From a phage: a stretch of 64,000 bases of DNA. The translations under genes were made by a program, and so were the position numbers. Shown piece by piece: positions 1 to 64,000 of this stretch. The DNA lies in the sequence record PZ445487.1. The stretch is one strand, 5' to 3'. Every line of letters starts with the position of its first letter. Within the stretch, counting starts at the first letter, position 1. The notes beneath the pieces were generated by a model. That model worked only from the letters and a program-made list of their open reading frames with translations, searched no databases and was not told the origin of the DNA.

Positions 1-360
1 CATAGCGCCGAAGGAGCTAATCCAGCCGTCCAGATACAGAGACAACAACATCTTAAAGCTGTCATGGTTGCCTTGTGCCACCTTGATGATAAAGTTCGGA
101 CGCCAGTCATCGGGAACGGGGCGTCGCTTAAACTCATCAATGTTTCGCTTGGCACCCTCCCGCATCAGGCGAATGAACCCTTCAGCCCCGATGAAGCATA
201 TATCACCAGCCAGTTCAAGAACGTCCCGAGACTTCAACCCCTGAAAGATACTGTCAATGACCGCAGCGTCATGGGCTTCCTGTGTATCAAATCCACGCGG
301 TTTAAAGACCTTCTTATGCCCAAGATGAGTGTCACCAAGGTGCTTTACAATTCCCGCCAT
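1..360 (-). CDS. Calcineurin-like metallophosphoesterase, N-terminal 120 codons (gene runs off the window start); Mre11/SbcD-like motifs
   Basis: ATG at 360..358 preceded by GAGGA; open to position 1. Translation [15 protein letters not shown]...LAGDICFIG...VAQGNHDSF carries metallophosphatase motifs I-III (GDxHLG, GD, GNHD), as in Mre11/SbcD/T4 gp47-type nucleases. Not in ORF track because it has no stop in the window. Confidence 0.5.
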
Positions 361-701
361 TATGGTTTCCTCAGCCATTCTAAAATCGGTACGTTCACAA
401 ACCCTTTATGCCAACGATGCGGTTTGTGACCTCTATTATGTTCGAGCAAACACGTGTCTGGTGGGACACTGAAGTGGATGCCGTCGATGTCGTAGTAATG
501 TCCATCAATCAGAGTATACACATGACCTTCAATCTGGCTATAATGGATCTCTGCTTGAGGATACACATGCTTCAGAACCAGAGCAACCTGATAGCACTTT
601 CCGTTCTTCCCAACATACTCAACATCCACCTGTTGTGGGAAGACGTCTTTGATAAGATTTATCAATCTCGTGATGTCATTTACAACAACCGAACATTTCA
701 T
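360..701 (-). CDS. hypothetical protein (113 aa), His-rich
   Basis: ORF track 360..701; ATG at 701 abuts the stop of the upstream QueC-like gene; stop overlaps the start of the downstream phosphoesterase (TAATG). Confidence 0.5.
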
Positions 702-703
702 CT

Positions 704-1366
704 CTATGATAACTCATGGCGATGTCGAACACAGGCAGGGCAATCACAATTCTTTTTCAAAATTGGCAATTCACACCATGTCATTAAGTCATGTATTGGG
801 GACATGTGATGATAGAACCAAGATTTCTTGAGACTAATCAATGGATATAAAATTTCAATAGATCTTTCCCCGTCTCTGGTCATCATGTTGTATCCTTCAA
901 TAACTTTATTAAAGGCGGGTATCCAGTGTATTGCGTCATCGCCGTTAACATATGCCAAGATATACGTGGGTGGCAAGCCACTGCCTTTAAATTGCGTGTT
1001 TAATAACCATATCGGGGCTTGTGCTAAACAAGCGCGAAAACCACCGTTCGGGACGTTGATGCTACTGATAGGTTCTTGATGATGTGTCCAACGATACATG
1101 AGAAGTGGGGCATTTTTATTAATCCAGTTGTATATTTTATTCCTCGCCCAATTTTCGCGTTTAGATTTAAATTTATTATTTTCGAGGTGGCAATACACAG
1201 TATGAACTGAATATCCTTTCGATAGCAACCAAATCAACATGTATGTGCTATCCACCCCACCAGACCAGAACAACGTCACTTCTTGATTATTCTGCGGCAA
1301 TGGAGCATCCCCTTGAAGAACACGGTATACAAAATCACAATCAGATATTGAGACAACAATTTCCAT
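704..1366 (-). CDS. queC: PP-loop ATPase, QueC-like (7-cyano-7-deazaguanine synthase family)
   Basis: 220 aa; N-terminal LFWSGGVDSTYML resembles the QueC SGGxDS PP-loop, followed by VH.V....E as in E. coli QueC; C-terminal CDCPAC cysteine cluster resembles the QueC zinc site. Confidence 0.55.
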   Translation of the reverse strand: MEIVVSISDCDFVYRVLQGDAPLPQNNQEVTLFWSGGVDSTYMLIWLLSKGYSVHTVYCHLENNKFKSKRENWARNKIYNWINKNAPLLMYRWTHHQEPISSINVPNGGFRACLAQAPIWLLNTQFKGSGLPPTYILAYVNGDDAIHWIPAFNKVIEGYNMMTRDGERSIEILYPLISLKKSWFYHHMSPIHDLMTWCELPILKKNCDCPACVRHRHELS

Positions 1367-1662
1367 TAAAATATTCCTCTTAAAGAATCATTTATCCTGC
1401 GCAATTCGTTTTCCACTTTTATCTTCATATTTTTATCGTCGTTCACGAAAATCATTTTATCTAAATCTTCGCCATTAATCTTTGTATAAAAATAAATGTC
1501 ATGCTCAAAGAAAATCGTTTTTCCAACAGAACGCATGGCAAAGAACGTTGCGATAGTTCTTGGTAAAGGTTTGAATTTAATGGCATTGAAACGCAAAGCC
1601 TGATAGAGAGGTTTTAATGTTCCTAAGCGAATACAATGCTGGATAATTTCTTGCTCTTTCAT
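1366..1662 (-). CDS. hypothetical protein (98 aa)
   Basis: ORF track; same strand and tightly packed with neighbours; start overlaps upstream stop. Confidence 0.45.
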   Translation of the reverse strand: MKEQEIIQHCIRLGTLKPLYQALRFNAIKFKPLPRTIATFFAMRSVGKTIFFEHDIYFYTKINGEDLDKMIFVNDDKNMKIKVENELRRINDSLRGIF

Positions 1663-1718
1663 TTGTTGTGTGCCATAAAGATATGATGGTACAATGATAA
1701 TACATTATACAAATAGAA

Positions 1719-1740
1719 AAGCCCCTTTCGGGGCTTATTT
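1719..1740. terminator. stem-loop aagcccc-tttc-ggggctt followed by T-rich tract
   Basis: Perfect 7-bp GC-rich stem seen directly; overlaps stop of gene 1735..2025. Confidence 0.45.
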
Positions 1741-2025
1741 GTCTTCAGATTCGTACAAACGCCAATTGCCGATGCTAAACCATTCCCCTACATTATTTGA
1801 ATATCTGGTTGTTCGGACTCCTCCGACTTCATACGCCCATTTGAAGAATTTCCATTTGGACGATAAAGAAGGACATTCGCTTCCAGATTTCAAAGAACAC
1901 GCTGTGAGCCAACGTGTAATACTGAGAGCCTGAAAAATCGGATGGATAAATGAAGAATACAATATCCAAAGCGTTATGACAACAAAAACAATGGTCGTGA
2001 TCACCCCGACAATTTGAAAGAACAT
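1735..2025 (-). CDS. small membrane protein (96 aa)
   Basis: ATG at 2025 preceded by GGAGG at 7-nt spacing; N-terminal hydrophobic segment FFQIVGVITTIVFVVITLWIL. Confidence 0.5.
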   Translation of the reverse strand: MFFQIVGVITTIVFVVITLWILYSSFIHPIFQALSITRWLTACSLKSGSECPSLSSKWKFFKWAYEVGGVRTTRYSNNVGEWFSIGNWRLYESEDK

Positions 2026-2102
2026 TTAAGAACCTCCAAAATATTGAACACAGACTATGAAGAAAACTATGATTGTAAACAACCATGAAAACAAGGAAAG
2101 AT

Positions 2103-2735
2103 TCATCCTTCTACCTTCAGCCCCATCAGGTCTTCCATGGTTTTCTGAATGCGTAGCCAGTCAAGCGCCGCATCATAACGAGGATCATGATAGACCATGC
2201 CTTCCAGTTCCCACGCCTTGATACCAGCATATCGATCCTGCTGCCCAACACCCTTCAGCCAGCTTACGATGTCAAATGTGTGGTGATAGTCCCAAGGTTC
2301 GTTGGAATCTTGCTTACACGTCACCTCAATGATGTGCTGAGCCTTGCGTAGGTCAAACAGATTCCTATCACACCAGTCAACCGATCGCGGGTCGATCCCA
2401 AGGCGATGGCATCCCCTGCGAATTTCATCGGCCAATTTGAAAATAGAAATATCCTTGTCGGTCGGATATAGACTGATAGTTCGGGCGGCGTCGCACGGGT
2501 TGCGTTTACCTGTACCCAGCCACCATTCCACAGTGCCCTGGTCTTTCACACGGCCAAGTTCAATCTGTTCTTTGACATTCAGTTTGATAAATGTCGTGCG
2601 CTCTACAACAAGCTGCTGAAGAGTATAACGCTTGGTCAGGTCGGCGATAGTCTGTGCCCAAGACAACATGACAGCATCATCCCAACGACCGAGAGTTTCG
2701 CTATCAGCGACGGCCAAGAAATTAGATTTATACAT
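2103..2735 (-). CDS. 3'-5' exonuclease, DnaQ/DEDDh family (T4 DexA-like)
   Basis: 210 aa; Exo I-like motif AVADSETLG (DxE), WW motif (TVEWWLG), C-terminal YHDPRYDAALD (H-x4-D Exo III motif). Confidence 0.6.
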   Translation of the reverse strand: MYKSNFLAVADSETLGRWDDAVMLSWAQTIADLTKRYTLQQLVVERTTFIKLNVKEQIELGRVKDQGTVEWWLGTGKRNPCDAARTISLYPTDKDISIFKLADEIRRGCHRLGIDPRSVDWCDRNLFDLRKAQHIIEVTCKQDSNEPWDYHHTFDIVSWLKGVGQQDRYAGIKAWELEGMVYHDPRYDAALDWLRIQKTMEDLMGLKVEG

Positions 2736-3072
2736 CAGTTTCCCCTGCTTTCTCTAAAAGGAGTTTCAAAGGATATGTCCCACAAGCGGTGGCATACTCG
2801 ACTTTGAAATATGAATTATCGTTCATGGCGAAATTTCGATGTGGGAAATATTCCCCGTCATCCAACCCGCCTAATCCCCCGCCGACGCGATATTGTTTCA
2901 ACTCAACTTCGCCGCCATAACGGAGTTGGGCATATAGGCCGATAGGAGCGCGAACGTAATGCTCCAGCCATACCCAATTTCCGTCGTGTAAACGTGTAGG
3001 GATAAATGCAAAACGCACCTTGGGATGAAGAACGGCTTTGGCGAGCATCTCTTCTGTTATTTCACGCTTCAT
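2728..3072 (-). CDS. hypothetical protein (114 aa)
   Basis: ORF track; overlapping start/stop with neighbours in an operon-like arrangement. Confidence 0.45.
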   Translation of the reverse strand: MKREITEEMLAKAVLHPKVRFAFIPTRLHDGNWVWLEHYVRAPIGLYAQLRYGGEVELKQYRVGGGLGGLDDGEYFPHRNFAMNDNSYFKVEYATACGTYPLKLLLEKAGETDV

Positions 3073-3674
3073 CCAATACCTTCCTCTTCGATGATATCTT
3101 CTTCACTAGCGACGACAGAGATTCCGTAGTCCACCATCTGGGAAAGTTCTTGTAAATCTTGTTCAAACCCGTCACCCTGTCGGATATAAAAGACGGGTAC
3201 GACACGACGCCTGGTATCTTCGAAGATAGTCTCCGCGATTTTATTAATCTGACTCACTACATGAAACAGTTTCAAACCACCGATGCCACAGCCGATGGCG
3301 GGTAAACCAACATAGACTGTTTCGTCAGTTTTTGCCTCAATGATATCGTGAACTTGTTCAAACATAATCTGAACTGAACTGATAATGGAAGGCATGCGTG
3401 CGTTAGGACCAGGGTAGAACTGAGTATACAAATTGAATCCCCAGACACCAGTGTCATGATCAAACGCATAGGACATGTTCCCCAAACGTTGTTCCGGACC
3501 ACGTTCATCTAATTGGTCGGCTCGGTAAATTTCTGGGAAATCTAATCGAACATGGTTGGCGATACCTGCGCCCATCACAGACCAACAATTTGCTCCATGA
3601 GCGAAAGCATTGATGAGATTAAAACTCGTAGCGGCTTTCAGTAAATCGCCGTTTGTGATAACATATGTGGTCAT
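3069..3674 (-). CDS. macro-domain protein (ADP-ribose binding/hydrolase fold)
   Basis: Start moved to ATG 3674 (GGAG at 9 nt; ATGA overlap with upstream stop). Motifs NAFAHGANCWSVMGAGIA and LPAIGCGIGGL resemble the macro-domain signatures (NAAN...GGGV and PxIGTGxxG). Confidence 0.6.
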   Translation of the reverse strand: MTTYVITNGDLLKAATSFNLINAFAHGANCWSVMGAGIANHVRLDFPEIYRADQLDERGPEQRLGNMSYAFDHDTGVWGFNLYTQFYPGPNARMPSIISSVQIMFEQVHDIIEAKTDETVYVGLPAIGCGIGGLKLFHVVSQINKIAETIFEDTRRRVVPVFYIRQGDGFEQDLQELSQMVDYGISVVASEEDIIEEEGIG

Positions 3675-3907
3675 GCGTAACGTCTCCATTGTATAATTTC
3701 GTTGTTGACACAGCTAACCTGGATGATACACATATTCTGGCGATGGTCAGTGAGTGTCATAATAAAACTATCTGTCTGTGTCATAACGCAATTGACAGAT
3801 ATTCCTCGCATCATCAAACGAACACAGATTTCTTGATATAATCGTTTCATGTATCCTGAAACTGAAGCGGACTCATACACGCGTTCAAATTCATATAACT
3901 CGTTCAT
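3671..3907 (-). CDS. hypothetical protein (78 aa)
   Basis: ORF track; overlaps neighbours by 4 nt at both ends. Confidence 0.4.
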   Translation of the reverse strand: MNELYEFERVYESASVSGYMKRLYQEICVRLMMRGISVNCVMTQTDSFIMTLTDHRQNMCIIQVSCVNNEIIQWRRYA

Positions 3908-4128
3908 TTATTCAGACCATCAATAGCGTGTTCAGAAATATATTCAACAAATTGGTTATCAGCTGCCATCTTTAAAAGTTCAAATAATTCCGTTCCAACG
4001 GTACTCCCAAACATCCCTTCCAATACACCCTGAACATCTTCATCTATTTCTTCGATGACGAGTCCATACGATTTCAGGCGGCGTGAAATAGCACGGAACT
4101 GGGCAATATCACCAATTTCATTTGCCAT
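3904..4128 (-). CDS. hypothetical protein (74 aa)
   Basis: ORF track; ATGA-type overlap with downstream gene. Confidence 0.4.
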   Translation of the reverse strand: MANEIGDIAQFRAISRRLKSYGLVIEEIDEDVQGVLEGMFGSTVGTELFELLKMAADNQFVEYISEHAIDGLNK

Positions 4129-4177
4129 GTTATTTGTCTCATTATGGGGTTAGGCGGCAATTATACCGCCAATTTAT

Positions 4178-4591
4178 TCAATAGAGGTCTTCGGAAAAGA
4201 GTTTTTTGAAAGGAGTGTTCTTCAAACGGACCTGATTAGTTTGTCCGGCTTCACGGGCGACCACAGCGGCCTCTTCACGGGACATCCATTGCCCATAGTT
4301 ATCAATAAACCCTTGTTCACGAGTGTGGGTGGTTTCGATAATACCTGCTTCCTTCAATCGTTTGAGTTGCGTGTTCATCAATTTGTCGTGATGTCGGGCG
4401 CTTACAACGATCACATCACCATATTTGTTGGCAGCAGCCACAACACGCCGATCAAACTTGGTTGGGTCAGGTATATCACGAGCATACAAGGCGATGTGAG
4501 TGTCGTCCACGTCCCCTTTCACTTCAGAGTATAATTGACACCCATTAGGAGATCCAGTAGGCAAAGAACGAAAATATCCAAGTAATTTCAT
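4178..4591 (-). CDS. hypothetical protein (137 aa)
   Basis: ORF track; same strand as flanking genes; no motif recognised. Confidence 0.45.
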   Translation of the reverse strand: MKLLGYFRSLPTGSPNGCQLYSEVKGDVDDTHIALYARDIPDPTKFDRRVVAAANKYGDVIVVSARHHDKLMNTQLKRLKEAGIIETTHTREQGFIDNYGQWMSREEAAVVAREAGQTNQVRLKNTPFKKLFSEDLY

Positions 4592-4594
4592 AAT

Positions 4595-4906
4595 CTAATC
4601 TATCCATATTTCAGGTTCAGGAATATCGACCATCTCCACGGTTTGATTCTTTAATTCGTGGAAACAATCTCCAAGGAATTGTAATTTACCATCAGTCAAG
4701 AACAAATGACAACGACTCGCCGGATGAGAATGATTCACCAACAGACTAGGAGTGAAAGTCGGTGATTCGAGATCGTGATTCCATTGCCATATTGGGCCAG
4801 GCATTTGCCCTGAAATGCGATAAGGATGAAGCATATTACATCCAGGACAATGAAAATATATGGAACCACCCATTGATAATAATTTTGGAGTCAATAATTT
4901 TGACAT
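4595..4906 (-). CDS. hypothetical protein with CxxC zinc-ribbon-like motif (103 aa)
   Basis: Start moved to ATG 4906 (GGAGG at 7 nt); contains HCPGC...C...C. Confidence 0.45.
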   Translation of the reverse strand: MSKLLTPKLLSMGGSIYFHCPGCNMLHPYRISGQMPGPIWQWNHDLESPTFTPSLLVNHSHPASRCHLFLTDGKLQFLGDCFHELKNQTVEMVDIPEPEIWID

Positions 4907-4907
4907 A

Positions 4908-5186
4908 TCACGCCTCCACTTCTTCATCAGGATTGTATGGGTGTAATTCTCCAATTAACTTAGGGAATAATGCGAATCCAAATAAATTAAATGAACGCAT
5001 GGTGCCAACCATACCCACTTCATCCGATTCGGTTACATCAGAAAGAGCGCAAAGAGGTATCCATAAATCTTGTTGGCCTTCATGATTGACAAAAGCAACT
5101 TCCTCTTTAATAAAACGAGGGCATAAGATATCGAACAACCAATAGAAGAAAGTCAGCAATGAGAGACTGCGGAAATATACAAACAT
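4908..5186 (-). CDS. small membrane protein (92 aa)
   Basis: Start moved to ATG 5186; hydrophobic LSLLTFFYWLFDIL segment; stop adjacent to next start. Confidence 0.4.
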   Translation of the reverse strand: MFVYFRSLSLLTFFYWLFDILCPRFIKEEVAFVNHEGQQDLWIPLCALSDVTESDEVGMVGTMRSFNLFGFALFPKLIGELHPYNPDEEVEA

Positions 5187-5228
5187 GGTGAACCCCTTGC
5201 TTGTTTGGAGGGAATTCACCCTCCGGAT

Positions 5229-6560
5229 TTATAGGCCCAATGCCTTTTCAAGATCATCTAAATCTTCAGTATAAAGATCGATGTCTTGCTTATTATTTAA
5301 TTCTTCTCGTTGAACTTCTAAATTCTTTATCTGGTTCAACAAACGTTCACGGGCATCTAGTGTAATTGATGATAAAGACATCTTGAATAAATCATCGAGA
5401 TCGCCATCAAAATCAGGATAGTCTGTCTGGAATAACGCTTTCAGTTCCGTGAGGCTCCGGCGCATATCTGTAACGACAGCCCACCCAATGAATATGGCAC
5501 GATTGTTCAAACGGTGTATTTTGTCGGTCAATTCCTTGATAAGATACTGACGTCTATCTTCATAGCGACTCAGGCGATAATTGAAAAATGGAAGCAACAT
5601 ATCTTTCCAACCATCGTAACGGTGAATAACACCATCTTCATCCCAAGCTGTCCACACGGGCTTATTAGCTGAGTAGAGGCGGAACATTTGTTCAACCTGT
5701 TCGTCATTCAACTTAGACAATTCACCCCGCTTGAATACAACAGTGATATCCCAACCATCTTCGGTCGTATCGTTAGCATATTCAGTGAGTATGCCGGATT
5801 TGTACAACGGCAACAACACTTTGGTCTCATAGGTTTTAGAGAACCAACCAATAGGAACCTCGGTGATGTTCAGAGTGGTTGCATTGACGCGGGTGAACAA
5901 ACCACGACTGTATGCTCTTCCTTCCTCAGTATAGCCTGTCTCTCCTTTGAAACCATTCCAGTACGGTTTTAAGTCCTTCGGGTCTTCGCCACGGAGAAGT
6001 GCTCTCAGGGCACTGAGTACGGACTTAACGCAGTGACATGGGGTGTCGGTGGCATAACCCGAGCCGATACCATTGATACCATTCACGAGAAACATGGGCA
6101 GGATGGGTAAAAAGAATTTCGGCTCCAGTTTCTCTTCCCCAAGATAATTGTATTCCAATATCCCATCGTCCTCCTTTCGGAAGATTTTACGGATAACTTC
6201 AGACACTGCCACTGAAATATAACGAGCGGAAGACGCTTCGCGCCCCATGATTGAACCAAACTGTCCGTCGCGGTCAAAGTATGGGATGTTATTCGTACCT
6301 GGGAACCCCTGAGCCATGTTCACGATCGTACCGCTCATGTTCTCACCACCGGATTTGTAATTCGTGCGAGCGGCGGCGAACATGCCAAGGCGGTCAACAA
6401 TCTCCTCCTTGTTGTATTCAAGAGCAGCGAAGAGTATCTTGCGCTGGCTTGGCTTCAGGCTGTCAATCAGCTGAGGGATTTGACGGATGCTGTTGACCAC
6501 GGAAAACTCCTTGTGGTCAGTGTTGACAAAGTCCGTTACAGTAATGCTCTTGGCAACCAT
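5229..6560 (-). CDS. 52: DNA topoisomerase II medium subunit (T4 gp52-like, GyrA-type)
   Basis: 443 aa from ATG 6560 (GAGG 9 nt upstream), versus 442 aa for T4 gp52; motifs IDSLKPSQRKILFAAL, GQFGS...ARYI, FFLPILPMFLVNGINGIGSGYAT parallel T4 gp52. Confidence 0.85.
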   Translation of the reverse strand: MVAKSITVTDFVNTDHKEFSVVNSIRQIPQLIDSLKPSQRKILFAALEYNKEEIVDRLGMFAAARTNYKSGGENMSGTIVNMAQGFPGTNNIPYFDRDGQFGSIMGREASSARYISVAVSEVIRKIFRKEDDGILEYNYLGEEKLEPKFFLPILPMFLVNGINGIGSGYATDTPCHCVKSVLSALRALLRGEDPKDLKPYWNGFKGETGYTEEGRAYSRGLFTRVNATTLNITEVPIGWFSKTYETKVLLPLYKSGILTEYANDTTEDGWDITVVFKRGELSKLNDEQVEQMFRLYSANKPVWTAWDEDGVIHRYDGWKDMLLPFFNYRLSRYEDRRQYLIKELTDKIHRLNNRAIFIGWAVVTDMRRSLTELKALFQTDYPDFDGDLDDLFKMSLSSITLDARERLLNQIKNLEVQREELNNKQDIDLYTEDLDDLEKALGL

Positions 6561-6561
6561 C

Positions 6562-8475
6562 TTATTCATCCTCGGTTTCAAATAGGCAAACATCGCTAAA
6601 CCAGGTTTTGCGGTAATCGGCGGCCTCATCACCGAAGCCATTCTTCAGTGACTGCTTGTATCCATCGTCCAGCGTGACCGTCGTAGTATACGCATCCAGG
6701 TTGTTTAGAATACGCTTGAAGTCTTCAGTGCTGTTACCGCCAAGACCTTTCAGATATTTCTTCTTCGTGATCTTCTTGGCGTCAGGTGTCTTCAGGAACT
6801 CCTCATATTCGGCATTGTTCATGAATTCATGCATTATATTACCACACCACACGCGCATGTATGGGGTACGAAGGAGCTTCAGCCTACCCTGACGAACGTA
6901 TTCAGGCCAGAACGTACAATACAGAGTTATTAACAACCCACGGATGTGAATGCCGTCGTCATCCGCGTCTGTTGCCACGACGGTCTGTGGATAGCGACTG
7001 ATATCAAGCGGCTGGCCTGGCACAGCACCGCCGTGAATGGTGCATAAATTCTTGAATTCTTCGTTCGCCATCACTTTTGAGCGCGGGGCGTTCAAGCAGT
7101 TGATAAACTTACCACGAAGCGGGAACAAACCAATTTTCTTGGTATCACGAGCGTTCAGGATAGGGTTGGATGCGCTATCACCTTCTGTCAGTAGCAGCGA
7201 ACACCCACTGCGGTCGCCTCTGGCGGTCGCCGGATAATACTTCTCAATCTCACGATAATCCCGTTTGCTGATATCCTTCTTCGCCTTTTCAAATTCGGCA
7301 TCTTCTTGTTCATTGCGTAATGAAGCCAGTTCTTTACTCAGCCCTGCTGTCACGAACTCAAGCGCCTTACGAATCAGACGTTCGCTTGGCTTGTAGGTCG
7401 TGCCAAACTGGCTAACAGGAGTCGTCATGCGCTCCTTGGTCTGGCTGTCAAAGCGAGGGTTGTTGATGTCGGCGGCGATGAACAATGACATGTGGTTCTT
7501 GATCATCGCTGGCTTCAGTTCGGTCTTGAACTTCTTAACCAGCTGAGGGCGTATAGCCGCCACGATCTGGTCAGCAACATAATCAACGTGAGGTCCACCG
7601 ATGTGCGTGGCGATTGAGTTCACGTATGATGCATGCATGAACGCACCAGATGAGGGAGTGATAGCAACAGACCAATCATCCGTTTCATCAACAGCCGAGC
7701 CAGCGTAGAAGTAATCAACGAAATGACCAAATCGATCAATGCGGATTTGCTTGCCGTTGAGAACAACCTTCAGGCGCGGGTTGCATGCCGCCACTTCGAA
7801 TGCACGACGGTAAATCATGAGCAGGTTGTTCTGGTCAAGCCCCTTAACACCCAGGCGCGCATAATCAGGGATCCAGGCAATAGTGGTGCCGAACTCTTTC
7901 GGTGTATTGCCGATGACCGGATTGGACTTCTTGCTCATGTTGTCTTCAAACAGCTGAGTATAAGACTTCTTGCCGTCACTGGTAGCAACGCGGAACCACT
8001 TTGAGAACACGTTGACGAGCGAAGCCCCTTCACCGTTCTGGCCGCCGGACTTCTGGTTGTTGTACTCCTCGTCCTCATCGTTGAAGTTGCTGCCCGCATA
8101 GAGCGAGCCAAACAACATCTCAGGGAGCCACTCATTGGTGACGCCATGCTTGACCACAGGGATACCCCCGTTGTCAGAAACGATGATTTGACCGTTCATA
8201 GGGGAGACCGTGACGGTGATTTCCGTCAAGCCTTTACCCTCAGAGGTCTTGCTGTGGTCAACACAGTTGGTGATGATTTCATCAAACTGTTTGATCAGCG
8301 CAGGGGAGTACTCAAAGTTGTCACGGAAGATGACTTTGTCTTTGGTTGGGTCATACACCCACACCGTCCCCACAGACGAACGGATACTGCCCAGATGACG
8401 CTCTGGGCGAAGTAGGATATGCTCTATGTGAGTGAGCTTTTTGTATTTGCGTTCAATATCAATTTTGTTGGACAT
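6562..8475 (-). CDS. 39: DNA topoisomerase II large subunit (T4 gp39/gp60-like, GyrB-type ATPase)
   Basis: 637 aa; GHKL ATPase and TOPRIM-like content; immediately upstream of gp52 on the same strand. Confidence 0.85.
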   Translation of the reverse strand: MSNKIDIERKYKKLTHIEHILLRPERHLGSIRSSVGTVWVYDPTKDKVIFRDNFEYSPALIKQFDEIITNCVDHSKTSEGKGLTEITVTVSPMNGQIIVSDNGGIPVVKHGVTNEWLPEMLFGSLYAGSNFNDEDEEYNNQKSGGQNGEGASLVNVFSKWFRVATSDGKKSYTQLFEDNMSKKSNPVIGNTPKEFGTTIAWIPDYARLGVKGLDQNNLLMIYRRAFEVAACNPRLKVVLNGKQIRIDRFGHFVDYFYAGSAVDETDDWSVAITPSSGAFMHASYVNSIATHIGGPHVDYVADQIVAAIRPQLVKKFKTELKPAMIKNHMSLFIAADINNPRFDSQTKERMTTPVSQFGTTYKPSERLIRKALEFVTAGLSKELASLRNEQEDAEFEKAKKDISKRDYREIEKYYPATARGDRSGCSLLLTEGDSASNPILNARDTKKIGLFPLRGKFINCLNAPRSKVMANEEFKNLCTIHGGAVPGQPLDISRYPQTVVATDADDDGIHIRGLLITLYCTFWPEYVRQGRLKLLRTPYMRVWCGNIMHEFMNNAEYEEFLKTPDAKKITKKKYLKGLGGNSTEDFKRILNNLDAYTTTVTLDDGYKQSLKNGFGDEAADYRKTWFSDVCLFETEDE

Positions 8476-8524
8476 CGGCCTATCCCGTCAATGGTAAACA
8501 CACAAGATTATGTATGGGGTTGGC

Positions 8525-9103
8525 TTATAGACCAAATTTACCACGCCACTTTTCAACTTTGTGTTCTATGGCATGTTCTACTTTAACGATCGTGTTGATA
8601 TGGTTTTGATTATACCCACACGCCAATTTGGCAGTATTGCGTATCAGATTTGAAACCAGGTCCACCATATTATCTTCTGAACGTTGAGGTTGGTTCAGTA
8701 AACGAGTGATGCGGCCTTTGTAATGATTAACCATCGCAAGATATTTGTCTATAGTTTCAACACCACTGCAGAACCAATAATCCTCCAACGTATGTTGGCT
8801 GAGATCAGTTGTGTGATTGGCCGTAGCCAAAGCAAACACCATGGAGTCAAAGATTTCTTCTTTGGTCATAGACCCATGTTGTTGAACTTGTTGATAATCC
8901 ACAACATATAATAGATCCAGAGCCGAGATGATAACGTCCGCCACTTCACCGTTCAGGGGTTCGGATGCAGCGATTCCATAAAGCACATCTGATAGTTCAC
9001 AAGACTCTTCCACGAGTTTGCAATATACAAACACAGGAGAACGATTAGGATCGCGCTGGCTGAGTTCATATGATGTGTTGAAGATAATTTTTAGAAAATT
9101 CAT
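8525..9103 (-). CDS. MazG-like all-alpha NTP pyrophosphohydrolase (T4 gp56 dCTPase analogue?)
   Basis: 192 aa; KLVEESCELSDVL and EVADVIISALDLLY resemble the paired E-x-x-E / E-x-x-D helices of the MazG/HisE family. Confidence 0.45.
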   Translation of the reverse strand: MNFLKIIFNTSYELSQRDPNRSPVFVYCKLVEESCELSDVLYGIAASEPLNGEVADVIISALDLLYVVDYQQVQQHGSMTKEEIFDSMVFALATANHTTDLSQHTLEDYWFCSGVETIDKYLAMVNHYKGRITRLLNQPQRSEDNMVDLVSNLIRNTAKLACGYNQNHINTIVKVEHAIEHKVEKWRGKFGL

Positions 9104-9116
9104 TTCAAATATCCTT

Positions 9117-9599
9117 CTAGACGGAAGCGGTTAATATGCTGTATGATAAAATCCATAGAGTTTTGAAAACTGTATTTCCCTGATGCTCATATGCATGAAT
9201 AAGGGGAAGACGGCTGTGGGCCAATTGGAATCTCAACTTGGATGGCATTGTCAGCAATTTTTGACTCGTCGCTGCGATAATGTCTCGTTTAAATTTGGGA
9301 TCATCAGGGGACAATACAACGATGCGTGACTTGGCCAGGGTTTGTCCAAATTGCTTGGCGTCGTTCCCGTAAAGACTACGCAAGTCGTCGTGGCGATATT
9401 TTAGCCAATACCAGTAGCCTTCTATTGAGTTGAAATTACCATCAACAGTATCCATGGGATGGTATGCAAAATGGGAAAGGAATCTGCCTAGTTCTGTGCG
9501 ACTTCGACTGTATATGTTGTAATGGGTCTTACCTTCACTATCCGGCGTCATACGTTCTTTTGGAACATTGAGTAATGGGAGCATGATATAGGGTCTCAA
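9117..9599 (-). CDS. hypothetical protein (about 160 aa; start uncertain)
   Basis: ORF track; first codon of the listed ORF is TTG; internal ATGs at 9584 and 9551 lack clear SD. Confidence 0.45.
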   Translation of the reverse strand: MRPYIMLPLLNVPKERMTPDSEGKTHYNIYSRSRTELGRFLSHFAYHPMDTVDGNFNSIEGYWYWLKYRHDDLRSLYGNDAKQFGQTLAKSRIVVLSPDDPKFKRDIIAATSQKLLTMPSKLRFQLAHSRLPLIHAYEHQGNTVFKTLWILSYSILTASV

Positions 9600-9863
9600 A
9601 TCAAAATTGCTGTGTGTGTGTTAAATCAGATCTTTTTGTACGCTTTCAAAGCACTAATAACCGAGACGCCGCCAAATAGAACTAACAATATGAATCGTTC
9701 CATCCTGAAATCAGGAAGGGAAAGCAGTCCCACAAGGCTGTCTAAAGCAATCATGAACGTTACTCCAGTCAGCATGCCCAACTTAAAGGAGTTGGAACCT
9801 CTTTTGCAACGTAGCATAAATCACCTCCGATTCAAATGGGGAGTTCTCTCCCCACACAGATAT

Positions 9864-10373
9864 CTAGCCCAGAAACACTACTAAAGTCAAATTTGTGAGA
9901 CTGGTCCGAGCATCCTGCAACATTTCACGGGCAGCGGCTAAACGTTTTACATCATGTAGAGTGTCAGAGAACACGATTATGTTAGCCTTATCGATCCTGG
10001 TCCCCATGAAATGGGTGATTGTCGTCGTGCTCTCTTTCTTGTCGACATCAGGGATAAGTAATTCTTCGCCCGTCTGAGGGTTGCGGGAAGGATAGAAGAA
10101 TGCATCACGTTCACGAGAAGTATGGAAGACGCCAAACACATATGCGTCGTTTTCGACCTGAAACTTTTTAGAAAGTAGTTTCTTCAGAGCGGCTGTATGT
10201 CCGGTCTGGCGGAGCATTCTGTAGTAGAGCATGTTGCCGGAGCAAATAGGGTCTATCACTCCCCTAATTTGACGTTCCTTTTGTATCTCATACGCATCTG
10301 CCACAAGCTGCTGGATCATATCGACATGGGCATTCATGGAGATTTCTATTTTACGTTTGATCATAGATTGCAT
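9864..10373 (-). CDS. hypothetical protein (169 aa)
   Basis: ATG 10373 preceded by GAGGA at 8 nt. Confidence 0.5.
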   Translation of the reverse strand: MQSMIKRKIEISMNAHVDMIQQLVADAYEIQKERQIRGVIDPICSGNMLYYRMLRQTGHTAALKKLLSKKFQVENDAYVFGVFHTSRERDAFFYPSRNPQTGEELLIPDVDKKESTTTITHFMGTRIDKANIIVFSDTLHDVKRLAAAREMLQDARTSLTNLTLVVFLG

Positions 10374-10424
10374 TTGGTATATCCTCAGTTAGGTTCCGCT
10401 CATGGGGAACGGGTCCATTATACA

Positions 10425-10462
10425 CCCAATGCTGGAAATGAAAAAGAGGCCGAAGCCTCTTT
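10425..10462 (-). terminator. rho-independent terminator-like hairpin (aaagaggc-cgaa-gcctcttt) with T-rich tract on the minus strand
   Basis: 8-bp perfect stem directly at the stop of gene 10461..10682. Confidence 0.5.
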
Positions 10463-10682
10463 AATCGTCGTATTGGCCTGTCCTGAAATTCCATTTTCGC
10501 GCCTTGGATAAATCCAAATCTTTGAAAATGCTGCCAAAGATCTTTTTAAAATCAGACTCTTCTTCAAGATCTTTTGGTTTTTTGACAGGCTCCTTAACCA
10601 TACCGCCTTCGGGTTTCCCCACATCGGCGGTCGTGGTTGCCGGAGCAGAAGAGTCTTCAAGGAAATCCTGGAAGCTCTTCAT
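10461..10682 (-). CDS. hypothetical acidic/lysine-rich protein (73 aa)
   Basis: ORF track; ATG 10682 right after the stop of the Ig-like gene; followed by terminator hairpin. Confidence 0.4.
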   Translation of the reverse strand: MKSFQDFLEDSSAPATTTADVGKPEGGMVKEPVKKPKDLEEESDFKKIFGSIFKDLDLSKARKWNFRTGQYDD

Positions 10683-10685
10683 AAA

Positions 10686-11507
10686 TTACACCACAGCCAT
10701 TTCACAACGAGTAGACGTGACAGAATGGCCATCTGCATCAGAAACAACACACCAATATTCGCCTTCATTTGCGGCTTCAACTGCTGTGATAACCAGGTTA
10801 GCAGTGGCGGCGGTGGCATTAGTGCCAGCATCGATAACTGACCCCGCACCCCCAGGAGTATCAGAGAAATGCCACACATAAGTGTATGGAGTTGTACCGC
10901 CCGCAGCAACAACACTAAAGGTTCCGTCTTGTCCAGAAGTCACGTCTTTGGTGGCAGGTAAATCAGTCGACAGCGATAGAGCGCCTGCAACTGTAATAAC
11001 CGTAGAATCTGTGTGATTCCCTTCAACCGTGACACCATAAACCGTTACAGTTCCTGAAGCCAGCAATTTGAATTTACCACCACCGACATGTACAGCTTTC
11101 GTAATATCACCAGAATACCAATTAACGCCTTGATATGTGGCATTGGCAGGGGATACCGTCGCTAGCAATTCAACAAATTGTCCGATCTCTCCGCTGGCTG
11201 TAGCTGGAGTAATCACAAGTCCGGTGGTTAAAATAGCATTCGGATCGTGGATTTCATAAGATACTTGAAAGCCGATAGGCTTGGTGGGATCCACTTTGGT
11301 GACACCGTCCGCTTGTAAATTGCTCTTGGTGAGCAGAGCGTCAAGACCTTTACATTCGGTCAGGATCTCATCAGGATCTTGGTTGAGGCTGGTCTTTTGC
11401 CAACCCTTTGCAACACCCGTCACGACATGATTGCGTTCGGTTTCGGGTTTGTTGCGGACAACTTCCGGTGCGACTAATACTGTGATTGTTGGCATGGTTT
11501 CCTCCAC
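10686..11507 (-). CDS. Ig-like domain protein (Hoc-like surface or decoration protein?)
   Basis: 273 aa rich in T/S/G/V beta-strand pattern; C-terminal EGEYWCVVSDADGHSVTSTRCEMAV is a typical Ig-domain Y-x-C motif. Confidence 0.55.
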   Translation of the reverse strand: MEETMPTITVLVAPEVVRNKPETERNHVVTGVAKGWQKTSLNQDPDEILTECKGLDALLTKSNLQADGVTKVDPTKPIGFQVSYEIHDPNAILTTGLVITPATASGEIGQFVELLATVSPANATYQGVNWYSGDITKAVHVGGGKFKLLASGTVTVYGVTVEGNHTDSTVITVAGALSLSTDLPATKDVTSGQDGTFSVVAAGGTTPYTYVWHFSDTPGGAGSVIDAGTNATAATANLVITAVEAANEGEYWCVVSDADGHSVTSTRCEMAVV

Positions 11508-11866
11508 TCATCCAAATCGTTGTTCAGAGCCATCATCAGCTCATTATCTGGTTCGTATGAACCGGAACATAAATCATCTCGCCAAACTCCTAACGTCAAC
11601 AGCGCTGCTTTAAGACGAGGATGTTGGTTCTTATCCGTTTTCAACACCAACATTCGGCACACGGCTTCGGTTTCAAAGGTATTGAAAAGAATAATCAATT
11701 GATTGATAAGTACTCGAGGACTTTTCCCTGGCACAAATCTTTTCAATGATTGATTAATTAGCGAAATTCGCTGAATGTCTACCATCAAATCATCTCTTGA
11801 GACACCAGGGGTGATATAATGTCTTAGAGCGTACTCCATCAAATTGCTTTCGTCAACGATAGCCAT
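11474..11866 (-). CDS. hypothetical protein (130 aa)
   Basis: ORF track; same-strand packing. Confidence 0.45.
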   Translation of the reverse strand: MAIVDESNLMEYALRHYITPGVSRDDLMVDIQRISLINQSLKRFVPGKSPRVLINQLIILFNTFETEAVCRMLVLKTDKNQHPRLKAALLTLGVWRDDLCSGSYEPDNELMMALNNDLDEWRKPCQQSQY

Positions 11867-11898
11867 ATTGAATTATAATCAGCAGTTATACACTGGGA

Positions 11899-12312
11899 TT
11901 ATTTAATCTGCAGTTTTTCAGCCAATTGCGAGATTATTTCATTACGGTCAGTCGCGTCGATACCCAGGGGTTCCGCAAGTGTTTTAAGATCATTGATATC
12001 GAGCAAAAGAAGAACTTCAACTGTAATATCGGTTGATACCACAGTACCTGGTTTCATCGGCTTACCGAATTTATCTAACCCATAACGGCGCAAAGTTCCG
12101 GCAAGTCCGGTGAGTTCCTCTAGAAGCTCCTTAGAGCCGTCTTTATATTCACACACCCAACCGTAGTCACCAGCGTAGACAATACCGCCGTCGCCGCCCT
12201 GAGGCACGTTATCCACCACGCGTTGCAGATAACTGGGAAGTTTATTTTCTTCCTGTGCAGTGATTTCTTGGATGGTTTGGGTGTTTTCAATTTTCTTTTG
12301 TGTCTTCGCCAT
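11899..12312 (-). CDS. hypothetical protein (137 aa)
   Basis: Start moved to ATG 12312 (GGAG upstream); the longer ORF start would overlap the upstream gene. Confidence 0.5.
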   Translation of the reverse strand: MAKTQKKIENTQTIQEITAQEENKLPSYLQRVVDNVPQGGDGGIVYAGDYGWVCEYKDGSKELLEELTGLAGTLRRYGLDKFGKPMKPGTVVSTDITVEVLLLLDINDLKTLAEPLGIDATDRNEIISQLAEKLQIK

Positions 12313-12586
12313 GATCAGTTCTCCTATAGACTGTAATATATTTACCACAACAATTGCAGCAATAAACATGCATGGAATATCCGTCGTCGTTAAAGTCACA
12401 GCCGCCACAACGACAAAATAATTTCACGAACTGGTCGCCTATGACTTCTCTCGGAGGAAAATTCCTGAACGAGTATTCCTTGAGTTCTCCATCAAATTGG
12501 AATGAATCAACAAGGAACTTTGTTTTTCGGCGCAGTGATCCAAATGCCTGTTGCTCATACACGAAGTAAACATCTCTGGTTTCCAT
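12287..12586 (-). CDS. Cys-rich zinc-finger-like protein (99 aa)
   Basis: CRCGGCDF...CCNCCGKY cysteine clusters; ORF track. Confidence 0.45.
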   Translation of the reverse strand: METRDVYFVYEQQAFGSLRRKTKFLVDSFQFDGELKEYSFRNFPPREVIGDQFVKLFCRCGGCDFNDDGYSMHVYCCNCCGKYITVYRRTDHGEDTKEN

Positions 12587-12639
12587 ATCGACCTCAAAGA
12601 AAAGGAGGCCGAAGCCCCCTCTTTTATGTCAGTTCGCGG

Positions 12640-14223
12640 TTACTTGTATAGACCTTCAACATCAATGGATTTATGTTGGCGGTTGTATTCCGTGGTGTAA
12701 TCGTCTAATACCAGATATTCACAGCAGCGGATTTTACTGGAGCCATAATCATCAGTGATAGACACGATATCTTTCGGGTTCAGTTTGCAACGGACAACGC
12801 GTTGTCCCAGGCTACCAAAACATTGTTTCAGATAAGCCAGAGAACAAACGTGAAGACCGTAAGAGCACAGATCTTTGTTGTTATCGTTCACGAATGAGCG
12901 AGCCATCCGAACAATGGTGCCAGGAGCATTACTAACTTTTCCTGTGCGCTTGTCCATGTAGTTACCGCGAACGGATTTATACAGAATGATATCACCGTCT
13001 TCATGAATTTCGATATCCGAATATGCCATGAATTCATAGATTCGACCGGACTGAACCAGCGCGGCGCTCGGGTTTTGGAACATTTTGTCCAGGAAACGAC
13101 CCAAGCGTTCCAAGTTCGGATAATCGCCTTTTAATGCCAAAGCCAAAATGCGTTTGGCAACGGAAGTTCCGGTGATATCATAGCCACCCCAGCGAACACG
13201 ATTGTCTGAAAGGTCAACCATGCCTGTGGTGAATTGTTTGATGGCTTCACGCGGTTTCATCAGAGTGTACGCTGTTTTGACGTCACGATTTTTAATCGCT
13301 TCAACAATACGGTCATACGCCTGGTGGCTCGTTGTGATCGTTTCCGGTTTACCATCAACCACGATCACGATACTTTCCGGCAAAATCATGATCTGGTGTT
13401 CGTTCAGGAACACAGACAGATCTTTTTCATTAAATGAATTCTGAGTTTGCTTGTCGCCTGTTTCTCCAACAACTGCAACAGTCTTGACCACGAATAATAC
13501 GGATGACAATGCCAGACGAAGTGTACGGCCTAAAATTACATCAAAGTAACCCACGCGCCGACGGGCATCAAGGGAACCGCGCATCGGGTATGTTTCGCCG
13601 TCATGTTGTACACTGATTACCACGCCATCATTGACTTTGGTAACGCCATCAACCAGTGCTGTCGCCAATTCGGCCAACGGCGAAATATTTTCTTCATTGA
13701 AGCGGCTTGACCGAGTTTCTAACGGTTTCAGTTCTTCGCTTCTGAAAAGTTTGGCCTGAATAGCAGCAGAGCTATCGTAACGCATACAGATAAACACTGT
13801 TTGGTTTTCCAGGAAACGGCCAACATACCATTCTTCGCCTTCAGAATCGACAGACACCGAACCTTCCAGAACTTCATAGGTGTCGGGGATTTTCCCTTCT
13901 TCAGTCAATTCTTTAATTGGCGAAATCACGACCACGTTATTAGATTCTTTGATGATACGAACCATCAGGGCGCGGGCAATTGTTTTGGCACTGACGCCAT
14001 AAACTGATGCCAGAGAAGAATTGCTTTCACCTTTGCTGCTCTTGGTTTGTATTTCTTGAATCTGTTCAGTGGTCAGAGACTTAATCGAAGCTGGATCCAC
14101 TCCCAGTTCTTTATCCGACACGCGTTGTATCATTGAGCGCGGTACGCCCAATTCACTGGCTATTGAACTTTGACTTCTGTTCTCATTCAACAGCTTGAGA
14201 ATACGTTTTTCTATAGCATTCAT
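12640..14223 (-). CDS. rIIB: rIIB-like protein
   Basis: 527 aa; C-terminus (EDGDIILYKSVRGNY...GKVSNAPGTIVRMARSFVNDNN...SYGLHVCSLAYL...RVVRCKLNPKDIVSI) parallels the T4 rIIB C-terminal region; N-terminal HTH-like segment; directly downstream of rIIA. Confidence 0.8.
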   Translation of the reverse strand: MNAIEKRILKLLNENRSQSSIASELGVPRSMIQRVSDKELGVDPASIKSLTTEQIQEIQTKSSKGESNSSLASVYGVSAKTIARALMVRIIKESNNVVVISPIKELTEEGKIPDTYEVLEGSVSVDSEGEEWYVGRFLENQTVFICMRYDSSAAIQAKLFRSEELKPLETRSSRFNEENISPLAELATALVDGVTKVNDGVVISVQHDGETYPMRGSLDARRRVGYFDVILGRTLRLALSSVLFVVKTVAVVGETGDKQTQNSFNEKDLSVFLNEHQIMILPESIVIVVDGKPETITTSHQAYDRIVEAIKNRDVKTAYTLMKPREAIKQFTTGMVDLSDNRVRWGGYDITGTSVAKRILALALKGDYPNLERLGRFLDKMFQNPSAALVQSGRIYEFMAYSDIEIHEDGDIILYKSVRGNYMDKRTGKVSNAPGTIVRMARSFVNDNNKDLCSYGLHVCSLAYLKQCFGSLGQRVVRCKLNPKDIVSITDDYGSSKIRCCEYLVLDDYTTEYNRQHKSIDVEGLYK

Positions 14224-14255
14224 CTTGTAGTTCTCACTGTGGGGTAATGGGGCTA

Positions 14256-16997
14256 TTATGCCCCGAGAATACGTTTTGAAATAGCCTTCACAAATCTAGT
14301 GGCATCTTCAATCGCGTTGTGTGCCGAAGGCTGATATGTTGACATCATGAATTTCACCAAACGATGACATTCAACTCGGTATCGGTTTTTGGCCTTTTGC
14401 TTTTGAGATATAGTGCTAGTGACCTTTATCTCATCAAATCCTTCAGCAGTTAATTTTTCATTCAATAAATCAACAACTTGAGTTAACTGGTTACAGGCGC
14501 GGAAAAATCTCGTAGTTGAGAAAGGCATTTCTATATGATAATGTAATTCCTCAACAGCCTTGCGGAAATAACCGTACCCCGATCCAGACGGATTTCGTTT
14601 GGCCAGCATACGAACAATCTTCCATTCTTCTTCAGTGATTTGTTGTTTCGCATAACTGATGATTGCTTTTGCCCTGTGTTGATGATGGGCATAGCCATCC
14701 GTAACTTTTCCATGGGAATCAATCAACAGCTTGGCACCATAATCAATGCGATGAGACATGATGTTTATGCCCTTGCGAAGTTTCAGGAGTTTCTTAGATT
14801 CAAGCGCCTGAAATTCATCTTTATAATGCTCAAGCAACATATCAAACACTGCGTCAATGGGGATGAATACTTCTGGGAATTTCTTCATCATCGGAACAGA
14901 TTTACGACGCGCAAGAACGATTGTTGGATGTGCTCCCAGCAAATCAAACAGGTTTTCGTTTCCATTCTCGCCGAACTTCGTTCTTTCCATCGCTTCACGC
15001 AAATGTCCAGCCGCGGATTGTCGTAAGGTATTACCATGAATTTTATGGATACCTTCTCGGCCAGATACTTCGATATATACGATCTTTTTGCCCGAATCAA
15101 TAATATCTGAAACGGTTTTTCCATCTAATTCATAAACGCGGTCGAAGTTAAATGAATTGTAATGGAAACTAAACATCCCAGGATCTTTTTCAACGGTCGG
15201 GCGAACATATTCCATTTCATGCATGAAATAGACTTCATCCGGATTGAATAAATCGCCAAAGACCTCGATCAGTTTATCGGCAAAGACCAGGTAGTCCGGC
15301 GTTGTTTCTTGTACACCGATCCATGATTCAAAATAAGACTTCAATTCCTCATGGTTGGTAAATGATTCTTTATGTGCCGCCAGCTGATTCCGATTACTGA
15401 AATAATTTTCATTCGGTTTGACGACGATAACGACATTGAAGTTATTGCGTGCTGTTTGTATCTTCAGGTTTCGAGCACGATTCGAGTTATCAATAATAAC
15501 AGCAATTTTTGATTTAGATTTCAACCAATTTCCGACAGAGTTCACATAAATGCTGTCGTGTACTACACCGTTGTCGTGTACTTCAATTTCGTAAGGACTA
15601 CCAATAGACCGGAAAGGTGCATCCAAAGAGTAATCGCGCACGACGTCCGGCGCTCCGATATAACGGAACGTGCCTTTGTAGAAACGGTTATCTGCAGGAA
15701 ATTCCCGTTCGACCAATTTACGGAAACCACTACCGAACATATCAGTCAGCTGAGTCTTTTTCATATACAACATAAGAGGACCCATAGATTCGGCCTGGCG
15801 AAGTTCATACATCTTCGCCTGCATAATATTGTCAGCCACATGCTTGAACACGCGGTTCAGGCTTTCACGGGTGAACTCGTCATATGACAAGTCTTCACGT
15901 GATGGAGGAACATTCAATTCTCCAAGTTCGAAGAAGGTATAGGAACTCGGGAATTTTTCCAGCACGGTGCATATTTCAGAGTCCAATTGGTCGAGATCTA
16001 TCGGGTAAGAAACCCCGCCCATGACAGCATAGTGGATGTTGTCGGAATCTAACTTCGGTTGGATATATGTGTTGCCTACACGGTTTTCGAAGTTGATGTC
16101 AGACCAACGGAAAGAATAACTGGCGTTTTCAACCTTCGGTCGCATTGAAGGTCGCATCACTCGACCCAAACGGACCAACTCTTGTTCAAAGGCGGTAAAA
16201 CGCTGATTCTTTACAGGAACTTTAACAGTCAGGCCGTTGAACTCATCAGTGTCCTCCGGTTTAGGATCACGGGTATCTAAATCCTTGGTAATGAGATCCA
16301 CAGTTGGGATTCTGTCCGCATTCAGATACATCAGGAAACGATACAGTTTCCCTTCATAGCGACTTTCTACTGTAAATGAATCAGATACAGCAAATGGGGA
16401 TTTAGAACCTAGCCCAAACGCCCCTATTTGCCCGTCGTCGTCCTCTTTTGTACTATGGAAGAGTGTTGTATACAAACCAGGTCCACGAATGATCTCGCCA
16501 TCCTCAGCGCGGAATACCAGTACCCCATTATAATAACCAGGTGTACCAATAACAGCAGTGCTATCAGGGATTTCGTCTTCCTTCACGACGATATTACCTT
16601 CAACCAGCACTTCATCTTCACGCGCTGTAATAGGCTCGCCGATGATCATTTCTAATGGAAGACCAACCCCATAATCTTTAATTTCCAGCCAGGGTTCCAT
16701 AACATCCGGTAAATGTACAACAACAGGAGTTCCCTTGGGGGCAAGATGTTTGCTGTATCGTTGAGGCATAGGAGTGAGAGGAGCATAATGCGATGGCATC
16801 CAGCGTTGTTGGCGATCACGCATATTATGTGAGTCTATACCATTACACAACGTCTCACGCAAAGACGCCGCCTCTTTATATTTGTAGAGACTTGAAAATA
16901 ATGTTTCAAATAATTTATCCGTCATCTTGACATTGAATGTCTGTCCGACGATGGTAGAAGAAGAGCGCACGAAATGCTCGGACTTGCGCATTTTCAT
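14256..16997 (-). CDS. rIIA: rIIA-like protein (GHKL-ATPase-type)
   Basis: 913 aa; position immediately upstream of rIIB; ATG 16997 with AGGAA upstream. Confidence 0.8.
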   Translation of the reverse strand: MKMRKSEHFVRSSSTIVGQTFNVKMTDKLFETLFSSLYKYKEAASLRETLCNGIDSHNMRDRQQRWMPSHYAPLTPMPQRYSKHLAPKGTPVVVHLPDVMEPWLEIKDYGVGLPLEMIIGEPITAREDEVLVEGNIVVKEDEIPDSTAVIGTPGYYNGVLVFRAEDGEIIRGPGLYTTLFHSTKEDDDGQIGAFGLGSKSPFAVSDSFTVESRYEGKLYRFLMYLNADRIPTVDLITKDLDTRDPKPEDTDEFNGLTVKVPVKNQRFTAFEQELVRLGRVMRPSMRPKVENASYSFRWSDINFENRVGNTYIQPKLDSDNIHYAVMGGVSYPIDLDQLDSEICTVLEKFPSSYTFFELGELNVPPSREDLSYDEFTRESLNRVFKHVADNIMQAKMYELRQAESMGPLMLYMKKTQLTDMFGSGFRKLVEREFPADNRFYKGTFRYIGAPDVVRDYSLDAPFRSIGSPYEIEVHDNGVVHDSIYVNSVGNWLKSKSKIAVIIDNSNRARNLKIQTARNNFNVVIVVKPNENYFSNRNQLAAHKESFTNHEELKSYFESWIGVQETTPDYLVFADKLIEVFGDLFNPDEVYFMHEMEYVRPTVEKDPGMFSFHYNSFNFDRVYELDGKTVSDIIDSGKKIVYIEVSGREGIHKIHGNTLRQSAAGHLREAMERTKFGENGNENLFDLLGAHPTIVLARRKSVPMMKKFPEVFIPIDAVFDMLLEHYKDEFQALESKKLLKLRKGINIMSHRIDYGAKLLIDSHGKVTDGYAHHQHRAKAIISYAKQQITEEEWKIVRMLAKRNPSGSGYGYFRKAVEELHYHIEMPFSTTRFFRACNQLTQVVDLLNEKLTAEGFDEIKVTSTISQKQKAKNRYRVECHRLVKFMMSTYQPSAHNAIEDATRFVKAISKRILGA

Positions 16998-17074
16998 AGT
17001 ATAGAATTCCTGTTCAGATCAAAGAAGAACACATTATTGGGTAAGGTTATGATACTGGCGGGTGGTTCAATAGA

Positions 17075-17096
17075 AAAGCCTCCAATCGGAGGCTTT
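17075..17096. terminator. perfect 9-bp hairpin aaagcctcc-aatc-ggaggcttt
   Basis: Seen directly between gene 17105..17458 and rIIA. Confidence 0.5.
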
Positions 17097-17104
17097 AATC
17101 AGGA

Positions 17105-17458
17105 TTAACTTCCCTGAACGTTTACAACGGTGGCGTTGAAATTGAATATCGGGTGGGTGGCACCTGGCTCTAACGTCTCTTCCAGATAACCCACAATATT
17201 GCGTGTCACAGATTTCGGCTCTGCGCGGGAAGGCTTCGTTGCGCCGAGGTCAATAATGCTCGAAGTGACTTGTTCAACCTGAGTGTGATTGACAACAAAA
17301 TGATAACGACTACCGAAGGCCGCAACTTCAACTTCTGTTATTTCTAAACCACTCAATTCAGAGCTGTTCAACTGCTTCACATTCAATTGAGAGCGGAGGT
17401 GCTCTACAATATTGCTGTAAACATATTGTGGTGTGATCAGCTGTTCAATAGAACTCAT
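17105..17458 (-). CDS. hypothetical protein (117 aa)
   Basis: ATG 17458 with GAGGA at 7 nt. Confidence 0.5.
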   Translation of the reverse strand: MSSIEQLITPQYVYSNIVEHLRSQLNVKQLNSSELSGLEITEVEVAAFGSRYHFVVNHTQVEQVTSSIIDLGATKPSRAEPKSVTRNIVGYLEETLEPGATHPIFNFNATVVNVQGS

Positions 17459-17627
17459 GACATATCCTCATTTCTTTGGGGGTTTATTGTTACTTAAACG
17501 GATCACCTCTGCTCGAAGGAAGAGGATTTCATCGGCCATCATTTTACCTTCTTGAAACATAACATGACATCGTGATGATCTGGGTTCACCTTCCGATAAT
17601 GCGTAAAGGCGATATTCGGGGATGACA

Positions 17628-17834
17628 TCATTTACGGCGTTTCTTTTTGTTCTTTCCATGGGTCTTGGCCTTTTTAGGACGACTGACGGAAGGACGAGCA
17701 TGCCCAGGTTCCCCAGGGGTACACCCTTGTGCATAACGATGATCATCCCAGAGACGACCATTATGCGTCATATCTTCAGCCATGGCGGACAAAGCAAGGG
17801 TTGCTACAGCCGCAGCAGATAATGGTTTAGACAT
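17628..17834 (-). CDS. small secreted/exported basic peptide (68 aa)
   Basis: ATG 17834 preceded by AAGGAG at about 6 nt; N-terminus MSKPLSAAAVATLALSAMA is signal-peptide-like; C-terminus KKAKTHGKNKKKRRK highly basic. Overlaps alternative frame 17468..17761. Confidence 0.4.
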   Translation of the reverse strand: MSKPLSAAAVATLALSAMAEDMTHNGRLWDDHRYAQGCTPGEPGHARPSVSRPKKAKTHGKNKKKRRK

Positions 17835-18273
17835 TTGTTTCTCCTTTTGCTGCATACGACAGAGCTTTTACGATCATAACAGCCAAACCGATAGGATCGT
17901 ATGCATTGTCGAATTCTTGTTCTATGTTCTGACGAATTTCATCAGAAGATTGTACTTCAGAGCAGTTCTTACTCTGTCTGCGTTGCTCTTGCTCGACTAG
18001 ATCTTTGAACAGAAGGTCTTTGAAAGAATACTCATCGAAGTTTTCAAGATACCGTTGGATGCTTGGTTGTTTTACATCCATCGTTTGACGCAAATTGCTA
18101 ATAGTTGAACTTGCCTGTTCGCGGTGTTTGTTCATAACAGCAAAGTTAACGGGCTTGCCCCAAGCATTCATCACTGGATTAGAGCATACTTGGCCAAAGA
18201 GATCTTGGAAGGCATCATCCATGTGGATCAACGCAGTGGCCAATTCCTCATAAGTCGGTTTTTGAGTAGTCAT
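17827..18273 (-). CDS. hypothetical protein (148 aa)
   Basis: ORF track; same-strand packing. Confidence 0.5.
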   Translation of the reverse strand: MTTQKPTYEELATALIHMDDAFQDLFGQVCSNPVMNAWGKPVNFAVMNKHREQASSTISNLRQTMDVKQPSIQRYLENFDEYSFKDLLFKDLVEQEQRRQSKNCSEVQSSDEIRQNIEQEFDNAYDPIGLAVMIVKALSYAAKGETNV

Positions 18274-18635
18274 TTTCGTTTACTCCGATTTTTATATTTC
18301 TTAGCCTGACGTTTATGTTGGGCGGCTCCATATAGGCGCGGCGGCTTTTGATAACGTTGTGACGCAATTATGTCTCTGTCATCGGCTTCACAATACGAAA
18401 TATCTGCCTTCCGTAACTGAGCCACCGCTTGAGATACCAAGGTTTTGCGTTCACTTTCTACCAGATCATCACAAATTATCATGCGTTCACCTGGTTCACA
18501 ACAACGTTTAGGAATATCGTCTACACTGATACATTCTACTTCAACACCTTTCAACTTTTCTTGAAGGATAATGGCCATAGTCCGAGCGCCGATTCCTCCT
18601 CCAATAATCGCTATCTTTCTTGTCTTGTCTGTCAT
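18270..18635 (-). CDS. hypothetical protein with N-terminal Rossmann-like GxGxxG motif
   Basis: KIAIIGGGIGARTMA dinucleotide-binding-like motif; start ambiguous (TTG 18665, ATG 18647 or 18635). Confidence 0.4.
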   Translation of the reverse strand: MTDKTRKIAIIGGGIGARTMAIILQEKLKGVEVECISVDDIPKRCCEPGERMIICDDLVESERKTLVSQAVAQLRKADISYCEADDRDIIASQRYQKPPRLYGAAQHKRQAKKYKNRSKRK

Positions 18636-18650
18636 GTTCTTGCCCATGAA

Positions 18651-18695
18651 AAGGGGATAGAGCAATAATACCCTATCCCCATTTATTGAAGAACT
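18651..18695 (-). promoter_or_regulatory. conserved intergenic hairpin element (ggggatag / ctatcccc, loop with TATTAT) preceded on the sense strand by TTCAATAAA
   Basis: One of three similar elements upstream of minus-strand genes (also 21637..21680 and 26262..26300). Confidence 0.35.
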
Positions 18696-18696
18696 A

Positions 18697-19119
18697 TTAG
18701 TCTTCCGAACCTACAACCCCACCACGCAGATCCTGTGCTGGCTTACCATCAGGTGCCATGACATAGATGGTATTGATAGTCTCAAACCAAGACAATAAAT
18801 CAACTCCTTCGGTGTATGGCGTTACCGGAACAGAAGTTTTGATTTCTTTCTGTTCATCCTTCAAATCCGGATGACTTCCCGATAGGGTTAACCAAGCGAA
18901 TCTTCCATTGGGATAAATAATGCCTTCTTTGAACATTACAATCTTTTTGCGAGGATTATTGGCTTCACCCAGGCACACCACCAGATGATGGATCATTTCG
19001 GGGCGCGTCAACAACGTGTCATCTTTGATAATGCCCTGCTTGACAGCAGAGATTACCACTTCATCCAGCAACGCCTGTTGCTGTTCCAGCGTCAGAGATT
19101 CGGTTAGTTTCACGCTCAT
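18697..19119 (-). CDS. hypothetical protein (140 aa)
   Basis: Start moved to ATG 19119, just after the stop of the upstream gene. Confidence 0.5.
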   Translation of the reverse strand: MSVKLTESLTLEQQQALLDEVVISAVKQGIIKDDTLLTRPEMIHHLVVCLGEANNPRKKIVMFKEGIIYPNGRFAWLTLSGSHPDLKDEQKEIKTSVPVTPYTEGVDLLSWFETINTIYVMAPDGKPAQDLRGGVVGSED

Positions 19120-19123
19120 AAGA

Positions 19124-19693
19124 TCAGCCTTTGAAGTTAATCGGAGTCTGGACACCAGAGTCAAATGCGGCCTGGGTGCGGGTGTCACTCACCACCTGAC
19201 ATGTCTTGTCAAGATCGATACGCGGATATCCAAAGATTCCTGCTATCAGAGAACCAGGGAACTGGCCAAGTTTAGTTTCATAGATCGCACATGCGTCCAA
19301 TTTTTTAGTTTGGCTAATGCGGAATTCATCCCGACCTGAGCTGATAACAACCTGAATCTCTTTGTACAAAGATGAATCAAACTGAATATTCTGTTCCTGA
19401 ATCCATTGCATTACTGCTTTAGAACCGTCTGCGCCATAACGGCCTTGGAAAGTATCTTTGATCACTTCCTTCAAACCGTTTTTGTACATGTCAGGAATCT
19501 GCGCCGTCTCCTGAACTTTGAGCGTGTAGTTGCTCAGGTGGTTTTCAGAATCTTTGTTGAACTTTTTGACCTGTTGTTCAATGCGGTTGAAGTCATTGAA
19601 ATAGCTAACCACACTGCCAATCCCAATTACAGCAAATGCTAGAATCGCCAACCCAACAATCCAACCAATTGAAATACCTTTACGTTGTGACAT
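19124..19693 (-). CDS. membrane-anchored protein (189 aa, N-terminal TM helix)
   Basis: N-terminal ISIGWIVGLAILAFAVIGIGSVV hydrophobic helix; ORF track. Confidence 0.55.
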   Translation of the reverse strand: MSQRKGISIGWIVGLAILAFAVIGIGSVVSYFNDFNRIEQQVKKFNKDSENHLSNYTLKVQETAQIPDMYKNGLKEVIKDTFQGRYGADGSKAVMQWIQEQNIQFDSSLYKEIQVVISSGRDEFRISQTKKLDACAIYETKLGQFPGSLIAGIFGYPRIDLDKTCQVVSDTRTQAAFDSGVQTPINFKG

Positions 19694-19708
19694 CTTTACT
19701 TCCTCTTG

Positions 19709-20818
19709 TTAAAACAAACGTTTATAAGTTCGACCATTGTACTGCATGCGGCCTAATATGAAAACTGCGGTAAAAGGGATACATCCAAACAGCACGACGA
19801 TAATCACTTCCCAAGTTTTAAGATCTCGCCATTTCAGATATTCCATTTCCTTCATCTCAACTCGGTTGTATCCCTTACTGATATTGACCGCAACTTCTTG
19901 GAACACGGATATGCCCATTGGTTTCCCAGTCAATGAAAGTCCGTTACGAGAATGGAGTTCCATGTTGTTCATGCCGTCGGCAAATGACGTAGACTTACCC
20001 CAATTAATTTTCATATCCTTTGAAATATCGGTGACTACAATAACATCGTTCTTTTTACCGCCAGACCATGCATATAGAAGTCCCTGAAAATATTCAACAG
20101 GCTGGCCAGAAGTCACAACCCAAACGATATTAACCTGACGTGAAGCACCTAATGTTTTCAGAGTATTGTTCAGATAATCATTCCAGTAATCAACAGGAAT
20201 GTCCATCCCTGACATATTCAGAACACGAGTTACTCGGTAATAATCATACACCCTCGGATATGAAGGGATATGCTCTTTGAACTTCTCGGCGAATTTCTGG
20301 TCAGATTTAGAGAATAATGAATCTTTGTTGCCCAGCACATAATTCATATATGAATGTTCACGTGCCGCAGGTTCCCCGATTTTAACTTGTGCCCAACGCG
20401 GAGGCTCTGTAGTACCCTGACGATCAATACGGTCAATGCTCAGATCACCGACGGTTGTTAATACGTCCCAATCAACGTCATAAGAGTGCTCATAGCATGT
20501 GCTGCAATGACGCGTTTGTGTACAAGATCGGTTATTTCCTGAACCTGTACAAGATGTTGTGTAATAACACATACATTCATAAGAATGTTCACAACCCACC
20601 TTATTCCGTTGCTTATCAGTTACATATCCATTCAGGATTTCCACGTCCCCAGAACTACCAAGGGAGAAAGCAGCATATAATCCCGACTGGATAAGGCAAG
20701 ACAATACGATAACAATGGCCGTGGCGATCAAAGTCTCCTTTGGCTCATGAGTCTTGCGGTGATATATCACAAACAAGATGGCCAAAATTACAGGAACCAC
20801 AAACAGAAGGTAAATCAT
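19709..20818 (-). CDS. membrane protein with N- and C-terminal TM helices and Cys-rich central domain (369 aa)
   Basis: N-terminal LLFVVPVILAILFVIY and C-terminal VIIVVLFGCIPFTAVFILG hydrophobic segments; central region with at least 10 Cys. Confidence 0.55.
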   Translation of the reverse strand: MIYLLFVVPVILAILFVIYHRKTHEPKETLIATAIVIVLSCLIQSGLYAAFSLGSSGDVEILNGYVTDKQRNKVGCEHSYECMCYYTTSCTGSGNNRSCTQTRHCSTCYEHSYDVDWDVLTTVGDLSIDRIDRQGTTEPPRWAQVKIGEPAAREHSYMNYVLGNKDSLFSKSDQKFAEKFKEHIPSYPRVYDYYRVTRVLNMSGMDIPVDYWNDYLNNTLKTLGASRQVNIVWVVTSGQPVEYFQGLLYAWSGGKKNDVIVVTDISKDMKINWGKSTSFADGMNNMELHSRNGLSLTGKPMGISVFQEVAVNISKGYNRVEMKEMEYLKWRDLKTWEVIIVVLFGCIPFTAVFILGRMQYNGRTYKRLF

Positions 20819-21201
20819 AACACACCATCCACGAGTTGTTCCTTCGTCATACCAAGAAGTTGATTTTTATGCTCAGATTTAGCCCCATTTTTCAACAACA
20901 GATCCCAACGTTCTTCATGATACTGTGGAGTCATTGCATCGTCAAAAGAAACATGGTGGAGATGCATAATTGTTGCAACGGTATGAAGAACGATTGCTGT
21001 TTCTCTTTTTAAAGCACGTGTATCCGTGATATGGTCTTCATATTCGATTCCCATCAAATCGAGTTCTTTTCGGATATATGCTATAGACAAATCACCTTCA
21101 GAATGCAATTTAACAATAGTCGCTTTCTTAGGATGTAACACGCCGTCTGTTTCTTTCATGAACAGATCGTACAGGTACTGTTTGTATTCGGACTGTGTCA
21201 T
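20815..21201 (-). CDS. hypothetical protein (128 aa)
   Basis: ORF track; 4-nt overlaps with neighbours. Confidence 0.5.
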   Translation of the reverse strand: MTQSEYKQYLYDLFMKETDGVLHPKKATIVKLHSEGDLSIAYIRKELDLMGIEYEDHITDTRALKRETAIVLHTVATIMHLHHVSFDDAMTPQYHEERWDLLLKNGAKSEHKNQLLGMTKEQLVDGVL

Positions 21202-21410
21202 TTAGATTCTCCCATGACGATAACAGGAGCGCCATTACGGAAACAACTATATTCTGCAGGAAGACCTTCGCGAACCTTCTGGGCGAACGCTTCAGAAACA
21301 ACCAAACGACCAACCAGAGGTTCTTTTTGTTTTGGGGTGGACTCAAAGTAATCACCAAAAGTCGCTTCCATATCGAGCACAGACATGTCTTCAATTCGTT
21401 GCATTGCCAT
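21198..21410 (-). CDS. hypothetical protein (70 aa)
   Basis: ORF track; ATGA-type overlap. Confidence 0.4.
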   Translation of the reverse strand: MAMQRIEDMSVLDMEATFGDYFESTPKQKEPLVGRLVVSEAFAQKVREGLPAEYSCFRNGAPVIVMGESK

Positions 21411-21421
21411 GATATAGGACC

Positions 21422-21613
21422 TCAGTATAATTTCGTATAAACTTGTTTAACGCCAATATCGGCAGGAGCTGTGCTCTGCTGCATATTATAGAATGCCAAA
21501 TCTGCTTGTTCTTTGTTTTCAAAATCAACTACAACTGTGTGTACTGATATTGCTTCACCCTGTCCATAAGCATAACAACGGCTGGTGACCAATATTTTGT
21601 ATTGAGGTGTCAT
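21422..21613 (-). CDS. hypothetical protein (63 aa)
   Basis: ORF track. Confidence 0.4.
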   Translation of the reverse strand: MTPQYKILVTSRCYAYGQGEAISVHTVVVDFENKEQADLAFYNMQQSTAPADIGVKQVYTKLY

Positions 21614-21636
21614 AAAATCAATCCTTGCAAAAAGAA

Positions 21637-21680
21637 AGGGGAACGGGCTAATAATAACCCATTCCCCTTTATTGAAGAAC
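21637..21680 (-). promoter_or_regulatory. conserved intergenic hairpin element (aggggaa / ttcccct, loop with TATTATT) plus TTCAATAAA
   Basis: Paralogue of the element at 18651..18695; upstream of gene 21422..21613. Confidence 0.35.
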
Positions 21681-21695
21681 GCAATCGCAATCAGA

Positions 21696-21863
21696 TTACT
21701 TTTTCTTCAGCTCGTCCAGTTTGGCTTCGATTTGTTCCAGGATGTCTTTACCCTTCTGAACAATCACTTCACCGTCTTGCGCGTGTTTGCGAAAGACCAG
21801 AGCGCCAGCGATGAAGCCGACAACCACACCAGGAAGCGCATAAACCAACAGATCTTGTAACAT
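21696..21863 (-). CDS. small membrane protein (55 aa)
   Basis: Not in ORF track (<60 aa). ATG 21863 preceded by GAGGA at 8 nt; translation MLQDLLVYALPGVVVGFIAGALVF... has one TM helix. Confidence 0.4.
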   Translation of the reverse strand: MLQDLLVYALPGVVVGFIAGALVFRKHAQDGEVIVQKGKDILEQIEAKLDELKKK

Positions 21864-21898
21864 GATAATATCCTCACTTTATAGCGAGGATATTTATA

Positions 21899-23140
21899 TC
21901 AGCGTTTCAAGAGTGTCATGAGGTTCACACTTTTAGAAGGATACACAGTACCATTTCGGCTCATGGTGTCCAATTTACCAACTGACAAACAAACCTCAGA
22001 CGGTTCCCAACGTGTACCCTGCTGTAAATGCCAGATATGTAGAGGAACACCCGTCTCAAAGAACACGGGCATCTTCCACTTCTGGACGCCTGGAACGTGC
22101 CCTGCAGGAGCCTTCTCACATAACAGGGTATCTGGTAGCCAGAGTGAACGGGCTTCCCAGAGAGGTGCACAGGAGTATTCAGGCCAAATACGTTCCATAT
22201 AATCGATCTCGTCCCATGTACGCTCGGCGTCCCACCCGATGTAACGGGTATTCTTCAGTCGGAAGAATTTCTTCAACCAACAAGCACCGGAGGTCTCAAA
22301 GTTCAGACGATTGATAAACGTGATGTGGCCAAACTCTTCAACGCATTCCTGAAACGCTTTCTCAAGGTCGGTTTCGAGTATATCACATTCTTCGTCTGTA
22401 ATAGGACAACCGTTAATCTTTTTCTTCCCGTGCTTGGTCACCCAATCATCACGGTTGGATAAGAATGCCGCGCCGTTACGATTGGATTCGCTACCATCAC
22501 GGTCACGCAACATGAAACCAGGGACGTCTATATCCCATATGTTACCGAAGACCATGTTCAGGGCTTCCAGGAAGTTCCATGCGCTCAGGCGACCGAAGTA
22601 TTTCCATGACATCGCCGTATTCCACAGTTCGGTGAATTGGTCTTCCTTGGTAGTGCATTCCAACATCCAACGAAAAGAATCCATTTGGGTTTTACCACCC
22701 AACCAATCGATATAGGACTGAACGCACGGAATCATCTTCGACTTACGATAACGACAATCTGTATCGAAGCGCATACGATCAAAGTTCAGGTTATACCAAT
22801 CAGAAAATCGCTGAAACTCTTTCGGAGATTGTGGGGGTACAGGAAATTCACTGTAAATTGTCCATGGTCCAATCCCATTATAGCAACAACCCCACAAAAA
22901 GGCCATCCAAATCTTGCGCTCGATCTTCTCGAGCTGTGTGATGCCTTCTGTAACCTCGATGGCATAATCCATCAGACGGACTTGCTGGTTATGCTCTTCA
23001 GTGTAGGATAGCGCCTCCACCCATGCCTTGAGCAGGTACATGCGATTTTCTGGCTTACGATAATCTACTGCCAGATCAATCGGGTATTTCCATTTTTCAG
23101 GGGCTTTATATCCCTGCGGCATTTTAGAAATGTGTATCAT
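21899..23140 (-). CDS. hypothetical protein (413 aa), Trp/Cys-rich
   Basis: Long ORF on the coding strand; no motif recognised. Confidence 0.55.
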   Translation of the reverse strand: MIHISKMPQGYKAPEKWKYPIDLAVDYRKPENRMYLLKAWVEALSYTEEHNQQVRLMDYAIEVTEGITQLEKIERKIWMAFLWGCCYNGIGPWTIYSEFPVPPQSPKEFQRFSDWYNLNFDRMRFDTDCRYRKSKMIPCVQSYIDWLGGKTQMDSFRWMLECTTKEDQFTELWNTAMSWKYFGRLSAWNFLEALNMVFGNIWDIDVPGFMLRDRDGSESNRNGAAFLSNRDDWVTKHGKKKINGCPITDEECDILETDLEKAFQECVEEFGHITFINRLNFETSGACWLKKFFRLKNTRYIGWDAERTWDEIDYMERIWPEYSCAPLWEARSLWLPDTLLCEKAPAGHVPGVQKWKMPVFFETGVPLHIWHLQQGTRWEPSEVCLSVGKLDTMSRNGTVYPSKSVNLMTLLKR

Positions 23141-23322
23141 CCGATTTTACTCCCGAGTTCAACACGGAACGCCAGATAGAAGAAAGTGGCGATCGATACT
23201 GGACAGATCACCAAGAATGGGCGCTGTTGCACCCCTTCTGTGACCATGACGCCGACCAGCGAAACCGTAAAGATAACGAACATCAGCATCATGAAGATAA
23301 AATCAACATGCTTGATTTTCAT
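23137..23322 (-). CDS. small membrane protein (61 aa)
   Basis: Two hydrophobic segments; ATGA overlap with downstream gene. Confidence 0.4.
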   Translation of the reverse strand: MKIKHVDFIFMMLMFVIFTVSLVGVMVTEGVQQRPFLVICPVSIATFFYLAFRVELGSKIG

Positions 23323-23689
23323 CTTTCACTTCCTCTACAGGAGAAACAACTTCAGGCTCAGCTTCGGGAGCCAGCTGAATTTCTTCGGGGCTTACTACGG
23401 GCTGTCCCAGAGACCAGATAGGCAGGAAACGACGATCATTCGTCACCAACCAAATTTGCTTGGCGGTTTTCGTCTTTTCGGAAATAAAATGCTGGGCATT
23501 GACCTGGGTACGAGCCAAACCCACCTGACGCCAAGAACCGAAATCCTTAGAAGAAGGATTGGTATTCAGTTGAAATTGTGGGACGATTTTATTCTGTTCC
23601 GGATAATAACGGACAGCGTTAATCATCTTCGCATCACCACGGTAATCAATAGCAACAGCGACAACGTTGCGTGGAATGAGGATTTTCAT
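23303..23689 (-). CDS. hypothetical protein (128 aa)
   Basis: ORF track. Confidence 0.45.
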   Translation of the reverse strand: MKILIPRNVVAVAIDYRGDAKMINAVRYYPEQNKIVPQFQLNTNPSSKDFGSWRQVGLARTQVNAQHFISEKTKTAKQIWLVTNDRRFLPIWSLGQPVVSPEEIQLAPEAEPEVVSPVEEVKDENQAC

Positions 23690-23690
23690 T

Positions 23691-23894
23691 TTAATTCCTT
23701 TTGAAACTCTGAATTATGTTATAGACGAAAGGCGTTAATAAGATAGCACCCCCCAAATAATATAACGCGTAAACGTTCAATATTTCGGTTGAATCCAACT
23801 CAACGATGCCCAAATATTTCATGACACCGACAAGCACAGCTGTGATACACATCACCAATCCGACGAACACAAAATATTTAGACATCTGTTTCAT
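23691..23894 (-). CDS. small membrane protein (67 aa)
   Basis: Two hydrophobic helices (FVFVGLVMCITAVLVGV, YYLGGAILLTPFVY). Confidence 0.45.
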   Translation of the reverse strand: MKQMSKYFVFVGLVMCITAVLVGVMKYLGIVELDSTEILNVYALYYLGGAILLTPFVYNIIQSFKRN

Positions 23895-23896
23895 TT

Positions 23897-24802
23897 CTAA
23901 CCCTTACTCAACAGGCCGAGAAGGGATACAGAGGACTTTGTTACCTCTCCCTTGGCGCTCGCCTTGGTTTTAGATTTGGTCGCCTTCTCAGGGACTCGAT
24001 GCGCTAGAGGATCATCCCCACCGACTTCACGCGTCATTGGGTCAGTTTCACAGAATCCGTAGAAATCTTTGATGTCCAGACCCATGGCGTGAAACTCACC
24101 ACGCATTTGATGATGAATAGCGTTGCCAATCACCCATAAAGGTGCATCAAACGGCATCATGGCTAATTCGCTATCATTTCCTGTTTTGAATTCTTGAGTG
24201 TTTGTAGGCGATTGACGGTACAACACGTCTTGCCCGCTGTAGTCATTGACCACCACTTCCCAACCCAGCACCAGCATTTCAGTCTTCGACTTCTCAAACT
24301 CCTTGGAGTAAGATTCGTTGCGTGACCAGCCGGAGTCCCCTGCTTCCTTACCAGAGCGACCACGGATGCGTGCATCATACTGATAGCGGTCTGGGTATGC
24401 AAAATAAAGCAACGCCAGAGATTCAATCGGATAGTTCTTGAACATCCATTCAGGACGCCATTTATCCGATAGCATGAGGGGTTCACCCTCGCACACCAAA
24501 GTGTAACCCTGAGCCAGCCAGCCTTTGACCAGATCACGGGCGATATCACCCGAGCCTGTGGCGGCGTGGATGGCGTCCATGGAAGTCCAGGAAGCCAGGC
24601 CGGATTTGTTGGACACAGTATACTGGCCAACGAAGATTAACTTCAGCTCTTCGAACTTCAGGCCGAATGGGCGCGTCTTGTCACCAATGGTGTAGGTGAG
24701 TTCAGTAGGCTCCAGCTTAGTTCGGAGCCATTCGATGAACTGGACTACTCTCGTACCCTTGCCCGTGGCCGAGGTGCCTTTCACTACAATTATTTTAGCC
24801 AT
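23897..24802 (-). CDS. P-loop kinase (dNMP kinase gp1-like or 5-hydroxymethyluracil DNA kinase-like)
   Basis: N-terminal Walker A IIVVKGTSATGKGT resembles the T4 gp1 N-terminus pattern. Confidence 0.55.
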   Translation of the reverse strand: MAKIIVVKGTSATGKGTRVVQFIEWLRTKLEPTELTYTIGDKTRPFGLKFEELKLIFVGQYTVSNKSGLASWTSMDAIHAATGSGDIARDLVKGWLAQGYTLVCEGEPLMLSDKWRPEWMFKNYPIESLALLYFAYPDRYQYDARIRGRSGKEAGDSGWSRNESYSKEFEKSKTEMLVLGWEVVVNDYSGQDVLYRQSPTNTQEFKTGNDSELAMMPFDAPLWVIGNAIHHQMRGEFHAMGLDIKDFYGFCETDPMTREVGGDDPLAHRVPEKATKSKTKASAKGEVTKSSVSLLGLLSKG

Positions 24803-25050
24803 TATGCATCTTCCTCAATACGCCAGCTCACACCGCCCAACCAGGGAGACCAGAAAACAGCAACCTGTGGACGTTCGTTTTCTACAAACTTCACTTTATA
24901 CTGGTCTTCAAAGTTATAGAAAATTTCATCGTCATCTGGTGCCATACCGTTTTCTATCAGAACACGCTTTAACTCCAGCGCCGCACCAACGGAAGTGGGT
25001 GTGGTTTGTTTACGAATGAAGTTGTTCACATGGATAATAACGCCATCCAT
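24802..25050 (-). CDS. hypothetical protein (82 aa; start uncertain)
   Basis: Start moved to ATG 25050 to avoid overlap with the HAD gene; stop overlaps kinase start. Confidence 0.35.
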   Translation of the reverse strand: MDGVIIHVNNFIRKQTTPTSVGAALELKRVLIENGMAPDDDEIFYNFEDQYKVKFVENERPQVAVFWSPWLGGVSWRIEEDA

Positions 25051-25117
25051 ATCGCTATCACCGGAACGCTTGTCTGGGGTTTCCCCAAACTTAGATTGTT
25101 CTTGCACGATGTCCTCC

Positions 25118-25900
25118 TCAACGGACGTATTGATAATGGCCAATCAGGCGATTCACCACTTCGACAATATTACGGTTCAGGAAGTCGAAGTGGTTCTGGC
25201 CTTCTACTGGTTTAATATAAAGCATATCTTCCGAGTTCGAAAGATCCAGTTTTTCATAATTTCCCTGAGGAACAAAGATGACAAAAATATTGTTCATCGC
25301 ACAGGGTTCAACGTATTTCGGGTTATCATCAATTAAAACATCACCTGCCAAAAGATGCTTTTCGTCGGTGCTGACAAACCCGTTGAAGATGCCAGGGAAC
25401 TTGTCATAGACAAACTGGCGCTTGCTGCGCTCGTGTTCTGGCTCACACTTAGATACTGCGATCAATTCAACATTTTCAAAGTCTTCGAGTAGGATCTTCT
25501 TCAGATTCACCAGGAACTCGTAAGCGCCTGGAAGCGGGTTCATCTTGGCATACAGGTCCGGCATGCGCCACCAATCCATAGGATCACGTCCTGTAGGTGA
25601 ATCCATCCATTGACCAGCAACAAACACACGGCGTGTCAACCATGCTGGGTGAGCGCGTTCCCGCATGAGGATCGCCAGATCACCAGCATGAGCCATATAG
25701 CACTCTTTGGTGATTGGTTGAAATTCAGATGGGTAGTCGTGACAACCCATGTTTTCCGCAGCAGCTTTTGAATTGGAAATATTAAACCAATCCACCCAAG
25801 GGGAGAGGCTATCAACCAAAGTCAAGTCTACGTCTACCAGGATACGATACATTCCACCGATTTTAGAATTGGCATCATACAGACCAACATGATTATTCAT
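25118..25900 (-). CDS. HAD-superfamily phosphatase (5'-deoxynucleotidase-like)
   Basis: Start ATG 25900 (GGAG at 8 nt); motif I ILVDVDLTLVD (DxDxT) and later LIDDNPKY (DD motif). Confidence 0.5.
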   Translation of the reverse strand: MNNHVGLYDANSKIGGMYRILVDVDLTLVDSLSPWVDWFNISNSKAAAENMGCHDYPSEFQPITKECYMAHAGDLAILMRERAHPAWLTRRVFVAGQWMDSPTGRDPMDWWRMPDLYAKMNPLPGAYEFLVNLKKILLEDFENVELIAVSKCEPEHERSKRQFVYDKFPGIFNGFVSTDEKHLLAGDVLIDDNPKYVEPCAMNNIFVIFVPQGNYEKLDLSNSEDMLYIKPVEGQNHFDFLNRNIVEVVNRLIGHYQYVR

Positions 25901-26237
25901 CAGACTTCTCCACTTGATCATAACCAGTTGCGGTGCATTGCTCTTCTGTGCAATCTGCATACAGAACCACAGAAGATTCCTTCACGTAAGTGGTGCAGTG
26001 ATAGGTTTCATCTTCCTGGATGGAATCATCATAATTGCAAACAGTTTGCAACGGACCAGGAGTGGTGTTGTCCAAAGCTGCATGTGCCTTGATGGTGTCT
26101 TCCATCTTATTCACCGCTTGCTGATTGGTGAACGTCGGCGCATCGAGGTCAACAGTAGACGCAACGTCCAGAAGGGTAGAGCATGCAGTGGTAGAGAAAG
26201 CCAGAGCACACACCAGAAGAATCTTATTGAGTTTCAT
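25893..26237 (-). CDS. putative lipoprotein (114 aa)
   Basis: Start ATG 26237; N-terminus MKLNKILLVCALAFSTTAC is signal-peptide plus lipobox-like. Confidence 0.5.
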   Translation of the reverse strand: MKLNKILLVCALAFSTTACSTLLDVASTVDLDAPTFTNQQAVNKMEDTIKAHAALDNTTPGPLQTVCNYDDSIQEDETYHCTTYVKESSVVLYADCTEEQCTATGYDQVEKSDE

Positions 26238-26261
26238 AACAATACCTGTTGTCAAAGGGAT

Positions 26262-26300
26262 AACAGGGGGAATTATATCCCCCTTTGGTTTATTGAATCA
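26262..26300 (-). promoter_or_regulatory. hairpin ggggg-aattatat-ccccc (sense loop GATATAAT) between DNA polymerase stop and lipoprotein start
   Basis: Third copy of the TTCAATAAA-plus-hairpin motif; the -10-like TATAAT lies in the loop. Confidence 0.35.
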
Positions 26301-29294
26301 ACCTTTCTTGCCCATCATGGACAACAGATTAACTCGACGTTTATGAGACCAACCAACCACATCCAAGATAGACTGAATTGGCTCTATAAAGGTCTTTTCA
26401 AACGTGGTGTGGTAATCCACCCATTTATCCAATCCCAATTCTGGAGGAAGGAAGTCAGGGAAGGCTATGCGATCATTCCCCACAGGATTGCCAGGTTTCA
26501 GGTTGATGATTTTAACCTTATCACCGGATTCGATAGGCGGAAGACCGAGATCTTCGTGCTTATCGATCAGCTTGTTGTACATAATACAAGCCTTGGCAGC
26601 AAAGTGCGTACCGCTGATGTAATTCCCGTTCGCGTCTAACCACTTCTCAATATCGCTCACACCAGATGCCTGAGCGATATCATCCACGGTGAGTTCCATA
26701 TATTCCTTTTTGTATCCAGCGATTAATTCCTGAACCTCCGCCTCAGTACCGAGCAGGACTTTCTCATAACATTTGACAAGACGCTCACGACACCATTCCG
26801 GCGTTGTAGATTTACGCGCTTCCAGACCTTTGAATTTGATCTTTGGTTTCTCATACTTGATGCCTTCGCTATCGTATACTGCCATGCAATACATCTTCTT
26901 GGCTCGCCATACAGCAGACGATGCGATGACCTCACGTTCCCAGACCATGCGCTGCTCAAACCCGTTCATGGTATTACACAGCAATTGCGCCCATTCACTA
27001 GTTTTTGGTTGGTAATTCTCTTTGATCCATTGGTCGATGTTATCAACAAGTTTATGATGATCCTTTTCATCAGGCCATAATTGCTTGACCAGGCGTTCAA
27101 TGCAAATATAATTGGAGTCTGTATCACCTGCGATAACAAAATCCTGACCAGTAGTACCACAAAGTTTGTTCAGATAATCATCAGTGTGGCGTTTGTTCCA
27201 TTTATTGATCAGCTGGCCGGAAGTGGTAATTGCTTCAGCGATGTTGATGTTGAAGTATTCTTTAAACCAGACGTTAGAAATTGCACCATATCCTGCGTTC
27301 ATCAAGATCTTCAGACCTTGTTGTAACGTATCTTGGGCAACTCCCAAATCTTCCCACTTGTGCATGACTTCGGTCAGGTGATCAAGGTCGATATGCTTGT
27401 GTTCTTCATACCATTCAGGATCGTAGAAACGAGACTTCATGGCGGATTCAAGGTGGAAATCACCTTTAGACATTTCCTTACACCAACCAGCCCATTGCTC
27501 ATACTTCAGGCCAGTTGCTTTCTCTCCTTTACGGTCAGCGTATATGCCTCGCATAATTTCGGAAAGGAAGGACATCTTCTCATTACTGAAGAACTGAACG
27601 TTCGGGGTAAAAGAAACGTTATAACGGCGTAACGTTTCAAAATGGAATTCACCCAGCGCGACCAATTCATCAACAACTTGTATGCGTTCATCAATAGCAC
27701 GCTGCAGCTTGTCGTGAAGATTTTTGAGATGACGGCGCTTGTTCATAGGCGTTGTCATATCATTCATCGCTTTGGTCAATTCTTCACACATGGACTCAAT
27801 GATATCGCGACGTGTGTGCTTGTCAGAAACGATAGTCTCAGGACCAAGGTTGTATTGCTGTATGATGTGGGGATACAGGGAGTTTAAGTCCTCAGAGAAT
27901 ACCCAGAAATATATCCCTGGTGCAACCTCCATGACATATGCGCCTTCAAAGTCCGTTGGACCATCATATACACGCTGTATTTTAGGGACAATCCCCTTTT
28001 CATAAAGACGATAGTAACACATCGCCAGCCATGGTGCTACAGTCCCAAGACCGTCTTCATAGTTAGATTTGGTGCGATACGCCAATACGAACATCAGCTG
28101 TATCAAACGCAGCTTTTGTTCTAAACGCCACACGAGTTTGACGTCTTTGATACCATATCGGGTGTGTTTGCAATAATCATTAAAATATAGATCATACAAT
28201 GACTTGCTTTCACTATAATCCAACTTCTTCTCACCGAGTTCACAATAAGCGATCCAATCCAGTGAGTATTTTTCGCGGGTCGTGTACGTGTGTTTCTTGT
28301 AAACTTGCATGTAGTCCATCATAGGACAACCGACGAATTGATAAGAAGTCACGTCGCCTTTACGGTCTTTGATGAAACGTTTCTTGAGTTTGCTCCAAGG
28401 ACTGAGACGCTCTGCCTGAGTTTCACCGAGAACCTGCGTAATACGTTCAACCAAGTACGGGCTATCAAACGTTTCGATGTTCCAGCCAGTCCAACCATCA
28501 AATTGACGTTCAGACCAATAATCTAAGAAAGCGCGAAGAAGTTCTTGTTCAGTAGTGTATTCTTTGTATTCAACCTCAAGACCACCTATCTCTTCATCAT
28601 TTGGATCATATTTGAATTTATGGCGATCCTTAGAGCACGGCATACCCCAGACATAGAACTTGTTGGTGTTCATGTCTTGAAGCTGGATGAGCGTAATAGG
28701 GAAGGCGGCATTCATGTTCTGTGTGATCTTCCCATTACTATCAATGATAGGGAACTGGTCAGTCACGTTGTTGGAAATAAAGGAACCTGGGAAATGCTCT
28801 CGAACGAAATCATGGTTGGCCAACACTTGCTTATGAAATCGGCGAACACGCGCCTCGCTCCCCTTAAACGTGTGGGATTCAATCGTCGCGTGAGGAAATG
28901 GACCTTTAGTCATTTCTCCATCGCGCCACCCAGCCGAGAAAACTTCGATATCCACGTTGGCGATGTGAATATTTGAGTAATCGGGGGTAATCATCCCAGG
29001 AAAACTATGCGCTATGAATTGATATGCATAATCCGTTTGCCCGTAAACGGCAGCGCCTTCGACCTCCTTATATTCCTCCAGATAGTTGTCGGCGTCACGC
29101 ATTGACGCAAATTTTTTAGACACCAACGGTTCATTGAGGAGGCCAATCTTTTCAACTTTGGAATAATCGGCTGTGGGTAAATACAAGGTGGGTTCGAATT
29201 TCTTACGCAACATACGGCGATTGCCGTTGTCGTCTGCAATACGAATCAGAAGGTCGTTACCCTGTCGGGCAACGTTCGTATAGAAAACAGTCAT
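26298..29294 (-). CDS. 43: DNA polymerase (T4 gp43-like, family B)
   Basis: 998 aa from ATG 29294 (MTVFYTNVARQGNDLLIRIADDNGNRRMLRK parallels the T4 gp43 N-terminus); the ORF-track start at 29453 adds 53 unsupported residues. Confidence 0.9.
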   Translation of the reverse strand: MTVFYTNVARQGNDLLIRIADDNGNRRMLRKKFEPTLYLPTADYSKVEKIGLLNEPLVSKKFASMRDADNYLEEYKEVEGAAVYGQTDYAYQFIAHSFPGMITPDYSNIHIANVDIEVFSAGWRDGEMTKGPFPHATIESHTFKGSEARVRRFHKQVLANHDFVREHFPGSFISNNVTDQFPIIDSNGKITQNMNAAFPITLIQLQDMNTNKFYVWGMPCSKDRHKFKYDPNDEEIGGLEVEYKEYTTEQELLRAFLDYWSERQFDGWTGWNIETFDSPYLVERITQVLGETQAERLSPWSKLKKRFIKDRKGDVTSYQFVGCPMMDYMQVYKKHTYTTREKYSLDWIAYCELGEKKLDYSESKSLYDLYFNDYCKHTRYGIKDVKLVWRLEQKLRLIQLMFVLAYRTKSNYEDGLGTVAPWLAMCYYRLYEKGIVPKIQRVYDGPTDFEGAYVMEVAPGIYFWVFSEDLNSLYPHIIQQYNLGPETIVSDKHTRRDIIESMCEELTKAMNDMTTPMNKRRHLKNLHDKLQRAIDERIQVVDELVALGEFHFETLRRYNVSFTPNVQFFSNEKMSFLSEIMRGIYADRKGEKATGLKYEQWAGWCKEMSKGDFHLESAMKSRFYDPEWYEEHKHIDLDHLTEVMHKWEDLGVAQDTLQQGLKILMNAGYGAISNVWFKEYFNINIAEAITTSGQLINKWNKRHTDDYLNKLCGTTGQDFVIAGDTDSNYICIERLVKQLWPDEKDHHKLVDNIDQWIKENYQPKTSEWAQLLCNTMNGFEQRMVWEREVIASSAVWRAKKMYCMAVYDSEGIKYEKPKIKFKGLEARKSTTPEWCRERLVKCYEKVLLGTEAEVQELIAGYKKEYMELTVDDIAQASGVSDIEKWLDANGNYISGTHFAAKACIMYNKLIDKHEDLGLPPIESGDKVKIINLKPGNPVGNDRIAFPDFLPPELGLDKWVDYHTTFEKTFIEPIQSILDVVGWSHKRRVNLLSMMGKKG

Positions 29295-29373
29295 TGTTTG
29301 TCTCCGGTTAACCGTGCCGTTAGCACGTCCCCGTAATTTAGCCGAGGAACGTTCAATGACCAAGGAGTTTATT

Positions 29374-29946
29374 ATGGCAATCCCCTTTGTGAGTATGATC
29401 CCAGGGGCGCTCAAGCAACTCTGGAACCTCGGGACTGATTTGATCCAATACAAGCGGGAAGTTGTTCAGGCCAAACACGATGTCAAGCTAGAGGCTATCA
29501 AGTCCTCCTCAGATTGGGAGCTGTCTAAGATCACCGAAGTCGGCGGGTCTTGGAAAGACGAATTCTGGACTATCGTGTTAGCTGTTCCCGCTATCCTCGT
29601 CATGACTGCTCCGGTTGTGGAACTAATTCTGTTCCCTGATGAGTATCATAAAGGGGATTTCATCAAAGCAGTAATCGACGGCCTCCAGGCGCTCGATACC
29701 GCACCTGAATGGTATACCTATTCGTTATTGACAGCAATTAGTGCATCATTCGGTATCAAGGGGTATAACCATTACAAAAGCAACAGCCGGAAGGCGCAAG
29801 CTGTGGATGCTCTCAAGCAGTTTGGGGTCAAAGTGGTTAACAAAGATCCCACTGTTGTTACTCAGTCGGGTTCTCCCGATCTTGAGTCTGCTCCCCCAGC
29901 TGGGTCTACTGCGACCTCTGGTGCGTGGCCTGATCTGAAGAAATAA
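29374..29946 (+). CDS. hypothetical protein with central TM segment (190 aa)
   Basis: ATG 29374 preceded by AAGGAG at 6 nt; divergent from the polymerase; FWTIVLAVPAILVMTAPVV hydrophobic. Confidence 0.5.
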   Translation: MAIPFVSMIPGALKQLWNLGTDLIQYKREVVQAKHDVKLEAIKSSSDWELSKITEVGGSWKDEFWTIVLAVPAILVMTAPVVELILFPDEYHKGDFIKAVIDGLQALDTAPEWYTYSLLTAISASFGIKGYNHYKSNSRKAQAVDALKQFGVKVVNKDPTVVTQSGSPDLESAPPAGSTATSGAWPDLKK

Positions 29947-29987
29947 GTTAGAGGGGAGGAAACTCCCCTTTCTTTTGGTGTTAAGGA

Positions 29988-30200
29988 ATGAAAGTGGTAA
30001 ACAAGAGATTGCTGGTCACCCAAGGCGGGGCGACGATAGTGAGAGGAAGGATTTACGAACAGATTCAGCTGGGTGATCATAAGACACGCCTGACTGTCAA
30101 AGCACCGGACGGCGGATGGCCCACAAAGGTGGTTGTCCCCGACGGCCTCATAGAACGAGGGAAAGCAGTGTACAAAGGAGCAGAGTTCAAAATTTATTAA
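29988..30200 (+). CDS. hypothetical protein (70 aa)
   Basis: ORF track; AAGGA upstream. Confidence 0.45.
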   Translation: MKVVNKRLLVTQGGATIVRGRIYEQIQLGDHKTRLTVKAPDGGWPTKVVVPDGLIERGKAVYKGAEFKIY

Positions 30201-30295
30201 AATATTTATTGAATAAAGTTTACTTCTTCAATAACTGGCGTATACTTCTAATTGTAGTACGAACAAACAACAATCTGAAGAGAAGGAAATACATC

Positions 30296-30853
30296 ATGGC
30301 AATCGAAATTATCGCTCAATCTAAATCCGGCAAAACTGTATTGTTCGGCACCGAAGAAGGCCGTGTAATCACCACTTTGGGCACAGTTGACGGCAGCAAC
30401 CCCGTAAAAGGCGGTCGCTTCCTGGTTGAGTACGGTTCTCGTGTCGTGATGGTAAGTAAAATTGATGGGCGTGATATCACCGCTCCTCGTCAAGAATTCT
30501 TTGATTCACGTTCTGCCGCCATGCAATTCTTTCTCTTCCAGAAACGTCATGAACTCTTTGTAGAAGCGAAAGACGCAGGTCTGGACGACGAAACGGCTGA
30601 GCTGATTGCCGAAGGTAAAATGACTCTTGAGACTGCTCTGGGAGACATGGATTGCGAAGCCGAAGCGCATTATATTGAATATTCCGCATATCAGAACGAA
30701 TGTGAAGATGATCCGGAAGACGACGGATTCGACCCTGACCTCCACGGCGGCGAAGACGATAACACCCCTTCCTTAGAAGTTCTGATGGCTGGCGGCCAGG
30801 CCGCTTGGGAATGGCAGAACGAGAAGAACGCCTGGCTGGATTCCCGTATCTAA
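30296..30853 (+). CDS. hypothetical acidic protein (185 aa)
   Basis: Start moved to ATG 30296 (AGAAGGAAAT upstream); acidic C-terminus. Confidence 0.5.
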   Translation: MAIEIIAQSKSGKTVLFGTEEGRVITTLGTVDGSNPVKGGRFLVEYGSRVVMVSKIDGRDITAPRQEFFDSRSAAMQFFLFQKRHELFVEAKDAGLDDETAELIAEGKMTLETALGDMDCEAEAHYIEYSAYQNECEDDPEDDGFDPDLHGGEDDNTPSLEVLMAGGQAAWEWQNEKNAWLDSRI

Positions 30854-30860
30854 TTGACTG

Positions 30861-30885
30861 AAGCCCCTTCGGGGGCTTACTTTGA
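30861..30885 (+). terminator. rho-independent terminator (aagcccc-ttcg-ggggctt, then T-rich)
   Basis: Perfect 7-bp stem directly after the stop at 30853. Confidence 0.55.
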
Positions 30886-30901
30886 ACTGAAGGACTATAT
30901 C

Positions 30902-31054
30902 ATGATTTTAATCTTATGGTTTGTATTCACATTTCTGGCCATGGCCGACATCGGCAAGTATCACGTTCTCCCAAGCGACCTGACCGTCCTGCTATACGGC
31001 ATAGTTTCGTTTGTGCTGGGTTCCTTGCGCGCCCATATGAGGACTATATCATGA
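30902..31054 (+). CDS. small membrane protein (50 aa)
   Basis: ATG 30902 after AAGGACTATATC; two hydrophobic helices; ATGA overlap with next gene. Confidence 0.4.
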   Translation: MILILWFVFTFLAMADIGKYHVLPSDLTVLLYGIVSFVLGSLRAHMRTIS

Positions 31055-31593
31055 GCACCCCAAAAACTCCTGTCCGTATCGCTGTTGAGCCTCTGCTGGT
31101 TGATGCTGAGAATGCTGCTGAGCAGTACGCGAACAAAATCATCAAGAACATAATGGACGATCTAGCATCCAACGGCTGGGACGTTGAGAAGTGCGCTCCG
31201 TGGCCATCTTCGGTTGGCGTCAAGTTTGGTGATCCAGATTACCAACGAATGAAATCAAAACACGCACTCTACCGTTCTTTGACCCAGGCAGTGAATCCTT
31301 CTTACACACCTGGGAAGCCGGATATTGTCAAAGCTGATCCTGAACGCCATGCTCTATTTGTCAAGGAAGCACGTCGAAACGCTGCGATGCAATATGAGTC
31401 TTTCATTTGTAAACTGGAAGACAAAATTGGTGGGCACAGCGCGGCTGTGCTGAATGGTTCCCATATATGGGGTTATTCAATCCTAACCGTGACTACACCA
31501 GAGGGGATCGAGCGCTGGAAGACTCAGACGATTATCAATGTGTCCAAGCTGGGCAAACTCTTTAACCAATATCCAACGAGGAAGGTGAAATGA
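31051..31593 (+). CDS. hypothetical protein (180 aa)
   Basis: ATG 31051 preceded by the same GGACTATATC context as the previous gene. Confidence 0.5.
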   Translation: MSTPKTPVRIAVEPLLVDAENAAEQYANKIIKNIMDDLASNGWDVEKCAPWPSSVGVKFGDPDYQRMKSKHALYRSLTQAVNPSYTPGKPDIVKADPERHALFVKEARRNAAMQYESFICKLEDKIGGHSAAVLNGSHIWGYSILTVTTPEGIERWKTQTIINVSKLGKLFNQYPTRKVK

Positions 31594-31964
31594 TGAAAAA
31601 CTTCGCACAAGAATTACAGACTACGATTGACCAGGCTCAGATTTGGGAAGCCATGGGGATAGTTGAAAAAGCCGTTGATATCTTTGTTTGCAAAATGAAG
31701 AAGCAACTCGTTTCCCAAGCAAATCGCGGAGTTGAAATTGATGACATGGTGTACGCTGTTGGTGGCCACAGGTTTGACGAAATATTAACCGCATTTCAAC
31801 AGGCATATAAGTCTCAAAAATACCCAACAGACAAGCAAGTCGAAAAGTTCAAAACATTGTTGGTGGCGAGTCTTCTGAAGGAAGGTTTGAAGTTCGAATT
31901 ACACAAGGATGAAAGAACAGATGTCGTAACAATGAGATTCACAGTACACACAAACGATATCTAA
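31590..31964 (+). CDS. hypothetical protein (124 aa)
   Basis: ORF track; ATGA overlap with upstream gene. Confidence 0.5.
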   Translation: MMKNFAQELQTTIDQAQIWEAMGIVEKAVDIFVCKMKKQLVSQANRGVEIDDMVYAVGGHRFDEILTAFQQAYKSQKYPTDKQVEKFKTLLVASLLKEGLKFELHKDERTDVVTMRFTVHTNDI

Positions 31965-31995
31965 AACAAAGGGGCATTAAGCCCCTTTGTTTATT
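31965..31995. terminator. bidirectional terminator hairpin (aaaggggc-attaa-gcccctt) between convergent genes
   Basis: 8-bp stem flanked by A-run and T-run. Confidence 0.55.
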
Positions 31996-32449
31996 TCCCA
32001 TCCCAAAAGTCGTCTTCATCGTCTACTTCATCAAACGCAGAATCCAATTCTTCGTCAGAGTACTCTGGAAGACGACCATTCTGTTTCAGATATTCAATTT
32101 CGTCATCTTCCAATTGAAGATCCGTGGCTATAAACAGCGCCCCTGTTTCTTCATCGTGCTCAATACTGTAAGATGTATATTCAGCACCCTGGACTGTAAT
32201 GATGATAGACGTCGGGTCTTCTGGGTCCACATGGGCTTCAAACGGGATACCGTCAATCGGGGCGTCCTCTAAAAATGTAGCAAGAGCTACGGCGGCGCGG
32301 ACGACGTCTGTCCCTTGCACGGAAGCATAAATCTCTTCAGCGCCTGTTTCCCCGCGCTCAAAGAATTCAATCGTAGTCCCGTCTTGAACACCAGTCCAGA
32401 TAGGCATGTCTGCTGGGGAATCCGCTTCAAATAATTTCGAAATTGGCAT
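31991..32449 (-). CDS. hypothetical acidic protein (152 aa)
   Basis: ORF track; highly acidic C-terminus. Confidence 0.5.
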   Translation of the reverse strand: MPISKLFEADSPADMPIWTGVQDGTTIEFFERGETGAEEIYASVQGTDVVRAAVALATFLEDAPIDGIPFEAHVDPEDPTSIIITVQGAEYTSYSIEHDEETGALFIATDLQLEDDEIEYLKQNGRLPEYSDEELDSAFDEVDDEDDFWDGK

Positions 32450-32484
32450 GGTAATGTCCTCTTGAATAAACCGCTTTGGACTAT

Positions 32485-32934
32485 TTAGGCTTCTCTGGTC
32501 GCCAACCCTGGCTTAAACACCACCATTTCCTCAACGTTATTGGCACTCATAGAGGCTATAGAATCGAACCCTTTGTTGATAAGTTCTTTCACATTATCAT
32601 GTATCTTACCAGGCTTTATCCCCAACTCTCGCATTTTATTTTCCCACACCGAAACATTGTTGGAATCTATTACAAGAGTCTTCTTGGCCTTGACACGAAA
32701 TGCCATGACAATAGGTTCACCAGATTGACGATAGCGCACGGCATTTTCTGCGTAGATCTGTGCCTTTTCTGGATCCCCCGTCAGGTAAAACCCAGCACCC
32801 ATCGTACCAGAGTCAGTCTGGCCAAATTTTTCAAAATCAAAGATATCGAATTCAACATTAGACCCATGATACAAAACGATATTCGTAAAATCAGGTAACG
32901 TTGATTCGCGATAAAATTCTAGAAAGGTTTTCAT
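32485..32934 (-). CDS. ADP-ribosyltransferase-fold protein (PARP-like H-Y-E class; Tpt1/KptA C-domain-like)
   Basis: 149 aa; VLYHGSNVEF ... MGAGFYLTGDPEKAQIYAENA parallels the PARP/Tpt1 NAD-binding signature (HGS, GxGxYFA, second Tyr). Confidence 0.4.
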   Translation of the reverse strand: MKTFLEFYRESTLPDFTNIVLYHGSNVEFDIFDFEKFGQTDSGTMGAGFYLTGDPEKAQIYAENAVRYRQSGEPIVMAFRVKAKKTLVIDSNNVSVWENKMRELGIKPGKIHDNVKELINKGFDSIASMSANNVEEMVVFKPGLATREA

Positions 32935-32973
32935 AGATACCCCACACTGGTCGTATGGGGTATTTAGGATGGA

Positions 32974-34167
32974 TTAGCTGGGGACAAACTCATTCACAGG
33001 AACATGTTCAGGTATTGATAATTCAGGACAAGCAGCTTTCATCGCTTCCAGATATGGCTTGCTACCCACGATCCAAAACAATGAGTTCTCATTAAGCAAT
33101 TCTGGTTTGTGTTCCTGTATCCATGTCATCACCTTCCCTTCATAACGAGGATGCAACTCAATATCTCCCCACTGGTAATCCATGAGGTCGTTGTAACGAA
33201 CCCAATTAGTGGTATGAAGATCCCAATGGTGTACCTCAAAACGAGGAAGCACGATATCCGGCTCGTTCTTTGGCCTGATACCACTTAGGAGGCCAGCCAG
33301 CGAAACGCTCTTAGAGGCATGCTGGAGATCCTTCTTACCATACACATAGTCTGGGTTGTCGTGATAGCGACGAGTGAAATCAGTTATGTGAGGGAGGTTT
33401 GCTTGCTTACCGATAATGCGCAAACGACTTTCAATGAAATCTAATCGGTTTGGGCCAATCCCGATCAGATAAACATTCTTCAGATTTGGTTTCGGATGCA
33501 TCGCCAAACCTGTCAGGATACTGGTGCATGAATTACAAGAACCAGCAGGAATGATCAGATCAGTGATATGGTCTGGGATATTGGCAACCTGCTCGCCACC
33601 CAGCATATGGAATCCAGCAATGCGTTCTGGTGAATGAACGGTATGATCCAATGTAATGCCATATTCCAGATAATACGCCTTTGGATTTAATTGTTCAATG
33701 AGTTTCTTACAGCGCGGCTGAATGGTGCTATTGTAACCAGATCCAACAAAGTTGAACTCACTACCAAACCATGCTGACATTGAAACCATATCATGATTCA
33801 TGCATGTGGTTGGTTTAGTGGCACCCAGCACAGTGGTTGTCTTACCGCCGAAATGCCGTGAGACTGCCGTCGCCATAGGGGACTGCGGACTACCAACGAC
33901 AGTACCATGGATAAGATCTGGGGATCCTCCAGCTTTCAGATGCTCCATCATGAGCCAGATGGCCTGACGGAGTTTGCTGCCATTGATCCCCTGCTTGCCA
34001 TTCATATAGCATGACAAAGGCGCGAAGTAATCTTCACGTTTGAACCAAACCTGCTGATTGGTTTCTGGATTGGCAATGAGTTCGCACGGGGTGTGTTTGT
34101 AGAGATAATCTTCCCAATGAACCAGATCGCGGTTGAGGGAAAGAGTATCGAAGATGGTTTTGTTCAT
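32974..34167 (-). CDS. PLP-dependent enzyme, fold-type II (ACC deaminase / D-cysteine desulfhydrase-like)
   Basis: 397 aa; NGSKLRQAIWLMMEHLKAGG resembles the GGNKxRKLEF PLP-lysine motif. Confidence 0.5.
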   Translation of the reverse strand: MNKTIFDTLSLNRDLVHWEDYLYKHTPCELIANPETNQQVWFKREDYFAPLSCYMNGKQGINGSKLRQAIWLMMEHLKAGGSPDLIHGTVVGSPQSPMATAVSRHFGGKTTTVLGATKPTTCMNHDMVSMSAWFGSEFNFVGSGYNSTIQPRCKKLIEQLNPKAYYLEYGITLDHTVHSPERIAGFHMLGGEQVANIPDHITDLIIPAGSCNSCTSILTGLAMHPKPNLKNVYLIGIGPNRLDFIESRLRIIGKQANLPHITDFTRRYHDNPDYVYGKKDLQHASKSVSLAGLLSGIRPKNEPDIVLPRFEVHHWDLHTTNWVRYNDLMDYQWGDIELHPRYEGKVMTWIQEHKPELLNENSLFWIVGSKPYLEAMKAACPELSIPEHVPVNEFVPS

Positions 34168-34236
34168 TCTATTTCTCCTGTAGGCATTGGCTTATCATAG
34201 CGTATCTACAGGAGTATAGAAAAGGAGAATCTCAGA

Positions 34237-34923
34237 TTACTTAGTCAGGAAGTCCAGCAGACGGCGGAAGAACGATTTGCGATCTACTGGTTTCTTCGAT
34301 TCCGGTACAGGATATTGAAGGATAGGTGGGAGTTCAGGGTATCCACCAGGGAAACATTTATCCAGATCATTTAAACTACAACTGGCCAGAGGAGTCGGCT
34401 TCAAAGATTTAATTGCCTGATTCAAATCGGAATTATCCACGACACCCACTTCTTCACCGACCGTAACGCATGGTTTGATTAGAACGGATTTCTTAGATTG
34501 CTCATATTGATGAGCGATATCCAGATATTTCTTGCGCTCTGCGTAGAAATCAACATTCTTTACTTTACGGCGGCGAGCAGTAGAACTCTCTTCACCATAG
34601 AAATCATAACCATTTTTGAATAACCAATTCACGGCTTGCTCAAATGAATTGAATACCATATACAGGCCGCGCCGCCCGTTGACCATATCGTCTTCGCTGG
34701 AATAACCGATGAACACCGCTTGGCCTTTCTTGTTCAGATCAAATGGGGTGCAGACGCCCGTATCATCTAGGGAACGCGGTGCGAGGTGCCCGTCTCTGTA
34801 AATGTAAGCCGGATACAAGAACTCATTCAGAGTGCGCTTGTTGCCTTTATATGTGTACAGACGAGCAAATGGAGGCAGATCACAAACAACATCATTGTAA
34901 TCCCAAATTGTTACATTGCGCAT
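34237..34923 (-). CDS. hypothetical protein (228 aa)
   Basis: ORF track. Confidence 0.5.
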   Translation of the reverse strand: MRNVTIWDYNDVVCDLPPFARLYTYKGNKRTLNEFLYPAYIYRDGHLAPRSLDDTGVCTPFDLNKKGQAVFIGYSSEDDMVNGRRGLYMVFNSFEQAVNWLFKNGYDFYGEESSTARRRKVKNVDFYAERKKYLDIAHQYEQSKKSVLIKPCVTVGEEVGVVDNSDLNQAIKSLKPTPLASCSLNDLDKCFPGGYPELPPILQYPVPESKKPVDRKSFFRRLLDFLTK

Positions 34924-34994
34924 GGTGTTTCCTCAAATCAATGAAGGGGTTTATAAACGGTTAAATTTTAAACCCCTCTTCCTCATTGAACAAA

Positions 34995-35513
34995 TCAAAT
35001 ACTAGTCATATAGAGTGGGACAACCTGCTCAGCGATCAACACGACCTCGGTAATGGTAAAATCACCACCATAAGAGTACAGTTTCATTTGCGCCCCGTTG
35101 GTCGCCAGGTTCCCATCCTTGTCAACGCTGAAGAATGTAATGAAAGACAAAGTGTCCGGCGGCGGTACGCTAGCATCACGACTTCTTGATAACTGGTTCC
35201 CCACAGAACCCACAAAATCTAATATCATGGTTCTATTAGAAGTAGACCCAGACCATGATCCGACAATATTAACCTTCACAGGAAGAATAGAATCATAGGG
35301 AAACGCATGAAATTTGTGATCTGATAATTTAAAGAACGGAGCCAAACCAGTAGGAGAAGAAGGGTTCGGAGTCTTCCCATCCAACACAGTTAACAAATCT
35401 ATTCCAGTTGCCCCAGAAGTTAGAAGTTGTGACAAACCGGAAAATCTGACTTCTGTTTTGATGCGATGGGTCTGAAGCATATTCCCCAAATAGGGAGATA
35501 TCAAAATGGCCAT
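34995..35513 (-). CDS. hypothetical protein (172 aa)
   Basis: ORF track. Confidence 0.5.
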   Translation of the reverse strand: MAILISPYLGNMLQTHRIKTEVRFSGLSQLLTSGATGIDLLTVLDGKTPNPSSPTGLAPFFKLSDHKFHAFPYDSILPVKVNIVGSWSGSTSNRTMILDFVGSVGNQLSRSRDASVPPPDTLSFITFFSVDKDGNLATNGAQMKLYSYGGDFTITEVVLIAEQVVPLYMTSI

Positions 35514-35522
35514 ACTCCCTCC

Positions 35523-35756
35523 TTAAGAAACGATAACCGTCGCATCAGAATTAATTGCCTTAACCCATCCCACCGTCGGCGGGGTTAAAACGACCATATT
35601 TCCTTGATATATGACATGCGCGTTGTTACCCGTTGGAGTGCTGGGGCTATCACACAGATACACAGAACCGTGAGTCACTTGAAGAGTTTTCAAAGATGTG
35701 CCGTCTGAGACTTGCGTCCATGTACTTGCGTTTGGTGTGATCTTAGCAGTTGCCAT
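35523..35756 (-). CDS. hypothetical protein (77 aa)
   Basis: ORF track. Confidence 0.4.
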   Translation of the reverse strand: MATAKITPNASTWTQVSDGTSLKTLQVTHGSVYLCDSPSTPTGNNAHVIYQGNMVVLTPPTVGWVKAINSDATVIVS

Positions 35757-35884
35757 AATAGACCTCCTTTACAAGTCAGATCTATTTATTACAGACAAAA
35801 AGAAACCCGATCATCCTGATCGGGCTATGTTAAACCATCGTGGGGATGGAAAGACTACTCACAGCAATTTCTGATAATGGGCGT

Positions 35885-35913
35885 TGGGAGAGTGCGTCGG
35901 GAATCGAACCCGA
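35885..35913 (-). other. orphan tRNA 3'-module (T-arm tcggg/cccga, 7-nt acceptor strand, no cloverleaf completed)
   Basis: Sense reads ...TCGGG-TTCGATT-CCCGA-CGCACTC-T-CCCA; nearest complementary 5' acceptor strand (GAGTGTG) is about 150 nt upstream at 36034..36040. Confidence 0.3.
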
Positions 35914-36047
35914 AACCGTCAGGACAATGAAAAGCTATTGCATTTCACCTTGCATATCCTCCGGCTTTCTTAACTTCCTTAACCCCAGATTGTTATGAAG
36001 TCGGCATGCACACCTTCTTCATCTTCAGGAAGTCACACTCATTGTTC

Positions 36048-36136
36048 TGGTTGCTTCAACTGGATTCGAACCAGTGACCTCAGGCACCTTGTTCTCTCGA
36101 AACTTTCCTGCGCTCTACCACTCGAGCTATGAAGCA
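36048..36136 (-). tRNA. tRNA-like gene with non-canonical anticodon domain (possible pseudo-tRNA or insertion)
   Basis: Perfect 7-bp acceptor stem (TGCTTCA/TGAAGCA), D-arm GCTC-GAGTGGTA-GAGC, T-arm ACTGG-TTCGAAT-CCAGT and encoded CCA; the anticodon region is a 4-bp stem CAGG/CCTG enclosing 22 nt, and no 5-7-5 anticodon hairpin is found. Confidence 0.4.
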
Positions 36137-36139
36137 ATT

Positions 36140-36228
36140 TGGCGGAAGGTGAAGGATTCGAACCTTCGGGGGCTAAAAGCCCCACTCGATTAGCAGTCGA
36201 GTCCCTTAAACCTCTCGGGCAACCTTCC
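36140..36228 (-). tRNA. tRNA-Ser (anticodon GCU), class II, encoded CCA
   Basis: Hand-folded: acceptor GGAAGGT/ACCTTCC, anticodon arm CTCGA-CTGCTAA-TCGAG, long variable arm TGGGGC-TTTTA-GCCCCC, T-arm GAAGG-TTCGAAT-CCTTC, discriminator G, CCA. Confidence 0.85.
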
Positions 36229-36232
36229 AATT

Positions 36233-36316
36233 TGGAGCGGGAGAACAGGATTCGAACCTGTCCAGTGATCGTCGCCGATGATCAGTCGGCTACTGGCCAA
36301 CCCCTATGGCTCCCGC
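36233..36316 (-). tRNA. tRNA-Ile-like (anticodon GAU), atypical (12-nt variable region, one-nt bulge before acceptor 3' strand)
   Basis: Acceptor GCGGGAG/CTCCCGC (7 bp), anticodon arm GCCGA-CTGATCA-TCGGC (perfect), T-arm ACAGG-TTCGAAT-CCTGT, CCA encoded; D-stem has one A.A mismatch. Confidence 0.45.
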
Positions 36317-36319
36317 GAA

Positions 36320-36930
36320 ATTAGGACGGGCTTCACACCCGATTGTGCATTTGATCTGCCGTAGCCCAACTCCCCGCGCTTATCAGCGCCGATTGGTTAA
36401 CTGGCACCAGTGCCTTCTGGTTCGATCTCCTGGAACTTTACAGGCTTCGCGCCCGACCATTTCTGGAAGTTGGGGCATCGTTTTCGATGTGGAGTCACCC
36501 CATTTTATACACAGCTGGCTGCAACGCTTACTGTGTTTGGTCTACCACCACGTGCTGGGCCACGCTTGAGGACATCGGCCATCCTTCCTCAGCTAATCCA
36601 CGCAGTGATAGATTTGTATCAGAGTGTCCGGTGTAGCTTTCCGTGAGGTGCGCACTACTGTAGCCTCTACACTCTGAATTTGGTGGGCGTTACTTTCGTC
36701 GGGTTCAGATTCCGTTCGGCTATTGGACGTCGCTCGAGAGAACTTGTCGTTCGCGTACTTCGTGCTTACTTGCTTTCGTTTCACACCCATTGTTTGTCGT
36801 CGGGCGGGGGATTCAAACCCCAATCTTTAGTTTGCGTTTCTTCAAAGCTATCATATGTTCACTTTGAATACTAGACTCCCCTGGACATCAAAACAGGATC
36901 TCTATTCCATCCTGCAAGACCCGACATAAT
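36320..36930 (-). other. GC-rich ORF-poor spacer between tRNA genes with a T-arm-like motif (ggggattcaaacccc at 36806..36820)
   Basis: No convincing ORF; only a low-complexity 76-aa frame; candidate stable RNA. Confidence 0.3.
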
Positions 36931-36932
36931 CC

Positions 36933-37008
36933 TGGCGACGACGGCAGGACTTGAACCTGCGACATACGATTTAACAGACCGCCGTTCTACCGACTGAACT
37001 ACATCGTC
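36933..37008 (-). tRNA. tRNA-Asn (anticodon GUU), encoded CCA
   Basis: Hand-folded: acceptor GACGATG/CGTCGTC, D-arm GTTC-AGTCGGTA-GAAC, anticodon arm GCGGT-CTGTTAA-ATCGT, T-arm GCAGG-TTCAAGT-CCTGC, discriminator G, CCA. Confidence 0.8.
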
Positions 37009-37182
37009 TCTATTCTTACTTTCGTAAACATTCTTTATTCTGCATGAAGACCCAGGGCAGGATCATAACGATCGTAAGTTTTTGGATGAGACCCGTTCTT
37101 GATGCTCACCATCCGACCTTCCCAACTAGCGCGAATTCTGTTGGAAATTACCACCCAAATATTCTTCATAATATAGAACCCT

Positions 37183-37383
37183 TCAACTATGTTTATTCGC
37201 TTCGATCGCCCCTAATTGGGCGTCCGCGTCAGCTTTGGTGTCATGTGTCCCAAGAACTTTAGTCTTGGTGTGGTCAAGGACAACCCACTTATCGCCTCGC
37301 TTTTCAACAAACTCAACAATCTCTTTGTTGTCAGTAGCGAGACCATCCCACTCAGTAAGAAACTCACCGAACGTTTTCATCAT
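37183..37383 (-). CDS. small hypothetical protein (about 66 aa) inside the tRNA island
   Basis: ATG 37383/37380 after GGTGAG; CTAAATA-like motif (plus-strand tatttag at 37412..37418) upstream. Confidence 0.3.
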   Translation of the reverse strand: MMKTFGEFLTEWDGLATDNKEIVEFVEKRGDKWVVLDHTKTKVLGTHDTKADADAQLGAIEANKHS

Positions 37384-37420
37384 ACTCACCAATTGTTTAT
37401 TGAACAACTGGTTTATTTAG

Positions 37421-37495
37421 TGGTGACCCTGGCTGGACTTGAACCAGCGACCAATCCCTTATGAGGGGGCTGCTCTACCACTGAGCTACAGGACC
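37421..37495 (-). tRNA. tRNA-Met or tRNA-Ile2 (anticodon CAU), encoded CCA
   Basis: Hand-folded: acceptor GGTCCTG/CAGGGTC (two G.U), D-arm GCTC-AGTGGTA-GAGC, anticodon loop CTCATAA (one C.A mismatch in stem), T-arm GCTGG-TTCAAGT-CCAGC. Confidence 0.7.
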
Positions 37496-37941
37496 TTTTG
37501 TTTCTTCAAATTATCTAACACATGTGGATTGGATTTCAACATCTTCTTCATGTTGGCCTCCTTACTCAGCAATTGTAAATTCCACAATACGCAATTATAC
37601 TTATTTTCATCAACATGATCTATTTCAAACCCTTCTGGGACTAGACCATTAAATGCAACCCAGACAAACCAGTGTAGATATTTCCTGAAATATTTGCCCT
37701 TATATTCTACTTTGATTTGCAAATAACCAGTTCCATTGTCTACGCCCACCAAATATCTTTCAGGTAGTTTTTGTTCATATTCTCCAAACTGATTTTTACG
37801 GCGTATAGTCAGTTCTGGCTTTTTAATTTTTCCATAGTTGCTGACAAATACATGAATGCCAATTTTGTCTAAATACAACTCTTTCCAAATCTCTTCCATA
37901 ACAACTACCCACAGCAATATGAATTTGTTGTGTCCAATCAA
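37486..37941 (-). mobile_element. HNH homing endonuclease gene (free-standing, abutting tRNA-Met)
   Basis: EIDHVDENKYNCVLWNLQLLSKEANMKK is a classic HNH motif; AT-rich relative to surroundings; 3' end overlaps the 5' end of tRNA-Met; start ambiguous (ATG 37899 or alternative start 37941). Confidence 0.55.
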
Positions 37942-38132
37942 GGACTGTCAACCTTTTATCCCGTTTGTGCATGATCAGTTCATGCAGGCCTCTTTGTGCG
38001 CCTCACGGCAACGCGCTTCTGTAGGTCATTGACTTGCACCGTAGTCTCACCACAGGCGTTTATTTTTCCAGGGCTTTCCACTTACAAGTCTTAACCAGAT
38101 CGGGATACGGGCTTGTAAGATCAGATTGGACA

Positions 38133-38210
38133 CAACTTTGATGGCTCTAGGACTAAAGATCCCGCGTCACCCATAGACTTGGTTTATAAAATCTAGAGCC
38201 ATCAAAGTTG
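38133..38210. repeat. perfect 18-bp inverted repeat (caactttgatggctctag / ctagagccatcaaagttg) enclosing 42 nt
   Basis: Seen directly; arms at 38133..38150 and 38193..38210. Confidence 0.7.
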
Positions 38211-38585
38211 CAACCAATGTCGCAACTCGCACTTCAGCGTCTTCGTCTCGCTTCAGCACTTGTCCTCTACGCTCGGACCAAACGAGGCTGGCCGACAGAA
38301 ACATGACACCACTCATCACTAGAGCGAGGATGTGGTTGATAGCCACGATGCTATATCTCTGTCGCAGAGTGATCACACTTGTCAGGATGATCACTGTTTT
38401 GCGAACTTGAAAATACTGCGCCTGTCTCGGGTTTCCCCTTAGTTCGGCCTCTCATTGTTCGTCTAGTCAGGGAGCTACCCTTGATGACCAGCTTATTTTG
38501 AGATCTTCGCCAGCACCCACTAGTGTCTAGAATATGTAGGTGTCGAGGTCTGCAAGGCATTGCCCTATTTCATACAACGCTCTCT

Positions 38586-38730
38586 CAAGTACGCAAATCG
38601 AAGTTCTCTGGGCTTAACAGGTTCGACCCAACATGTTGTATATCGCCTAACTTACTCATGGGACGGCCACTTCTGTGTACAGACCTTGAGGGTTAAAAGA
38701 TATACCCAAAGAACTTCGATTTGCGTTGTG
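38586..38730. repeat. long-range inverted repeat (17-bp core acgcaaatcgaagttct / agaacttcgatttgcgt) enclosing about 100 nt, followed by hairpin gtgggggc-aaa-cccccac
   Basis: Core arms at 38591..38607 and 38710..38726; hairpin at 38728..38745. Confidence 0.6.
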
Positions 38731-38884
38731 GGGGCAAACCCCCACACGGCTACTTCTTTGACAGGGATTGCTAGCCCTGGGGATTCCACTGTTTAAGGCT
38801 TTATCCCATAACGCCCGAGGCGCGTTTTAACTTATTGAAGCTTGCATAACTGCAAACTGATGCGCTGTGAGACACATCTTTGAG

Positions 38885-38992
38885 GGCACTCAGTGTACGA
38901 CAGGCTCCGATATTTCATAGGGCATTACTGCCTCGGATTTAAGTTGCCTTTCTCCTGAAACTCCATACAGTCTCGCGTCTGACGCGGAATGC
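38885..38992. repeat. long-range inverted repeat (atctttgagggca / tgccctcaaagat) enclosing about 82 nt
   Basis: Arms at 38885..38897 and 38980..38992. Confidence 0.55.
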
Positions 38993-39003
38993 CCTCAAAG
39001 ATA

Positions 39004-39031
39004 TGGAGCCGTTTTAGGGAGTCGAACCCAA
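39004..39031 (-). other. orphan tRNA 3'-module with encoded CCA (T-arm TTGGG-TTCGACT-CCCTA, acceptor AAACGGC)
   Basis: No canonical D/anticodon arms within 120 nt upstream; a possible 5' partner GCCGTTA lies at 39121..39127. Confidence 0.3.
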
Positions 39032-39130
39032 ATGCTTGGCCAGCGCTGACCTTACATCCCATCTGACTTAGGCAACCCACCTCTGCTTACTCAGGAGCTT
39101 ATCCCCTTTGGACAGTCAGATATAACGGCT

Positions 39131-39158
39131 TTGGGATTGGAGGAAGGACTCGAACCTT
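39131..39158 (-). other. orphan tRNA 3'-module with encoded CCA (T-arm GAAGG-TTCGAGT-CCTTC, acceptor CTCCAAT)
   Basis: Upstream 41 nt is too short for D plus anticodon arms and no 5-7-5 hairpin is found. Confidence 0.3.
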
Positions 39159-39231
39159 CTCATGTACGCTCCTGATTTCTCAGAAGTAGTCTGCTCCCAT
39201 CGACCTATTAAGTACACGCTCCGCTCATTGT

Positions 39232-39262
39232 CGGCGGGAGATTATTAATCACACCCTCCCGC
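39232..39262. repeat. hairpin ggcgggag-(15 nt)-ctcccgcc
   Basis: 8-bp GC-rich stem seen directly. Confidence 0.5.
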
Positions 39263-39545
39263 CTATTTTAGTGCGCCGAATTTTGTTATGAGGAATCGGA
39301 AGACCTCACTGGTGTATGGCTATTAAGCTACTGCCAGGAACGTGTTATCATTAGCGATTATTTTTGTGGTCAGTTTCTAAAAACCCGCAAAGTCACGCAC
39401 AACGAAAACGAAAACCTGTTTGAGTCCTAAACCTACCTGTCTTGGTCTCACATCGCTATGAGTGGCCAGGACTCAAACAGCTTGCCGTTCAGTGAGTTAA
39501 CTATACTTTGTAACCCGTTATTGATAAAACCTTTTATTTTTGTTG

Positions 39546-39569
39546 ACGAGGGTGTGGAATCGAACCACA
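39546..39569 (-). other. orphan tRNA 3'-module without CCA (T-arm TGTGG-TTCGATT-CCACA)
   Basis: Possible 5' acceptor partner about 100 nt upstream (39644..39650). Confidence 0.25.
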
Positions 39570-40273
39570 CTTCTGAGCGCCACCCCGTGTCACCAATGCA
39601 CCACCTCACCATCGATTTGCCGGAACTTACGCATCCGGCCTCGTCCTGTCGGTGTTCTTCTGAATCCGGGAAGATCAGCAGGAACTATGAATCAAGTTAA
39701 TTCAACCAACAGGAATCCTCTTGTTGCCCTTTGACGCAACATTATGAACCCTCTATGAAGACTCATAATGTTGTCGGCGTGATGGAGATTAGCGCCCCCG
39801 ACCTCCCCTTATATGTTGGTGTCGACTTGCCAACGGGGTGCTCTCGTTTTTCTGAGCTAATCACGCTACAACAGGGAGTTTCGTTCTCCGACGGTCAAGT
39901 GCGTCCACTGACACCAGCGAGGTGGCTATTACGCCTCTATTCACACAAGCCCCTGAGACTAGGGGTTAACTGGTTTTGGGCTGCAAACCCGACTCCCACT
40001 GTGTTATTTCCCTCATGTTTAATACTTTACCGCAGCCCAGCTAATTTGAAAAGTCCTCTCCCCTTTGAGCTACACTGCCCACAGCAGTGCGGACGAACCT
40101 TCACTCAAAACCGGATGCGCCGAAGTGGGCAACTGTTTACCGGACTGATCAGGTAGACCCAGGAGAGAGCAGGTAATCCCGATCAGGAGGATGAGGAGTA
40201 ACATCATGTAAAACATAGTGTTCCCTCCCTTCCATGCAACTAACTTTACTACAATTATTTATTGAATAAAGCG

Positions 40274-40846
40274 TTATTTTACCACTTTTAACTTCACATC
40301 GCGCTCAATCAGATACACATATTCACGGGCGGCGGCCTGTGACATATAATGAGTGGAAGGAGTGCTGTGTTTGTTCAGTGTCTCTTTTAATTCAACGCGC
40401 TCAGCCCACCCATTGATGGAGGTGCCGTAGAAACCGATCACGGCGGCAAAATAAATGTGTTGAGAGCCTGGCTCGACAATATAATTTATCGTGAAGCAAG
40501 TGTCAGAACGGATTGCCTCCAATTTGATTCCAACGCGGGTGATCGGTAAATCATTAGCAACACATAAATGACGAAAGCGGTCACGGCGAGATTGTGTTGA
40601 CTGCATTAATTCACCCATTAGTGTCGCAGTGGCATCGATATTAAAAGAGAATGTCGAAGATGTTTTGAAGTCAGACTTTGCAAGTTCTACCCCAGAAGAA
40701 AGTACACGACGGTAATTGACATCTTTATTTGTCAGACGCTTTATTTCGGTGCGAATTTTCTCAAATGGCACTTCAGACATTACTTTCCCTTCATATTTTT
40801 CTAACAAAGGGATGATATGTTTTAATACAGCAGTGTTGATATGCAT
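40274..40846 (-). CDS. hypothetical protein (190 aa)
   Basis: ORF track; divergent from the late structural module. Confidence 0.5.
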   Translation of the reverse strand: MHINTAVLKHIIPLLEKYEGKVMSEVPFEKIRTEIKRLTNKDVNYRRVLSSGVELAKSDFKTSSTFSFNIDATATLMGELMQSTQSRRDRFRHLCVANDLPITRVGIKLEAIRSDTCFTINYIVEPGSQHIYFAAVIGFYGTSINGWAERVELKETLNKHSTPSTHYMSQAAAREYVYLIERDVKLKVVK

Positions 40847-41151
40847 GAGAGGTTCCTTGATAACGGTTGTTTGTCCAGACTATTATATTCGTACAAGTGT
40901 TATTGAATTAAAGGCCAACAAAATAGGAGCGTGATTTATTAATAGGTAAAAACTACTTTTCTACAACATCAAGAAACTGTATCTTAACGCGGTGCCCTTC
41001 GAGTTGTGAGTGTTAACGAACAACGAGAAGCAGCCTCCATGGCTGTGGAATGGGACTGCCTGTCAAGGCGGTGTTACGAGCGAGGGCGTCAGCCCCCTCG
41101 CGAGTATATTCGAATAAATTAAACGCGCGCGAGCGTTTTGATTCCCGTTGG

Positions 41152-41162
41152 CTAAATATCTT
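41152..41162 (+). promoter_or_regulatory. late-promoter-like motif CTAAATAtCtt upstream of gp6
   Basis: T4-type late promoters are TATAAATA; CTAAATA-plus-pyrimidine-run recurs upstream of late genes here. Confidence 0.45.
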
Positions 41163-41198
41163 CAACACCATATTCAAACTCAGGTGATGGAGATTATC

Positions 41199-42980
41199 AT
41201 GGCCACGCAAACAGTTCCTTCACTCGACGTCAGAGCATTTGAATACATTATTAAACAGCGAATGAAAGCTGATCCCACCTTTAAAGATTATGACTTTGAA
41301 GGTTCTGGTCTTAGTGCGATTATTCGTTTGTTGGCATCTGACGCGAACGCCATAGCCTTTATGCAAAACATGCTTAATGGTGAAGGCCATTTGAAGACAG
41401 CAAATCAACGTTCAAACGTCGGTTTATCTGCTGCATTTCTTTCCTACACGCCTGACAACTATCGGGCAGCATACATGTATGTCAACATCAAAGTTACGCC
41501 TTATGACGCCAGCACAGCCCCCAATGAGATCATCATGGATCGGCGCGTAATGTTCGTTGGGGCAAAAGACGGCAGTTCCTACAACTTTACTGTTGAGAAA
41601 CCAGTGTCGGCAACGTTGACTGCAGACGGTTATTACATGTTCAACAATGTAAAGTTGGTACAGGGGAATTGGTTGTACAAGACATATGATGTTGAAGGAA
41701 GCGCGATTTCAACATATACGATTCCTTCTGGGAATGTCGATATCAATCATATGGTCGTGCAAGTACAAGAATCAGAGTCTTCCGACGTTTCGACGACATA
41801 TCAACGTTACAACAGTCCATTTGATCTGAGCCAATATGCCTACCTGTATTTCGTAGAATTGGGTATTGATGGTCTGTATGTGTTTGAATTCGGAGATGGT
41901 TATCTTTCGCGTCGAGTAGAAGATGGGAACGTCATATTCCTTCAATACTTAGAAACTTCTGGTGCTGATGGGAATGATATTACAAGCCTGTCATCAGCGT
42001 CATCCATAGGCGGGTTTAACCAGGTCGACGTAGAATTGGTTTCCGAACGTAGCGCAGGTGGAGACGATCCGGAATCTATTGAGGACACTAAACGGTTGGC
42101 TCCTTTAGCTTATCAGGCTGATGGTGCTGCGGTTACAGAAACAGATTATGGTGTATTGACTGAAAGGTTATTCTCCAACGTCTCCCGAGCTAAATCATAT
42201 GGTGGTGACACGCTGTCTCCTCCTGATTCTGGCTATGTTTACATCGCTGTTATACCTTCTGTTGGTGAGACACTTTCGGACGCTGAGAAGGCCGATATCG
42301 TTGCTGCTCTGGACAAGTATAATGTGGGATCTATTACCCCCAAAATAGTAGACTCCGAGATCACATATATCCAAGTCTCAACGACTATATTTTGGGATCC
42401 TACTTCTACAGTCTACGTTGAAGAACAGATGAAAGTTGTTGTTGGAAACAGTATCGTTAAATGGGGTGAAAATAATCTCGGCGGATTTGACCAATTGTTT
42501 GACAAAGAAATATTGCAGGAAGCAATTACGAAAATGGAACGTTCTATCAACTCGAATATTACTTCAGTTGGTTATAAACGCCATTTCAAACCTGATTATG
42601 GAGTCTTAGACAGTTTCACATTCAGTTATGGACGAAGTATCAAACCTGGTTCTGTGAAAATAACGGGGTTCAAACCGCTTCCTGCCGAGGTGGATTTCAC
42701 TTACTACATGCGCGACAATAATGGCGATTTGAACATGTATAAAGTGAATAACAATGACACGACAAAAGAGTTTTTAGTTCAAAAAACAGGGGTTGTGGAT
42801 TATGCAAATGGGGTTGTAGACCTTCAACAGATCACGGTCTCCAACTATAACCCTGAAGGGGTGACCATAGTCGTGTTACCGGATGGACTGAACCAGAACA
42901 TACAGGCTACACAAAACCAAGTATTCAAGATTGGTGATGTGGTTGTTACGCCAGAGGTGCGCTATGTCCAAAGATCTTAA
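41199..42980 (+). CDS. 6: baseplate wedge protein (T4 gp6-like)
   Basis: 593 aa from ATG 41199 (GGAG at 6 nt); FKDYDFEGSGLSAIIRLLA...TANQRSNVGLSAAFLSYTP parallels the T4 gp6 N-terminal region. Confidence 0.8.
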   Translation: MATQTVPSLDVRAFEYIIKQRMKADPTFKDYDFEGSGLSAIIRLLASDANAIAFMQNMLNGEGHLKTANQRSNVGLSAAFLSYTPDNYRAAYMYVNIKVTPYDASTAPNEIIMDRRVMFVGAKDGSSYNFTVEKPVSATLTADGYYMFNNVKLVQGNWLYKTYDVEGSAISTYTIPSGNVDINHMVVQVQESESSDVSTTYQRYNSPFDLSQYAYLYFVELGIDGLYVFEFGDGYLSRRVEDGNVIFLQYLETSGADGNDITSLSSASSIGGFNQVDVELVSERSAGGDDPESIEDTKRLAPLAYQADGAAVTETDYGVLTERLFSNVSRAKSYGGDTLSPPDSGYVYIAVIPSVGETLSDAEKADIVAALDKYNVGSITPKIVDSEITYIQVSTTIFWDPTSTVYVEEQMKVVVGNSIVKWGENNLGGFDQLFDKEILQEAITKMERSINSNITSVGYKRHFKPDYGVLDSFTFSYGRSIKPGSVKITGFKPLPAEVDFTYYMRDNNGDLNMYKVNNNDTTKEFLVQKTGVVDYANGVVDLQQITVSNYNPEGVTIVVLPDGLNQNIQATQNQVFKIGDVVVTPEVRYVQRS

Positions 42981-43818
42981 TAATGGACACAACGGGGTTA
43001 AGTATGAAACTCCGTTGTTCTACCAGAATGATTTCCCTCTGTTCATAGAATTTATGGACACGTTCTTCAATTGGTTGTATAGACAGCAGGGGTTTACTCA
43101 AGAAGAGATCTTGGCATATCTGGCAGATACGTCTAGTTGGATGAATCCTGAGAGTGAAGATTCTCCAGTTAAGCAGCTGATTGATTTAAAGGCTGACAAG
43201 ACCCCAGGCTCAGAGGCCAAGGATTATTTGTCAGATAAATTTTTGGTCAGAACATTTGAGAACATGATGGCTCTGGATGCCGAAGAACTTTTAGATGCCG
43301 ACGGAAGGCCGCTACTGTCAATAGAAGATAAGAACAAACAGATAGATGACTGGTATAATGATTTTGGTTTCCAACGAACTGTTGATAAATCATTTCAGGA
43401 ATTTGGTCATTTTATCCCAGTTGGTTCGGATTCTTTATTGACGGCCACGGGCGATACGTTCTCTGTTTATATCGAAGGAACGAAACGAAGAACTCTGGAT
43501 CATCCGCGTTGGCTGAAATTGTTGAAACACATCTATAAAATACGTGGAACAAAGAAAGCGATTGAATTGTTCTTTTGGATATATTTCGGTTGTCCAGTCA
43601 GCGTCTATTTTACGAAAGAAGACATAGGCGGTCTGGACGGAAATTTTGAATGTGACGGCACGACAGGGATGCGTGATGATTACTATTATGATGAATACAC
43701 TTATGTTATAGGAGTCCCAGGCGACGTATCTGATTTTGAAGGTGTGTTTGAGCGCGTCTTCCGTCAGCATTTTCATCCTGCTGGATTTACTGTATTCCTA
43801 GAAAGCACAAGGAGCTAA
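42964..43818 (+). CDS. baseplate-associated protein (284 aa)
   Basis: Start ATG 42964, overlapping the gp6 stop; position within the baseplate/fibre operon. Confidence 0.5.
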   Translation: MSKDLNNGHNGVKYETPLFYQNDFPLFIEFMDTFFNWLYRQQGFTQEEILAYLADTSSWMNPESEDSPVKQLIDLKADKTPGSEAKDYLSDKFLVRTFENMMALDAEELLDADGRPLLSIEDKNKQIDDWYNDFGFQRTVDKSFQEFGHFIPVGSDSLLTATGDTFSVYIEGTKRRTLDHPRWLKLLKHIYKIRGTKKAIELFFWIYFGCPVSVYFTKEDIGGLDGNFECDGTTGMRDDYYYDEYTYVIGVPGDVSDFEGVFERVFRQHFHPAGFTVFLESTRS

Positions 43819-43820
43819 AA

Positions 43821-45011
43821 ATGGCCGATTTCCTGAGTCAATATACAGGTCAGCAGATAGATCAGATATTGGGTTCTGTTGACGACAAAGTAAGTAAAAA
43901 CGACGTCATTGATGATTTTGAAGTCAGCGACTCATTGTTTCCACCGTCTGCTCGCCTGACATACGAGTTGAAAAGATCTGTTGACACAATCAATGATACT
44001 CTGGCCAACAAAGTTATTCGGACAGATAGTGGTGAACAAACAATCAATGGCAAAAAGACTTTCAATGCGTTGTTGGTGACCAATGGGGGCATACAAGTCC
44101 CTGCTGGAAAATCCGTTTCAATCACAGATGAACCAACGAACTCGACAGATGGTGTTAACCTGAGCATGTTGAGAAAGCATGGCGTCAGTGAAGACACAAC
44201 CCCGCCCGGTTCTGGTTTAGCTGGGGAGTTGTTGACATCCGGATATTACAAATTCAATTTGGATTTCACCAGATTGTCTGCGTATACCGGACCAACGTTG
44301 CCGACTTCAGTTCCAGTACAAACAGATTCTGGAGCGCATTATTGGACAATGACTGCATTTTTTGATGCGTTGTTTGCAGATAACCGATTTAATGGATATG
44401 TGACAACGACAGCGTATGATGCAGATATGCTGAGTTTAGAGTCCCAGATTAATAACATCAACACGTCGTTGAACGGGAAAGTCAACACCTCGACTTACAA
44501 CACTAAGATGGCGTCATTGGATTTGAGTATCTCCAATATCAATACGTCTCTGGGTAATAAAGTCGAGGTTAGCACGTACAACACGAAGATGACATCTCTG
44601 GATAACAGCATCAGTTCTCTTTCCAGTGATAAAGTTAGTGTATCAACGTATAATGCCAAGATGACCTCTATCGACAATAGTTTGGGGAACGCCGTTTATC
44701 GTACCAAAACGAATTTGTCGTCATACACGGTTTCGGCTTCTGGAACGACGGCTCTTCCAGATTTTGATTTGGTGAACCTTTGTCAAATACTGGTAACTGC
44801 GCAATGGGGGACAGGTAACGTTGTTGACACATATCGAGTAACCATAACTCGTGACGGAACGATCAAAACAGAGTTGTTGGTTCAGAAAAGTACGAGCGGT
44901 ACAGTGACGTTCACAGGGGCTGTGGTGGGTGGTAAATTGAGAATTTCCGTTGTTAATGCAAACACGACAACTGCTTGTTCTGTCGACTATTCTATTGCAG
45001 CTTCTTTCTAA
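43821..45011 (+). CDS. tail fibre protein with tandem 21-aa repeats
   Basis: AAGGAG RBS; repeats NINTSLNGKVNTSTYNTKMASLD / NINTSLGNKVEVSTYNTKMTSLD / KVSVSTYNAKMTSID. Confidence 0.7.
   Translation: MADFLSQYTGQQIDQILGSVDDKVSKNDVIDDFEVSDSLFPPSARLTYELKRSVDTINDTLANKVIRTDSGEQTINGKKTFNALLVTNGGIQVPAGKSVSITDEPTNSTDGVNLSMLRKHGVSEDTTPPGSGLAGELLTSGYYKFNLDFTRLSAYTGPTLPTSVPVQTDSGAHYWTMTAFFDALFADNRFNGYVTTTAYDADMLSLESQINNINTSLNGKVNTSTYNTKMASLDLSISNINTSLGNKVEVSTYNTKMTSLDNSISSLSSDKVSVSTYNAKMTSIDNSLGNAVYRTKTNLSSYTVSASGTTALPDFDLVNLCQILVTAQWGTGNVVDTYRVTITRDGTIKTELLVQKSTSGTVTFTGAVVGGKLRISVVNANTTTACSVDYSIAASF
44451..44690 (+). repeat. three tandem copies of an approximately 63-nt (21-codon) repeat inside the tail fibre gene
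   Basis: Seen directly in nucleotide and protein sequence. Confidence 0.6.
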
Positions 45012-45013
45012 AA

Positions 45014-45053
45014 CTAAATACCCCTAGATGACATGAATACATTTAGGGGTATT
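45014..45053 (+). promoter_or_regulatory. late promoter motif CTAAATACCCC overlapping a 9-bp hairpin (atacccctA...Taggggtat) upstream of TSP4
   Basis: Same architecture upstream of TSP3 and TSP2. Confidence 0.5.
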
Positions 45054-45057
45054 ACAA

Positions 45058-48000
45058 ATGGCCAACAAACCAACACAGCCTCTTTTCCCTTTGGGTTTAG
45101 AAACTTCTGAGTCTTCGAACATAAAAGGCTTCAACAACTCCGGCACTATTGAGCATTCCCCTGGTGCCGTAATGACATTTCCTGAAGATACTGAAGTTAC
45201 AGGTCTTCCATCTTCTGTGCGTTACAATCCTGATAGTGATGAATTTGAAGGTTATTACGAAAACGGTGGTTGGTTGTCTTTGGGGGGTGGTGGAATACGC
45301 TGGGAAACGCTCCCTCACGCTCCCTCTAGCAATTTGTTAGAAGGTCGTGGATATCTCATTAATAATACCACAGGGACATCTACAGTGGTTCTCCCTTCCC
45401 CTACGCGTATTGGGGATTCCGTTACTATTTGTGATGCTTATGGGAAATTTGCCACTTACCCATTGACCGTGTCTCCTTCTGGAAATAATTTGTATGGCTC
45501 CACTGAAGACATGGCTATAACAACTGATAACGTATCAGCAACGTTCACTTGGTCTGGACCTGAACAAGGTTGGGTTATTACATCCGGCGTCGGTCTTGGT
45601 CAAGGCCGTGTCTACAGTCGTGAAATCTTTACACAAATTTTGGCGTCTGAAACAAGTGCTGTCACTCTCAATACTCCACCAACAATTGTGGACGTGTATG
45701 CTGACGGAAAACGTCTTGCGGAATCCAAATATTCATTAGATGGGAATGTAATCACTTTCAGTCCTTCTTTGCCAGCCAGCACTGAATTGCAGGTAATAGA
45801 ATATACTCCTATTCAATTGGGTAATGGCGGTGGTTCTGGTTCTTCTACGATTACCTGGGTCTATAATGGGGGTTCAGCGATTGGCGGTGAAACCGAAATC
45901 ACGTTAGACATCGTTGTTGATGATGTTCCGGCCATTGATATAAACGGAAGTCGCCAGTATAAAAATCTGGGGTTCACATTCGATCCATTAACCAGTAAAA
46001 TCACTCTTGCGCAAGAACTGGATGCAGAGGATGAAGTTGTTGTAATTATCAATGGAACGCCAAACATCTATAATCAAATTGATTATACTTTGCGGGAAGT
46101 GGCTCGCGTAACCAATGTTAAAGATACAGAGGTCATTTATTTTAGTGTTGGTGCTGTGTTAAGCGGGTATAAAGTTATCTATGATAAAGTAACACAGAGA
46201 TCATATTTTATTCCAGAGCTACCGACTGGAACCACGGCAGTCAGCCTTAGTTCTTCGGCTATACTTGTGCATTCTGCTGGTAGTGTTGATCTGGGCGCAT
46301 TAGCTGTATCTCGTGAAGAATATGTTACATTGTCTGGGACATTTGATTCTGGTGCTGTCATCAATACTAAAAATGAATTACTCACCCATACTGATGGAAA
46401 GTATCGTTGGGATGGTACACTTCCTAAAACTGTAGCTGCTGGCTCAACTCCAGCAACAACTGGAGGTGTTGGTTCGGGAGCGTGGTTGAGTGTTGGTGAT
46501 GCATCTCTGAAAAGTAATTTAAATAAACCAAATGGCTTATCTTATATAGGAACCGTATCATCAGTTTCTGAATTATCATCAATAGCAGGATTAATTGGTG
46601 ATTCTATAATTCTTGATTCGTATGTTGACGGGTTTAATCTTGGTGGCGGTGTTATGGTGGCTGTTAACTCAGATACTGTGGTGGATAATATCGTTACTTT
46701 CCAAGGCAATGGTGTCGTTTGGAAAAGGAAATTATTCAACGGTGTGGCGGATGTGTACGAAGCTGGTTATACTGGAACCGGAGATTTGGCTATATTCATC
46801 AATAAAATAAATGCCGTCGGATTTGACTGTATAGTCCCTGTTTCTGGTGAGATAACAACACCGATTATTTTTGATATAGCAAAAGGTGCACTTATTGGAA
46901 AAAATAAATGTACTCTAATAGAATCTGCATCTGCAACGGGCGACTACTATCTAACCATCGTTAATACAGACACGGATTACACCAATAGAGATGTAATTAA
47001 CGCAACTGCGTTAATGACTGGAGTGTCATTTGTTGGAAAAGGGACCAGGAAATTGGCGATCGGTGGTTCTACCAGTGGAGAAGTCTCAGAGTTAAGAATA
47101 TCTAATTGCGGGTTTATCTCAACTGCTGGAATTGAGTTTCTTGATAATGCATATCGTATTCTTTTTGATAAATGTGCGTTGTCCAGAAGTTTTACAAATT
47201 CTGTTATTTTCAATTCACCAGCGAATTCCGGTGAAGTTATAAAATTTAATCATTGTTGGATGGTTGACAACGGTGGACCTTTTACATTCAAGAATGGACA
47301 ATTTATATTCGATAGCTGCTCTCTACCAGCAGGTAAAAAATCAGGATATTTTGACCCTGTTGTTGCGTTATCAGATAACGCAACAACAGTTTTCACAAAT
47401 GGCAACATTGAGTACCAACCTGGTCAGAGTTTCGTTGGGTTTACTGTAGATGGTAGTTCACGATTAAGCATCAGTGATTCGACAATACTGTTGCCGAATG
47501 ATTATTCTACAGTACCTATTGTAAACAACGGGGATGGGGTTGTTAGTCTAAATAATTGCTCGTTACCTCTCTATGGAAGCACAACGATTGCTACTGGGTT
47601 TGCCACACGGCAGTTGATAGGTGGGTTGAGTAAAAAAATAATGTCCAGAGGTTGCTATCCACGAGCAGGGTTTATAACAAGTAACTGGAATTTAGGGTGC
47701 ATTGTAAGCCCTTATATTAATAGTGTTAGTAATGGCTCAGGGCAGTTTGAAAATATATCTAACTGGACACTCTCACAAACTGGAACAGACGTTGTCACTG
47801 TTACTACAGGAAACGATGTTCCTAACGATTTAATGTTTTCAACTTCTTTTGTCTTATCCGTACCAACAGTGGGTGCAGCGGCTAATTTCACCCAGACAAT
47901 CATTGACTGTGAGCCTGGGCGTTATTTTCAACTTGGGTTTTGGGCTAAAAATACAACAACCACCCTGGCATCAATTAGATTCCTGGACCAGCAAGGAAAT

Positions 48001-48168
48001 GCTGTCGCGGATTCCATAGGATATAACATCCCAGTAGGAAACACGTTCAACTTTTATGCTTTGGTGGATTGCGTTCCGCCAGGAGCTTACAAAGCTGAAA
48101 TTAATTTCAATGTTTCCTCTATTGTTGGTGGTATCGCAATACACAATGTCATTTACGGATTGATATGA
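45058..48168 (+). CDS. tailspike protein TSP4-like (1036 aa)
   Basis: Size equals the 1036 aa I recall for CBA120 TSP4; long N-terminal extension plus shared module (VKDTEVIYF...AVSREEYVTL...GKYRWDG) and beta-helix-like C-terminus. Confidence 0.8.
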   Translation: MANKPTQPLFPLGLETSESSNIKGFNNSGTIEHSPGAVMTFPEDTEVTGLPSSVRYNPDSDEFEGYYENGGWLSLGGGGIRWETLPHAPSSNLLEGRGYLINNTTGTSTVVLPSPTRIGDSVTICDAYGKFATYPLTVSPSGNNLYGSTEDMAITTDNVSATFTWSGPEQGWVITSGVGLGQGRVYSREIFTQILASETSAVTLNTPPTIVDVYADGKRLAESKYSLDGNVITFSPSLPASTELQVIEYTPIQLGNGGGSGSSTITWVYNGGSAIGGETEITLDIVVDDVPAIDINGSRQYKNLGFTFDPLTSKITLAQELDAEDEVVVIINGTPNIYNQIDYTLREVARVTNVKDTEVIYFSVGAVLSGYKVIYDKVTQRSYFIPELPTGTTAVSLSSSAILVHSAGSVDLGALAVSREEYVTLSGTFDSGAVINTKNELLTHTDGKYRWDGTLPKTVAAGSTPATTGGVGSGAWLSVGDASLKSNLNKPNGLSYIGTVSSVSELSSIAGLIGDSIILDSYVDGFNLGGGVMVAVNSDTVVDNIVTFQGNGVVWKRKLFNGVADVYEAGYTGTGDLAIFINKINAVGFDCIVPVSGEITTPIIFDIAKGALIGKNKCTLIESASATGDYYLTIVNTDTDYTNRDVINATALMTGVSFVGKGTRKLAIGGSTSGEVSELRISNCGFISTAGIEFLDNAYRILFDKCALSRSFTNSVIFNSPANSGEVIKFNHCWMVDNGGPFTFKNGQFIFDSCSLPAGKKSGYFDPVVALSDNATTVFTNGNIEYQPGQSFVGFTVDGSSRLSISDSTILLPNDYSTVPIVNNGDGVVSLNNCSLPLYGSTTIATGFATRQLIGGLSKKIMSRGCYPRAGFITSNWNLGCIVSPYINSVSNGSGQFENISNWTLSQTGTDVVTVTTGNDVPNDLMFSTSFVLSVPTVGAAANFTQTIIDCEPGRYFQLGFWAKNTTTTLASIRFLDQQGNAVADSIGYNIPVGNTFNFYALVDCVPPGAYKAEINFNVSSIVGGIAIHNVIYGLI

Positions 48169-48179
48169 TTAACAACCAT

Positions 48180-48207
48180 CCCCCGCTTTTGGCGGGGGTC
48201 TTATTAT
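48180..48207 (+). terminator. rho-independent terminator (cccccgc-tttt-gcggggg plus T-rich)
   Basis: Directly after the TSP4 stop. Confidence 0.6.
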
Positions 48208-48264
48208 AAATTTTATTGGTTCTCAGACTAAATACCCCATATTGGTCATCCTTTATGGGGTATT
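48208..48264 (+). promoter_or_regulatory. 57-nt conserved element: late promoter CTAAATACCCC (48228..48238) plus hairpin ataccccat/atggggtat
   Basis: Nearly identical to 50202..50258. Confidence 0.5.
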
Positions 48265-48267
48265 AAC

Positions 48268-50151
48268 ATGATTTCTCAATTCAATCAACCACGCGGCTCC
48301 ACTTCCATAGAAGTTAACAAACAATCTATCGCTCGAAATTTCGGTGTCAAAGAAGACGAAGTCATTTATTTCACTGCTGGTATTGATCTCAGTGGATTTA
48401 AAGTAATTTATGATGAGTCTACCCAACGGGCTTATTCTCTCCCTTTCGGTATTGTTTCAGGGACAACTGCAATTAGTCTGGATGAAAGAGCTATCCTCAC
48501 TCATTCCGCTGGCTCTGTTGACCTTGGGGAATTAGCAGTAAGCCGCGAAGAATATGTGACTTTACCTGGTTCTTTTAATTTCGGCCATACCATTAATGTG
48601 AAAAATGAACTTCTTGTTCACGATGATAAAAAATATCGATGGGATGGTTCTTTGCCAAAGGTAGTTGCCGCTGGTTCTACTCCAGATAGTTCAGGTGGTG
48701 TTGGTTTAGGTGCATGGTTGAGTGTTGGTGACGCGGCATTGAGGGCTGAGTTAAATACAAAGGTCTCAGATGGAACCTTCCCTGCAACTATAAAATATAA
48801 ATATGGGTTGCCATCTGTTATTGATGGTGCTATATACAGAACTGTACAAGATAAGCTGGATGATTTTGTTTTTCTGGAAGACTTTGGAGGCAAGGATGAT
48901 GCTGGTAGTACCGACAATAGCATAGCGTTTCGGAAGGCTTTTGCTTCTGGTGCAAGAAAAATTAGGCTGCGTGGTTCTGGTGTTTATGGTATGGCGACCA
49001 GAGATATTGAGCTTCCAGCAAAATATGAAATTATCGGCAATGCAAAAAATCCAGAAATCAAATATTTAGGCACAGATACATCATTCACTATGTTCACCCT
49101 CACTGGTAGTGGGCCTGCTTCTAACCAGTGGAAACAGGGTGGCATGTTCCGTGATTTAATCATTTCTTCTGATGTGAAGATCAACTGGATGCTAGGCCGA
49201 CATGTACAGAACTTGGATTATGATCGTGTATTCTTCTACAACTCAGCTACTGTGCTGAACAACTATCACTATGTGAACTTTACTCGATGCGAGCGTTGGG
49301 GTAGTGCCTTCATTGGTCGTGCTGATTTGAACACAATACAGTTCATTAGTGAGTCACCTAAGTTCCACTTGTGCTTTAGCTCTGGTTCACCAATTGATGT
49401 GTGGGACACAGCAGACTTGGCAATCACCAAGTGTACTATGTTCGCAGGTGATTATGCAGTTCGTACCCGTGTAACACAGAAACAGGTAACAGCACCAGAC
49501 TTGTTCGCAGGATACCCTGTGCTCATCACGTGTAGTGTGTTCGATGCGGTACGTGGCCATGCTTGGGATTTGGAGGGTTCGGTCTACTCTACCATCACTG
49601 GCAACCTTGTGAGTGCTGGACGTGATACAAACAGTCACGGTGCATACATCAAGGGCGGGCGTAGTTTGTCACTTACTGGCAATGTGTTCACTTACTGTGG
49701 TAACTATGGATTGGTCCTCGAAGATGTACAGCAGTCTGGTTTCGTTGGTAATGTCTTCAACGGTAATAAGACAGGCGGTCTAGGAACCCTCGCCTGCAAA
49801 GACCTCAGCATTGTTGGTGGTAGTATGGGTACAACCTATGTACGTGGTGGGTACTACACTCAGCCTGTAGGTTATTCTGATATATCAAGTAACTCAACTG
49901 GCATTTTACTTAGTGGTGTTGCTTTCGATGAAGCCTTAACTACTAAGGTCTACTTGGACACTAGCATCACTACAAGGAACAAAGTTATTAACTGCTCAGG
50001 TGTTCCTGATACAATAGCTCGTGGTAGTACAGCCAATAGACCTGCCAATCCACAGGCAAGTTATCAATATTATGATACTACTTTAGGCATTCCTATCTGG
50101 TGGAACTCAGTTAGCGGCACATGGAAAAACGCGGCTGGAGCTGATGTTTGA
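48268..50151 (+). CDS. tailspike protein TSP3-like (627 aa)
   Basis: Size equals the 627 aa I recall for CBA120 TSP3; shared N-terminal module; beta-helix-like C-terminus. Confidence 0.8.
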   Translation: MISQFNQPRGSTSIEVNKQSIARNFGVKEDEVIYFTAGIDLSGFKVIYDESTQRAYSLPFGIVSGTTAISLDERAILTHSAGSVDLGELAVSREEYVTLPGSFNFGHTINVKNELLVHDDKKYRWDGSLPKVVAAGSTPDSSGGVGLGAWLSVGDAALRAELNTKVSDGTFPATIKYKYGLPSVIDGAIYRTVQDKLDDFVFLEDFGGKDDAGSTDNSIAFRKAFASGARKIRLRGSGVYGMATRDIELPAKYEIIGNAKNPEIKYLGTDTSFTMFTLTGSGPASNQWKQGGMFRDLIISSDVKINWMLGRHVQNLDYDRVFFYNSATVLNNYHYVNFTRCERWGSAFIGRADLNTIQFISESPKFHLCFSSGSPIDVWDTADLAITKCTMFAGDYAVRTRVTQKQVTAPDLFAGYPVLITCSVFDAVRGHAWDLEGSVYSTITGNLVSAGRDTNSHGAYIKGGRSLSLTGNVFTYCGNYGLVLEDVQQSGFVGNVFNGNKTGGLGTLACKDLSIVGGSMGTTYVRGGYYTQPVGYSDISSNSTGILLSGVAFDEALTTKVYLDTSITTRNKVINCSGVPDTIARGSTANRPANPQASYQYYDTTLGIPIWWNSVSGTWKNAAGADV

Positions 50152-50162
50152 TTGTGATTAAT

Positions 50163-50190
50163 AACTCCGCTTCAGCGGGGTTATTATTAT
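50163..50190 (+). terminator. terminator-like hairpin (ctccgc-ttca-gcgggg) plus TTATTATTAT
   Basis: Directly after the TSP3 stop. Confidence 0.5.
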
Positions 50191-50201
50191 GCCTTTGTTC
50201 A

Positions 50202-50258
50202 TAAATTTTATTAGTTCAGACTAAATACCCCATATTGGCAAATCCTTTATGGGGTATT
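50202..50258 (+). promoter_or_regulatory. 57-nt conserved element: late promoter CTAAATACCCC (50221..50231) plus hairpin
   Basis: Paralogue of 48208..48264. Confidence 0.5.
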
Positions 50259-50263
50259 TTCAA

Positions 50264-53029
50264 ATGACTAGAAATGTAGAAGAATTATTCGGCGGTGTAA
50301 TCACAGCTCCCCACCAGATTCCTTTCACGTATAAATCAAATGTCGGTGGAGAAACTTTCCTTTCCTTGCCGTTCTATCCTGTCACTGGCGTAGTCACAAT
50401 CAACGGTGGTATGCAAGTTCCGTTAGACAACTTTGAAATCGAAGGAAATACATTGAATCTCGGACGCGCATTGTCCAAAGGCGATGTTGTGTATTGCTTA
50501 TTCGATAAAATTCTTTCGCCAGAAGATACAGCCAAAGGTATCCGCATATACAAATTTCAGGCCGTAGGAGGTGAAACCGAGTTCACTCCTGATTTCACAT
50601 CTTATGGAGTCCAATCTCTTTATATCGGTGGCGAGTACAAAACACCCGAAATTGAATATTCCTATGACAGCACGACAGGAAAAGTATCTTTGCAAACTGC
50701 ACTGTCTGCAGGCGTTTGGGTAGTCGCTGAAATGTCTGTTAAACAACCGAATATCAGTCCGGCGTTTGACCGAAGTATTCAAGAAATCGCCCGTTCTGCT
50801 AATGTGAAAGACTCTGAAGTCATCGTTAGTACGGACACCATATCTTTGTTGGATGGGAAGAAAGTTGTTTATGATATAGCGACGCAAACCAGTTATGGTT
50901 TACCAACCATTCCTGATGGTTCTGTCATTTCTTCTGTATCTGCTGGGAAATTGAATTACAACCCAGGTGATGTGCAGGTTGATTTGTTGCCTTTAGAAGA
51001 TTCATTTATTAACGTGATAAACACTCTGGGGCGCAATGATGGTGCCAAGTATATTGGAGAATGCCATTCTGTTGCTGATCTCAGGAATACTGAACCCACT
51101 ATGGATGGACAACGCATTATTCTTAAGCAACACACTGCGGGTACTCTTCTTGGTGGAGGGGTATTCCGTGCGTTAATTGATGGTACAGGAAAGACTGATA
51201 ATAACGGTACTGTGATCAAAACTGTTGGCGGCGCAGCATGGTTACGTGTTAATGCTGATAGAGTTAACCCATTCATGTTTGGTGCTTTGGGTGGTTCTAA
51301 TGATGATACTATTCCAGTACAATCTTGTGTGGATAGTGGTAAGGCCACACAATTAACTGATGCACATTACGTTAGCAATATCCAGTTAAAATATAATACG
51401 TCGTCTATTTATGGGTCTGGATTACATTACTCAAGGTTGCATCAGTTGCCTTCTGCTACTGGGAATTGTATTACCATAAAAGATACATGCTCCCTTATTG
51501 TATTAGACGCCTTTGGGGTATATGGCACAGGTGCACAACAAGGCACGTCATTTACTGCGGGTACAACAGGTATCTATGTAGAAACTCCTTCAGGTCTCTC
51601 AGCCGATTATCCGTTCCACACTACCGCAGACCCAAGACGCGACTTGTGTATTTCTAAAGTCCATATAGCAGGTTTTGATGAATATGGGTTAAATATTGAT
51701 AGTGGTAACTTTAGTGTTACTACAGATTCTCTTTTAGTCAACCACATCAATCAGGTGGGTGTCCGTTGTGCTACTACTGATTGGACTTGGACAAATATCC
51801 AGGTTAATACCTGCGGTAAACAATGTCTAGTTCTTGATGGTTGTGGTAATGGTCGTATTATTGGCGGTAAATTCATTTGGGCTAACTGGCAACCTTATGG
51901 TACAGTAGGACAGTTTCCAGGCATTACTATTAATAACAGCCAGAATATGGTTATTAATGGTATTGAGGTACAAGATTGTGGCGGGAATGGTATTGAGATT
52001 AGCGAGTCATATTCAATTTCCATGAACGGATTGAACACCAATCGTAACGGCATCAATGCTAACAACACTTTCTACAACATCGTATTTAACAAAAGTGATG
52101 CAGTTATCAACGGATTCGTAGGACTCAATTATGCCGCGAATAGTGGTTCAGGTGCTAACTCTAGTGCAGGCAATTTTCAGTTCCTGTCTAATGATTGTAG
52201 TGTCACCATTAATGGTGTGGTTGAGACTGGTTATATGGGCATTAACTTTATTGGTGATAACAATATTATCAACCCCACCAATTCCGACCTGAGCATTAAC
52301 GGATTGGTTAATTATTCCAAGACTGGTTTGCAAACCATGAACGAGACCCCTACATTTGATGGTGTTAGCACTACACCTGTTTATGTAAGTGTCCCATCTT
52401 CTGTGGGGCAAGTAAATGGTCTGAGACTATCACAAGCCAACAAAGATAAATTACTGTACTCAAGAACAGCAGGTCCAGAAGGTATTACCATGGCTGCTGT
52501 TATAGTACCTACCATATCTGGAGCTGAAGTATTTAACTTCATGGCCATTGGTTCAGGGTTTAGTGATACATCCAACAGTCTTCATCTTCAATTAGTTATA
52601 GACGCTTCTGGAAAACAAACAATTGCTTTGCTATTGGGGGGCGATGGTACAACCCAAATTTTATCTGGGGATTTACCTAACGACCTTAAACTACAAAGTG
52701 GTGTGCCATATCATATAGCTATTGGTGCTAAACCTGGATATTTCTGGTGGAGTATTCTTAATATTCAGACGGGTAAGAGAATCAGACGGTCATTCCGAGG
52801 CGCTTATTTAGCCGTACCATTTAATTCTATATTCGGATTAACTTCCTCATTAACATTCTTCTCGGATAGCAATGCTGGTGGGGATGCTTGTTCTGGGGTG
52901 GGCGCTAAAGTGTATGTTGGTATGTTCTCTTCTGAGAACGATTATGTAGCTTCACGATACTACAACCTGATTAATCCTGTAGACCCTACTAAGTTAATTA
53001 GTTACCGTATATTGGATTCTTCTATTTAA
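50264..53029 (+). CDS. tailspike protein TSP2-like (921 aa)
   Basis: Start at the second ATG (50264, MTRNVEELFGG) gives 921 aa, matching the size I recall for CBA120 TSP2; ORF-track start 50249 lies inside the promoter hairpin. Confidence 0.8.
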   Translation: MTRNVEELFGGVITAPHQIPFTYKSNVGGETFLSLPFYPVTGVVTINGGMQVPLDNFEIEGNTLNLGRALSKGDVVYCLFDKILSPEDTAKGIRIYKFQAVGGETEFTPDFTSYGVQSLYIGGEYKTPEIEYSYDSTTGKVSLQTALSAGVWVVAEMSVKQPNISPAFDRSIQEIARSANVKDSEVIVSTDTISLLDGKKVVYDIATQTSYGLPTIPDGSVISSVSAGKLNYNPGDVQVDLLPLEDSFINVINTLGRNDGAKYIGECHSVADLRNTEPTMDGQRIILKQHTAGTLLGGGVFRALIDGTGKTDNNGTVIKTVGGAAWLRVNADRVNPFMFGALGGSNDDTIPVQSCVDSGKATQLTDAHYVSNIQLKYNTSSIYGSGLHYSRLHQLPSATGNCITIKDTCSLIVLDAFGVYGTGAQQGTSFTAGTTGIYVETPSGLSADYPFHTTADPRRDLCISKVHIAGFDEYGLNIDSGNFSVTTDSLLVNHINQVGVRCATTDWTWTNIQVNTCGKQCLVLDGCGNGRIIGGKFIWANWQPYGTVGQFPGITINNSQNMVINGIEVQDCGGNGIEISESYSISMNGLNTNRNGINANNTFYNIVFNKSDAVINGFVGLNYAANSGSGANSSAGNFQFLSNDCSVTINGVVETGYMGINFIGDNNIINPTNSDLSINGLVNYSKTGLQTMNETPTFDGVSTTPVYVSVPSSVGQVNGLRLSQANKDKLLYSRTAGPEGITMAAVIVPTISGAEVFNFMAIGSGFSDTSNSLHLQLVIDASGKQTIALLLGGDGTTQILSGDLPNDLKLQSGVPYHIAIGAKPGYFWWSILNIQTGKRIRRSFRGAYLAVPFNSIFGLTSSLTFFSDSNAGGDACSGVGAKVYVGMFSSENDYVASRYYNLINPVDPTKLISYRILDSSI

Positions 53030-53036
53030 AAAATAT

Positions 53037-53062
53037 ACCCCTCTTCGGAGGGGTCTTTACTA
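53037..53062 (+). terminator. rho-independent terminator (acccctc-ttcg-gaggggt plus T-rich)
   Basis: Directly after the TSP2 stop. Confidence 0.55.
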
Positions 53063-53081
53063 GAAAAACAATGAGGTACTT

Positions 53082-55394
53082 ATGAACGAAATGTTTAGTC
53101 AAGGTGGTAAAGGTTCAACTGGAATCTTAACCAATAAACAAGCAGTAGCCAGACACTTTGGAGTTAAACAATCTGAGGTTGTTTATTTCTCAGTTGGTGT
53201 AGATTTAGGTGGGTATAAAGTTATCTATGACAAGGAAACGCAAAGAGCTTATTCCTTACCTGTTGGTATTGCTTCTGGTACTACTGCCGTCAGTCTTAGT
53301 ACTGCTGCTGTACTTGTACATTCAGCAGGTTCTGTAGACTTAGGTTCATTAGCTGTATCTAGGGAAGAATATGTAACTTTACCTGGTTCATTTGATTCTG
53401 GTTCTACGCTTAATGTTAAAAATGAATTACTTACTTATACGGATGGTAAGTATCGCTGGGATGGGATACTACCTAAAACTGTAGCTCCTGGTTCAACTCC
53501 TGCATCAACTGGCGGCGTTGGTTTAGGCGCGTGGATTAGTGTTGGTGATGCTTCTTTGAGAACACAACTGGCAAACGGCGATGGCTCGTTGATTGGAATT
53601 CATCCACAGGGAACGCTAAATAATGTATTAACTGTACGCACACCTGAACAGTACAATGCGGTAGGCGACGGAATAGCTGACGACACTTCAAAATTAAAAG
53701 AAATGCTTTCAGATATAAACAACGTTCCTGAAACACTTCCTGATGCTGCGGCTGTAAACTCATACATGGAGCAAGTAGCAGTAAAAATTGACCTGACCAA
53801 GTTATACCGTTTCACGGAGACGCTATACATACCACCAGGTGTTTCAATTGAAATACCAACATCAAACTTTTTTACTCGTGAGTGTAAGCAAGGATTGTTT
53901 TATGACCCAGTAGATAAGAATACAGCAGCAATTAGCTTAATGGTGTACCGTAAACAGCCAGATGGTTCATACAAACTCAATAAAGATGTAGATTATTATC
54001 CTACTGGGTTAGATATTGATAATGGGGATGCTATAACATGTGCCAGAAAAATTGATATTAATAACCTTAACCTGATTACAGCACCGGGTGTAAAGGTCGG
54101 TGTTAAATGGATAGGTGGGGCAGGTTGCACTACAAAAGGGTTATCCATTGGGGAGAATACAGGGAGCGATATTACAACAGCAAGACTGCCAAGAGTAGGA
54201 TTATTGCAGTCAGCATCATGGGGTTCTATTCATGAAAATCTACGTATCCTGTATAAAACTCAGGGCGCAGTGTTCATTGACTCTAATGGCGGGGCTGCTG
54301 TAAACAATGCTTACATTTCTCGCCTTGGTAATACTAATGGTGAGTTGGAACAAGCGGTGTATAAACCAGCAGGGTTTACTGAGGTAGGTGATGTTGCCGT
54401 CACTCAGTTTGCAGGTTCAGAGGTTAAGTTTAATAGCCCAATCATCGAACAAGCATCCTTCGACTTTGTTCACGCTGGTCGGGATACTGATTCCTATGGT
54501 TTATTTATGGTTGATAAACCCCATATTGAGTCATCTGGCGGGAAGAAAAAACATAGCTTCTATCTTATCAATACCAGTTCGAATGTTACGTTGTCAGGAG
54601 TAGGTCTTTCAGGACAAGACCCTGATTTGGATAGCATGTACTTCCTTAAAAACTGTCCAGAAACTGCCAGAAATGTTGTTAGAGGACAAATGCCAATAAG
54701 TGGCGTAAAACTCGTTAGGGGTACTGGTAATTACCCCACATTGGTACTCGACTGTACAAATATGGGAAGTCAATTCCAATTTGGAGAAGTTGGTGACATT
54801 TTCTATATCAAAGATGTTGTTGGTGTAAAAGCAGATACTCTTTATATAGACCCAGTGAATGGTAATAATTATAACTGGGGGACCAATGGGACTAAACCTA
54901 TACGGGAATTAACTAATATTGCAAAGATATGCCAGCTTTTTAGATGTAAAAGTGTTTATCTTAATGCTGGAGAATCAGTTATTACATCTAACACAGAATT
55001 GCCTATGGTGGTGTTTGAAGGTCCTGGAAGCTTAAAAGCAAATTCTGGTAGTAGTTTCCTTATTAAAGCAGGTGGCACATTATCACTAATTGGCCTTTCT
55101 GGAATATCTACAGATGGTGGTCATATGTTCAGGGTGTCCACAGTAGAGAAGGTAAATATACACACAAACTGTTCAGTTAATGCTGGTGCGGCTTATGTTG
55201 TTCTAAGTGAGGTTCAAGGTAATATTGAATACAGGCAATTATTTTATTCAGTAAACTGTTCTAAGTATATTGGTGCAACTGCTGGACAAACTATCGCTGG
55301 TATTATGGTTAAGACTGCAACAAGACCGACAGGAATCGATGCTGCTCCAGTTGATGGTAATGTTTCTCTAACCTATAAAATTATAGAATCATAA
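53082..55394 (+). CDS. tailspike protein TSP1-like (770 aa)
   Basis: Size equals the 770 aa I recall for CBA120 TSP1; shared N-terminal module (VKQSEVVYF...AVSREEYVTL...GKYRWDG). Confidence 0.8.
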   Translation: MNEMFSQGGKGSTGILTNKQAVARHFGVKQSEVVYFSVGVDLGGYKVIYDKETQRAYSLPVGIASGTTAVSLSTAAVLVHSAGSVDLGSLAVSREEYVTLPGSFDSGSTLNVKNELLTYTDGKYRWDGILPKTVAPGSTPASTGGVGLGAWISVGDASLRTQLANGDGSLIGIHPQGTLNNVLTVRTPEQYNAVGDGIADDTSKLKEMLSDINNVPETLPDAAAVNSYMEQVAVKIDLTKLYRFTETLYIPPGVSIEIPTSNFFTRECKQGLFYDPVDKNTAAISLMVYRKQPDGSYKLNKDVDYYPTGLDIDNGDAITCARKIDINNLNLITAPGVKVGVKWIGGAGCTTKGLSIGENTGSDITTARLPRVGLLQSASWGSIHENLRILYKTQGAVFIDSNGGAAVNNAYISRLGNTNGELEQAVYKPAGFTEVGDVAVTQFAGSEVKFNSPIIEQASFDFVHAGRDTDSYGLFMVDKPHIESSGGKKKHSFYLINTSSNVTLSGVGLSGQDPDLDSMYFLKNCPETARNVVRGQMPISGVKLVRGTGNYPTLVLDCTNMGSQFQFGEVGDIFYIKDVVGVKADTLYIDPVNGNNYNWGTNGTKPIRELTNIAKICQLFRCKSVYLNAGESVITSNTELPMVVFEGPGSLKANSGSSFLIKAGGTLSLIGLSGISTDGGHMFRVSTVEKVNIHTNCSVNAGAAYVVLSEVQGNIEYRQLFYSVNCSKYIGATAGQTIAGIMVKTATRPTGIDAAPVDGNVSLTYKIIES

Positions 55395-55395
55395 T

Positions 55396-55425
55396 AAAAA
55401 CCCCGCTTCGGCGGGGTTTTTATTT
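55396..55425 (+). terminator. strong rho-independent terminator (aaaaaccccgc-ttcg-gcggggttttt)
   Basis: Perfect GC stem plus U-tract after the TSP1 stop. Confidence 0.7.
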
Positions 55426-55448
55426 CTATCCTGTTTGTTGGCTGTATA

Positions 55449-55459
55449 CTAAATATCTC
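55449..55459 (+). promoter_or_regulatory. late-promoter-like motif CTAAATAtCtc upstream of the 1612-aa gene
   Basis: Motif family as above. Confidence 0.4.
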
Positions 55460-55488
55460 TATAAAATGGCACTCTATGGAGCATCAAA

Positions 55489-58400
55489 ATGCAATCTACA
55501 AATTTAAACCGTCGCCCGTATTGGGATGACTGGAATCCTGGGAAACGTTTTTCACGGATTCTTTTTCGTCCGATGCCTATCAAGGTTCAGACTCGCGAAC
55601 TGAACCAGATGCAGACTATTCTTCAGGATCAAATTGAAAAACTGGGCAACCATTTGTTCAAAGATGGTTCTATGGTTATCCCTGGCGGTTTGACGATCAC
55701 TAACGCCGCAGTCTCTTTGAAATTCACTTTGGCGGGTGGTACTGAATTCACCGATCTGGAAGGTATTTCTGAACTCTACGTTTTGGGGAAAGACAATAAC
55801 GCCAAAGCGCGTGTGTTGTCTCTTGAACGTGATCTGTCTGCTCCTGATACGATGTTAGCCATCCTTGAGATGACTGAAGCGGGTAATGCTGACGGATTCC
55901 ATGTTAACGATAATCTGTATTTCCAGACTTACGACGTGAATGATAATTTCATTCGTATTGGTTATGGTATCGCAGCTGCGGTGACTGGTTCTATCGTTGC
56001 TCGTATGACGAAAGGCGTTTACTTCATTCGTGGGATGTTCCTAGACGTTGATGACGCGACTCTTATCGTTGATAAAACTTCGAACACGTCTTCCCACCGC
56101 GTCGGATTTAAAGTCACTGAAACCATCGTGACTGAATCTGAAGACGAATCCCTTTATTCAAATGCTCAGGGAACGATTAACTCCAAAGCCCCAGGCGCTC
56201 ATCGTCTTCGAATAGATCTGGTCTTATCCCGATTTGACTATGACGCGGTGGTTGAAGACTTTGTTGAATTGGCCAAAGTCCGTGATGGTAAAATCCAGTC
56301 TATGGTGACTCAGTCTACCTATAATATTCTGGAAGACACGTTAGCCCAACGGACTTATGAAACCAATGGCGATTACAACGTTTCAACCCATCAGATCGAC
56401 ATCCGCGAACACCTGAAAGTCAATAACAATGGTGGTGTATTCAATGCTGCTGATGGCGGTGACGAAAGTAAATTCGTGTCTGTAATGAAACCAGGTATTT
56501 CCTATGTTCGTGGTCGCCGTATCGAAAACGTCGGGGAAGAGTTGGTGATCGTTGATAAGGCGCGGGATACCGATGTCCTGAACAACACTCCTGTTGCGGT
56601 GGCCACAGGCAATTATCTGGTCACTAAGAATTCTAAAGGTGTGCCAGTGATATCCCGCACCGTCCGATACAAATTACTGAATGCTTCAGGCGTTACCCAG
56701 GCTACAGCACTTTGTATATCAGCTGAACGTAATTCAACAGAATTTCGTCTGTATATGCGCGACCTGGTCGTTACTGGCGATGCATCCACTATCACCAAAG
56801 TGTCTTACGAAGAAAGCGGTATCACCATGTTCTCTGCTGAACTGGAATCCAATCAGTTTAACCAGAGTTCTATGATAGATCTGATCTTCTCTCTTCCGGT
56901 ATTCGGTGTCAAGACTTTAGCACCAACTGGCTCCGTGGATATCAACTACACTGTTCTCAGAACGTATAAAGTGACGTTGGACAACAGCGGCGCGGGTTCT
57001 ATTTCTGCTCCATTGGGATATAGTTTTTCCCCAGAATTTTCGTTATACTCTGCAGCGAAATCAGATGGTTCGGAAGCGCAGTTCGATATCTCTGGTTCTT
57101 TGTCTTTGACTGGTTCTCCGGTCGGTTCGGCGCTGCAGATTTCTCTGGGCAGTGGTAATGCTAACCAGTCAATCAATTTGCTGGCGCTGATGATTCGTAC
57201 CACGGCCACAATCAAAACGAAGACCATCACTGAAACAACTGAAACAGTGACGTTCACCTCGCAGACTAGCCGCCCTTTGGCGAATCACGATGGTTGGAAA
57301 TTGGTGTCGGTCAAAAACGATACTGGCGCAGACGTGACCTCCAGCTTCGTCCTAGATGGCGGACAGCGTGATGCAGGGTATTACAAGTCTAACTTGTTAT
57401 CCAGCGCTGGAGCAATCTCAGGGACGTATACAGTGGTGTATCAATACTTCGCCCACAGTTCCGGTGATTTCTTCTCTGCTGATTCGTATACTTCGATGGA
57501 TTATAAAGATATCCCGAATTATACATCTTCTACATCAGGCGCGGTGTACGGCCTGGCAGATAGTTTGGATTTCCGTCCGAAAATCACCAACGGAACTTCT
57601 GACACAGATATGGTTCGTCCAAACACTGCAGTTATTCTGGACACAGAATATTATCTGCCGCGTATTGACGCGATTTATCTGGCAGACAACGGCGTGTTCG
57701 GAGTGGCTCGTGGCATCAGTTCGAACAATCTGGCTTCTCCAGCAATCCCAGCGAACGCCATGCGTTTGTATGAATTGTTGATCCCGCCGTATACACCGAA
57801 TATTGATGATATTCAAATTCGAACTATTGATAATCGTCGTTATACGATGCGCGATATTGGTAAACTGGAAACCCGTATTTCCAATGTTGAATACTATACC
57901 TCTCTATCACAGCTGGAATCTTCAGCGATGACACAGCAAGTGTTCGACCCCATCACGGGCAATCCCCGTTTCAAAAATGGTATTGCAGCTGATCCGTTCA
58001 AAGACTTCCGGTTGATTGATGACTTGTCTGAAGATTGGATGGGTTCTATCGATACCGAAAACGGACGTCTACGCCCGTTTGTACAACAGAACGTTGTTGA
58101 CATGACTCCTGTTGGCTGGAACAAAGTGATGGATGGGATGGTGGTTTGTAATTACACGCCTGAAATCTCAGTGAACCAAGAATATGCGACGACGACGATC
58201 AACGTTAACCCGTATGCAGTATTCAATTGGGAAGGTTTCTTGAAGATTAACCCGACCACAGACTACTGGTTCGAAAACTATTATGTTGCGCCGCGTATTA
58301 TCAATGAAACGATCAACACCCGTGGTACTGTACAAGAAGGTTCAGTGTACGGAACATGGCGTACTGTTTCTGTTTCTGATCGTGTTTGGGAACCGCATGG

Positions 58401-60327
58401 TGCTGGTGGTGTGTGGTGGGGATATCGTTACCGCACGACTGTTTCTGCCCGTGATGTCACCACATATACATACACGGACAAAACAACCACGACCATGACT
58501 GGTGAACAGATTGTGGAGACGCAAGTTATCCCATACATGCGCGAGATCGATATTTCTTTCGACGCATCTGGGCTGCGACCTTTCACTCGTATGTATGCGT
58601 TCTTCTCTGGTCGTGACGTCAATCTGTATTGCAAACCGAATGGCGGTAATTTCGGAGACCCAATCACCACTGATGCCAATGGTGCTGTTAAGGGTGTATT
58701 CCGCGTTCCACAGAACGATACAATCAAGTTCAACACAGGCGACAACGTGTTCCGCTTAACGGATAGCCCTGTTGACAGTAAATCTGCGGATGATACACTG
58801 ACCAATGCAGAAATTGTTCATAAATCTTTCGGTAAGAAACAAGGTATTCAAAAGACCTTTGTCAACACTCGTGTCCTGGGTTACACTGCCAGTACTCGCA
58901 CCGAAACCAGCACTTCTGAAGTTGTGGTCGACCAATGGCGTGATCCGATTGCCCAATCGTTTATGGTGGCGACTAAGAATGGCGGCGAGTATATCGAAGG
59001 CGTGGAAGTATTCTTCTCTACCAAGTCACGTGATGTTCCGATCACTCTGGAAATTCGAGAGATGGAGAATGGCTTACCTTCTCACACAGTCATTACTCGT
59101 AAGACTTTGAACCCATCTGAAGTGACGATCTCTACAGACTCTTCCGGCGGTACGAAGTTCACCTTTGATTATCCGGTGTATCTGCAAGCATCTACTGAGT
59201 TTGCTATCGTTTTGTTGGCGAATACCCAGGATTACAACGCGTATATCGCGGAAATGGGCAAGAAAAACCTTCTGTCCAACGAATATATCGCCAAACAACC
59301 GTATACAGGGGTGTTCTTCACTTCTTCAAACGGTTCTACATGGTCTCCAAACCAAATGGCTGATATGAAATTCCGCATATATCGTTGTAACTTCGCTGCG
59401 GGGCAGAACGTTGTAACATTTGATCCGAAGCTCGGGCCAAAACAACGTCCGTTGGGATTGAATACTCTGAACTGCGTAAGCGGGTCTTCTGTTGTGACTG
59501 TGTTTGCACCTGGTCATGGTTTGGTTGCTGGGAACAATGTCACTCTTTCTGAATTGACAGGCGGTTGTGGCTTTACTCCTGAACAACTTAACAAAACGTT
59601 TACTGTGACAGATGCGAGCTATACTTCATTCAAGATTGACGTCGGTACGGCAGCAGACAGCAATGGACAAATCGGTGGAGATAATGCTTCTTTCTTGGGC
59701 AATTATCTGGTTGATATGTTCTATGCCAGCGTTACCAATTCGGCTCTGGAAGGTTCAATTCTGAAATTGGAATACCGTTATCGCGATGCCACTTCAAATT
59801 CTATGTCTGATTGGGCTGAGTTTGAAACTGACACTGACGTGGCATTGCCGACTGAAGGTATCTATCGTCAGGTCGGGGATTTCCAAATCCGAGCCACCAT
59901 GACGCGTAGTGAAAACAACGTGTACACTGCTCCAATGATTGATGGCGATGACCTGAGCGTAATCTTCAACTCATACGGTGTGGATCCATTTGAAGATGTC
60001 TTCAAATACGTGACAAAGGACATCGGATTTGATAATCCGTGTTCTACTGTGAAGTTGTTCTTTGGTGCAATGCTCCCATCTCAGTCTTCGATGAAGGTGC
60101 AGGTGAAACTTCTACGAGCAGGGCAAGAGATGGATAGTGTGGCTTGGGAAGACGTCACCCCAACTTCGCCTCTGGTTAACGACGGTTCCACATTCTTTGA
60201 ATATGAGTATGACAAGACTGTGGCGAGCAATAACCCGTTTGTTGGCCTGAAAGTCCGAGCGCTTGTACGGGGGAACCGCGTTGCTCCTCCTTCATTTAAA
60301 GACTTCCGTCTTATTGCTCTGGCATAA
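55489..60327 (+). CDS. large virion structural protein (1612 aa; putative baseplate or tail-associated)
   Basis: Single long ORF with GGAG RBS in the late structural module between tailspikes and neck genes; function inferred from position only. Confidence 0.75.
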   Translation: MQSTNLNRRPYWDDWNPGKRFSRILFRPMPIKVQTRELNQMQTILQDQIEKLGNHLFKDGSMVIPGGLTITNAAVSLKFTLAGGTEFTDLEGISELYVLGKDNNAKARVLSLERDLSAPDTMLAILEMTEAGNADGFHVNDNLYFQTYDVNDNFIRIGYGIAAAVTGSIVARMTKGVYFIRGMFLDVDDATLIVDKTSNTSSHRVGFKVTETIVTESEDESLYSNAQGTINSKAPGAHRLRIDLVLSRFDYDAVVEDFVELAKVRDGKIQSMVTQSTYNILEDTLAQRTYETNGDYNVSTHQIDIREHLKVNNNGGVFNAADGGDESKFVSVMKPGISYVRGRRIENVGEELVIVDKARDTDVLNNTPVAVATGNYLVTKNSKGVPVISRTVRYKLLNASGVTQATALCISAERNSTEFRLYMRDLVVTGDASTITKVSYEESGITMFSAELESNQFNQSSMIDLIFSLPVFGVKTLAPTGSVDINYTVLRTYKVTLDNSGAGSISAPLGYSFSPEFSLYSAAKSDGSEAQFDISGSLSLTGSPVGSALQISLGSGNANQSINLLALMIRTTATIKTKTITETTETVTFTSQTSRPLANHDGWKLVSVKNDTGADVTSSFVLDGGQRDAGYYKSNLLSSAGAISGTYTVVYQYFAHSSGDFFSADSYTSMDYKDIPNYTSSTSGAVYGLADSLDFRPKITNGTSDTDMVRPNTAVILDTEYYLPRIDAIYLADNGVFGVARGISSNNLASPAIPANAMRLYELLIPPYTPNIDDIQIRTIDNRRYTMRDIGKLETRISNVEYYTSLSQLESSAMTQQVFDPITGNPRFKNGIAADPFKDFRLIDDLSEDWMGSIDTENGRLRPFVQQNVVDMTPVGWNKVMDGMVVCNYTPEISVNQEYATTTINVNPYAVFNWEGFLKINPTTDYWFENYYVAPRIINETINTRGTVQEGSVYGTWRTVSVSDRVWEPHGAGGVWWGYRYRTTVSARDVTTYTYTDKTTTTMTGEQIVETQVIPYMREIDISFDASGLRPFTRMYAFFSGRDVNLYCKPNGGNFGDPITTDANGAVKGVFRVPQNDTIKFNTGDNVFRLTDSPVDSKSADDTLTNAEIVHKSFGKKQGIQKTFVNTRVLGYTASTRTETSTSEVVVDQWRDPIAQSFMVATKNGGEYIEGVEVFFSTKSRDVPITLEIREMENGLPSHTVITRKTLNPSEVTISTDSSGGTKFTFDYPVYLQASTEFAIVLLANTQDYNAYIAEMGKKNLLSNEYIAKQPYTGVFFTSSNGSTWSPNQMADMKFRIYRCNFAAGQNVVTFDPKLGPKQRPLGLNTLNCVSGSSVVTVFAPGHGLVAGNNVTLSELTGGCGFTPEQLNKTFTVTDASYTSFKIDVGTAADSNGQIGGDNASFLGNYLVDMFYASVTNSALEGSILKLEYRYRDATSNSMSDWAEFETDTDVALPTEGIYRQVGDFQIRATMTRSENNVYTAPMIDGDDLSVIFNSYGVDPFEDVFKYVTKDIGFDNPCSTVKLFFGAMLPSQSSMKVQVKLLRAGQEMDSVAWEDVTPTSPLVNDGSTFFEYEYDKTVASNNPFVGLKVRALVRGNRVAPPSFKDFRLIALA

Positions 60328-60379
60328 ATAATGTTGAAAGGTGGGCGTAAAGCCCACCAAACCAATAGAGGATAAAGAT

Positions 60380-60628
60380 ATGCGTGGAGTGAAAGTACAG
60401 GGGCACGCATCCATGTTGAGAAGCAGTTCTTGCCCTGGCGCGATTATTTGCACCGATCACGCCGCTGGCATGGCTGCATTGCAAGCCCGTCAACGCAATG
60501 AAACTCGTGAAGCCACCATTGTTGAACAATCAAACCAGATATCTAATCTGGAGGCGACAATCAAAATGATGGCCGAAAAGTTGGGGATCGAAATCCCCGA
60601 AGGAGGTCAGAATGGCGACGCAAGCTGA
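60380..60628 (+). CDS. hypothetical protein (82 aa)
   Basis: Start moved to ATG 60380 (GAGGA at 7 nt). Confidence 0.45.
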   Translation: MRGVKVQGHASMLRSSSCPGAIICTDHAAGMAALQARQRNETREATIVEQSNQISNLEATIKMMAEKLGIEIPEGGQNGDAS

Positions 60629-60953
60629 AAGAACGGGGCTTGACATCCGTGGTATCTTAACCGCTGTCGTGGCTTCTGCATTGGTCTCGGCAGCATCGTT
60701 CCTTTGGTTCATGGGCGGGATGGAAACGCGCGTGAATGTATTGGAACGAGATTCCAACAAGATGGATCAAGTTCTTCAGAAAGTGAATGACATGAGTGAA
60801 CGTATGGCGATCATGAATACTGACCTCGCATATGTCAAACAAAACATGGCTGAGTTAAAACTCAATAGCAGCAGTCTTTCAGATGATGTTCGCACACTGC
60901 GGATTACTGTATCTGATTTGCAGCAAAAGGGGAATAACAATGGCCGTCAATAA
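60612..60953 (+). CDS. membrane-anchored coiled-coil protein (113 aa)
   Basis: GAAGGAGG RBS; TM helix ILTAVVASALVSAASFLWF followed by heptad-like segment. Confidence 0.5.
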   Translation: MATQAERTGLDIRGILTAVVASALVSAASFLWFMGGMETRVNVLERDSNKMDQVLQKVNDMSERMAIMNTDLAYVKQNMAELKLNSSSLSDDVRTLRITVSDLQQKGNNNGRQ

Positions 60954-61692
60954 GATTCGAGACAAAAAATCTTTTATGAATTATGTCTTGCGTAAATTGG
61001 GCGCTCCTGTGATCCAAATTAACCTTGACAGTTCACAAGTCGAAGATGCAGTCGATGATGCTCTGCAGAAATTTTGGGAATATCATCGTGATGGTAGCCA
61101 AGATGCGTTCTTCCTGTACCAAGTTAAACAAGAAGATATCGACAAGGGATATATAGAATTTCCCGATGATATTGACGATGTGATTGAAGTTATCCCTGGA
61201 CCTCCTATTGAGTCAATCGGAAACTGGGCAACTCCTCAATGGCAAATGGCTCAAGCAATGCTTGTCCCCAAAGCAGCGCTGGTTTCTATTCGTCTCATTG
61301 ATTATGTTTCCATGCAACAACGCCTGTCGGATATCACAAGCGTCTTAAATGTTCGCCGTAATTTTGTGTACAAGAAGTTCCAGCGACGCCTTTACCCGCA
61401 GTTTGCTGCCATTGTTGATGAAACCCTGGCTTTTCGTTGTTATCAAAATATCGACCCCGAATCGGAAGAAAACGCTGAAGCATGGAATGATATGTGGTTG
61501 AAAGCGTATGCGACTGCATTGGTCAAGCGCCGTTGGGCAGAGGTGCTTAAGAAGGCAAGAGGCATCCGTCTCCCTGGTGGTATCGAACTGGATGGTGATA
61601 GTATGTTCAGTGAGGCCGAGACCGAGATAGAGCGGTTGGAGGAAGAATTGCGTACTGGCCAGCAATACCCTATCGATTTTATGATGGGATAA
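60940..61692 (+). CDS. 13: neck protein (T4 gp13-like)
   Basis: Start ATG 60940; MNYVLRKLGAPVIQINLDSSQVEDAVDDALQKFWEYHRDG parallels the T4 gp13 N-terminus, and C-terminal LPGGIELDG...EIERLEEEL parallels the gp13 C-terminus. Confidence 0.75.
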   Translation: MAVNKIRDKKSFMNYVLRKLGAPVIQINLDSSQVEDAVDDALQKFWEYHRDGSQDAFFLYQVKQEDIDKGYIEFPDDIDDVIEVIPGPPIESIGNWATPQWQMAQAMLVPKAALVSIRLIDYVSMQQRLSDITSVLNVRRNFVYKKFQRRLYPQFAAIVDETLAFRCYQNIDPESEENAEAWNDMWLKAYATALVKRRWAEVLKKARGIRLPGGIELDGDSMFSEAETEIERLEEELRTGQQYPIDFMMG

Positions 61693-61695
61693 GAG

Positions 61696-61722
61696 AAGGC
61701 GGGATAACCCGCCTTTCTTTTT
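61696..61722. terminator. bidirectional terminator hairpin (aaggcggg-ataa-cccgcctt plus T-run)
   Basis: Between convergent gp13 (+) and gene 61721..61933 (-). Confidence 0.55.
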
Positions 61723-61933
61723 ATAACTTGATGTCGCGTCCGGAAGGATCTGAATTTGCTAGAATATAACCATCAACCACGTTCTTTTCGTCCCACCATT
61801 CAATAAAATCATTTCCCTTTTCGCCTTTGATAAGACCCACAATGTTATATGAACCATCGGCGATTTTAGCATCTACACAGATAATTCTCACACGCCTTCC
61901 GTCACGAGTTTCTTTAATATCTTCAACCTTCAT
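61721..61933 (-). CDS. small hypothetical protein (70 aa) on the opposite strand inside the late module
   Basis: ATG 61933 with GAGGAA at 8 nt; flanked by terminator. Confidence 0.45.
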   Translation of the reverse strand: MKVEDIKETRDGRRVRIICVDAKIADGSYNIVGLIKGEKGNDFIEWWDEKNVVDGYILANSDPSGRDIKL

Positions 61934-61964
61934 TTATCAATTCCTCAAAAGAATTAATGATTGA

Positions 61965-61975
61965 CTAAATACCTT
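61965..61975 (+). promoter_or_regulatory. late-promoter-like motif CTAAATACCtt upstream of gp14
   Basis: Motif family as above. Confidence 0.4.
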
Positions 61976-61994
61976 CAAAATTGAGGGTAAAGTC

Positions 61995-62636
61995 ATGGCT
62001 ACTTCAAAATATTTCAACTATACAGCACATCAAGGTACTCAAAAATTAATTGATGACTTGGTGGTCGAGATGATACAATTGCGTGGGATTGACGTCAAGT
62101 ATATCCCACGTTCTATTGTTGAAAAATACCCAATTTTAAACGAGGCCGAACACAAATTCGACCAAGCGTTTGACATCGAAGTGTATATGCAGGATTATCA
62201 AGGCTTCAACACACAGATGTGGGAAAAGTTCGGCGGTATCCAATTACAAGATGAAGTGACATTCACTATTGCTCGTCGTCGTTTTTCAGAAGTTATTGGT
62301 AATGGTCCAGGCCTTGAACAAATGCCTCAAGAAGGTGATTTGATATATCTGCCTATGGCTAACAAAATATTTAAAGTGAATAACCCGAATAACGATGAAG
62401 AATTCATGCAATTTGGGAAATGGTACACATATTCCCTACCATGTACGTTGTTCCAATACGGTAACGAAGATTTCGATACAGGTGTATCTGAAATAGACGA
62501 TATCGATAAACGATTGCAGGATCTGGAAGGAGACGGTGTGTACAAAGACGCCAGCCTGCAAACGGATAACCAATTTGCGGACGAAATAGAGAAAGATCTT
62601 TCGCCCAATAAAATGAAGATAGACTTCGGGGAATAA
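61995..62636 (+). CDS. 14: neck protein (T4 gp14-like, by position)
   Basis: 213 aa between the gp13-like and gp15-like genes; GAGGG RBS. Confidence 0.55.
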   Translation: MATSKYFNYTAHQGTQKLIDDLVVEMIQLRGIDVKYIPRSIVEKYPILNEAEHKFDQAFDIEVYMQDYQGFNTQMWEKFGGIQLQDEVTFTIARRRFSEVIGNGPGLEQMPQEGDLIYLPMANKIFKVNNPNNDEEFMQFGKWYTYSLPCTLFQYGNEDFDTGVSEIDDIDKRLQDLEGDGVYKDASLQTDNQFADEIEKDLSPNKMKIDFGE

Positions 62637-62638
62637 TC

Positions 62639-63337
62639 ATGGCCAGACCATTTGAAAAATATTTCTATCATGAATCATTGTTGAAATACATACATGTGTT
62701 CAACGCTATCATGTCAGATTTAAAAGTCAAAACCGAACGTGGCTTGATGGAAATCCCGCTGCATATGGCCATTGGCCGCCGTAATGACCTCAACAGGAAC
62801 GTGCCAGCCAATATGCTGCCATTTGCAACAATGTCCTTTGGTCAGTTCGAAATCAATAAACAGGTGACGAAGTCATACCACAACCAAATATCGACCGCTA
62901 CGGCACGGTCCAAACAACGCATTCCGATCATTATAGATTTTGAATACAATATCAGAACTAAAAAATTGGTCGAAATGTTGCAAGTATTAGAACAAATTTA
63001 TTCTGTGTTCACTCCTTCTATTGATTGTCAGATAAAAGACAACGATACTTTATCTCAAGATCAGAACGTGAAGATAATGTTGGTAAATCACACGATTTCT
63101 GACAACTGGGAAGGAGACGCAACAGAATCACCACACATAGATTGTTCATTCAATTTTCAATTACATGGTCACATCTATGGAGAAGATTATTGGGTTGATG
63201 ATGGTTCGGGCGGTGGGGATCCAAACGTCATCAAAGAGATAATTATTGAAATGTCTAATGATTTGAACATGCCATGGTCGGAACTTCCTGAATGGTTCCG
63301 AGTTGATAAAGACGGCATACATCATCCGGAGGATTGA
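62639..63337 (+). CDS. 15: tail sheath stabiliser/completion protein (T4 gp15-like)
   Basis: LLKYIHVFNAIMSDLKVKTE and IIDFEYNIRTKKLVEMLQVLEQIYSVF parallel T4 gp15 segments. Confidence 0.65.
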   Translation: MARPFEKYFYHESLLKYIHVFNAIMSDLKVKTERGLMEIPLHMAIGRRNDLNRNVPANMLPFATMSFGQFEINKQVTKSYHNQISTATARSKQRIPIIIDFEYNIRTKKLVEMLQVLEQIYSVFTPSIDCQIKDNDTLSQDQNVKIMLVNHTISDNWEGDATESPHIDCSFNFQLHGHIYGEDYWVDDGSGGGDPNVIKEIIIEMSNDLNMPWSELPEWFRVDKDGIHHPED

Positions 63338-63339
63338 TC

Positions 63340-64000
63340 ATGAGCAATATGTCAGAAAGGTTACTCGCCACACTTGATGCGGTGACTGCCCGAGACGAAG
63401 TTGGGAAGGAGGCAATGGAGGCTGTCGCCCCTCGTCCAGGTATTGACTTCGATGAAAATACAGGTGAATGGTTTGGTGAACGTCCGGAAGGGTATCAGCC
63501 GATTCCTGAACCGCCTTCATTGGAGGATATTGCTTCCAAGGAATCCAAAGTACCTGAGTTTGCGGACACTGATGCTACAACGGATTACAAACGGATACGC
63601 GACACAACATATGCCATGCAAGAAGCCACAATGTTCATGATGGGACAAGCCGCTAAATTGGCTGCATCCACAGAAGCTCCGCGAGCATTTTCTGTTTTCC
63701 GTGAATTGGGTGAACTCATGCGAGGTCTGAATAAAGACTTGATGGAAAACCAGAAAACCATCAAGGCAGTAACAGGTGATAAAGAACCACCTGTTGATGA
63801 CACGACAGTGGATGTTACAACTTCACCAGACGGAACAACAACAGTATCGGTTGGGAAAAAGGCGCGATCTTCTCGCGATTTATTGAAGACGATCGAAGAT
63901 GCACGCCGCCGCGCTGAAGAAAGAGCACAAGCAAAGGCCGCACAACAACCAGAAGATGAAATCATTGATGGTGAAACAGTTGATGTGAAGGAAGAAGACG
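63340..64000 (+). CDS. 16: terminase small subunit (T4 gp16-like), 5' portion (runs off window end)
   Basis: ATG 63340 with GGAGGA at 7 nt; TDYKRIRDTTYAMQEATMFMMGQAAKLAASTEAPRAFSVFRELGELMRGLNKDL parallels the T4 gp16 central region as recalled. Confidence 0.5.
   Translation, partial: MSNMSERLLATLDAVTARDEVGKEAMEAVAPRPGIDFDENTGEWFGERPEGYQPIPEPPSLEDIASKESKVPEFADTDATTDYKRIRDTTYAMQEATMFMMGQAAKLAASTEAPRAFSVFRELGELMRGLNKDLMENQKTIKAVTGDKEPPVDDTTVDVTTSPDGTTTVSVGKKARSSRDLLKTIEDARRRAEERAQAKAAQQPEDEIIDGETVDVKEED

Follow-up and report, generated by a model that had tools for sequence, protein, structure and literature searches.

A QueC-superfamily protein of Escherichia phage CBA120 belongs to a largely viral clade and is probably not a preQ0 synthase

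We propose that CBA120_gp024, the product of orf028 of Escherichia phage CBA120, is a non-canonical N-type ATP pyrophosphatase of the QueC superfamily with a remodelled pocket, and that its substrate would be nucleobase- or nucleotide-like. Judging from the motifs and alignments described below, we lean towards this explanation with moderate confidence. The residues that QueC needs for its substrate have been lost, so gp024 is probably not a maker of the queuosine precursor (preQ0), either for queuosine in tRNA or for 7-deazaguanine DNA.

The stretch of DNA that we analysed (the window; 64,000 nucleotides) is 100% identical to CBA120 (Kuttervirus, Ackermannviridae; NC_016570.1 / JN593240.1) and corresponds to the reverse complement of NC_016570.1 110302..157304 joined to 1..16997. 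The open reading frame at 704..1366 on the minus strand (220 amino acids; ATG start, with the stop codon counted in) is identical to CBA120 orf028/CBA120_gp024, at 15632..16294 of the CBA120 record. The protein is named "hypothetical protein" in GenBank and "QueC-like queuosine biosynthesis" in RefSeq. The RefSeq label is due to PHROG 1550, which gp024 matches with E = 2e-81. We consider orf028 to be a real gene because homologues are kept in 199 phage records, because the codon differences from the orthologue in STML-13-1 are mostly silent (74 synonymous and 18 non-synonymous), and because a Shine-Dalgarno-like motif (AGAGGA) lies 9 nt 5' of the ATG. The codon comparison indicates that the gene is under purifying selection.

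The gene lies in a tight string of genes on the minus strand. Just upstream is orf027 (1366..1662; 98 amino acids, PHROG 9302), whose product begins with MKEQ. The stop codon of orf027 overlaps the start codon of orf028 (ATGA), so the two genes are probably translationally coupled. Downstream, orf031 (360..701, minus strand; 113 amino acids) encodes a Phage YunG-like protein (PF24591) and starts 2 nt past the stop codon of orf028. The stop codon of orf031 is in turn overlapped by 1 nt by orf033, whose 5' part is at 1..360 (minus strand) and which is cut by the start of the window. The product of orf033 is annotated as a putative Ser/Thr phosphatase or metallophosphatase, and a Pfam search of the protein gave no match. 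The string continues past orf033 with orf034 (DUF7618) and then orf035. A terminator-like hairpin (AAGCCCCGAAAGGGGCTT followed by a T-run; 1719..1736, minus strand) lies after orf025, between orf025 and orf027, and the genes 3' of it, from orf027 onward, are separated by overlaps or gaps of 1-4 nt. The hairpin is probably the upstream boundary of a unit that comprises orf027, orf028, orf031, and orf033. We looked for clues to the substrate of gp024 among its neighbors in this string (orf027, orf031, orf033, orf034, and orf035) and found none.

The best fold matches of gp024 (AF2 model with a pLDDT of 88) are Cap9 and QueC, and Cap9 is the single best structural match. In the Foldseek results, ranks 2-11 are TtuA and NcsA. 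Comparison to HMMs for the QueC family, which the earlier note had recommended, gave a divided answer: the Pfam QueC model scored above its gathering cut-off (23.5 bits vs. 22) for amino acids 33-64 only, while the NCBIfam equivalog model for QueC (TIGR00364) scored 17.8 bits vs. a cut-off of 150.3. The models for ThiI, MnmA, ArgG, and TilS score gp024 at levels similar to Pfam's QueC, and a phmmer search of PDB with the single gp024 sequence found nothing with E < 0.1. These single-sequence searches (Pfam, NCBIfam, and PDB phmmer) see only the P-loop, so a profile of distant relatives was required.

An exhaustive search by HMMER, started from a profile of close gp024 homologues, identified 1155 clusters (at 50% identity) with E ≤ 1e-3, including 478 with E ≤ 1e-10. 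Most of these are proteins of about 200 amino acids that match over their full length. We built a profile (A3) from 77 of these distant relatives and compared it to PDB. It aligned over its full length to QueC from B. subtilis (3BL5, E = 1.8e-11), to Cap9 (E = 8.5e-9), and to another QueC (2PG3, E = 1.6e-8), whereas its matches to every other PP-loop family were limited to the first 40 or so residues (the P-loop) and had E ≥ 5e-4. Similarly, hhalign of A3 against a small alignment of QueC and Cap9 gave a probability of 98.4% and E = 9e-15 across 181 columns. Because the full-length matches are to QueC and Cap9 and the other families match at the P-loop only, these profiles place gp024 in the QueC superfamily by ancestry. 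We found neither full-length similarity to TilS, ThiI, MnmA, TtuA, ArgG, GMPS, or NadE nor any of their family-specific domains in gp024. The earlier note had described the protein as an orphan QueC-like PP-loop ATPase and had allowed that its best hits might turn out to be in a different PP-loop family. They are not, and the description is sound at the level of the superfamily.

To what extent does gp024 resemble a canonical QueC? As defined by Libby et al. 2026 (PMC13329287), the canonical signature consists of SGGxDS, YxQxHxxE, VPxRN, YPDC, K165, and C-x8-CxxCxxC. In the same work, E. coli no longer formed queuosine when its QueC carried Y35A, R99A, Y131A, or Y189A. (Phage sequences are not mentioned in the supplement of this 2026 survey of the QueC family.) The SGGxDS loop that the earlier note had pointed out is present in gp024 as SGGVDS (amino acids 35-40). 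It is part of the ATP/pyrophosphate-binding motif SGGVDST (amino acids 35-41; 1244..1264, minus strand), in which G37, D39, and S40 are invariant in the 77 distant relatives. The C-terminal cysteine cluster of the note is also there: C198-x8-C207-x-C209-x2-C212 (amino acids 198-212), followed by H215. The full motif, TWC198-E199-x7-C207-x-C209-x2-C212-x2-H215 (722..775, minus strand), aligns with the zinc site of QueC and Cap9. It fits the zinc motif of QueC (C-x8-C-x2-C-x2-C) except for one spacing, which is changed in the Ackermannviridae; the ribbon of the wider clade has CGxCxxC. Besides the PP-loop and the zinc ribbon, gp024 keeps the lysine (K181) and the glutamate (E71), and has an asparagine (N63) for the glutamine of QueC.

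The motifs around the substrate are another matter. At the start of helix 2, in place of YxQxHxxE, gp024 has N63-N64-x2-K67-x2-R70-E71 (1154..1180, minus strand), which retains only E71 and the Q-like N63. In the HMMER and hhalign alignments, the segment reads L61-E-N63-N64-K-F-K67-S-K-R70-E71; the histidine is not conserved, and the essential Y35 of QueC corresponds to L61, which is Leu or Ile in the clade (Ile in the wider clade). VPxRN, with the essential R99, is absent as well: hhalign puts the 'GR' in a gap, while HMMER places the arginine on the invariant Q116. R111 is near the VPxRN position and is conserved in the Ackermannviridae only. The ..SGYPDC substrate loop of QueC is replaced by Y139-V-N-G-D143-D144 (935..952, minus strand), which follows strand beta-4 and has a family-invariant Y and D. 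YPDC, in which an aromatic residue is required at Y131, is absent from gp024. Its loop (YVNGDDA) keeps one Asp and is six residues shorter, so the tyrosine of YPDC is deleted. Finally, there is no tyrosine after the first zinc cysteine (Y189 of QueC), and the residue at this position is a nearly invariant glutamate (C198-E199). By HMMER, hhalign, and a motif scan, none of the four essential residues of E. coli QueC is retained in gp024. As a control for the motif scan, we used the Gat-QueC of phage 9g, which keeps VPARN and 'CY' and lacks YxQxHxxE and YPDC, so this control is only partly informative.

The clade has an invariant set of its own: N63-N64, E71, Q116, Y139, D143, F174-P175, K181, and C198-E199. 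Relatives with about 25-40% identity show little or no variation in the PP-loop residues, E71, Y139, D143, K181, and the Cys ribbon. C59 is conserved in close relatives only. In contrast, canonical QueC (PF06508 cluster 1; TIGR00364; PDB 3BL5 and 2PG3) has YxQxHxxE, VPxRN, YPDC, and the tyrosine after the cysteine, all of which gp024 lacks. The two clades also differ in where they occur: canonical QueC is cellular and is linked to queD and queE, while the gp024 clade is viral and has no such linkage.

Recent work has revealed two cases in which the QueC superfamily was co-opted in immunity to conjugate nucleobases to proteins. Like Cap9, gp024 has a compact size, a P(L/F)x4K element, and a zinc ribbon that opens with 'CE' instead of the 'CY' of QueC; that is, it has the QueC-like minimal fold, the 'CE...CxxCxxC' ribbon, and the PF-x4-K that are traits of Cap9. 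PADLOC's Cap9-type QueC model matches 75 of the 77 relatives (best E = 1.6e-17). The active sites differ. Cap9 of type IV CBASS (PDB 9NTO chain B) has F-x-Q, R-N, and H-x4-Y-x-D-C where gp024 has L-x-N-N, Q116, and Y-x3-D-D, and gp024 has an extra N-terminal helix of 27 amino acids. In Cap9, the deazaguanine is contacted by Y115 and D117 (of YxDC) and by R86 (of RN), with a hydrogen bond from D117. The tyrosine and arginine that stack on the deazaguanine (YxDC, RN) are not conserved across the gp024 clade. The alignment of this loop is ambiguous: HMMER places D143 of gp024 on D117 of Cap9 and R111 one residue from R86, while hhalign deletes the Tyr and the Arg. Given the HMMER placement, a deazaguanine could be a substrate in the Ackermannviridae branch, whose ligand may be guanine-like. 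The operon of Cap9 includes a CD-NTase with an N-terminal MGGS tail and the TGT-like Cap10; the annotation of CBA120 contains no such genes, and gp024 has no Cap11 neighbor either.

In QatC, from QatABCD, as in gp024, the core is of the QueC family and the active site is remodelled around an intact PP-loop. However, QatC has around 400 amino acids and is extended at both the N- and the C-terminus. It has a motif set of its own, including a C-x19-CGxC ribbon, and its gene has qatA, qatB, and qatD as neighbors, while gp024 has 220 amino acids. The similarity to QatC is weak (PADLOC's QatC model matches 10 of the 77 relatives, and the profile match in PDB has E = 0.44), and we found no Qat genes in the annotation of CBA120.

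The existence of orphan phage QueC genes was already in the literature. Hutinet et al. 2019 flagged "QueC singletons" in SFP10, ECML-4, Mycobacterium phage Muddy, and Bacillus phage SP-15, and set them aside as probably another subfamily of N-type ATP pyrophosphatases that is functionally unrelated to QueC. gp024 is the CBA120 orthologue of the singletons from Salmonella phage SFP10 and Escherichia phage ECML-4 (over 90% identity), two phages closely related to CBA120, and the ATPase of Muddy is a structural relative. We found no later paper that characterises these singletons. Our analysis adds how large the clade is, its restriction to viruses, its context of replication and dNTP genes, the dispensability of the gene in the Ackermannviridae, and a residue-by-residue comparison with the QueC signature of 2026.

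Within the Ackermannviridae, Kuttervirus, Agtrevirus-like phages, Taipeivirus, Nezavisimistyvirus, Miltonvirus, and Vibrio members carry the gene, always in a variable early block between topoisomerase II / DexA and dCMP deaminase. LIMEstone1 (Limestonevirus) is missing this whole block and has just three small ORFs in the interval from topoisomerase II to dCMP deaminase. Among Klebsiella Ackermannviridae, just 7 of about 45 records have the gene. The gene is therefore accessory in this family.

Outside of the Ackermannviridae, confirmed relatives are encoded at 120 loci in viral contigs. In 185,579 species genomes, two scans turned up no more than nine loci, most of them in MAG contigs. These scans used short peptide patterns, so "virus-restricted" should be understood as strongly enriched in viruses, with exclusivity unproven; in this sense, the clade is almost entirely viral. 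The neighbors of the loci in bacterial genomes (such as a WD40 protein, a kinase with an ECF sigma factor, and IS elements) are uninformative. In BFVD, proteins from Noxifer, RSF1, Vibrio phage YC, Motura, and Muddy are among the structural relatives. Some relatives are longer, and we searched the C-terminal extensions of ten of them (Noxifer gp27, GR28A gp30, and eight others) for Pfam domains. There were none, so the extensions give no fusion clue.

We clustered the genes around 80 related viral loci (6 kb on either side). In the dominant lineage, which is uncultivated, the order is SNF2 helicase, s120 (a small protein of about 120 amino acids), the QueC-like gene, a family-B polymerase, one unannotated gene, and a NUDIX gene. 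In several other lineages, the gene adjoins RecA, gp32-like, FEN, DnaB, PolA, class II RNR, or GyrB-like topoisomerase genes, or genes for a dNMP kinase, an NT5C deoxynucleotidase, a HAD hydrolase, or a PARP/WGR protein. The nearest relative from outside the Ackermannviridae (40% identity) is flanked by a Mom-like gene and a Dam methyltransferase, and glutaredoxin and NrdD follow downstream. None of the 80 loci contains a Que or DpdA homologue. In phages of independent lineages, the clade recurs among genes for DNA replication and deoxynucleotide metabolism. One dominant lineage is counted repeatedly and such genes are common in phages, so this context is only moderately informative. In Serratia phage 2050H1, what looked like a second paralogue beside a metallophosphatase turned out to be a single-linkage artefact of the clustering (E = 1.2 by BLASTP), so we dropped the idea that the gene adjoins a metallophosphatase in both gene orders.

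In the uncultivated lineage, s120 is coupled to the enzyme's gene by a 4-nt overlap. The s120 proteins, with a mean pairwise identity of 39%, share a conserved N-terminus, MG(S)xYxW.NP..D, that begins with MG in 16 of 25 sequences and with MA in 6 of 25; in background ORFs, G is found at position 2 about 5.6% of the time. The MG(S) start resembles the acceptor motifs of CdnD and QatB (MGGS and MGTS), the known or proposed targets of Cap9 and QatC. By this analogy, s120 might be an acceptor; we offer this hypothesis for the uncultivated lineage only, and it is no evidence about gp024. We did not find a conserved partner protein across the clade: hmmsearch and BLAST detected no homology among the small ORFs directly upstream of the enzyme's gene in different lineages (orf027, c42, s120, c46, and others).

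The earlier note had connected the gene to a tRNA-Asn, and had implied that gp024 might make preQ0 for queuosine on this tRNA or for deazaguanine DNA. The tRNA is real: ARAGORN confirms tRNA-Asn(GTT) at 36933..37008 on the minus strand. The note had also recognised no queD, queE, folE, or dpdA, and by annotation and tblastn this is true both of the window and of the whole genome of 157,304 bp. Among the 210 RefSeq features of CBA120, none is named as QueD, QueE, FolE, Tgt, or DpdA, and the vocabulary that RefSeq used for CBA120 does name Que and DpdA genes in phage 9g. A tblastn search of the full 157,304 bp with DpdA, FolE, QueD, and QueE from phage 9g as queries returned no match better than E = 0.25. 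(The DpdA query was DpdA1, with E ≥ 4.3.) DpdA is the signature of all known phages with deazaguanine DNA. The DNA of Ackermannviridae instead carries 5-NeOmdU on thymidine, and the ViI pathway for 5-NeOmdU was rebuilt in vitro from gp67, gp160, gp226, gp243, and gp247, none of which is a PP-loop protein. We considered a role for gp024 in this hypermodification and rejected it, as the ViI pathway was rebuilt from those five proteins only and Limestonevirus lacks the gene. As for the link to tRNA-Asn, a homologue of the phage tRNA is present in 46 Klebsiella phage records and the gp024 gene in 7, so the tRNA is independent of the gene, and we rejected the link on this distribution.

These results bear directly on whether gp024 could be a genuine preQ0 synthase that converts the host's CDG (7-carboxy-7-deazaguanine) so as to put more queuosine on GUN tRNAs (the phage's own tRNA-Asn included) or deazaguanine in DNA. 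Its superfamily, with the PP-loop and zinc ribbon, its 'QueC-like' label in PHROG and RefSeq, the presence of tRNA-Asn(GUU) in the genome, and the retention of E71, K181, and the Asp after beta-4 would all fit such a role. We nevertheless think that it is unlikely, given that none of the four essential residues is kept, that the TIGR00364 score is far under its cut-off, that we found no queD, queE, folE, tgt, or dpdA in the genome, that the DNA of Ackermannviridae has another modification, which five other proteins make in vitro, and that the distribution of the gene does not match that of the tRNA. Also, the host already has QueC, and the authors of the survey of deazaguanine in phages left the singletons out. 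Still less do we expect another kind of PP-loop enzyme that modifies tRNA or RNA, such as a protein like TilS, ThiI, MnmA, or TtuA that acts on tRNAs of the phage or the host, perhaps to evade an anticodon nuclease. The TtuA and NcsA hits in Foldseek and the weak Pfam matches to ThiI and tRNA_Me_trans point that way, as do the four tRNAs of CBA120, which include a CAU tRNA. But these matches are limited to the common HUP/P-loop core, the 220 residues of gp024 include no THUMP, PUA, or TilS C-terminal RNA-binding domain, there are no conserved catalytic or Fe-S cysteines outside the zinc ribbon, and the presence of the gene is not linked to that of tRNA genes; we consider this role very unlikely. 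The loss of QueC's substrate motifs could also mean that gp024 is catalytically dead, perhaps a structural protein or a decoy that binds a host partner of the QueC family. This is hardly credible, as more than 1000 clusters are invariant in the PP-loop, in K181, in the zinc ribbon, and in the acidic residues that follow beta-4, as expected for an active ATP pyrophosphatase.

Alternatively, gp024 could be a nucleobase-protein ligase of the Cap9/QatC type, which would adenylate host-made CDG and join it to an amine of a protein (typically the N-terminus), or it could consume CDG and thereby starve the host's defence by QatABCD or type IV CBASS. Cap9 is its closest structural match and shares the 'CE' start of the ribbon, the P(L/F)x4K element, and the compact size; PADLOC's Cap9-type model recognises nearly all of the distant relatives; the MG N-termini of s120 echo the MGGS and MGTS of CdnD and QatB; and the gene of CBA120 is in a variable accessory block. 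On the other hand, the protein that is coupled to gp024 begins with MKEQ and not with MG, the small upstream proteins of separate lineages have no detectable homology to each other, the deazaguanine-stacking Y and R of Cap9 are not conserved in the clade, and no CD-NTase, Cap10/TGT, or Qat genes are nearby. Overall, we view this explanation as doubtful. A version in which phages have their own enzyme of this type seems rather doubtful to us. The enzyme would attach a nucleobase (the host's CDG or a related compound) to a phage protein of the replication module at its N-terminus, or intercept CDG to thwart QatABCD or type IV CBASS. What suggests it is that s120, with its MG(S)xYxW start, is coupled between the SNF2 helicase and the family-B polymerase.

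If gp024 is a non-canonical ATP pyrophosphatase, catalytically competent and stabilised by zinc, with a remodelled pocket, as we favor, then homology to QueC and Cap9 suggests chemistry of the amidoligase type, with adenylation. SGGVDST would bind Mg-ATP, and the enzyme would adenylate an oxygen (of a carboxylate or carbonyl) on a planar substrate that resembles a nucleobase or nucleotide, with release of PPi. An amine (either ammonia or a larger acceptor) would then take the place of AMP, so that an amide or amidine is formed. The role of the four-Cys ribbon would be structural. We would expect gp024 to act as an accessory enzyme in the phage's program of nucleotide or DNA metabolism.

The label "QueC-like queuosine biosynthesis" is found in hundreds of RefSeq phage genomes, and on our evidence the name reflects ancestry, not function. 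For the Ackermannviridae, a group in wide use for biocontrol and phage therapy, the label is apt to mislead about queuosine or deazaguanine DNA. The gp024 gene defines a branch of the QueC superfamily that is large and almost confined to viruses. Because CBA120 grows on E. coli, it offers a practical way to look for the substrate. If the phage enzyme does prove to be of the Cap9/QatC type, then gp024 of CBA120 would be a cultivable and genetically tractable member of that enzyme clade.

In CBA120, a block of ~5 kb with about 19 small genes lies between topoisomerase II and dCMP deaminase (window ~1..5200, which corresponds to 11.8-18.2 kb of the record), whereas Dickeya phage LIMEstone1 has only three small ORFs in this place (the comparison was with locus L100, 13123-14184). 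This block of CBA120 is a hypervariable accessory region. Besides the QueC-like gene, its members include DexA, a Tk.4-like gene, orf027, a YunG-like gene, and a metallophosphatase. A strong, bidirectional terminator-like hairpin (AAGCCCCGAAAGGGGCTT; window 1719..1736), with T-runs on each strand, lies between orf025, whose product is a predicted membrane protein, and orf027. This hairpin probably delimits the transcription unit that holds the QueC-like gene.

We also note two features of the record itself. The two ends of the linear GenBank record, which were chosen arbitrarily, meet at positions 16997/16998 of the window (record position 1 is the start of rIIA); because the window spans both ends, the source sequence was treated as circular or circularly permuted. 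In the RefSeq annotation, the first 10 nt of the tRNA-Met (CAT) gene (37421..37495, minus strand) are also the last 10 nt of the coding sequence of orf221, a putative HNH homing endonuclease (37486..37899, minus strand). This CAU tRNA may serve as an initiator, as an elongator tRNA-Met, or as a tRNA-Ile2 that depends on lysidine.

In a large uncultivated phage lineage, the QueC-like gene is paired with a gene for s120, a protein of ~120 amino acids whose N-terminus is conserved as MG(S)xYxW.NP..D. On viral contigs L027, L040, L041, L047, and L053-L088, the s120 gene occupies the ~370 nt immediately upstream of the QueC-like match at ~6001; the two genes overlap by 4 nt and are translationally coupled. 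A SNF2 helicase and a family-B DNA polymerase of 1230 amino acids flank the pair. The N-terminal glycine motif of s120 is similar to the CdnD and QatB acceptor tails.

Other relatives differ in length. A C-terminal extension of ~130 amino acids follows the QueC-like domain in certain jumbo and Vibrio phages (Pseudomonas phage Noxifer gp27, L089 4986-5966; Vibrio phage GR28A gp30, L090 4950-5915), and these extensions have no match in Pfam. Still other relatives reach 300-435 amino acids. For the homologue from Serratia phage vB_SmaA_3M (H84, at locus L060; 187 amino acids in UniProt), the alignment begins at residue 62, with 29.5% identity. This protein may have lost the PP-loop motif; if so, it is possibly a decayed copy.

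The nearest QueC-like relative outside the Ackermannviridae is P0021, at 40% identity. At its locus (Logan contigs L101 184-2147 and L102 2918-5465), the gene order is a Mom-like protein (PF25680), a 140-amino-acid ORF, the QueC-like gene, a Dam methyltransferase, and a glutaredoxin, with NrdD downstream. This Mom-like/QueC-like/Dam locus may be a DNA-modification islet.

Follow-up and report, generated by a model that had tools for sequence, protein, structure and literature searches.

The nearest characterised relatives of the Ig-like domains described here belong to capsid decorations, namely gp17 of phage N4, pb10 of phage T5 and, through the Hoc-like PHROGs, Hoc of phage T4. One copy of Hoc sits at the centre of each hexameric T4 capsomer, and the protein is dispensable. 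In T5 pb10 an N-terminal particle-binding part is followed by one or more exposed C-terminal Ig-like domains, and N4 gp17 (PDB 9e99/9lbz) contains three Ig-like domains, DI to DIII. Ig-like domains are sometimes also added to phage structural proteins through frameshifting. In the Ackermannviridae the Ig-like virion proteins CBA120 orf006, AG3 ORF006, LIMEstone1 ORF6, KSP90 orf14 and that of Vi01 are the same protein, and only the annotated names vary. RefSeq calls CBA120 orf006 a 'structural protein with Ig domain' and GenBank calls it a 'putative tail protein', the GenBank record of Serratia phage KSP90 names its orthologue (orf14) 'Ig-like virion protein', and elsewhere the names are tail protein, tail fiber (Vi01), whisker, Hoc or hypothetical. 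The core genome of the Ackermannviridae lists the gene as 'tail fiber', straight after RIIB (PMC10892097).

The stretch of phage DNA analysed here, called the window in the following, is 64,000 nucleotides long (record PZ445487.1). Its list of open reading frames contains a frame at 10686-11507 on the minus strand, with 273 amino acids counted from a GTG. The gene is orf006 of Escherichia phage CBA120 (CBA120_gp006, YP_004957709.1), a Kuttervirus of the Ackermannviridae (JN593240 / NC_016570). The surrounding 4 kb are 100% identical to CBA120, and many Kuttervirus genomes of Salmonella and E. coli phages match the same 4-kb stretch with at least 99% identity. Read from 16997 down to 1, the window is the reverse complement of the CBA120 genome from 1 to 16997, whose annotation places orf006 at 5503-6312. 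PHROG 215, 'structural protein with Ig domain', covers residues 1-269 (E-value in Table 1), and orf006 is a full member of this family of Ackermannviridae Ig-like virion proteins. It is also an already known gene, annotated as structural and with orthologues found experimentally in virions. The new points are small ones: a likely late operon, a late-promoter core, a probable mis-start in some records, and a relationship between the putative anchor of the protein and DUF7440.

The coordinates of the gene, its domains and its neighbours are collected in Table 1. As read from the sequence, orf006 most likely starts at the ATG at 11495 and not at the GTG at 11507, because GGAGG lies 5 nt upstream of this ATG, because it is the start annotated in GenBank, and because the orthologues all begin with MPTI or MPKI. 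The 273-residue frame given by the first-pass annotation is thus present and lies on the minus strand, but the product is likely to have 269 residues. The GTG start in some records is probably wrong.

Table 1. Positions in the window of orf006, its domains, the neighbouring genes and the transcription signals, in the direction of transcription.
Feature	Position	Strand	Basis or remark
rIIA	14256-16997	-	
rIIB	12640-14223	-	
Intrinsic terminator after rIIB; GC stem, UUCG loop, U-run	12596-12622	-	-16.2 kcal/mol, z -2.1
orf003, 99 aa, function unassigned, first gene of block	12287-12586	-	
TAAATA core, 26 nt upstream of orf004 ATG, candidate late (gp55-type) promoter	12339-12344	-	
orf004, DUF7440, 137 aa, probable paralogue of orf006 N-terminal domain	11899-12312	-	Pfam E 9.9e-48
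TAAATA core, 33 nt upstream of orf005 ATG, second candidate late promoter	11900-11905	-	
orf005, DUF7207, 130 aa	11474-11866	-	
Shine-Dalgarno GGAGG, 5 nt before ATG at 11495	11501-11505	-	sequence reading
orf006 CDS, Ig-like virion protein, 269 aa + stop	10686-11495	-	CBA120 identity; PHROG 215 E 2.6e-82
orf006 N-terminal ~88 residues, presumed virion-anchoring, weakly DUF7440-like	11232-11495	-	conservation; DUF7440 E 4.7e-4
orf006 middle domain (~residues 89-170), Big_2-type Ig-like beta-sandwich	10986-11231	-	Pfam, 7quz, AlphaFold2
orf006 C-terminal domain (~residues 171-269), Ig_3/I-set, variable exposed module	10689-10985	-	Ig_3, N4 gp17
orf007, 73 aa, function unassigned, last gene of block	10461-10682	-	
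Intrinsic terminator after orf007; GC stem, UUCG loop, U-run	10443-10462	-	terminator scan; -12.3 kcal/mol, z -4.0
HU-like gene	9864-10373	-	two further ORFs between this gene and the MazG-like gene
MazG-like gene	8525-9103	-	
Topoisomerase II large subunit	6562-8475	-	

orf006 carries Ig-like domains, first one of Big_2 type and then one of I-set/Ig_3 type. In Pfam, Ig_3 matches residues 182-252 with 33.8 bits against a cut-off of 30 (E 5e-8), overlapped by weaker, sub-threshold matches to V-set, ig and I-set, and Big_2 matches residues 92-162 with 17.3 bits, which is below its cut-off of 22.8. Several orthologues have precomputed PF02368 matches. When the PDB was searched by sequence, the best match was N4 gp17 (9e99_J, '32 kDa protein', E 2.9e-13); the Big_2 domain 7quz was matched with E 7e-11, and other matches were the Moo19 decoration protein (9d7z_J) and T5 pb10 (8zvi, 5lxk). 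Nothing in the PDB matches orf006 beyond its Ig domains, and the matches to PHROGs for Hoc-like and for Ig-bearing tail proteins are confined to the Ig part as well. An AlphaFold2 model made from the single sequence was unusable (mean pLDDT 33). In the model built from an alignment of 20 sequences, which was used instead, residues ~90-269 form two beta-sandwiches with block-averaged pLDDT values of ~82-96 and domain limits at about residues 89-170 and 171-269; at the N-terminus, residues 9-76 have a pLDDT of about 30-50. Compared with the PDB using Foldseek, the model resembles Big_2-CBM56, the tandem Ig domains of titin, NCAM and FGFR, and the decoration proteins of N4 and Moo19 (33% identity; rmsd 2.8 and 3.8 A, respectively, that for N4 gp17 over 110 columns). 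Among predicted viral structures (BFVD), the matches include the orthologue from Serratia phage phiMAM1 and the 'decorating protein' of the T5-like phage Gostya9 (TM 0.48 over 190 columns). The first-pass annotation had called the product an Ig-domain protein and had named the lack of any Ig-fold prediction as what would speak against this. With Ig_3 above its cut-off and two confident beta-sandwiches, that lack did not occur and the call stands.

The domains differ in how they are conserved. A search of 5.8 billion clustered sequences gave only 26 proteins that match orf006 with E <= 1e-5, and nearly all of these come from Ackermannviridae-like contigs. The protein is present in 335 phage records, which span six Ackermannviridae genera, and in 271 of them at least 80% of its length is covered. 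Identity to the orthologues is 82-91% in the other enterobacterial and Dickeya genera; in Serratia and Erwinia phages it is 44-60%, measured on the N-terminal half. In the alignment the N-terminal ~88 residues are the most conserved part and nearly invariant across genera, and the Big_2 domain is moderately conserved. The C-terminal module is of Ig_3/I-set type in Kuttervirus, Agtrevirus, Limestonevirus and Taipeivirus, its place is taken by one or two more Big_2 domains in relatives of Serratia type and from metagenomes, and the orthologue of Erwinia phage phiEa2809 (175 aa) is without it. Searched for by itself among 1.84 billion sequences, the N-terminal module gave 13 cluster representatives at E <= 0.001, about nine of which are real relatives; the five weakest matches (P0033, P0035-P0038) are large or repeat-rich proteins and look spurious. 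Wherever the real relatives have a full-length sequence, the module stands at the N-terminus and is followed by one to three Ig-like domains. A profile of the module gave no match in the PDB. A conserved putative anchor joined to exchangeable, presumably exposed Ig domains is what one would expect of a protein that decorates the particle surface.

That orf006 is a virion protein is indicated by its orthologues in the proteomes of three relatives. When CsCl-purified virions of phage phiSboM-AG3 were run on SDS-PAGE, ORF006 (27.6 kDa), identified with 6 peptides, gave one of the six strongest bands; the other five were those of the major head, sheath and tube proteins and of two large proteins of tailspike type (PMC3121705). 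AG3 ORF006 is 85.5% identical to CBA120 orf006. The virion proteome of LIMEstone1 includes ORF6 with 4 unique peptides and 22% coverage, and its authors named the protein Hoc and assigned it to the head. CsCl-purified virions of Salmonella phage Sajous1 gave 43 spectra for gp83 (PMC10892097); it was checked here that gp83 is the orthologue of orf006, being 85% identical and syntenic. The host-interaction factor that the first-pass annotation had considered, if taken as a protein outside the virion, does not agree with this abundance of the orthologues in CsCl-purified virions. Its comparison with Hoc-type decoration proteins was right as a comparison.

By analogy, orf006 is most likely a surface decoration of the kind of Hoc, pb10 and N4 gp17, and we infer a position on the head rather than on the tail. 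The capsid is favoured because the nearest characterised Ig-domain relatives are capsid decorations and because a band as intense as that seen for AG3 implies a copy number similar in magnitude to those of sheath and tube. The main rival explanation, which we regard as unlikely, is that orf006 is a tail, neck or baseplate component with Ig-like domains. Names such as 'tail protein', 'tail fiber' and 'whisker' are used in many GenBank records, but these derive from similarity within promiscuous Ig domains only. The PHROG matches include Ig-bearing major tail proteins and several of the BFVD matches are tail proteins, whereas the strongest sequence matches of solved structure are the capsid decorations N4 gp17 and T5 pb10. 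A gel band about as intense as those of sheath and tube fits the decoration of every tail ring or of every capsomer; a fibre present at 6-18 copies, however, is not expected in the six strongest bands, though the large tailspike-type proteins are there. The head assignment made by the LIMEstone authors also speaks against a tail protein. It is worth noting that the abundance data as such fit capsid or tail/neck alike. A literature search found no cryo-EM structure of an Ackermannviridae capsid, and it found no mutant either.

As a head decoration, orf006 would work like Hoc, pb10 and gp17, but it belongs to none of these families: only one Ig domain shows similarity, the putative anchor is unlike that of pb10 or gp17, and the order of domains is the reverse of that in Hoc. 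N4 gp17 and orf006 are both multi-domain Ig-like proteins of the virion surface, and residues 171-263 of orf006 align with residues 87-180 of gp17. However, only one of the three Ig-like domains of gp17 aligns with orf006, which itself consists of a non-Ig (or unpredicted) N-terminal module and two Ig-like domains. T5 pb10 has the same general layout if the N-terminal part of orf006 binds the particle, as presumed, and the Ig domains match with E about 1e-5. Here too the similarity is found in the Ig domain only (residues 170-266 of orf006 against residues 70-155 of 8zvi and the C-terminal Ig construct 5lxk), and in contrast to pb10, orf006 has one extra Big_2 domain and no homologous N-terminal capsid-binding domain. 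T4 Hoc resembles orf006 in being a non-enzymatic virion surface protein with tandem Ig-like domains from T4-related myoviruses, and the C-terminal Ig domain of orf006 (residues ~168-266) is the only part that the Hoc-like PHROGs 2973, 4069 and 3945 match. The conserved non-Ig module is N-terminal in orf006, whereas the capsid-binding domain of Hoc is C-terminal.

The N-terminal module has a possible relative two genes upstream. The Pfam family DUF7440, to which orf004 belongs, matches the module below the cut-off (E 4.7e-4), BLASTP aligns orf004 with it at 31% identity over 71 aa (E 0.004), and a profile-profile comparison with hhalign gives a probability of 84% (E 8e-6, 52 columns). From these alignments, orf004 and the N-terminal module of orf006 are probably distant paralogues. 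Homologues of orf004 detectable by tblastn are found in Ackermannviridae only, and the orf004 profile has no match in the PDB. Orthologues of orf004 and of orf005 are not reported in the virion proteomes of LIMEstone1 or Sajous1. One could speculate that the N-terminal module is an undescribed virion-binding module and that orf004, from the same probable late operon, occupies or prepares its binding sites on the particle as a competitor, adaptor or assembly factor which sets the density of decoration, so that the two genes form one system; this is a doubtful proposition, with perhaps one chance in eight. If true, there would be a two-gene decoration system and not a simple analogue of Hoc.

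The gene between the two, orf005, has a 3' end that overlaps the start of orf006 by 22 nt, and therefore orf005 and orf006 are probably co-transcribed and coupled. An overlap of two frames could also mean that they are fused by a programmed frameshift, with the Ig domains as an optional extension of orf005, but the overlap contains no slippery heptamer, a strong Shine-Dalgarno sequence and an ATG stand ahead of orf006, and the mass of the AG3 virion protein, both predicted and by mass spectrometry, is that of orf006 alone (27.6 kDa). Together with the absence of orf005 orthologues among the proteins detected in LIMEstone1 and Sajous1 virions, this makes a fusion extremely improbable, and it was rejected on account of the missing slippery site and the mass of the virion protein.

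orf006 is part of a block of five genes, orf003 to orf007, delimited by the rIIB terminator upstream and the orf007 terminator downstream. In phage Menlow both of the equivalent sites are annotated as terminators. After the orf007 terminator, and before the HU-like gene, there is a sigma-70-like promoter. The location between rIIB and the gene for the topoisomerase II large subunit is as the first-pass annotation had described it. From this location it had taken the gene for an early-region copy of a decoration protein, possibly a moron. According to tblastn, the CBA120 genome contains a single place with similarity to orf006, which is thus the only detectable copy. An ORF of 269 aa at 60883-61692 on the plus strand was considered as a paralogue and rejected; it has the same length, but no similarity to orf006. 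Almost all of the Ackermannviridae that were examined have the protein, and its gene is found at the same position in six genera (Kuttervirus, Agtrevirus, Limestonevirus, Taipeivirus, Miltonvirus and Nezavisimistyvirus). In Agtrevirus, Limestonevirus, Taipeivirus and Kuttervirus the order is rIIB, terminator, orf003 to orf005, Ig gene, small ORF, terminator and HU-like gene, and Nezavisimistyvirus and Miltonvirus have the same gene order in reduced form. The GC content of orf006 (0.46-0.51) is close to that of its flanks (0.40-0.47), so there is no sign of foreign origin. Sequence comparison thus does not support an acquired extra gene or moron. The distance from the structural module, to which the first-pass annotation had pointed, is real but unremarkable: according to the LIMEstone paper, structural genes are scattered genome-wide and on both strands, and the distance of orf006 from the head-tail module is therefore normal for these phages.

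The CBA120 paper states that the late-promoter sequence of the ViI family had not been identified, and it reports homologues of T4 gp55, gp33 and gp45. The T4 late consensus TATAAATA was rejected as a general late signal, as it occurs only twice in the window, which is chance level. Eight genes of the window, for tailspike, baseplate and neck proteins, have CTAAATA, often as CTAAATACC(CC), 21-37 nt ahead of the ATG. The shorter TAAATA occurs 36 times on both strands, and 12 of the 36 lie 21-37 nt upstream of a start codon on the same strand, against about 0.6 expected with uniform placement; two of the 12 are in the orf003-orf007 block (Table 1). In the head-tail module of CBA120 the TAAATA core precedes the genes for scaffold, orf192, sheath, Hc2 (head-closure) and orf208, and the major head, portal and tube genes have the variants CTAAGTA and CTAATTA in front of them, with TAAGTA as the variant before the major head gene.

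Of the two candidate sites in the block, the one before orf004 is identical in CBA120, AG3, phiD3, Menlow and Sajous1, though nearby synonymous positions vary, and in phiEa2809, which is without orf003, it is an intergenic TATAAATA just after a terminator. The one before orf005 is kept in CBA120, AG3, Menlow, Sajous1 and KSP90, and phiD3 has TAAGTA. Both are without the preferred C before TAAATA, and both are inside or at the end of the upstream coding sequence. No exact CTAAATA is present in positions 1-17000 of the window, and with up to one mismatch its density in the block is that of chance. The case for late promoters in the block is accordingly one of spacing and cross-genus conservation, and of these only. 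On this basis orf004 to orf007, including the Ig gene, probably form a late transcription unit embedded between early units. Late units between early units are usual in T4-related genomes. Since the unit is self-contained and probably late, its place among early genes does not imply early expression. A literature search found no transcriptome of an Ackermannviridae infection. The gap between the rIIB terminator and orf003 is too short for a promoter, and transcripts that read through from the early rII unit may therefore contribute as well.

These data also bear on the proposal that orf006 is an early-expressed moron, or a factor outside the virion that acts on the host during infection. Its neighbours rIIA and rIIB on one side, and the HU-like, MazG and topoisomerase genes on the other, have the same orientation, no exact CTAAATA or TATAAATA is found upstream of orf006, and the rIIB terminator may leak. 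Against this, the gene is a core gene, syntenic in the whole family and of normal composition, its product is abundant in purified virions of three relatives, and the block has terminators of its own and conserved late-promoter-like cores at the canonical spacing. The proposal is thus very improbable, and the virion proteomes of the orthologues have already largely refuted it. Neither early expression deduced from the location nor an early-region copy is upheld.

Taken as a whole, the observations are best explained by orf006 being a modular surface decoration with an N-terminal anchor and outward Ig domains, encoded in a late block, and we give this a probability of about 0.72. The N-terminal module of ~88 residues would dock on a conserved virion surface, for which the capsid shell is the most probable candidate; this anchoring role is suggested by conservation alone, the module itself being poorly modelled. 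The Big_2 domain and the terminal I-set/Ig_3 domain would project outward and be free to vary. The exposed domains may bind carbohydrates or other surfaces weakly and multivalently, and putative contact of the virion with host or environmental surfaces through orf006 is plausible. Some stabilisation of the particle is possible as well, as proposed for T4 Hoc, T5 pb10 and N4 gp17. Transcription of orf006 would probably be late, within the terminator-bounded unit orf003 to orf007, and would start from gp55-type promoters with a TAAATA core before orf004 and orf005.

For the annotation of these phages, the labels 'tail fiber' and 'tail protein' are unsupported except by Ig-domain similarity. The late-promoter core (C)TAAATA, with the variants TAAGTA and TAATTA, is usable in work on the Ackermannviridae, and the link between the putative anchor and DUF7440 may help researchers who study this family. 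As an abundant, modular and exposed protein, orf006 would be a natural scaffold for display, and it is a likely immunodominant antigen of the Kuttervirus phages used in biocontrol.

The 2011 paper on Escherichia phage CBA120, whose genome the window matches, described the late signal of this phage family as unknown. We find the motif (C)TAAATA in front of many structural genes, 21–42 nt from the start codon, both window-wide and in the 80–115 kb part of the CBA120 genome, and on this sequence pattern it is a candidate for the late-promoter core of CBA120. Variants of the core also occur, with CTAAGTA preceding the major head gene and CTAATTA preceding the portal and tube genes. The comparison with CBA120 also showed that coordinate 1 of its deposited genome, the start of rIIA, falls inside the window at 16997/16998, and the DNA polymerase, tailspike and neck genes lie in the window sequence past 16998. 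Since the window crosses this coordinate, the source sequence is permuted or circularised with respect to the GenBank record.

The Erwinia phage phiEa2809 lacks orf003, and here the conserved TAAATA upstream of the orf004 homologue (~1640–1680) is present as a full T4-type TATAAATA, located in an intergenic spacer directly 3' of a terminator hairpin. This arrangement supports the reading of the site upstream of orf004 as a late promoter across the family. The orf004 product itself (11899–12312, minus strand) is a free-standing DUF7440 protein (E 9.9e-48), and the virion proteomes reported for relatives do not list it. It aligns with the N-terminal module of orf006, the Ig protein whose gene lies two positions further downstream, with an hhalign probability of 84% (E 8e-6), and the two appear to be distant paralogues. 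As for the Ig protein, a 100% identical copy is encoded at 84804–85610 in GenBank OR844942.1, a 111 kb record labelled "Enterococcus phage Efm 3-10". An Enterococcus label on an enterobacterial Kuttervirus sequence is probably a case of mislabelling or of a contaminated assembly; one "Pseudomonas" and one "Yersinia" record also match the region.

Predicted promoter and leader hairpins in the window
Feature	Position	Strand	Basis
Sigma-70-like promoter (TTTTCA, 16 nt spacer, TATAAT)	10417–10444	-	sequence
Strong hairpin, structural-gene leader	45014–45060	+	RNA fold
Strong hairpin, structural-gene leader	48228–48270	+	RNA fold
Strong hairpin, structural-gene leader	32932–32967	-	RNA fold

The sigma-70-like promoter lies directly 3' of the orf007 terminator and 5' of the gene for an HU-like DNA-binding protein, and with this position the HU-like gene would form a separate unit, dependent on host polymerase.

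The leader hairpins of three structural genes have folding energies of -18 to -19.6 kcal/mol and z-scores of -4 to -6.7; they start at the putative late-promoter core (CTAAATACCCC...) and extend until a few nt 5' of the ATG (...GGGGTAT). As folded, the promoter-proximal leader of these genes would pair with the expected ribosome-binding-site region, and the hairpins could be a stability or translation-control element common to genes of the tailspike region.

Follow-up and report, generated by a model that had tools for sequence, protein, structure and literature searches.

Among the known arrangements that come close to the one considered here is that of the middle promoters of phage T4, which combine an excellent TAtaaT -10 element with an 8-9-bp box near -30 that replaces the -35, the distance from this MotA box to the -10 being 12 +/- 1 bp (Hinton 2010, PMC2988021). 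Intrinsic terminators provide a second point of comparison, with their GC-rich stems (G-rich 5' arm, C-rich 3' arm), U tracts, and position directly past a stop codon. Linear motifs or hairpins with a conserved loop also serve as transcription signals in the lambda nut sites, which lack a following U tract and act on RNA only, and in the hairpin promoters of phage N4, with their 3-nt loops and their dependence on a virion RNA polymerase. At T4 gene e (lysozyme)/soc, a late promoter reportedly lies inside the hairpin-coding sequence, an arrangement attributed to McPheeters et al. in 1986. For Escherichia phage CBA120 (Kuttervirus, Ackermannviridae), the genome paper stated that early and middle promoters were not identifiable by informatics, though many must exist, and that a MotA/AsiA-like system is absent. 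A 2024 review of the Ackermannviridae mentions neither promoters nor terminators nor transcription, and no transcript-mapping study of CBA120's family was found in the literature searched.

The window analyzed here is a 64,000-nucleotide stretch of CBA120 DNA. A preliminary description had placed three hairpin elements in it, near 18651..18695, 21637..21680, and 26262..26300, each with TATTAT or TATAAT in the loop. All three were found, on the minus (gene) strand, and the hexamer sits at the hairpin apex in each (TATTAT at sites 1 and 2, TATAAT at site 3). Absent from that description was the distance between the two sequence motifs: at sites 1, 2, and 3 the hexamer follows the 8-mer TTCAATAA by exactly 12 nt. 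Based on the sequence analyses below, we favor a reading of the elements as compact terminator/promoter cassettes that punctuate a long co-directional gene array, with a probability of roughly 0.65.

Site 1 precedes orf256 (start codon 18633-18635). Its TTCAATAA box occupies 18683..18690, about -32 to -25 from the predicted start, with A as a ninth base at 18682. The hairpin (GGGGATAGGG / TATTATTG / CTCTATCCCC, 18653..18680) consists of ten pairs, one of them G·U (z = -3.9); its 5' arm lies at 18671-18680, its 3' arm at 18653-18662, and the apex hexamer at 18665..18670. A T tract, TTTT, adjoins the stem at 18649..18652. Both the box and TATTAT are invariant in 18/18 distinct orthologous variants, and the orthologue carries a terminator annotation in phages Matapan and Menlow. 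Site 2, upstream of orf250 (start codon 21611-21613), has its box at 21669..21676 (invariant in 20/20 orthologous variants) and a stronger hairpin (GGGGAATGGG / TTATTATTAG / CCCGTTCCCC, 21638..21667; z = -6.1) with arms at 21658-21667 (5') and 21638-21647 (3'), which grows to 16 pairs if AAA and TTT on its flanks pair as well. The hexamer at 21651..21656 reads TATTAT, TAATAT, TATATT, or GATAAT among orthologues, with A2/T6 kept in 18/20 in a fixed register, and the T tract TTTCTTTTT follows at 21629..21637. The paralogy of sites 1 and 2 is plain to see: both have GTTCTTCAATAAA, and their arms are similar.

The preliminary description had put the third copy after the DNA polymerase stop, and the TTCAATAA box of site 3 (26290..26297) indeed starts one base past that stop (TGA, 26298-26300) and precedes the next start codon, that of orf238 (26235-26237), by 60 nt. 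Here the -10 consensus TATAAT (26272..26277) forms the entire loop of the hairpin AGGGGGA / TATAAT / TCCCCCT (26265..26284). This hairpin is the weakest of the three (z = -2.2), its stem is equally stable on the antisense strand, and it is conserved, with its TATAAT loop. No proper T tract was found past the stem on the gene strand, where the tail is TGTTATCC; a T-rich tail follows on the opposite strand. Because the T tract is missing, termination at site 3 may be poor or absent, and its hairpin would perhaps merely pause or stabilize upstream transcripts. A second small hairpin, CCTGTT...AACAGG, which contains TTGACA, lies just before the orf238 start codon (26245..26267, minus strand).

These sites belong to a class that extends over the whole genome. 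The window contains nine copies of TTCAATAAA against 1.5 expected, a number reached in 0/100 shuffles, and the genome as a whole has 44 copies of TTCAATAA (11 +/- 3 expected). A genome-wide motif search, which the preliminary description had proposed as a check, gives 13 occurrences of TTCAATAA (up to one mismatch) followed by N12 and a hexamer with at least 5/6 matches to TATAAT, versus 1.3 +/- 1.2 expected and a maximum of six in 100 Markov simulations of the whole genome. The histogram of 8-mer-to-hexamer spacings has one sharp peak, at 12, with class members at 11, 13, or 14 also present, and the information content of the class peaks at the 8-mer and the hexamer. Of the 13 sites, 12 are intergenic (~8% of the genome) or fall on a stop codon; every one of these is co-oriented with the next gene, and in nine the start codon lies 53-67 nt downstream.

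A terminator-like hairpin surrounds about half of the ~17 class sites. Others keep the identical 8-mer/hexamer spacing with no hairpin (record positions 133395, 26056, and 85281), and within the window a hairpin-less TTCAATAA-N12-TATAAT occupies 40882..40907 on the minus strand, 61 nt upstream of orf218. A fixed-distance pair of 8-mer and -10 that is present even where there is no hairpin is a promoter-like signal at the DNA level. Two further minus-strand candidates were noted. One, TTCAATGA-N12-TAAAAT (34943..34990, hairpin 34943-34978), lies upstream of orf227; the other, TTCAATAA-N12-TATGAT (37379..37404), directly follows tRNA-Met, has the 8-mer and not the -10 in its hairpin loop, and is ambiguous because its hexamer overlaps the ATG annotated for orf223. 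Among the intergenic hairpins, 12 show a -10-like hexamer in the apex; nine of these have the 8-mer 11-14 nt upstream.

Conservation of the 8-mer, its spacing, A2/T6 of the hexamer, and the hairpin extends over five genera, namely Kuttervirus, Agtrevirus, Limestonevirus, Taipeivirus, and Miltonvirus. Among orthologues from these genera, the 8-mer is 98%-100% conserved, compared to 72%-80% for the 20 nt upstream, and A2/T6 of the hexamer is retained in a fixed register in 47/52 variants. The spacing peaks at 12 in all four lineage groups (at 12 and 14 in Miltonvirus), and the T tracts past sites 1 and 2 are present in all genera. We therefore regard it as the least probable of the explanations considered that the elements are left over from a duplicated or mobile repeat and no longer have a function. 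The paralogy of sites 1 and 2 would suit such an origin, but the modules outdo flanking coding DNA in conservation across the five genera, the differences between the paralogues are compensatory, the stems of the other members are unrelated, and neither target-site duplications nor terminal repeats were found.

Another explanation would be that these are plain intrinsic terminators, with the A-rich TTCAATAAA merely lengthening the stem by pairing with the U tract or making the terminator bidirectional, and with an AT-rich loop that resembles a -10 by accident. The hairpin plus T tract at sites 1 and 2 is what such terminators look like, AAA does pair with TTT in the consensus fold, independent annotators call the hairpins orthologous to those of sites 1 and 2 terminators and nothing else, and at site 3 a T-rich tail is present on the opposite strand. 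Yet A/U pairing leaves TTCAAT unexplained although it is invariant, the 8-mer and hexamer occur exactly 12 nt apart where no hairpin exists, and A2/T6 persists through variation in the rest of the hexamer. Elsewhere in the genome, hairpins with T tracts mostly have plain tetraloops (such as TTCG or GAAA) and no 8-mer, whereas the apex of a cassette is a conserved, 6-10-nt, -10-like sequence. With co-directional genes on both sides, a bidirectional terminator would also have no obvious use. Taken together, these points make termination alone an unlikely account.

The hairpins are constrained at the RNA level. Their z-scores range from -2.2 to -6.9 across modules, and in the stem alignment 94.6% of cells are paired, with compensatory changes in 7/16 pairs, a result reached in 0/500 shuffles; much of this covariation separates two paralogous groups and does not reflect many independent events. 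In controls, the pairing signal collapses when the partner is slid by 1-3 columns. The sense fold is stabler than the antisense fold in 9/11 modules, and G·U pairs are confined almost wholly to it, which together indicate that selection acts on the RNA and not on a DNA cruciform. An orientation-specific hairpin with G·U pairs and a T tract behind it is a terminator-like signal at the RNA level. Telling against termination at the cassettes is the length of their loops: before internal A·U pairing these measure 6-10 nt, which is long for an intrinsic terminator that works efficiently.

This bears on the converse proposal, that the elements are promoters only and the inverted repeat is a stabilizer or processing site for mRNA 3' ends, or else an extruded DNA hairpin that exposes the non-template strand of the -10 and aids opening. 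Site 3, whose TATAAT-loop hairpin is conserved with no T tract, is in keeping with it, as are stem sequences conserved beyond the needs of a mere hairpin and the precedent of phage N4. The RNA-level signature speaks against a cruciform, however, the T tracts conserved in all genera at sites 1 and 2 would go unaccounted for, and the hairpin-less members indicate that the promoter-like core needs no hairpin; we consider this proposal improbable, and to the same degree as termination alone. Less probable still is a lambda nut-like RNA site (boxA + boxB), at which a phage antiterminator or another RNA-binding protein would bind a conserved linear 9-mer together with the stem, and its conserved loop, that follows. 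The architecture fits, since the single-stranded motif and the loop are conserved and the stem varies, and so does the RNA-level constraint. Against it, the loop consensus is the exact -10 consensus with its A2/T6 signature, the element lies at the end of an upstream transcript and not near a promoter to modify, and the cassettes match no Rfam family (in the 64-kb window only three tRNAs reach the gathering score). Neither nut sites nor N4 promoters explain why the 8-mer and -10 keep a fixed spacing at sites that have no stem.

How, then, would the promoter half of the cassette work? The pattern TAnnnT is present at all three sites, and the class consensus reads g G n g and then TATaAT. A sigma-70 -35 at 16-18 bp was not found for sites 1 and 2, which have TTCTTC at 17 bp; the conserved TTCAAT within the 8-mer lies 14 bp from the -10, which is not sigma-70 -35 geometry. 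Nor was an extended -10 (TGn) found, the bases before the hexamers of sites 1-3 being GGG, GGT, and GGA. Site 3 has TTGATT 18 bp upstream of its TATAAT, for 10/12 sigma-70 matches. Given the missing -35 at sites 1 and 2 and the lack of an extended -10, activity with sigma-70 holoenzyme alone is doubtful.

In CBA120 the -10 lies 12 bp past the 8-mer (11 bp if the 9-mer is taken), which fits the T4 middle spacing, and both classes precede replication, nucleotide-metabolism, and tRNA genes. The boxes themselves differ, TTCAATAA in CBA120 and (a/t)(a/t)(a/t)TGCTTtA in T4, and TGCTTnA-N11-13-TAnnnT is not enriched in CBA120 (three occurrences, all coding, versus 4.2 +/- 1.8 expected). T4 AsiA and MotA queries detected no homologues in CBA120 by tblastn and phmmer (best E-values 0.29 and 5.4; AsiA query validated, 1169 phage records), and in a scan of 69 kb of T4, no MotA-box site had its -10 at a hairpin apex. 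The combination of terminator and promoter proposed in the preliminary description is the alternative favored computationally, but its assignment to the early class is not, since the geometry of the 8-mer resembles that of T4 middle promoters.

In the cassette model, TTCAATAA and the TAtaaT 12 bp downstream would form a promoter core for host RNA polymerase, with the hexamer acting as the sigma-70 -10. The 8-mer, at the position of the activator box in T4 middle promoters, would probably be read by a hypothetical phage or host factor and not by sigma region 4. For transcripts arriving from upstream, the G-rich and C-rich arms around the hexamer are predicted to fold into a hairpin that, with the ensuing U tract, would halt them. 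Transcription starting at the cassette itself would begin about 7 nt past the -10, within the 3' arm, because the -10 sits in the loop; the resulting RNA would lack the 5' arm and so could not form the terminator. A single 45-bp cassette may thereby end the upstream unit and start the next without terminating its own transcript.

The logic resembles that of T4 gene e, where the promoter also lies within an inverted repeat and only upstream read-through RNA forms the hairpin. There the hairpin hides the ribosome-binding site, a form of translational control, whereas the 3' arms of the cassettes end at 18653, 21638, and 26265, about 13-25 nt upstream of start codons at 18635, 21613, and 26237, with a T tract (a predicted transcriptional stop) following at sites 1 and 2, and sequester neither start codon nor ribosome-binding site. 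For this reason, and because the 8-mer/hexamer spacing is kept where the hairpin is absent, the regulatory RNA hairpin offered as an alternative in the preliminary description appears less likely. Late-promoter-like CTAAATAcCcc sites in CBA120 also appear to use a gene e-like arrangement. T4-type early promoters (GTTTAC-N17-TATAAT) and the CBA120 'class B' sites likewise have a sigma-70 -10 adjoining a terminator, and class B sites too contain TTCAATAA, within the spacer. Class B differs in that a genuine -35, (G)TTTAC, stands at 17 bp and the terminator is upstream, with a T tract that runs into this -35, whereas sites 1-3 have no such -35 and carry the -10 in the loop. Compared with intrinsic terminators, the cassettes have a conserved 8-mer at a fixed distance upstream, and site 3 is without a U tract.

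More speculatively, and as a proposal we hold only tentatively, TTCAATAA could be the -30 box of an Ackermannviridae-wide class of middle-type promoters, at which a box-reading activator, evolved separately, would redirect sigma-70 polymerase independently of MotA/AsiA. Placing the -10 in the terminator loop would then make a self-insulating switch, 45 bp that stop early read-through and start factor-dependent transcription immune to the terminator. We found no description of the TTCAATAA-N12-TATAAT motif in the accessible literature, which did not include the 2012 'Viunalikevirus' paper. The abstract of that paper is said to mention conserved regulatory sequences, and the motif may already be described there.

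Ackermannviridae (ViI-like phages) are widely used in biocontrol, diagnostics, and engineering, and their pre-replicative transcription program is essentially uncharted. The family-wide TTCAATAA-N12-TATAAT motif provides the missing promoter class with a concrete candidate that can be tested, and its sites would also map transcription-unit boundaries. With its -10 in the loop, the cassette, predicted to terminate and re-initiate within 45 bp, would make a very compact part for synthetic biology. If a dedicated factor reads the 8-mer, it would add a new example of how phages take over sigma-70 polymerase.

The region around the three sites is 100% identical over 9 kb to Escherichia phage CBA120 (JN593240 / NC_016570; Kuttervirus, Ackermannviridae); window coordinates x convert to 174302 - x on the opposite strand of the record, whose start falls inside the window. 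Every gene in the interval from DNA polymerase to rIIA lies on the window minus strand, as do the three hairpin cassettes considered here. Site 1 (18649-18690) reads TTCAATAAA-TGGGGATAGGG-TATTAT-TGCTCTATCCCC-TTTT, site 2 (21629-21676) reads TTCAATAAA-GGGGAATGGGT-TATTAT-TAGCCCGTTCCCC-TTTCTTTTT, and site 3 (26265-26297) reads TTCAATAAA-CCAAAGGGGGA-TATAAT-TCCCCC-TGTTATCC. A preliminary description of three minus-strand copies of a G-rich/C-rich hairpin with TATTAT or TATAAT in the loop is correct by sequence readout. It did not include one detail: the distance from the end of the 8-mer TTCAATAA to the start of the -10-like hexamer is exactly 12 nt at all three sites. TTCAATAAA itself occurs nine times in the window (1.5 expected). 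In a consensus scan, sites 1 and 2 are the region's top two gene-strand terminator-like hairpins; site 3 appears as a sigma-70-like promoter (TTGATT-18-TATAAT), with no gene-strand terminator entry. The hairpin z-scores against dinucleotide shuffles are -3.9, -6.1 and -2.2 for sites 1, 2 and 3, respectively. A second small hairpin (26245-26267, minus strand) lies directly 3' of site 3, carries a conserved TTGACA and reaches to the ribosome-binding region of orf238; CCCTTTGACAA is kept in four of five sampled genera and missing in Miltonvirus.

The genome-wide motif search that the preliminary description proposed was run on the assembled, complete 157,304-bp genome, and the three sites proved to belong to a larger class. 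The 8-mer occurs 44 times, compared to 11 ± 3 in first-order Markov simulations. When it was allowed at most one mismatch and paired with hexamers matching TATAAT at five or more of six positions, the second base being A (A2) and the sixth T (T6), the distances between the two peaked sharply at 12 nt and nowhere else. This N12 group has 13 members, against 1.3 ± 1.2 expected and a maximum of six in 100 simulations. All but one of them lie between genes or overlap a stop codon, in a genome that is only ~8% intergenic; these 12 are all oriented toward the next gene, and in nine the 8-mer lies 53-67 nt from the downstream start codon. Including intergenic spacings of 11, 13 and 14 brings the candidates to ~17, of which 12 have a purine at the predicted +1 by manual count, a suggestive but not significant proportion. 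Information content is limited to the 8-mer and hexamer, plus a weak T three bases upstream and a G at -15.

Several members have no hairpin (record 133395, equivalent to window 40882-40907, and record 26056 and 85281). In a census of intergenic hairpins, a -10-like hexamer sat at the apex of 12 GC-rich examples, and in nine of these the 8-mer lies 11-14 nt upstream; of the other hairpins with T tracts, most have tetraloops (TTCG or GAAA, for example) and no 8-mer. One TTCAATAA-like + N12 + TATAGT site occurs among many small hairpins in a 2.17-kb stretch (window 37900-40069) that is gene-free by annotation, between orf219 and an HNH endonuclease and beside the tRNA cluster; this stretch has no Rfam match at gathering score. 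A scan of IMG/VR for TTCAATAA-N12-TATAAT was rejected as evidence on distribution: it returned at least 120 stretches, nearly all lone matches in unrelated contigs, and these are chance background.

Orthologous regions were compared across Kuttervirus (Matapan, SPTD1, Vi01), Agtrevirus (AG3), Limestonevirus (Coodle), Taipeivirus (Menlow, IME250) and Miltonvirus (Kevin), joined by 22 more IMG/VR loci. All three cassettes are found in every sampled lineage. Among 18 distinct variants of site 1, the 8-mer is 100% conserved and the 20 nt upstream 80%, with A2/T6 at the fixed register, the constant 8-mer-to-hexamer distance, in 18/18. The corresponding values are 100%, 74% and 18/20 for site 2 (20 variants) and 98%, 72% and 11/14 for site 3 (14 variants), the exceptions at site 3 being Miltonvirus copies with a spacing of 14. 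Site 1 has an invariant hexamer, and that of site 2 takes the forms TATTAT, TAATAT, TATATT and GATAAT. Taipeivirus site 2 has lost a stem G and gained a loop-adjacent C, leaving the spacing at 12. Spacing histograms peak at 12 in each of the four lineage groups, Miltonvirus showing both 12 and 14.

The hairpins of sites 1 and 2 show signs of constraint at the RNA level. A pooled alignment of their variants gives a consensus helix of 16 pairs, in which 94.6% of cells are paired, compared to 85.3% in column shuffles (0/500 shuffles reached the observed value). Seven pairs show two-sided changes, and the covariation score is 0.446, versus 0.03-0.16 in controls with the 3' partners displaced by 1-3 columns; the independent covariation events are few, because many of the changes distinguish the two paralogous groups from each other or set the Miltonvirus copies apart. 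The sense strand folds more stably than the antisense strand in nine of 11 CBA120 modules (summed difference -33.8 kcal/mol), and nearly all G·U pairs are in the sense fold. This bias is expected of an RNA hairpin in a gene-strand transcript and not of a DNA cruciform; site 3 does not share it. The counterparts of the site 1 and site 2 hairpins were independently labeled as terminators in the Matapan and Menlow annotations; no Rfam family matches.

What could read the 8-mer? Functional sigma-70 spacers are ~15-19 bp, with an optimum of 17. TTCAAT is ruled out as a general -35, since its spacer to the -10 is only 14 bp; it could possibly serve where N14 follows the 8-mer and the spacer becomes 16 bp, as at Miltonvirus site 3. 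At 17 bp from the -10, sites 1 and 2 carry the hexamer TTCTTC, and no extended -10 (TGn) was found at the sites. A Pfam run on six annotated "regulator"-type proteins of CBA120 recovered only an HU/IHF-family protein (orf125), a zinc ribbon and DUFs, and none of the six can be assigned as the reader. The match of orf125 (L003:21625-21903, minus strand, outside the window) is to Bac_DNA_binding (E = 8e-30). The HU-type protein TF1 of phage SPO1 has a preference for hydroxymethyluracil DNA, and thymidines are modified in ViI-like phages. IHF was rejected, as its consensus WATCAAnnnnTTR misfits the sites by inspection. A perfect 13-bp palindrome, TTTATT[CG]AATAAA, has three copies in the genome (window 30205-30217 and 40258-40270; record 97496), always in intergenic DNA, against an estimated ~0.07 by chance; TTGATTCAATAAA at site 3 is this palindrome with one mismatch. 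This suggests a site for a dimeric DNA-binding protein or a UP-like element.

The geometry of 8-mer and -10 matches T4 middle promoters (Hinton 2010): these precede genes for replication, nucleotide metabolism and tRNAs, and in place of a -35 they have a box that is centred at -30 and separated by 12 ± 1 bp from an excellent -10. The sequence does not match: T4-type MotA boxes are not enriched in CBA120, and no AsiA or MotA homologue is detectable there. The cassettes also share the promoter-in-repeat logic of T4 gene e, whose promoter is inside an inverted repeat such that only read-through RNA folds and the hairpin blocks translation; here the hairpin would be a terminator instead. The 69 kb of T4 scanned contains two early-promoter-like sites whose -10 falls in a GC-hairpin apex (GTTTAC-N17-TATAAT or TATAGT; T4 1-50000, about 7191 (-) and 20588 (-)), upstream of motB and dmd, both without a T tract or -30 box. 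Overlap of -10 and hairpin is thus not unique to CBA120's family, but in the part of T4 scanned it forms no systematic class.

Other promoter-like classes are present in CBA120. One, (G)TTTAC-N17-TATAmT, resembles T4 early promoters (window 30218-30246 (+); record 97482, 62089, 56234, 30516, 78204 and 49722); it usually sits directly 3' of a tetraloop terminator whose T tract merges into the -35, and TTCTTCAATAA is located in its spacer. A late-promoter-like motif, CTAAATAcCcc, is found upstream of structural genes, and such sites are labeled "late gene promoter" in a Kuttervirus record. It lies in a hairpin 5' arm at window 32937-32968 (-), 45014-45053 (+), 48226-48245 (+) and 50219-50238 (+), and at four or more further places in the genome. 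These hairpins (ATACCCC...GGGGTAT) have a 3' arm that stops 3-8 nt short of the start codon, and so appear, from their layout, to hide the ribosome-binding site in read-through transcripts only, as in T4 gene e and soc. The rIIA side of the array has four terminator/promoter-like junctions (window 4153-4181, 1704-1734, 10417-10460 and 17049-17096, all minus strand). One is TTGAATAAA-N7-TATAAT with the -10 within a GGCGG/CCGCC hairpin, two are a tetraloop terminator followed by TATAAT, and one, upstream of rIIA, is a terminator followed by TTCTATTG-N13-TATCAT (Miltonvirus counterpart, TTCAATAG-N14-TATAAT). The "putative regulatory elements" that PHIRE reported for PhiSH19, such as TTGCCATGATGTATTTCCTT, correspond in reverse complement to a repeated ribosome-binding/start region, AAGGAAATACATCATGGCAA, which also precedes several small early-type CBA120 genes, for example at window about 30280-30300 (+).

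The 2012 "Viunalikevirus" genus proposal of Adriaenssens et al. reportedly mentions conserved regulatory sequences in its abstract, and the motif may already be described there. TTCAATAA, transcript mapping and -10-in-loop terminators are absent from the genome papers on CBA120, AG3, LIMEstone and PhiSH19, from the EspM4VN and Vi01-like papers and from a 2024 family review; the CBA120 genome paper explicitly left early and middle promoters unidentified. The elements that the cassettes combine, namely promoter, intrinsic terminator and promoter-in-hairpin, are of known kinds, their proposed functions being read from sequence.

The sites are most likely terminator/promoter cassettes, in which two signals are superimposed. 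The DNA signal is promoter-like, because the 8-mer/hexamer pair is hairpin-independent, lies between genes, points the same way as the next gene and keeps a constant distance to its start codon, with a hexamer that evolves like a -10. The RNA signal is terminator-like, because the hairpin is orientation-specific, has G·U pairs and a T tract, and directly follows a stop codon. The sequence evidence favours the combined module envisaged in the preliminary description, except that site 3 has no gene-strand terminator call. With the -10 in the apex, transcription is predicted to start ~7 nt downstream, within the 3' arm, where the sequence offers A or G as the start base at sites 1 and 2. RNA initiated there would therefore be without the 5' arm and unable to form the terminator. 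Downstream of the DNA polymerase gene, the cassettes would split the run of co-directional genes into separate units: orf238-249 (nine genes), orf250-255 (six genes) and orf256-258 (at least three genes).

Follow-up and report, generated by a model that had tools for sequence, protein, structure and literature searches.

The adjacent genes encoding gp198 and gp199 of Escherichia phage CBA120 (orf253 and orf254) are very probably a phage-specific, highly divergent counterpart of the bacterial LemA–TPM pair, in identity as well as in membrane topology. According to the structure model, gp198 is predicted to be an inner-membrane protein with three TM helices, in which a Cys-rich beta domain in the periplasm is accompanied by a domain of TPM fold, and gp199 was recognised as a divergent LemA. 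The initial annotation had proposed a search for LemA/TPM-like and imm/sp-like families. The first of these gave the answer through profile and fold evidence, whereas the searches linked neither protein to exclusion proteins of the imm/sp type, to holins or to antiholins.

Gene organization and genomic context

The window, i.e., the whole stretch of DNA that was analysed, had a length of 64,000 nt (PZ445487.1). The adjacent membrane proteins of 369 and 189 aa were encoded on the minus strand exactly as they had been described before, and both ORFs corresponded to RefSeq CDSs of phage CBA120 with a DNA identity of 100% (Table 1). Each had hundreds of conserved homologues in the database comparison, and hence both were considered real genes. 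Direct reading of the sequence gave an intergenic gap of 15 nt between them. Moreover, the gp198 start overlapped the orf252 stop (ATGA), and the start of orf255 was located 4 nt past the gp199 stop. Two terminator-like hairpins in the sequence may represent the upstream and downstream ends of a six-gene block, orf250–orf255, that contains the pair. The surroundings of the pair in CBA120 consisted of small non-structural genes and of nucleotide-metabolism and replication genes, not of the structural module.

Table 1. Location of the genes, protein segments and sequence signals of the gp198–gp199 region in the window.
Feature	Position	Strand	Basis and remarks
orf253/CBA120_gp198, 369 aa	19709..20818	-	ORF list and RefSeq; PHROG 2087 ('unknown function')
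gp198 TM1	20759..20815	-	About residues 2–20, N terminus outside; hydropathy (1–23), AF2 helix 2–20, charges
gp198 TM2	20657..20743	-	About residues 26–54; hydropathy (28–54), AF2, charges
gp198 periplasmic beta-rich domain (predicted)	20345..20650	-	About residues 57–158, long beta hairpins; AF2 strands
gp198 Cys/His cluster	20486..20593	-	Residues 76–111; covariation in 58 and 258 homologues
gp198 TPM-fold domain (predicted)	19859..20251	-	About residues 190–320; conserved W-x-G-G-K-K-N-D-V-I (W251, G253, K255, K256, N257, D258)
gp198 C-terminal TM3	19736..19816	-	About residues 335–361; hydropathy (333–359), AF2, charges; a short positive tail extends from it into the cytoplasm
orf254/CBA120_gp199, 189 aa	19124..19693	-	ORF list and RefSeq; PHROG 1383 ('virion structural protein')
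gp199 N-terminal TM anchor	19601..19669	-	About residues 9–31; hydropathy, AF2, charges
gp199 helical LemA-like domain	19154..19600	-	About residues 32–180; AF2 helices
Ribosome-binding site GAGGA of gp199	19701..19705	-	7 nt upstream of ATG; read from the sequence
Terminator-like hairpin upstream of orf250	21635..21670	-	16-bp stem and T run; consensus scan only
Terminator-like hairpin just downstream of orf255	18653..18680	-	12-bp stem and T run; consensus scan only

Membrane topology and domain structure

TM helices, on which the initial annotation had staked its proposal, were predicted in both proteins. Hydropathy gave three TM segments in gp198, two N-terminal and one C-terminal, in line with the helices proposed at both termini, and at least three such segments occurred in 0/2,000 shuffles of the protein. 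A single N-terminal TM was obtained for gp199 by hydropathy and AF2, which agreed with the N-terminal anchor first suggested. The AF2 helices of the two proteins coincided with the hydropathy segments, and the AF2 model of gp198 had a pLDDT of 90. The short, positively charged loop between TM1 and TM2 of gp198 is predicted to lie in the cytoplasm, and approximately 280 residues form a soluble ectodomain with a predicted periplasmic location. Likewise, gp199 is predicted to be bitopic with an N-in/C-out (type-II anchored) orientation and a periplasmic helical domain.

The periplasmic orientation of both soluble domains was assigned because the charges of the flanks obeyed the positive-inside rule and because cysteine pairs were gained or lost in concert across the homologues. 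The same two observations supported the extracytoplasmic position that had been proposed for the Cys-rich domain. Furthermore, the orientation was supported by a lipoprotein-like signal at the start of one bacterial LemA (Thiodictyon) and by the hosts of the phages that carry the cassette, all of which were Gram-negative where a named host was recognised.

Outside phage and phage-like sequence, the beta domain of gp198 was not found. Its comparison with solved structures in Foldseek gave no significant match, the FliF collar and toxin pore hairpins being returned at a prob of 0.3 or less. The motif H-S-Y, the conservation of which was examined, was present three times in this domain (residues 78–80, 111–113 and 155–157; E-H-S-Y in gp198).

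Cysteine clusters and candidate disulfides

At least 10 cysteines had been claimed between the TM helices of gp198. The number proved to be lower, with nine cysteines in total, of which C41 and C346 were inside TM helices and seven lay between the helices, but the clustering was real. All seven were within residues 76–108, and 7 Cys within 33 residues were obtained in only 1/20,000 shuffles. C84 and C105 were both present in 228 homologues, both absent in 29 and mixed in 1, with at least 15 independent concerted changes. From sequence comparison of this kind, we infer the disulfides C84–C105 and C90–C99, and C76–C82 is probably a disulfide as well. H78, C108 and H111 were frequently lost together in the homologues, and this joint loss suggests a possible metal site. 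For gp199, C135 and C165 were both present in 29 homologues, both missing in 15 and mixed in 0, a covariation backed by few evolutionary changes (2 or more). The domain of gp199 is thus probably disulfide-bonded, as judged from the sequences.

Relationship of gp198 to TPM-domain proteins

The gp198 model was matched by Foldseek to 9h70 (prob 0.99) and 2kw7 (prob 0.96), and the model therefore points to an alpha/beta TPM fold. TPM_phosphatase was the commonest weak Pfam match among the relatives of gp198 (13/58, best E 1.8e-4, sub-threshold). The alignment of the phage TPM-like proteins with five bacterial TPM proteins, one of them YgcG of E. coli, gave 76.6% in hhalign with an E of 2.1e-5 over 161 columns. 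In hhalign, phage WSGGKKNDVIVV was paired with YgcG WRLGDAKRNDGILIVV, and the phage motif WxGGKKNDVI, composed of invariant or near-invariant columns, was aligned to the bacterial W-x-G-x-K-x-N-D/G-G motif. A TM helix C-terminal to the TPM domain and a predicted extracytoplasmic location (charge bias and disulfide covariation) were also found in gp198. gp198 itself had no TPM match in Pfam, a plain HMM from the five bacterial TPM proteins found 0 phage members, and the sequence identity of gp198 to TPM structures of the TLP18.3/Psb32/DUF5130 type was 7–16%.

Relationship of gp199 to LemA

The architecture of gp199 was that of LemA, with a length of 189 aa (approximately 180–200 aa in the family), one N-terminal TM and an all-helical AF2 model. 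In hhalign, the phage LemA-like proteins were aligned with seven annotated bacterial LemA at 96.7% (E 3.9e-10), and the 150 aligned columns covered the TM and the whole domain. The best PDB sequence match of gp199 was LemA 2ETD (E 0.013, two colinear stretches), and LemA was the commonest weak Pfam match among its relatives (5/44, best E 0.0016, sub-threshold). Moreover, a bacterial LemA HMM run against the 5,949 ORFs of 80 phage loci gave 39 matches at E 0.01 or better, and every one of them was the ORF that immediately follows the TPM-like gene (39/79 phage LemA-like ORFs).

No match of gp199 was obtained in Pfam at E 1 or better or in NCBIfam. The canonical signatures of bacterial LemA, RRxDLIPNLVxTVKGYAxHE and YPDLKA, were not kept in the phage proteins, in which the consensus at the aligned positions was YTLKIQExAQVPxMYKxDLKEVI. 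Searches of Pfam, NCBIfam, PADLOC and PDB sequences with both proteins gave noise-level matches that reached no threshold, and the PHROG matches of the pair were families 2087 and 1383 only. A PADLOC match to LeoBC (E 1e-4) covered the TM and coiled-coil region; this match is probably compositional and was set aside.

In the public records examined, the product of gp198 was always 'hypothetical', and that of gp199 was mostly 'virion structural protein', a label that recurred on homologues from Erwinia, Acinetobacter and Aeromonas phages. Taken at face value, the label would make gp199 a true virion component, e.g., a membrane-active protein delivered at infection. The label in RefSeq and PHROG has its origin in a proteome of ViI particles (Pickard et al. 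2010, as cited in PMC3184105), and the gp199 orthologue was reportedly present in ViI particle preparations (PMC3184105). However, the location of the gene is not in the structural module, its constant neighbour is the gene of a three-TM membrane protein, and most of the labels look propagated from this one proteome. Tailed phage particles assemble in the cytoplasm, and an N-terminal TM followed by a predicted periplasmic, probably disulfide-bonded domain is hard to square with such assembly. Membrane fragments can co-purify with phage, and under the LemA–TPM explanation the orthologue reported in ViI particles must count as contamination. A role of gp199 in the virion is thus considered very improbable, and the 'virion structural protein' label is probably wrong.

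Gene coupling, distribution and conservation

The LemA-like gene was on the same strand and directly downstream of the TPM-like gene in 79/80 IMG/VR loci, and in the single exception the sequence ended 87 nt past the TPM-like gene. A conserved third gene was not found, since every other neighbour family occurred in at most 3 of the 39 dereplicated loci. The same arrangement was present in 23/30 loci from bacterial genome or MAG bins, and the context of one locus in an Achromobacter isolate genome was phage-like because its neighbours were UvsX-like and RecE-like. Thousands of large lytic phages carried the conserved cassette, and the family comprised about 2,100 clusters when 50% identity was applied. 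Myoviruses, T5-like siphoviruses and jumbo phages of several groups had it, as did ICP1, and Ackermannviridae and T4-like phages of Aeromonas were among the carriers. In its proteins, the identity per column averaged 41–45%, and numerous residues were invariant.

This distribution bears on two of the functions proposed in the initial annotation. Superinfection exclusion or protection from lysis from without would require that the pair blocks DNA entry or cell-wall attack, as T4 Imm and Sp do. Both proteins are inner-membrane proteins with predicted periplasmic domains, and the pair is located among small non-structural and nucleotide-metabolism/replication genes, where exclusion genes would be expected. 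CBA120 also reacts to a high multiplicity of infection (PMC3184105). However, the pair had no sequence or profile similarity to named families in Pfam, NCBIfam, PHROG and PADLOC, and phages with very different injection machineries share this widely spread, strongly conserved cassette. Exclusion proteins usually evolve fast and are narrow or lineage-specific, and exclusion therefore fits the conserved cassette poorly and is unlikely. T4 Imm, Sp and RI are small inner-membrane proteins with periplasmic parts from a large virulent phage and are lineage-restricted. The CBA120 proteins are like them in being phage-encoded inner-membrane proteins with periplasmic parts, but no relationship in sequence, profile or fold was detected.

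Lysis-timing control, in which the pair would act as an antiholin-like or holin-regulating sensor behind the lysis-inhibition-like behaviour of CBA120, was also explored. T4 RI is likewise membrane-tethered and periplasmic. The orthologue of gp198 in ViI, Vi01_203, is named 'host lysis protein' in its gene field, but this label has no stated basis, and its product is given as 'conserved uncharacterised protein'. Kutter et al. reported that lysis was inhibited at high MOI and were unable to identify a holin or antiholin (PMC3184105). However, holin families of Pfam were matched weakly by only 2/58 and 1/58 relatives (E 0.027 and 0.0073), which was attributed to the TM segments, and no endolysin, holin or spanin was a conserved neighbour in the 39 dereplicated loci. 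Furthermore, the cassette occurs in many phage groups for which we know of no report of lysis inhibition. Lysis timing is therefore quite unlikely as the function of the pair. The holin itself was rejected as an identity for gp198: holins are small (typically under 150 aa), mostly TM and encoded beside the endolysin, and gp198 has 369 aa with a 280-residue soluble ectodomain.

Comparison with bacterial LemA–TPM pairs and other TPM systems

Bacterial LemA loci were taken from seven annotated plasmid/chromid records, and metagenome LemA fragments were set aside as frameshifted long-read assemblies. The adjacent or nearby genes encoded TPM in 3/7, DUF2207 in 2/7 and HtpX in 1/7 records. The bacterial pairs of LemA (PF04011) and YgcG-type TPM (PF04536) shared with the phage pair the families, the adjacency and the common strand, as well as a LemA of approximately 190 aa with an N-terminal TM anchor and a TPM domain followed by a C-terminal TM. 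The order in Bacteroides finegoldii was TPM then LemA, as in the phage, whereas LemA preceded TPM in Parabacteroides and Thiodictyon. The phage TPM protein differed in having two extra N-terminal TM helices in place of the bacterial signal peptide and a Cys/His-rich beta domain of approximately 100 residues, which was absent from the five bacterial partners examined; it lacked their Gly-rich tail and cytosolic zinc ribbon. Moreover, the phage pair was too divergent for recognition by Pfam or NCBIfam, unlike the bacterial one.

TPM domains have been proposed to be chaperone-like assembly factors of membrane-linked complexes, and a PspA–YdjH link has been noted (PMC11237479; bioRxiv 10.1101/2025.01.14.632903). 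Cellular TPM proteins include TLP18.3/Psb32, which act in photosystem II repair, YdjH and one subunit of the respiratory supercomplex CIII2CIV2 of mycobacteria. The phosphatase activity claimed for the family is disputed (bioRxiv 10.1101/2025.01.14.632903). Unlike gp198, TLP18.3/Psb32 of the thylakoid lumen and the TPM-fold subunit DUF5130 have no Cys-rich beta domain, and their functions, in photosystem II repair and in the respiratory supercomplex structure where DUF5130 was seen, belong to the host cell. To our knowledge, neither has a LemA partner. In the PspA-YdjG-YdjH-YdjI operon of B. subtilis, which is connected with membrane integrity, YdjH is a membrane-anchored TPM protein and its partner YdjG has zinc ribbons (PMC11237479). 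This combination of TPM and a Cys-rich module is reminiscent of gp198. However, the Cys-rich element is a cytosolic zinc ribbon in YdjG and is predicted to be periplasmic and mostly disulfide-bonded in gp198. The operon has no LemA, and its PspA and band-7 protein have no counterpart beside the phage pair.

These systems are also relevant to counter-defence, in which the pair would shield the inner membrane from depolarising or perforating abortive-infection effectors or from premature holin triggering. Large virulent phages are the typical carriers of the cassette, and TPM proteins are tied to membrane-damage responses by the TPM–PspA association in Firmicutes (PMC11237479). The gene upstream of the TPM gene ygcG in E. 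coli K-12 is yqcG, which is annotated as an envelope-stress protein. However, this support comes purely from context, no similarity to known anti-defence proteins was found, and there is little likelihood that counter-defence is the role of the pair. As a separate matter, E. coli YqcG was evaluated as a LemA remnant and rejected, as it had no LemA resemblance.

Proposed mechanism and implications

A LemA–TPM-like cassette acting on the inner membrane was considered the best explanation overall, with moderate confidence. In this explanation, gp198 would be inserted into the host inner membrane by its three TM helices and, as the synteny suggests, would form a membrane-anchored periplasmic complex with gp199. 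By analogy with cellular TPM factors, the pair might serve as a chaperone or scaffold for membrane protein complexes on the periplasmic face of the inner membrane, which is put forward tentatively. Such action would keep the inner membrane functional, or re-tune it, while large lytic phages of Gram-negative hosts pass through their long latent period. The literature search found no experiment on the CBA120 pair or any phage homologue. The functional analogy is low in mechanistic detail because the search also found no functional study of bacterial LemA–TPM pairs. Hence, none of the three functions named in the initial annotation, i.e., superinfection exclusion, lysis control and envelope remodelling, was established, and the last is loosely compatible with the explanation proposed here.

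A more specific form of this explanation, which is speculative and unlikely as it stands, is that gp198 and gp199 constitute a periplasmic oligomeric scaffold with a His/Cys metal centre (H78, C108 and H111) and serve as a phage-borne inner-membrane maintenance system. The scaffold might bind host respiratory or transport complexes or sense envelope damage, and the membrane would then be kept energised against holin leakage, superinfecting phages and abortive-infection pore effectors. If true, this system would be the viral counterpart to the Psp/TPM membrane-stress machinery, and through it the function of bacterial LemA–TPM pairs could first be approached.

The LemA–TPM assignment corrects the annotation of the pair and predicts that the soluble domains face the periplasm, that particular cysteines form disulfides, that gp198 has a His/Cys site and that the two proteins form a complex. 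It concerns a membrane cassette that is widespread among large virulent phages with Gram-negative hosts, and CBA120 and ICP1 are genetically tractable phage systems in which this pair, common also in bacteria, could be studied. Should membrane maintenance prove to be its role, large phages would carry their own envelope-homeostasis factor.

Identification of a LemA–TPM Pair

The adjacent genes orf253 and orf254, which encode gp198 and gp199, are a phage version of the LemA–TPM module. Searches of Pfam, NCBIfam, PADLOC and PDB sequences gave no significant match for either protein, and PHROGs placed gp198 in family 2087 (unknown function) and gp199 in family 1383 ("virion structural protein"). 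The key step was the comparison with LemA- and TPM-like families that the initial annotation had proposed; by this comparison, gp198 carries a TPM domain and gp199 is predicted to be a divergent LemA.

The AlphaFold2 (AF2) model of gp198 was confident (pLDDT 90, pTM 0.79) and consisted of TM1, TM2, a beta-rich domain (residues ~57–158), an alpha/beta domain (~190–320), two short helices and TM3. In agreement with a TPM domain, the PDB structures 9h70 and 2kw7 were retrieved with this model by Foldseek (prob 0.99 and 0.96, respectively). TPM_phosphatase was the most frequent weak Pfam match among gp198 relatives (13/58, best E 1.8e-4). Moreover, the hhalign value for the gp198 family against bacterial TPM partners was 51%, and 76.6% (E 2e-5) with E. 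coli YgcG added; the invariant phage motif W251-x-G253-G-K-K-N257-D258-V-I was paired with the bacterial W-x-x-G-x-x-K-x-N-D/G-G-hydrophobic motif. The Cys-rich beta domain had no significant structural match in Foldseek. Its long hairpins (residues 57–128) were paired only at prob ≤0.3, with the FliF MS-ring collar and the anthrax PA/CDTb pore hairpins; this resemblance of the model may be noise, or it may point to an oligomer that forms a ring.

For gp199, a profile of 44 homologues found its best PDB match, in two colinear stretches, in the crystal structure of LemA (2ETD, E 0.013), and LemA was the most frequent weak Pfam match among these homologues (5/44). An alignment was built of seven bacterial proteins annotated as LemA in plasmid and chromid records. 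In hhalign, the phage family matched it at 96.7% probability (E 3.9e-10), and the TM helix was among the 150 columns covered. As a specificity control, the HMM of the seven proteins was run against all 5,949 ORFs of at least 40 aa in 80 phage loci; 39 ORFs matched at E 0.01 or better, all of them directly downstream of the TPM-like gene. The canonical LemA motifs were absent from the phage family in the alignment comparison. The name LemA is already in use in one GenBank record and in UniRef entries for Taipeivirus.

Membrane Topology and Cysteine Covariation

The initial annotation gave the coordinates and lengths of both ORFs correctly. It described TM helices at both termini of the 369-aa protein and an N-terminal anchor in the 189-aa protein, and both features were recovered. 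Hydrophobic segments of gp198 were located at residues 1–23, 28–54 and 333–359 (two N-terminal TM helices and one C-terminal), gp199 had a single N-terminal TM helix, and the AF2 helices of both proteins concurred with these segments. Three such segments occurred in 0/2,000 shuffles of gp198. The claim of at least 10 cysteines between the helices was too high, as gp198 has nine in all, seven at residues 76–108 and two within TM helices. Their clustering was matched by 1/20,000 shuffles, which is far from chance. The observation is real save for the cysteine count.

According to charge counts across the gp198 family, the TM1–TM2 loop and the C tail would be cytoplasmic and the large domain external; those across the gp199 family indicated an N-in, C-out orientation. 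The cysteine covariation supports a putative oxidising location. Of 258 gp198 homologues, 228 had both C84 and C105, 29 had neither and one was mixed, a distribution that calls for 15 or more independent concerted changes on a neighbour-joining tree. C90 and C99 were mostly gained or lost jointly, together with the intervening loop, and C76 and C82 were nearly invariant. H78, C108 and H111 were retained jointly in 244 sequences, and their frequent joint loss hints at a possible metal site. In gp199, C135 and C165 were both present in 29 sequences and both absent in 15, with none mixed; this evidence is weaker because the pattern represents only two or more events. The start of the Thiodictyon LemA resembles a lipoprotein signal (LSAC), consistent with a LemA domain outside the cytoplasm.

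The "virion structural protein" label of gp199, which would make it a particle component, derives from one particle proteome and conflicts with the TM anchor and the predicted periplasmic, disulfide-bonded domain.

Genomic Setting

The region 18600–21300 was 100% identical to Escherichia phage CBA120 (Kuttervirus, Ackermannviridae). The pair belongs to a series of small, tightly packed genes, with the DNA polymerase and guanylate kinase genes upstream (Table). The start of orf253 is overlapped by the orf252 stop, a 15-nt gap with a GAGGA ribosome-binding site precedes orf254, and orf255 starts 4 nt after its end. In a consensus scan, orf250–orf255 were flanked by two strong terminator-like hairpins.

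Table. Features in and around the gene pair.
Feature	Position	Strand	Annotation
tRNA cluster	36140–37495	−	four genes: Ser-GCT, Ile-GAT, Asn-GTT, Met-CAT
orf248/CBA120_gp193	21899–23140	−	RefSeq "hypothetical protein"; Pfam PF18724 ADDT (amino acid:DNA transferase), E 1.9e-57
orf249	21696–21863	−	55 aa; PHROG 3879 (unknown function)
Upstream hairpin	21670–21635		terminator-like, 16-bp stem
orf253/CBA120_gp198	19709–20818	−	369 aa; RefSeq CDS, "hypothetical protein"
gp198 residues 57–128	20435–20650	−	long beta hairpins
orf254/CBA120_gp199	19124–19693	−	189 aa; RefSeq CDS, "virion structural protein"
Downstream hairpin	18680–18653		terminator-like
orf256	18270–18635	−	full-length Pfam DUF7231 match, E 5e-64
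End of deposited linear CBA120 record (157304)	~16998		

The ADDT gene lies ~1 kb upstream of the pair, on the far side of the strong hairpin; this enzyme family has a role in the thymidine hypermodification of ViI-like phages. Between it and the hairpin lies orf249, whose product has one N-terminal TM helix, a strongly charged helix at the C terminus and a size compatible with a holin- or antiholin-type protein. The DUF7231 gene is just past the downstream hairpin. Given the position of the CBA120 record end, the window seems to span arbitrary record ends (circular permutation).

Distribution and Coupling of the Two Genes

Hundreds of homologues were found for each protein, each in about 490–500 phage records. 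The carriers included Ackermannviridae, T5-like phages of Vibrio, Providencia, Pectobacterium and Aeromonas, Vibrio phage ICP1, Aeromonas and Cronobacter T4-like phages, Erwinia, RaK2/GAP32-type and other jumbo phages, and Acinetobacter, Sinorhizobium, Burkholderia and Xanthomonas phages. The named hosts, as far as recognised, were all Gram-negative. An exhaustive profile search yielded 2,136 representatives at 50% identity, 755 of them with E ≤1e-30; among the 150 best matches, almost all were 335–411 aa and covered most of the profile length.

In IMG/VR, the LemA-like gene was directly downstream of the TPM-like gene on the same strand in 79/80 loci, mostly with gaps <100 nt, and the remaining locus was at a contig end. 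No other neighbouring family was present in more than 3/39 loci after dereplication at 60% identity, so the unit is a two-gene cassette. Among 30 loci from bacterial genome and MAG collections, 23 had the same arrangement, one the reverse order and four a solo TPM-like gene, and two were cut by contig ends. Many were from candidate-phyla bins and are suspected to be mis-binned phage contigs. The solo genes (L107, L116, L119, L120) were more divergent and came from a source labelled Rickettsia typhi and from Kofleriaceae, Deltaproteobacteria and Enterobacteriaceae MAGs. At L102, the phage-type LemA-like gene was accompanied by a canonical LemA (E 5e-72) 2 kb downstream. These loci and the reversed L100 could be bacterial relatives or evolutionary intermediates. 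In the isolate Achromobacter anxifer LMG 26857 (486,889-bp contig, 215740–228615), the cassette adjoined a UvsX-like recombinase and a RecE-like exonuclease, which points either to a large region derived from a phage or to a jumbo phage that was co-assembled. The pair was also present in Variovorax sp. WDL1.

An adjacent TPM gene was found at 3/7 annotated bacterial LemA loci, in both gene orders and once with two TPM genes; the other four had an adjacent DUF2207 gene, DUF2207 genes nearby, HtpX and an unannotated gap, respectively. The Bacteroidales TPM partners of LemA (L006 4028–4999, L011 1921–2838) carried a CxxC...CxxC zinc-ribbon-like motif and a long Gly-rich tail after the TM helix. 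Like gp198, they combine a TPM domain and a Cys-rich element in one protein, but this element is on the opposite membrane side. In E. coli K-12, no LemA gene immediately adjoined the TPM gene ygcG (L093 1558–2584, yqcG–ygcG). The gene before it, yqcG (46 aa), bears the annotation "cell envelope stress response protein", a contextual link between the host TPM protein and envelope stress.

Possible Function of the Cassette

The products are two inner-membrane proteins with predicted periplasmic domains that most probably work jointly. The searchable literature contained no functional studies of phage or bacterial LemA–TPM pairs. A chaperone-like role towards membrane-linked complexes has been proposed for TPM domains, which also have a PspA link via B. 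subtilis YdjH (PMC11237479; bioRxiv 10.1101/2025.01.14.632903). On the basis of these proposals and this link, the cassette may keep up or re-tune inner-membrane complexes during infection. The interpretation in the initial annotation was partly right. Superinfection exclusion, its leading idea, agrees with the protein location but is at odds with how broadly the cassette occurs and how well it is conserved. Only two hints point to lysis control by the pair: a gene label of unexplained basis in ViI, and behaviour of CBA120 that resembles lysis inhibition (PMC3184105). For counter-defence, another possible role, the support is contextual only. The cassette is a phage-specific form of a module that is known but little understood.
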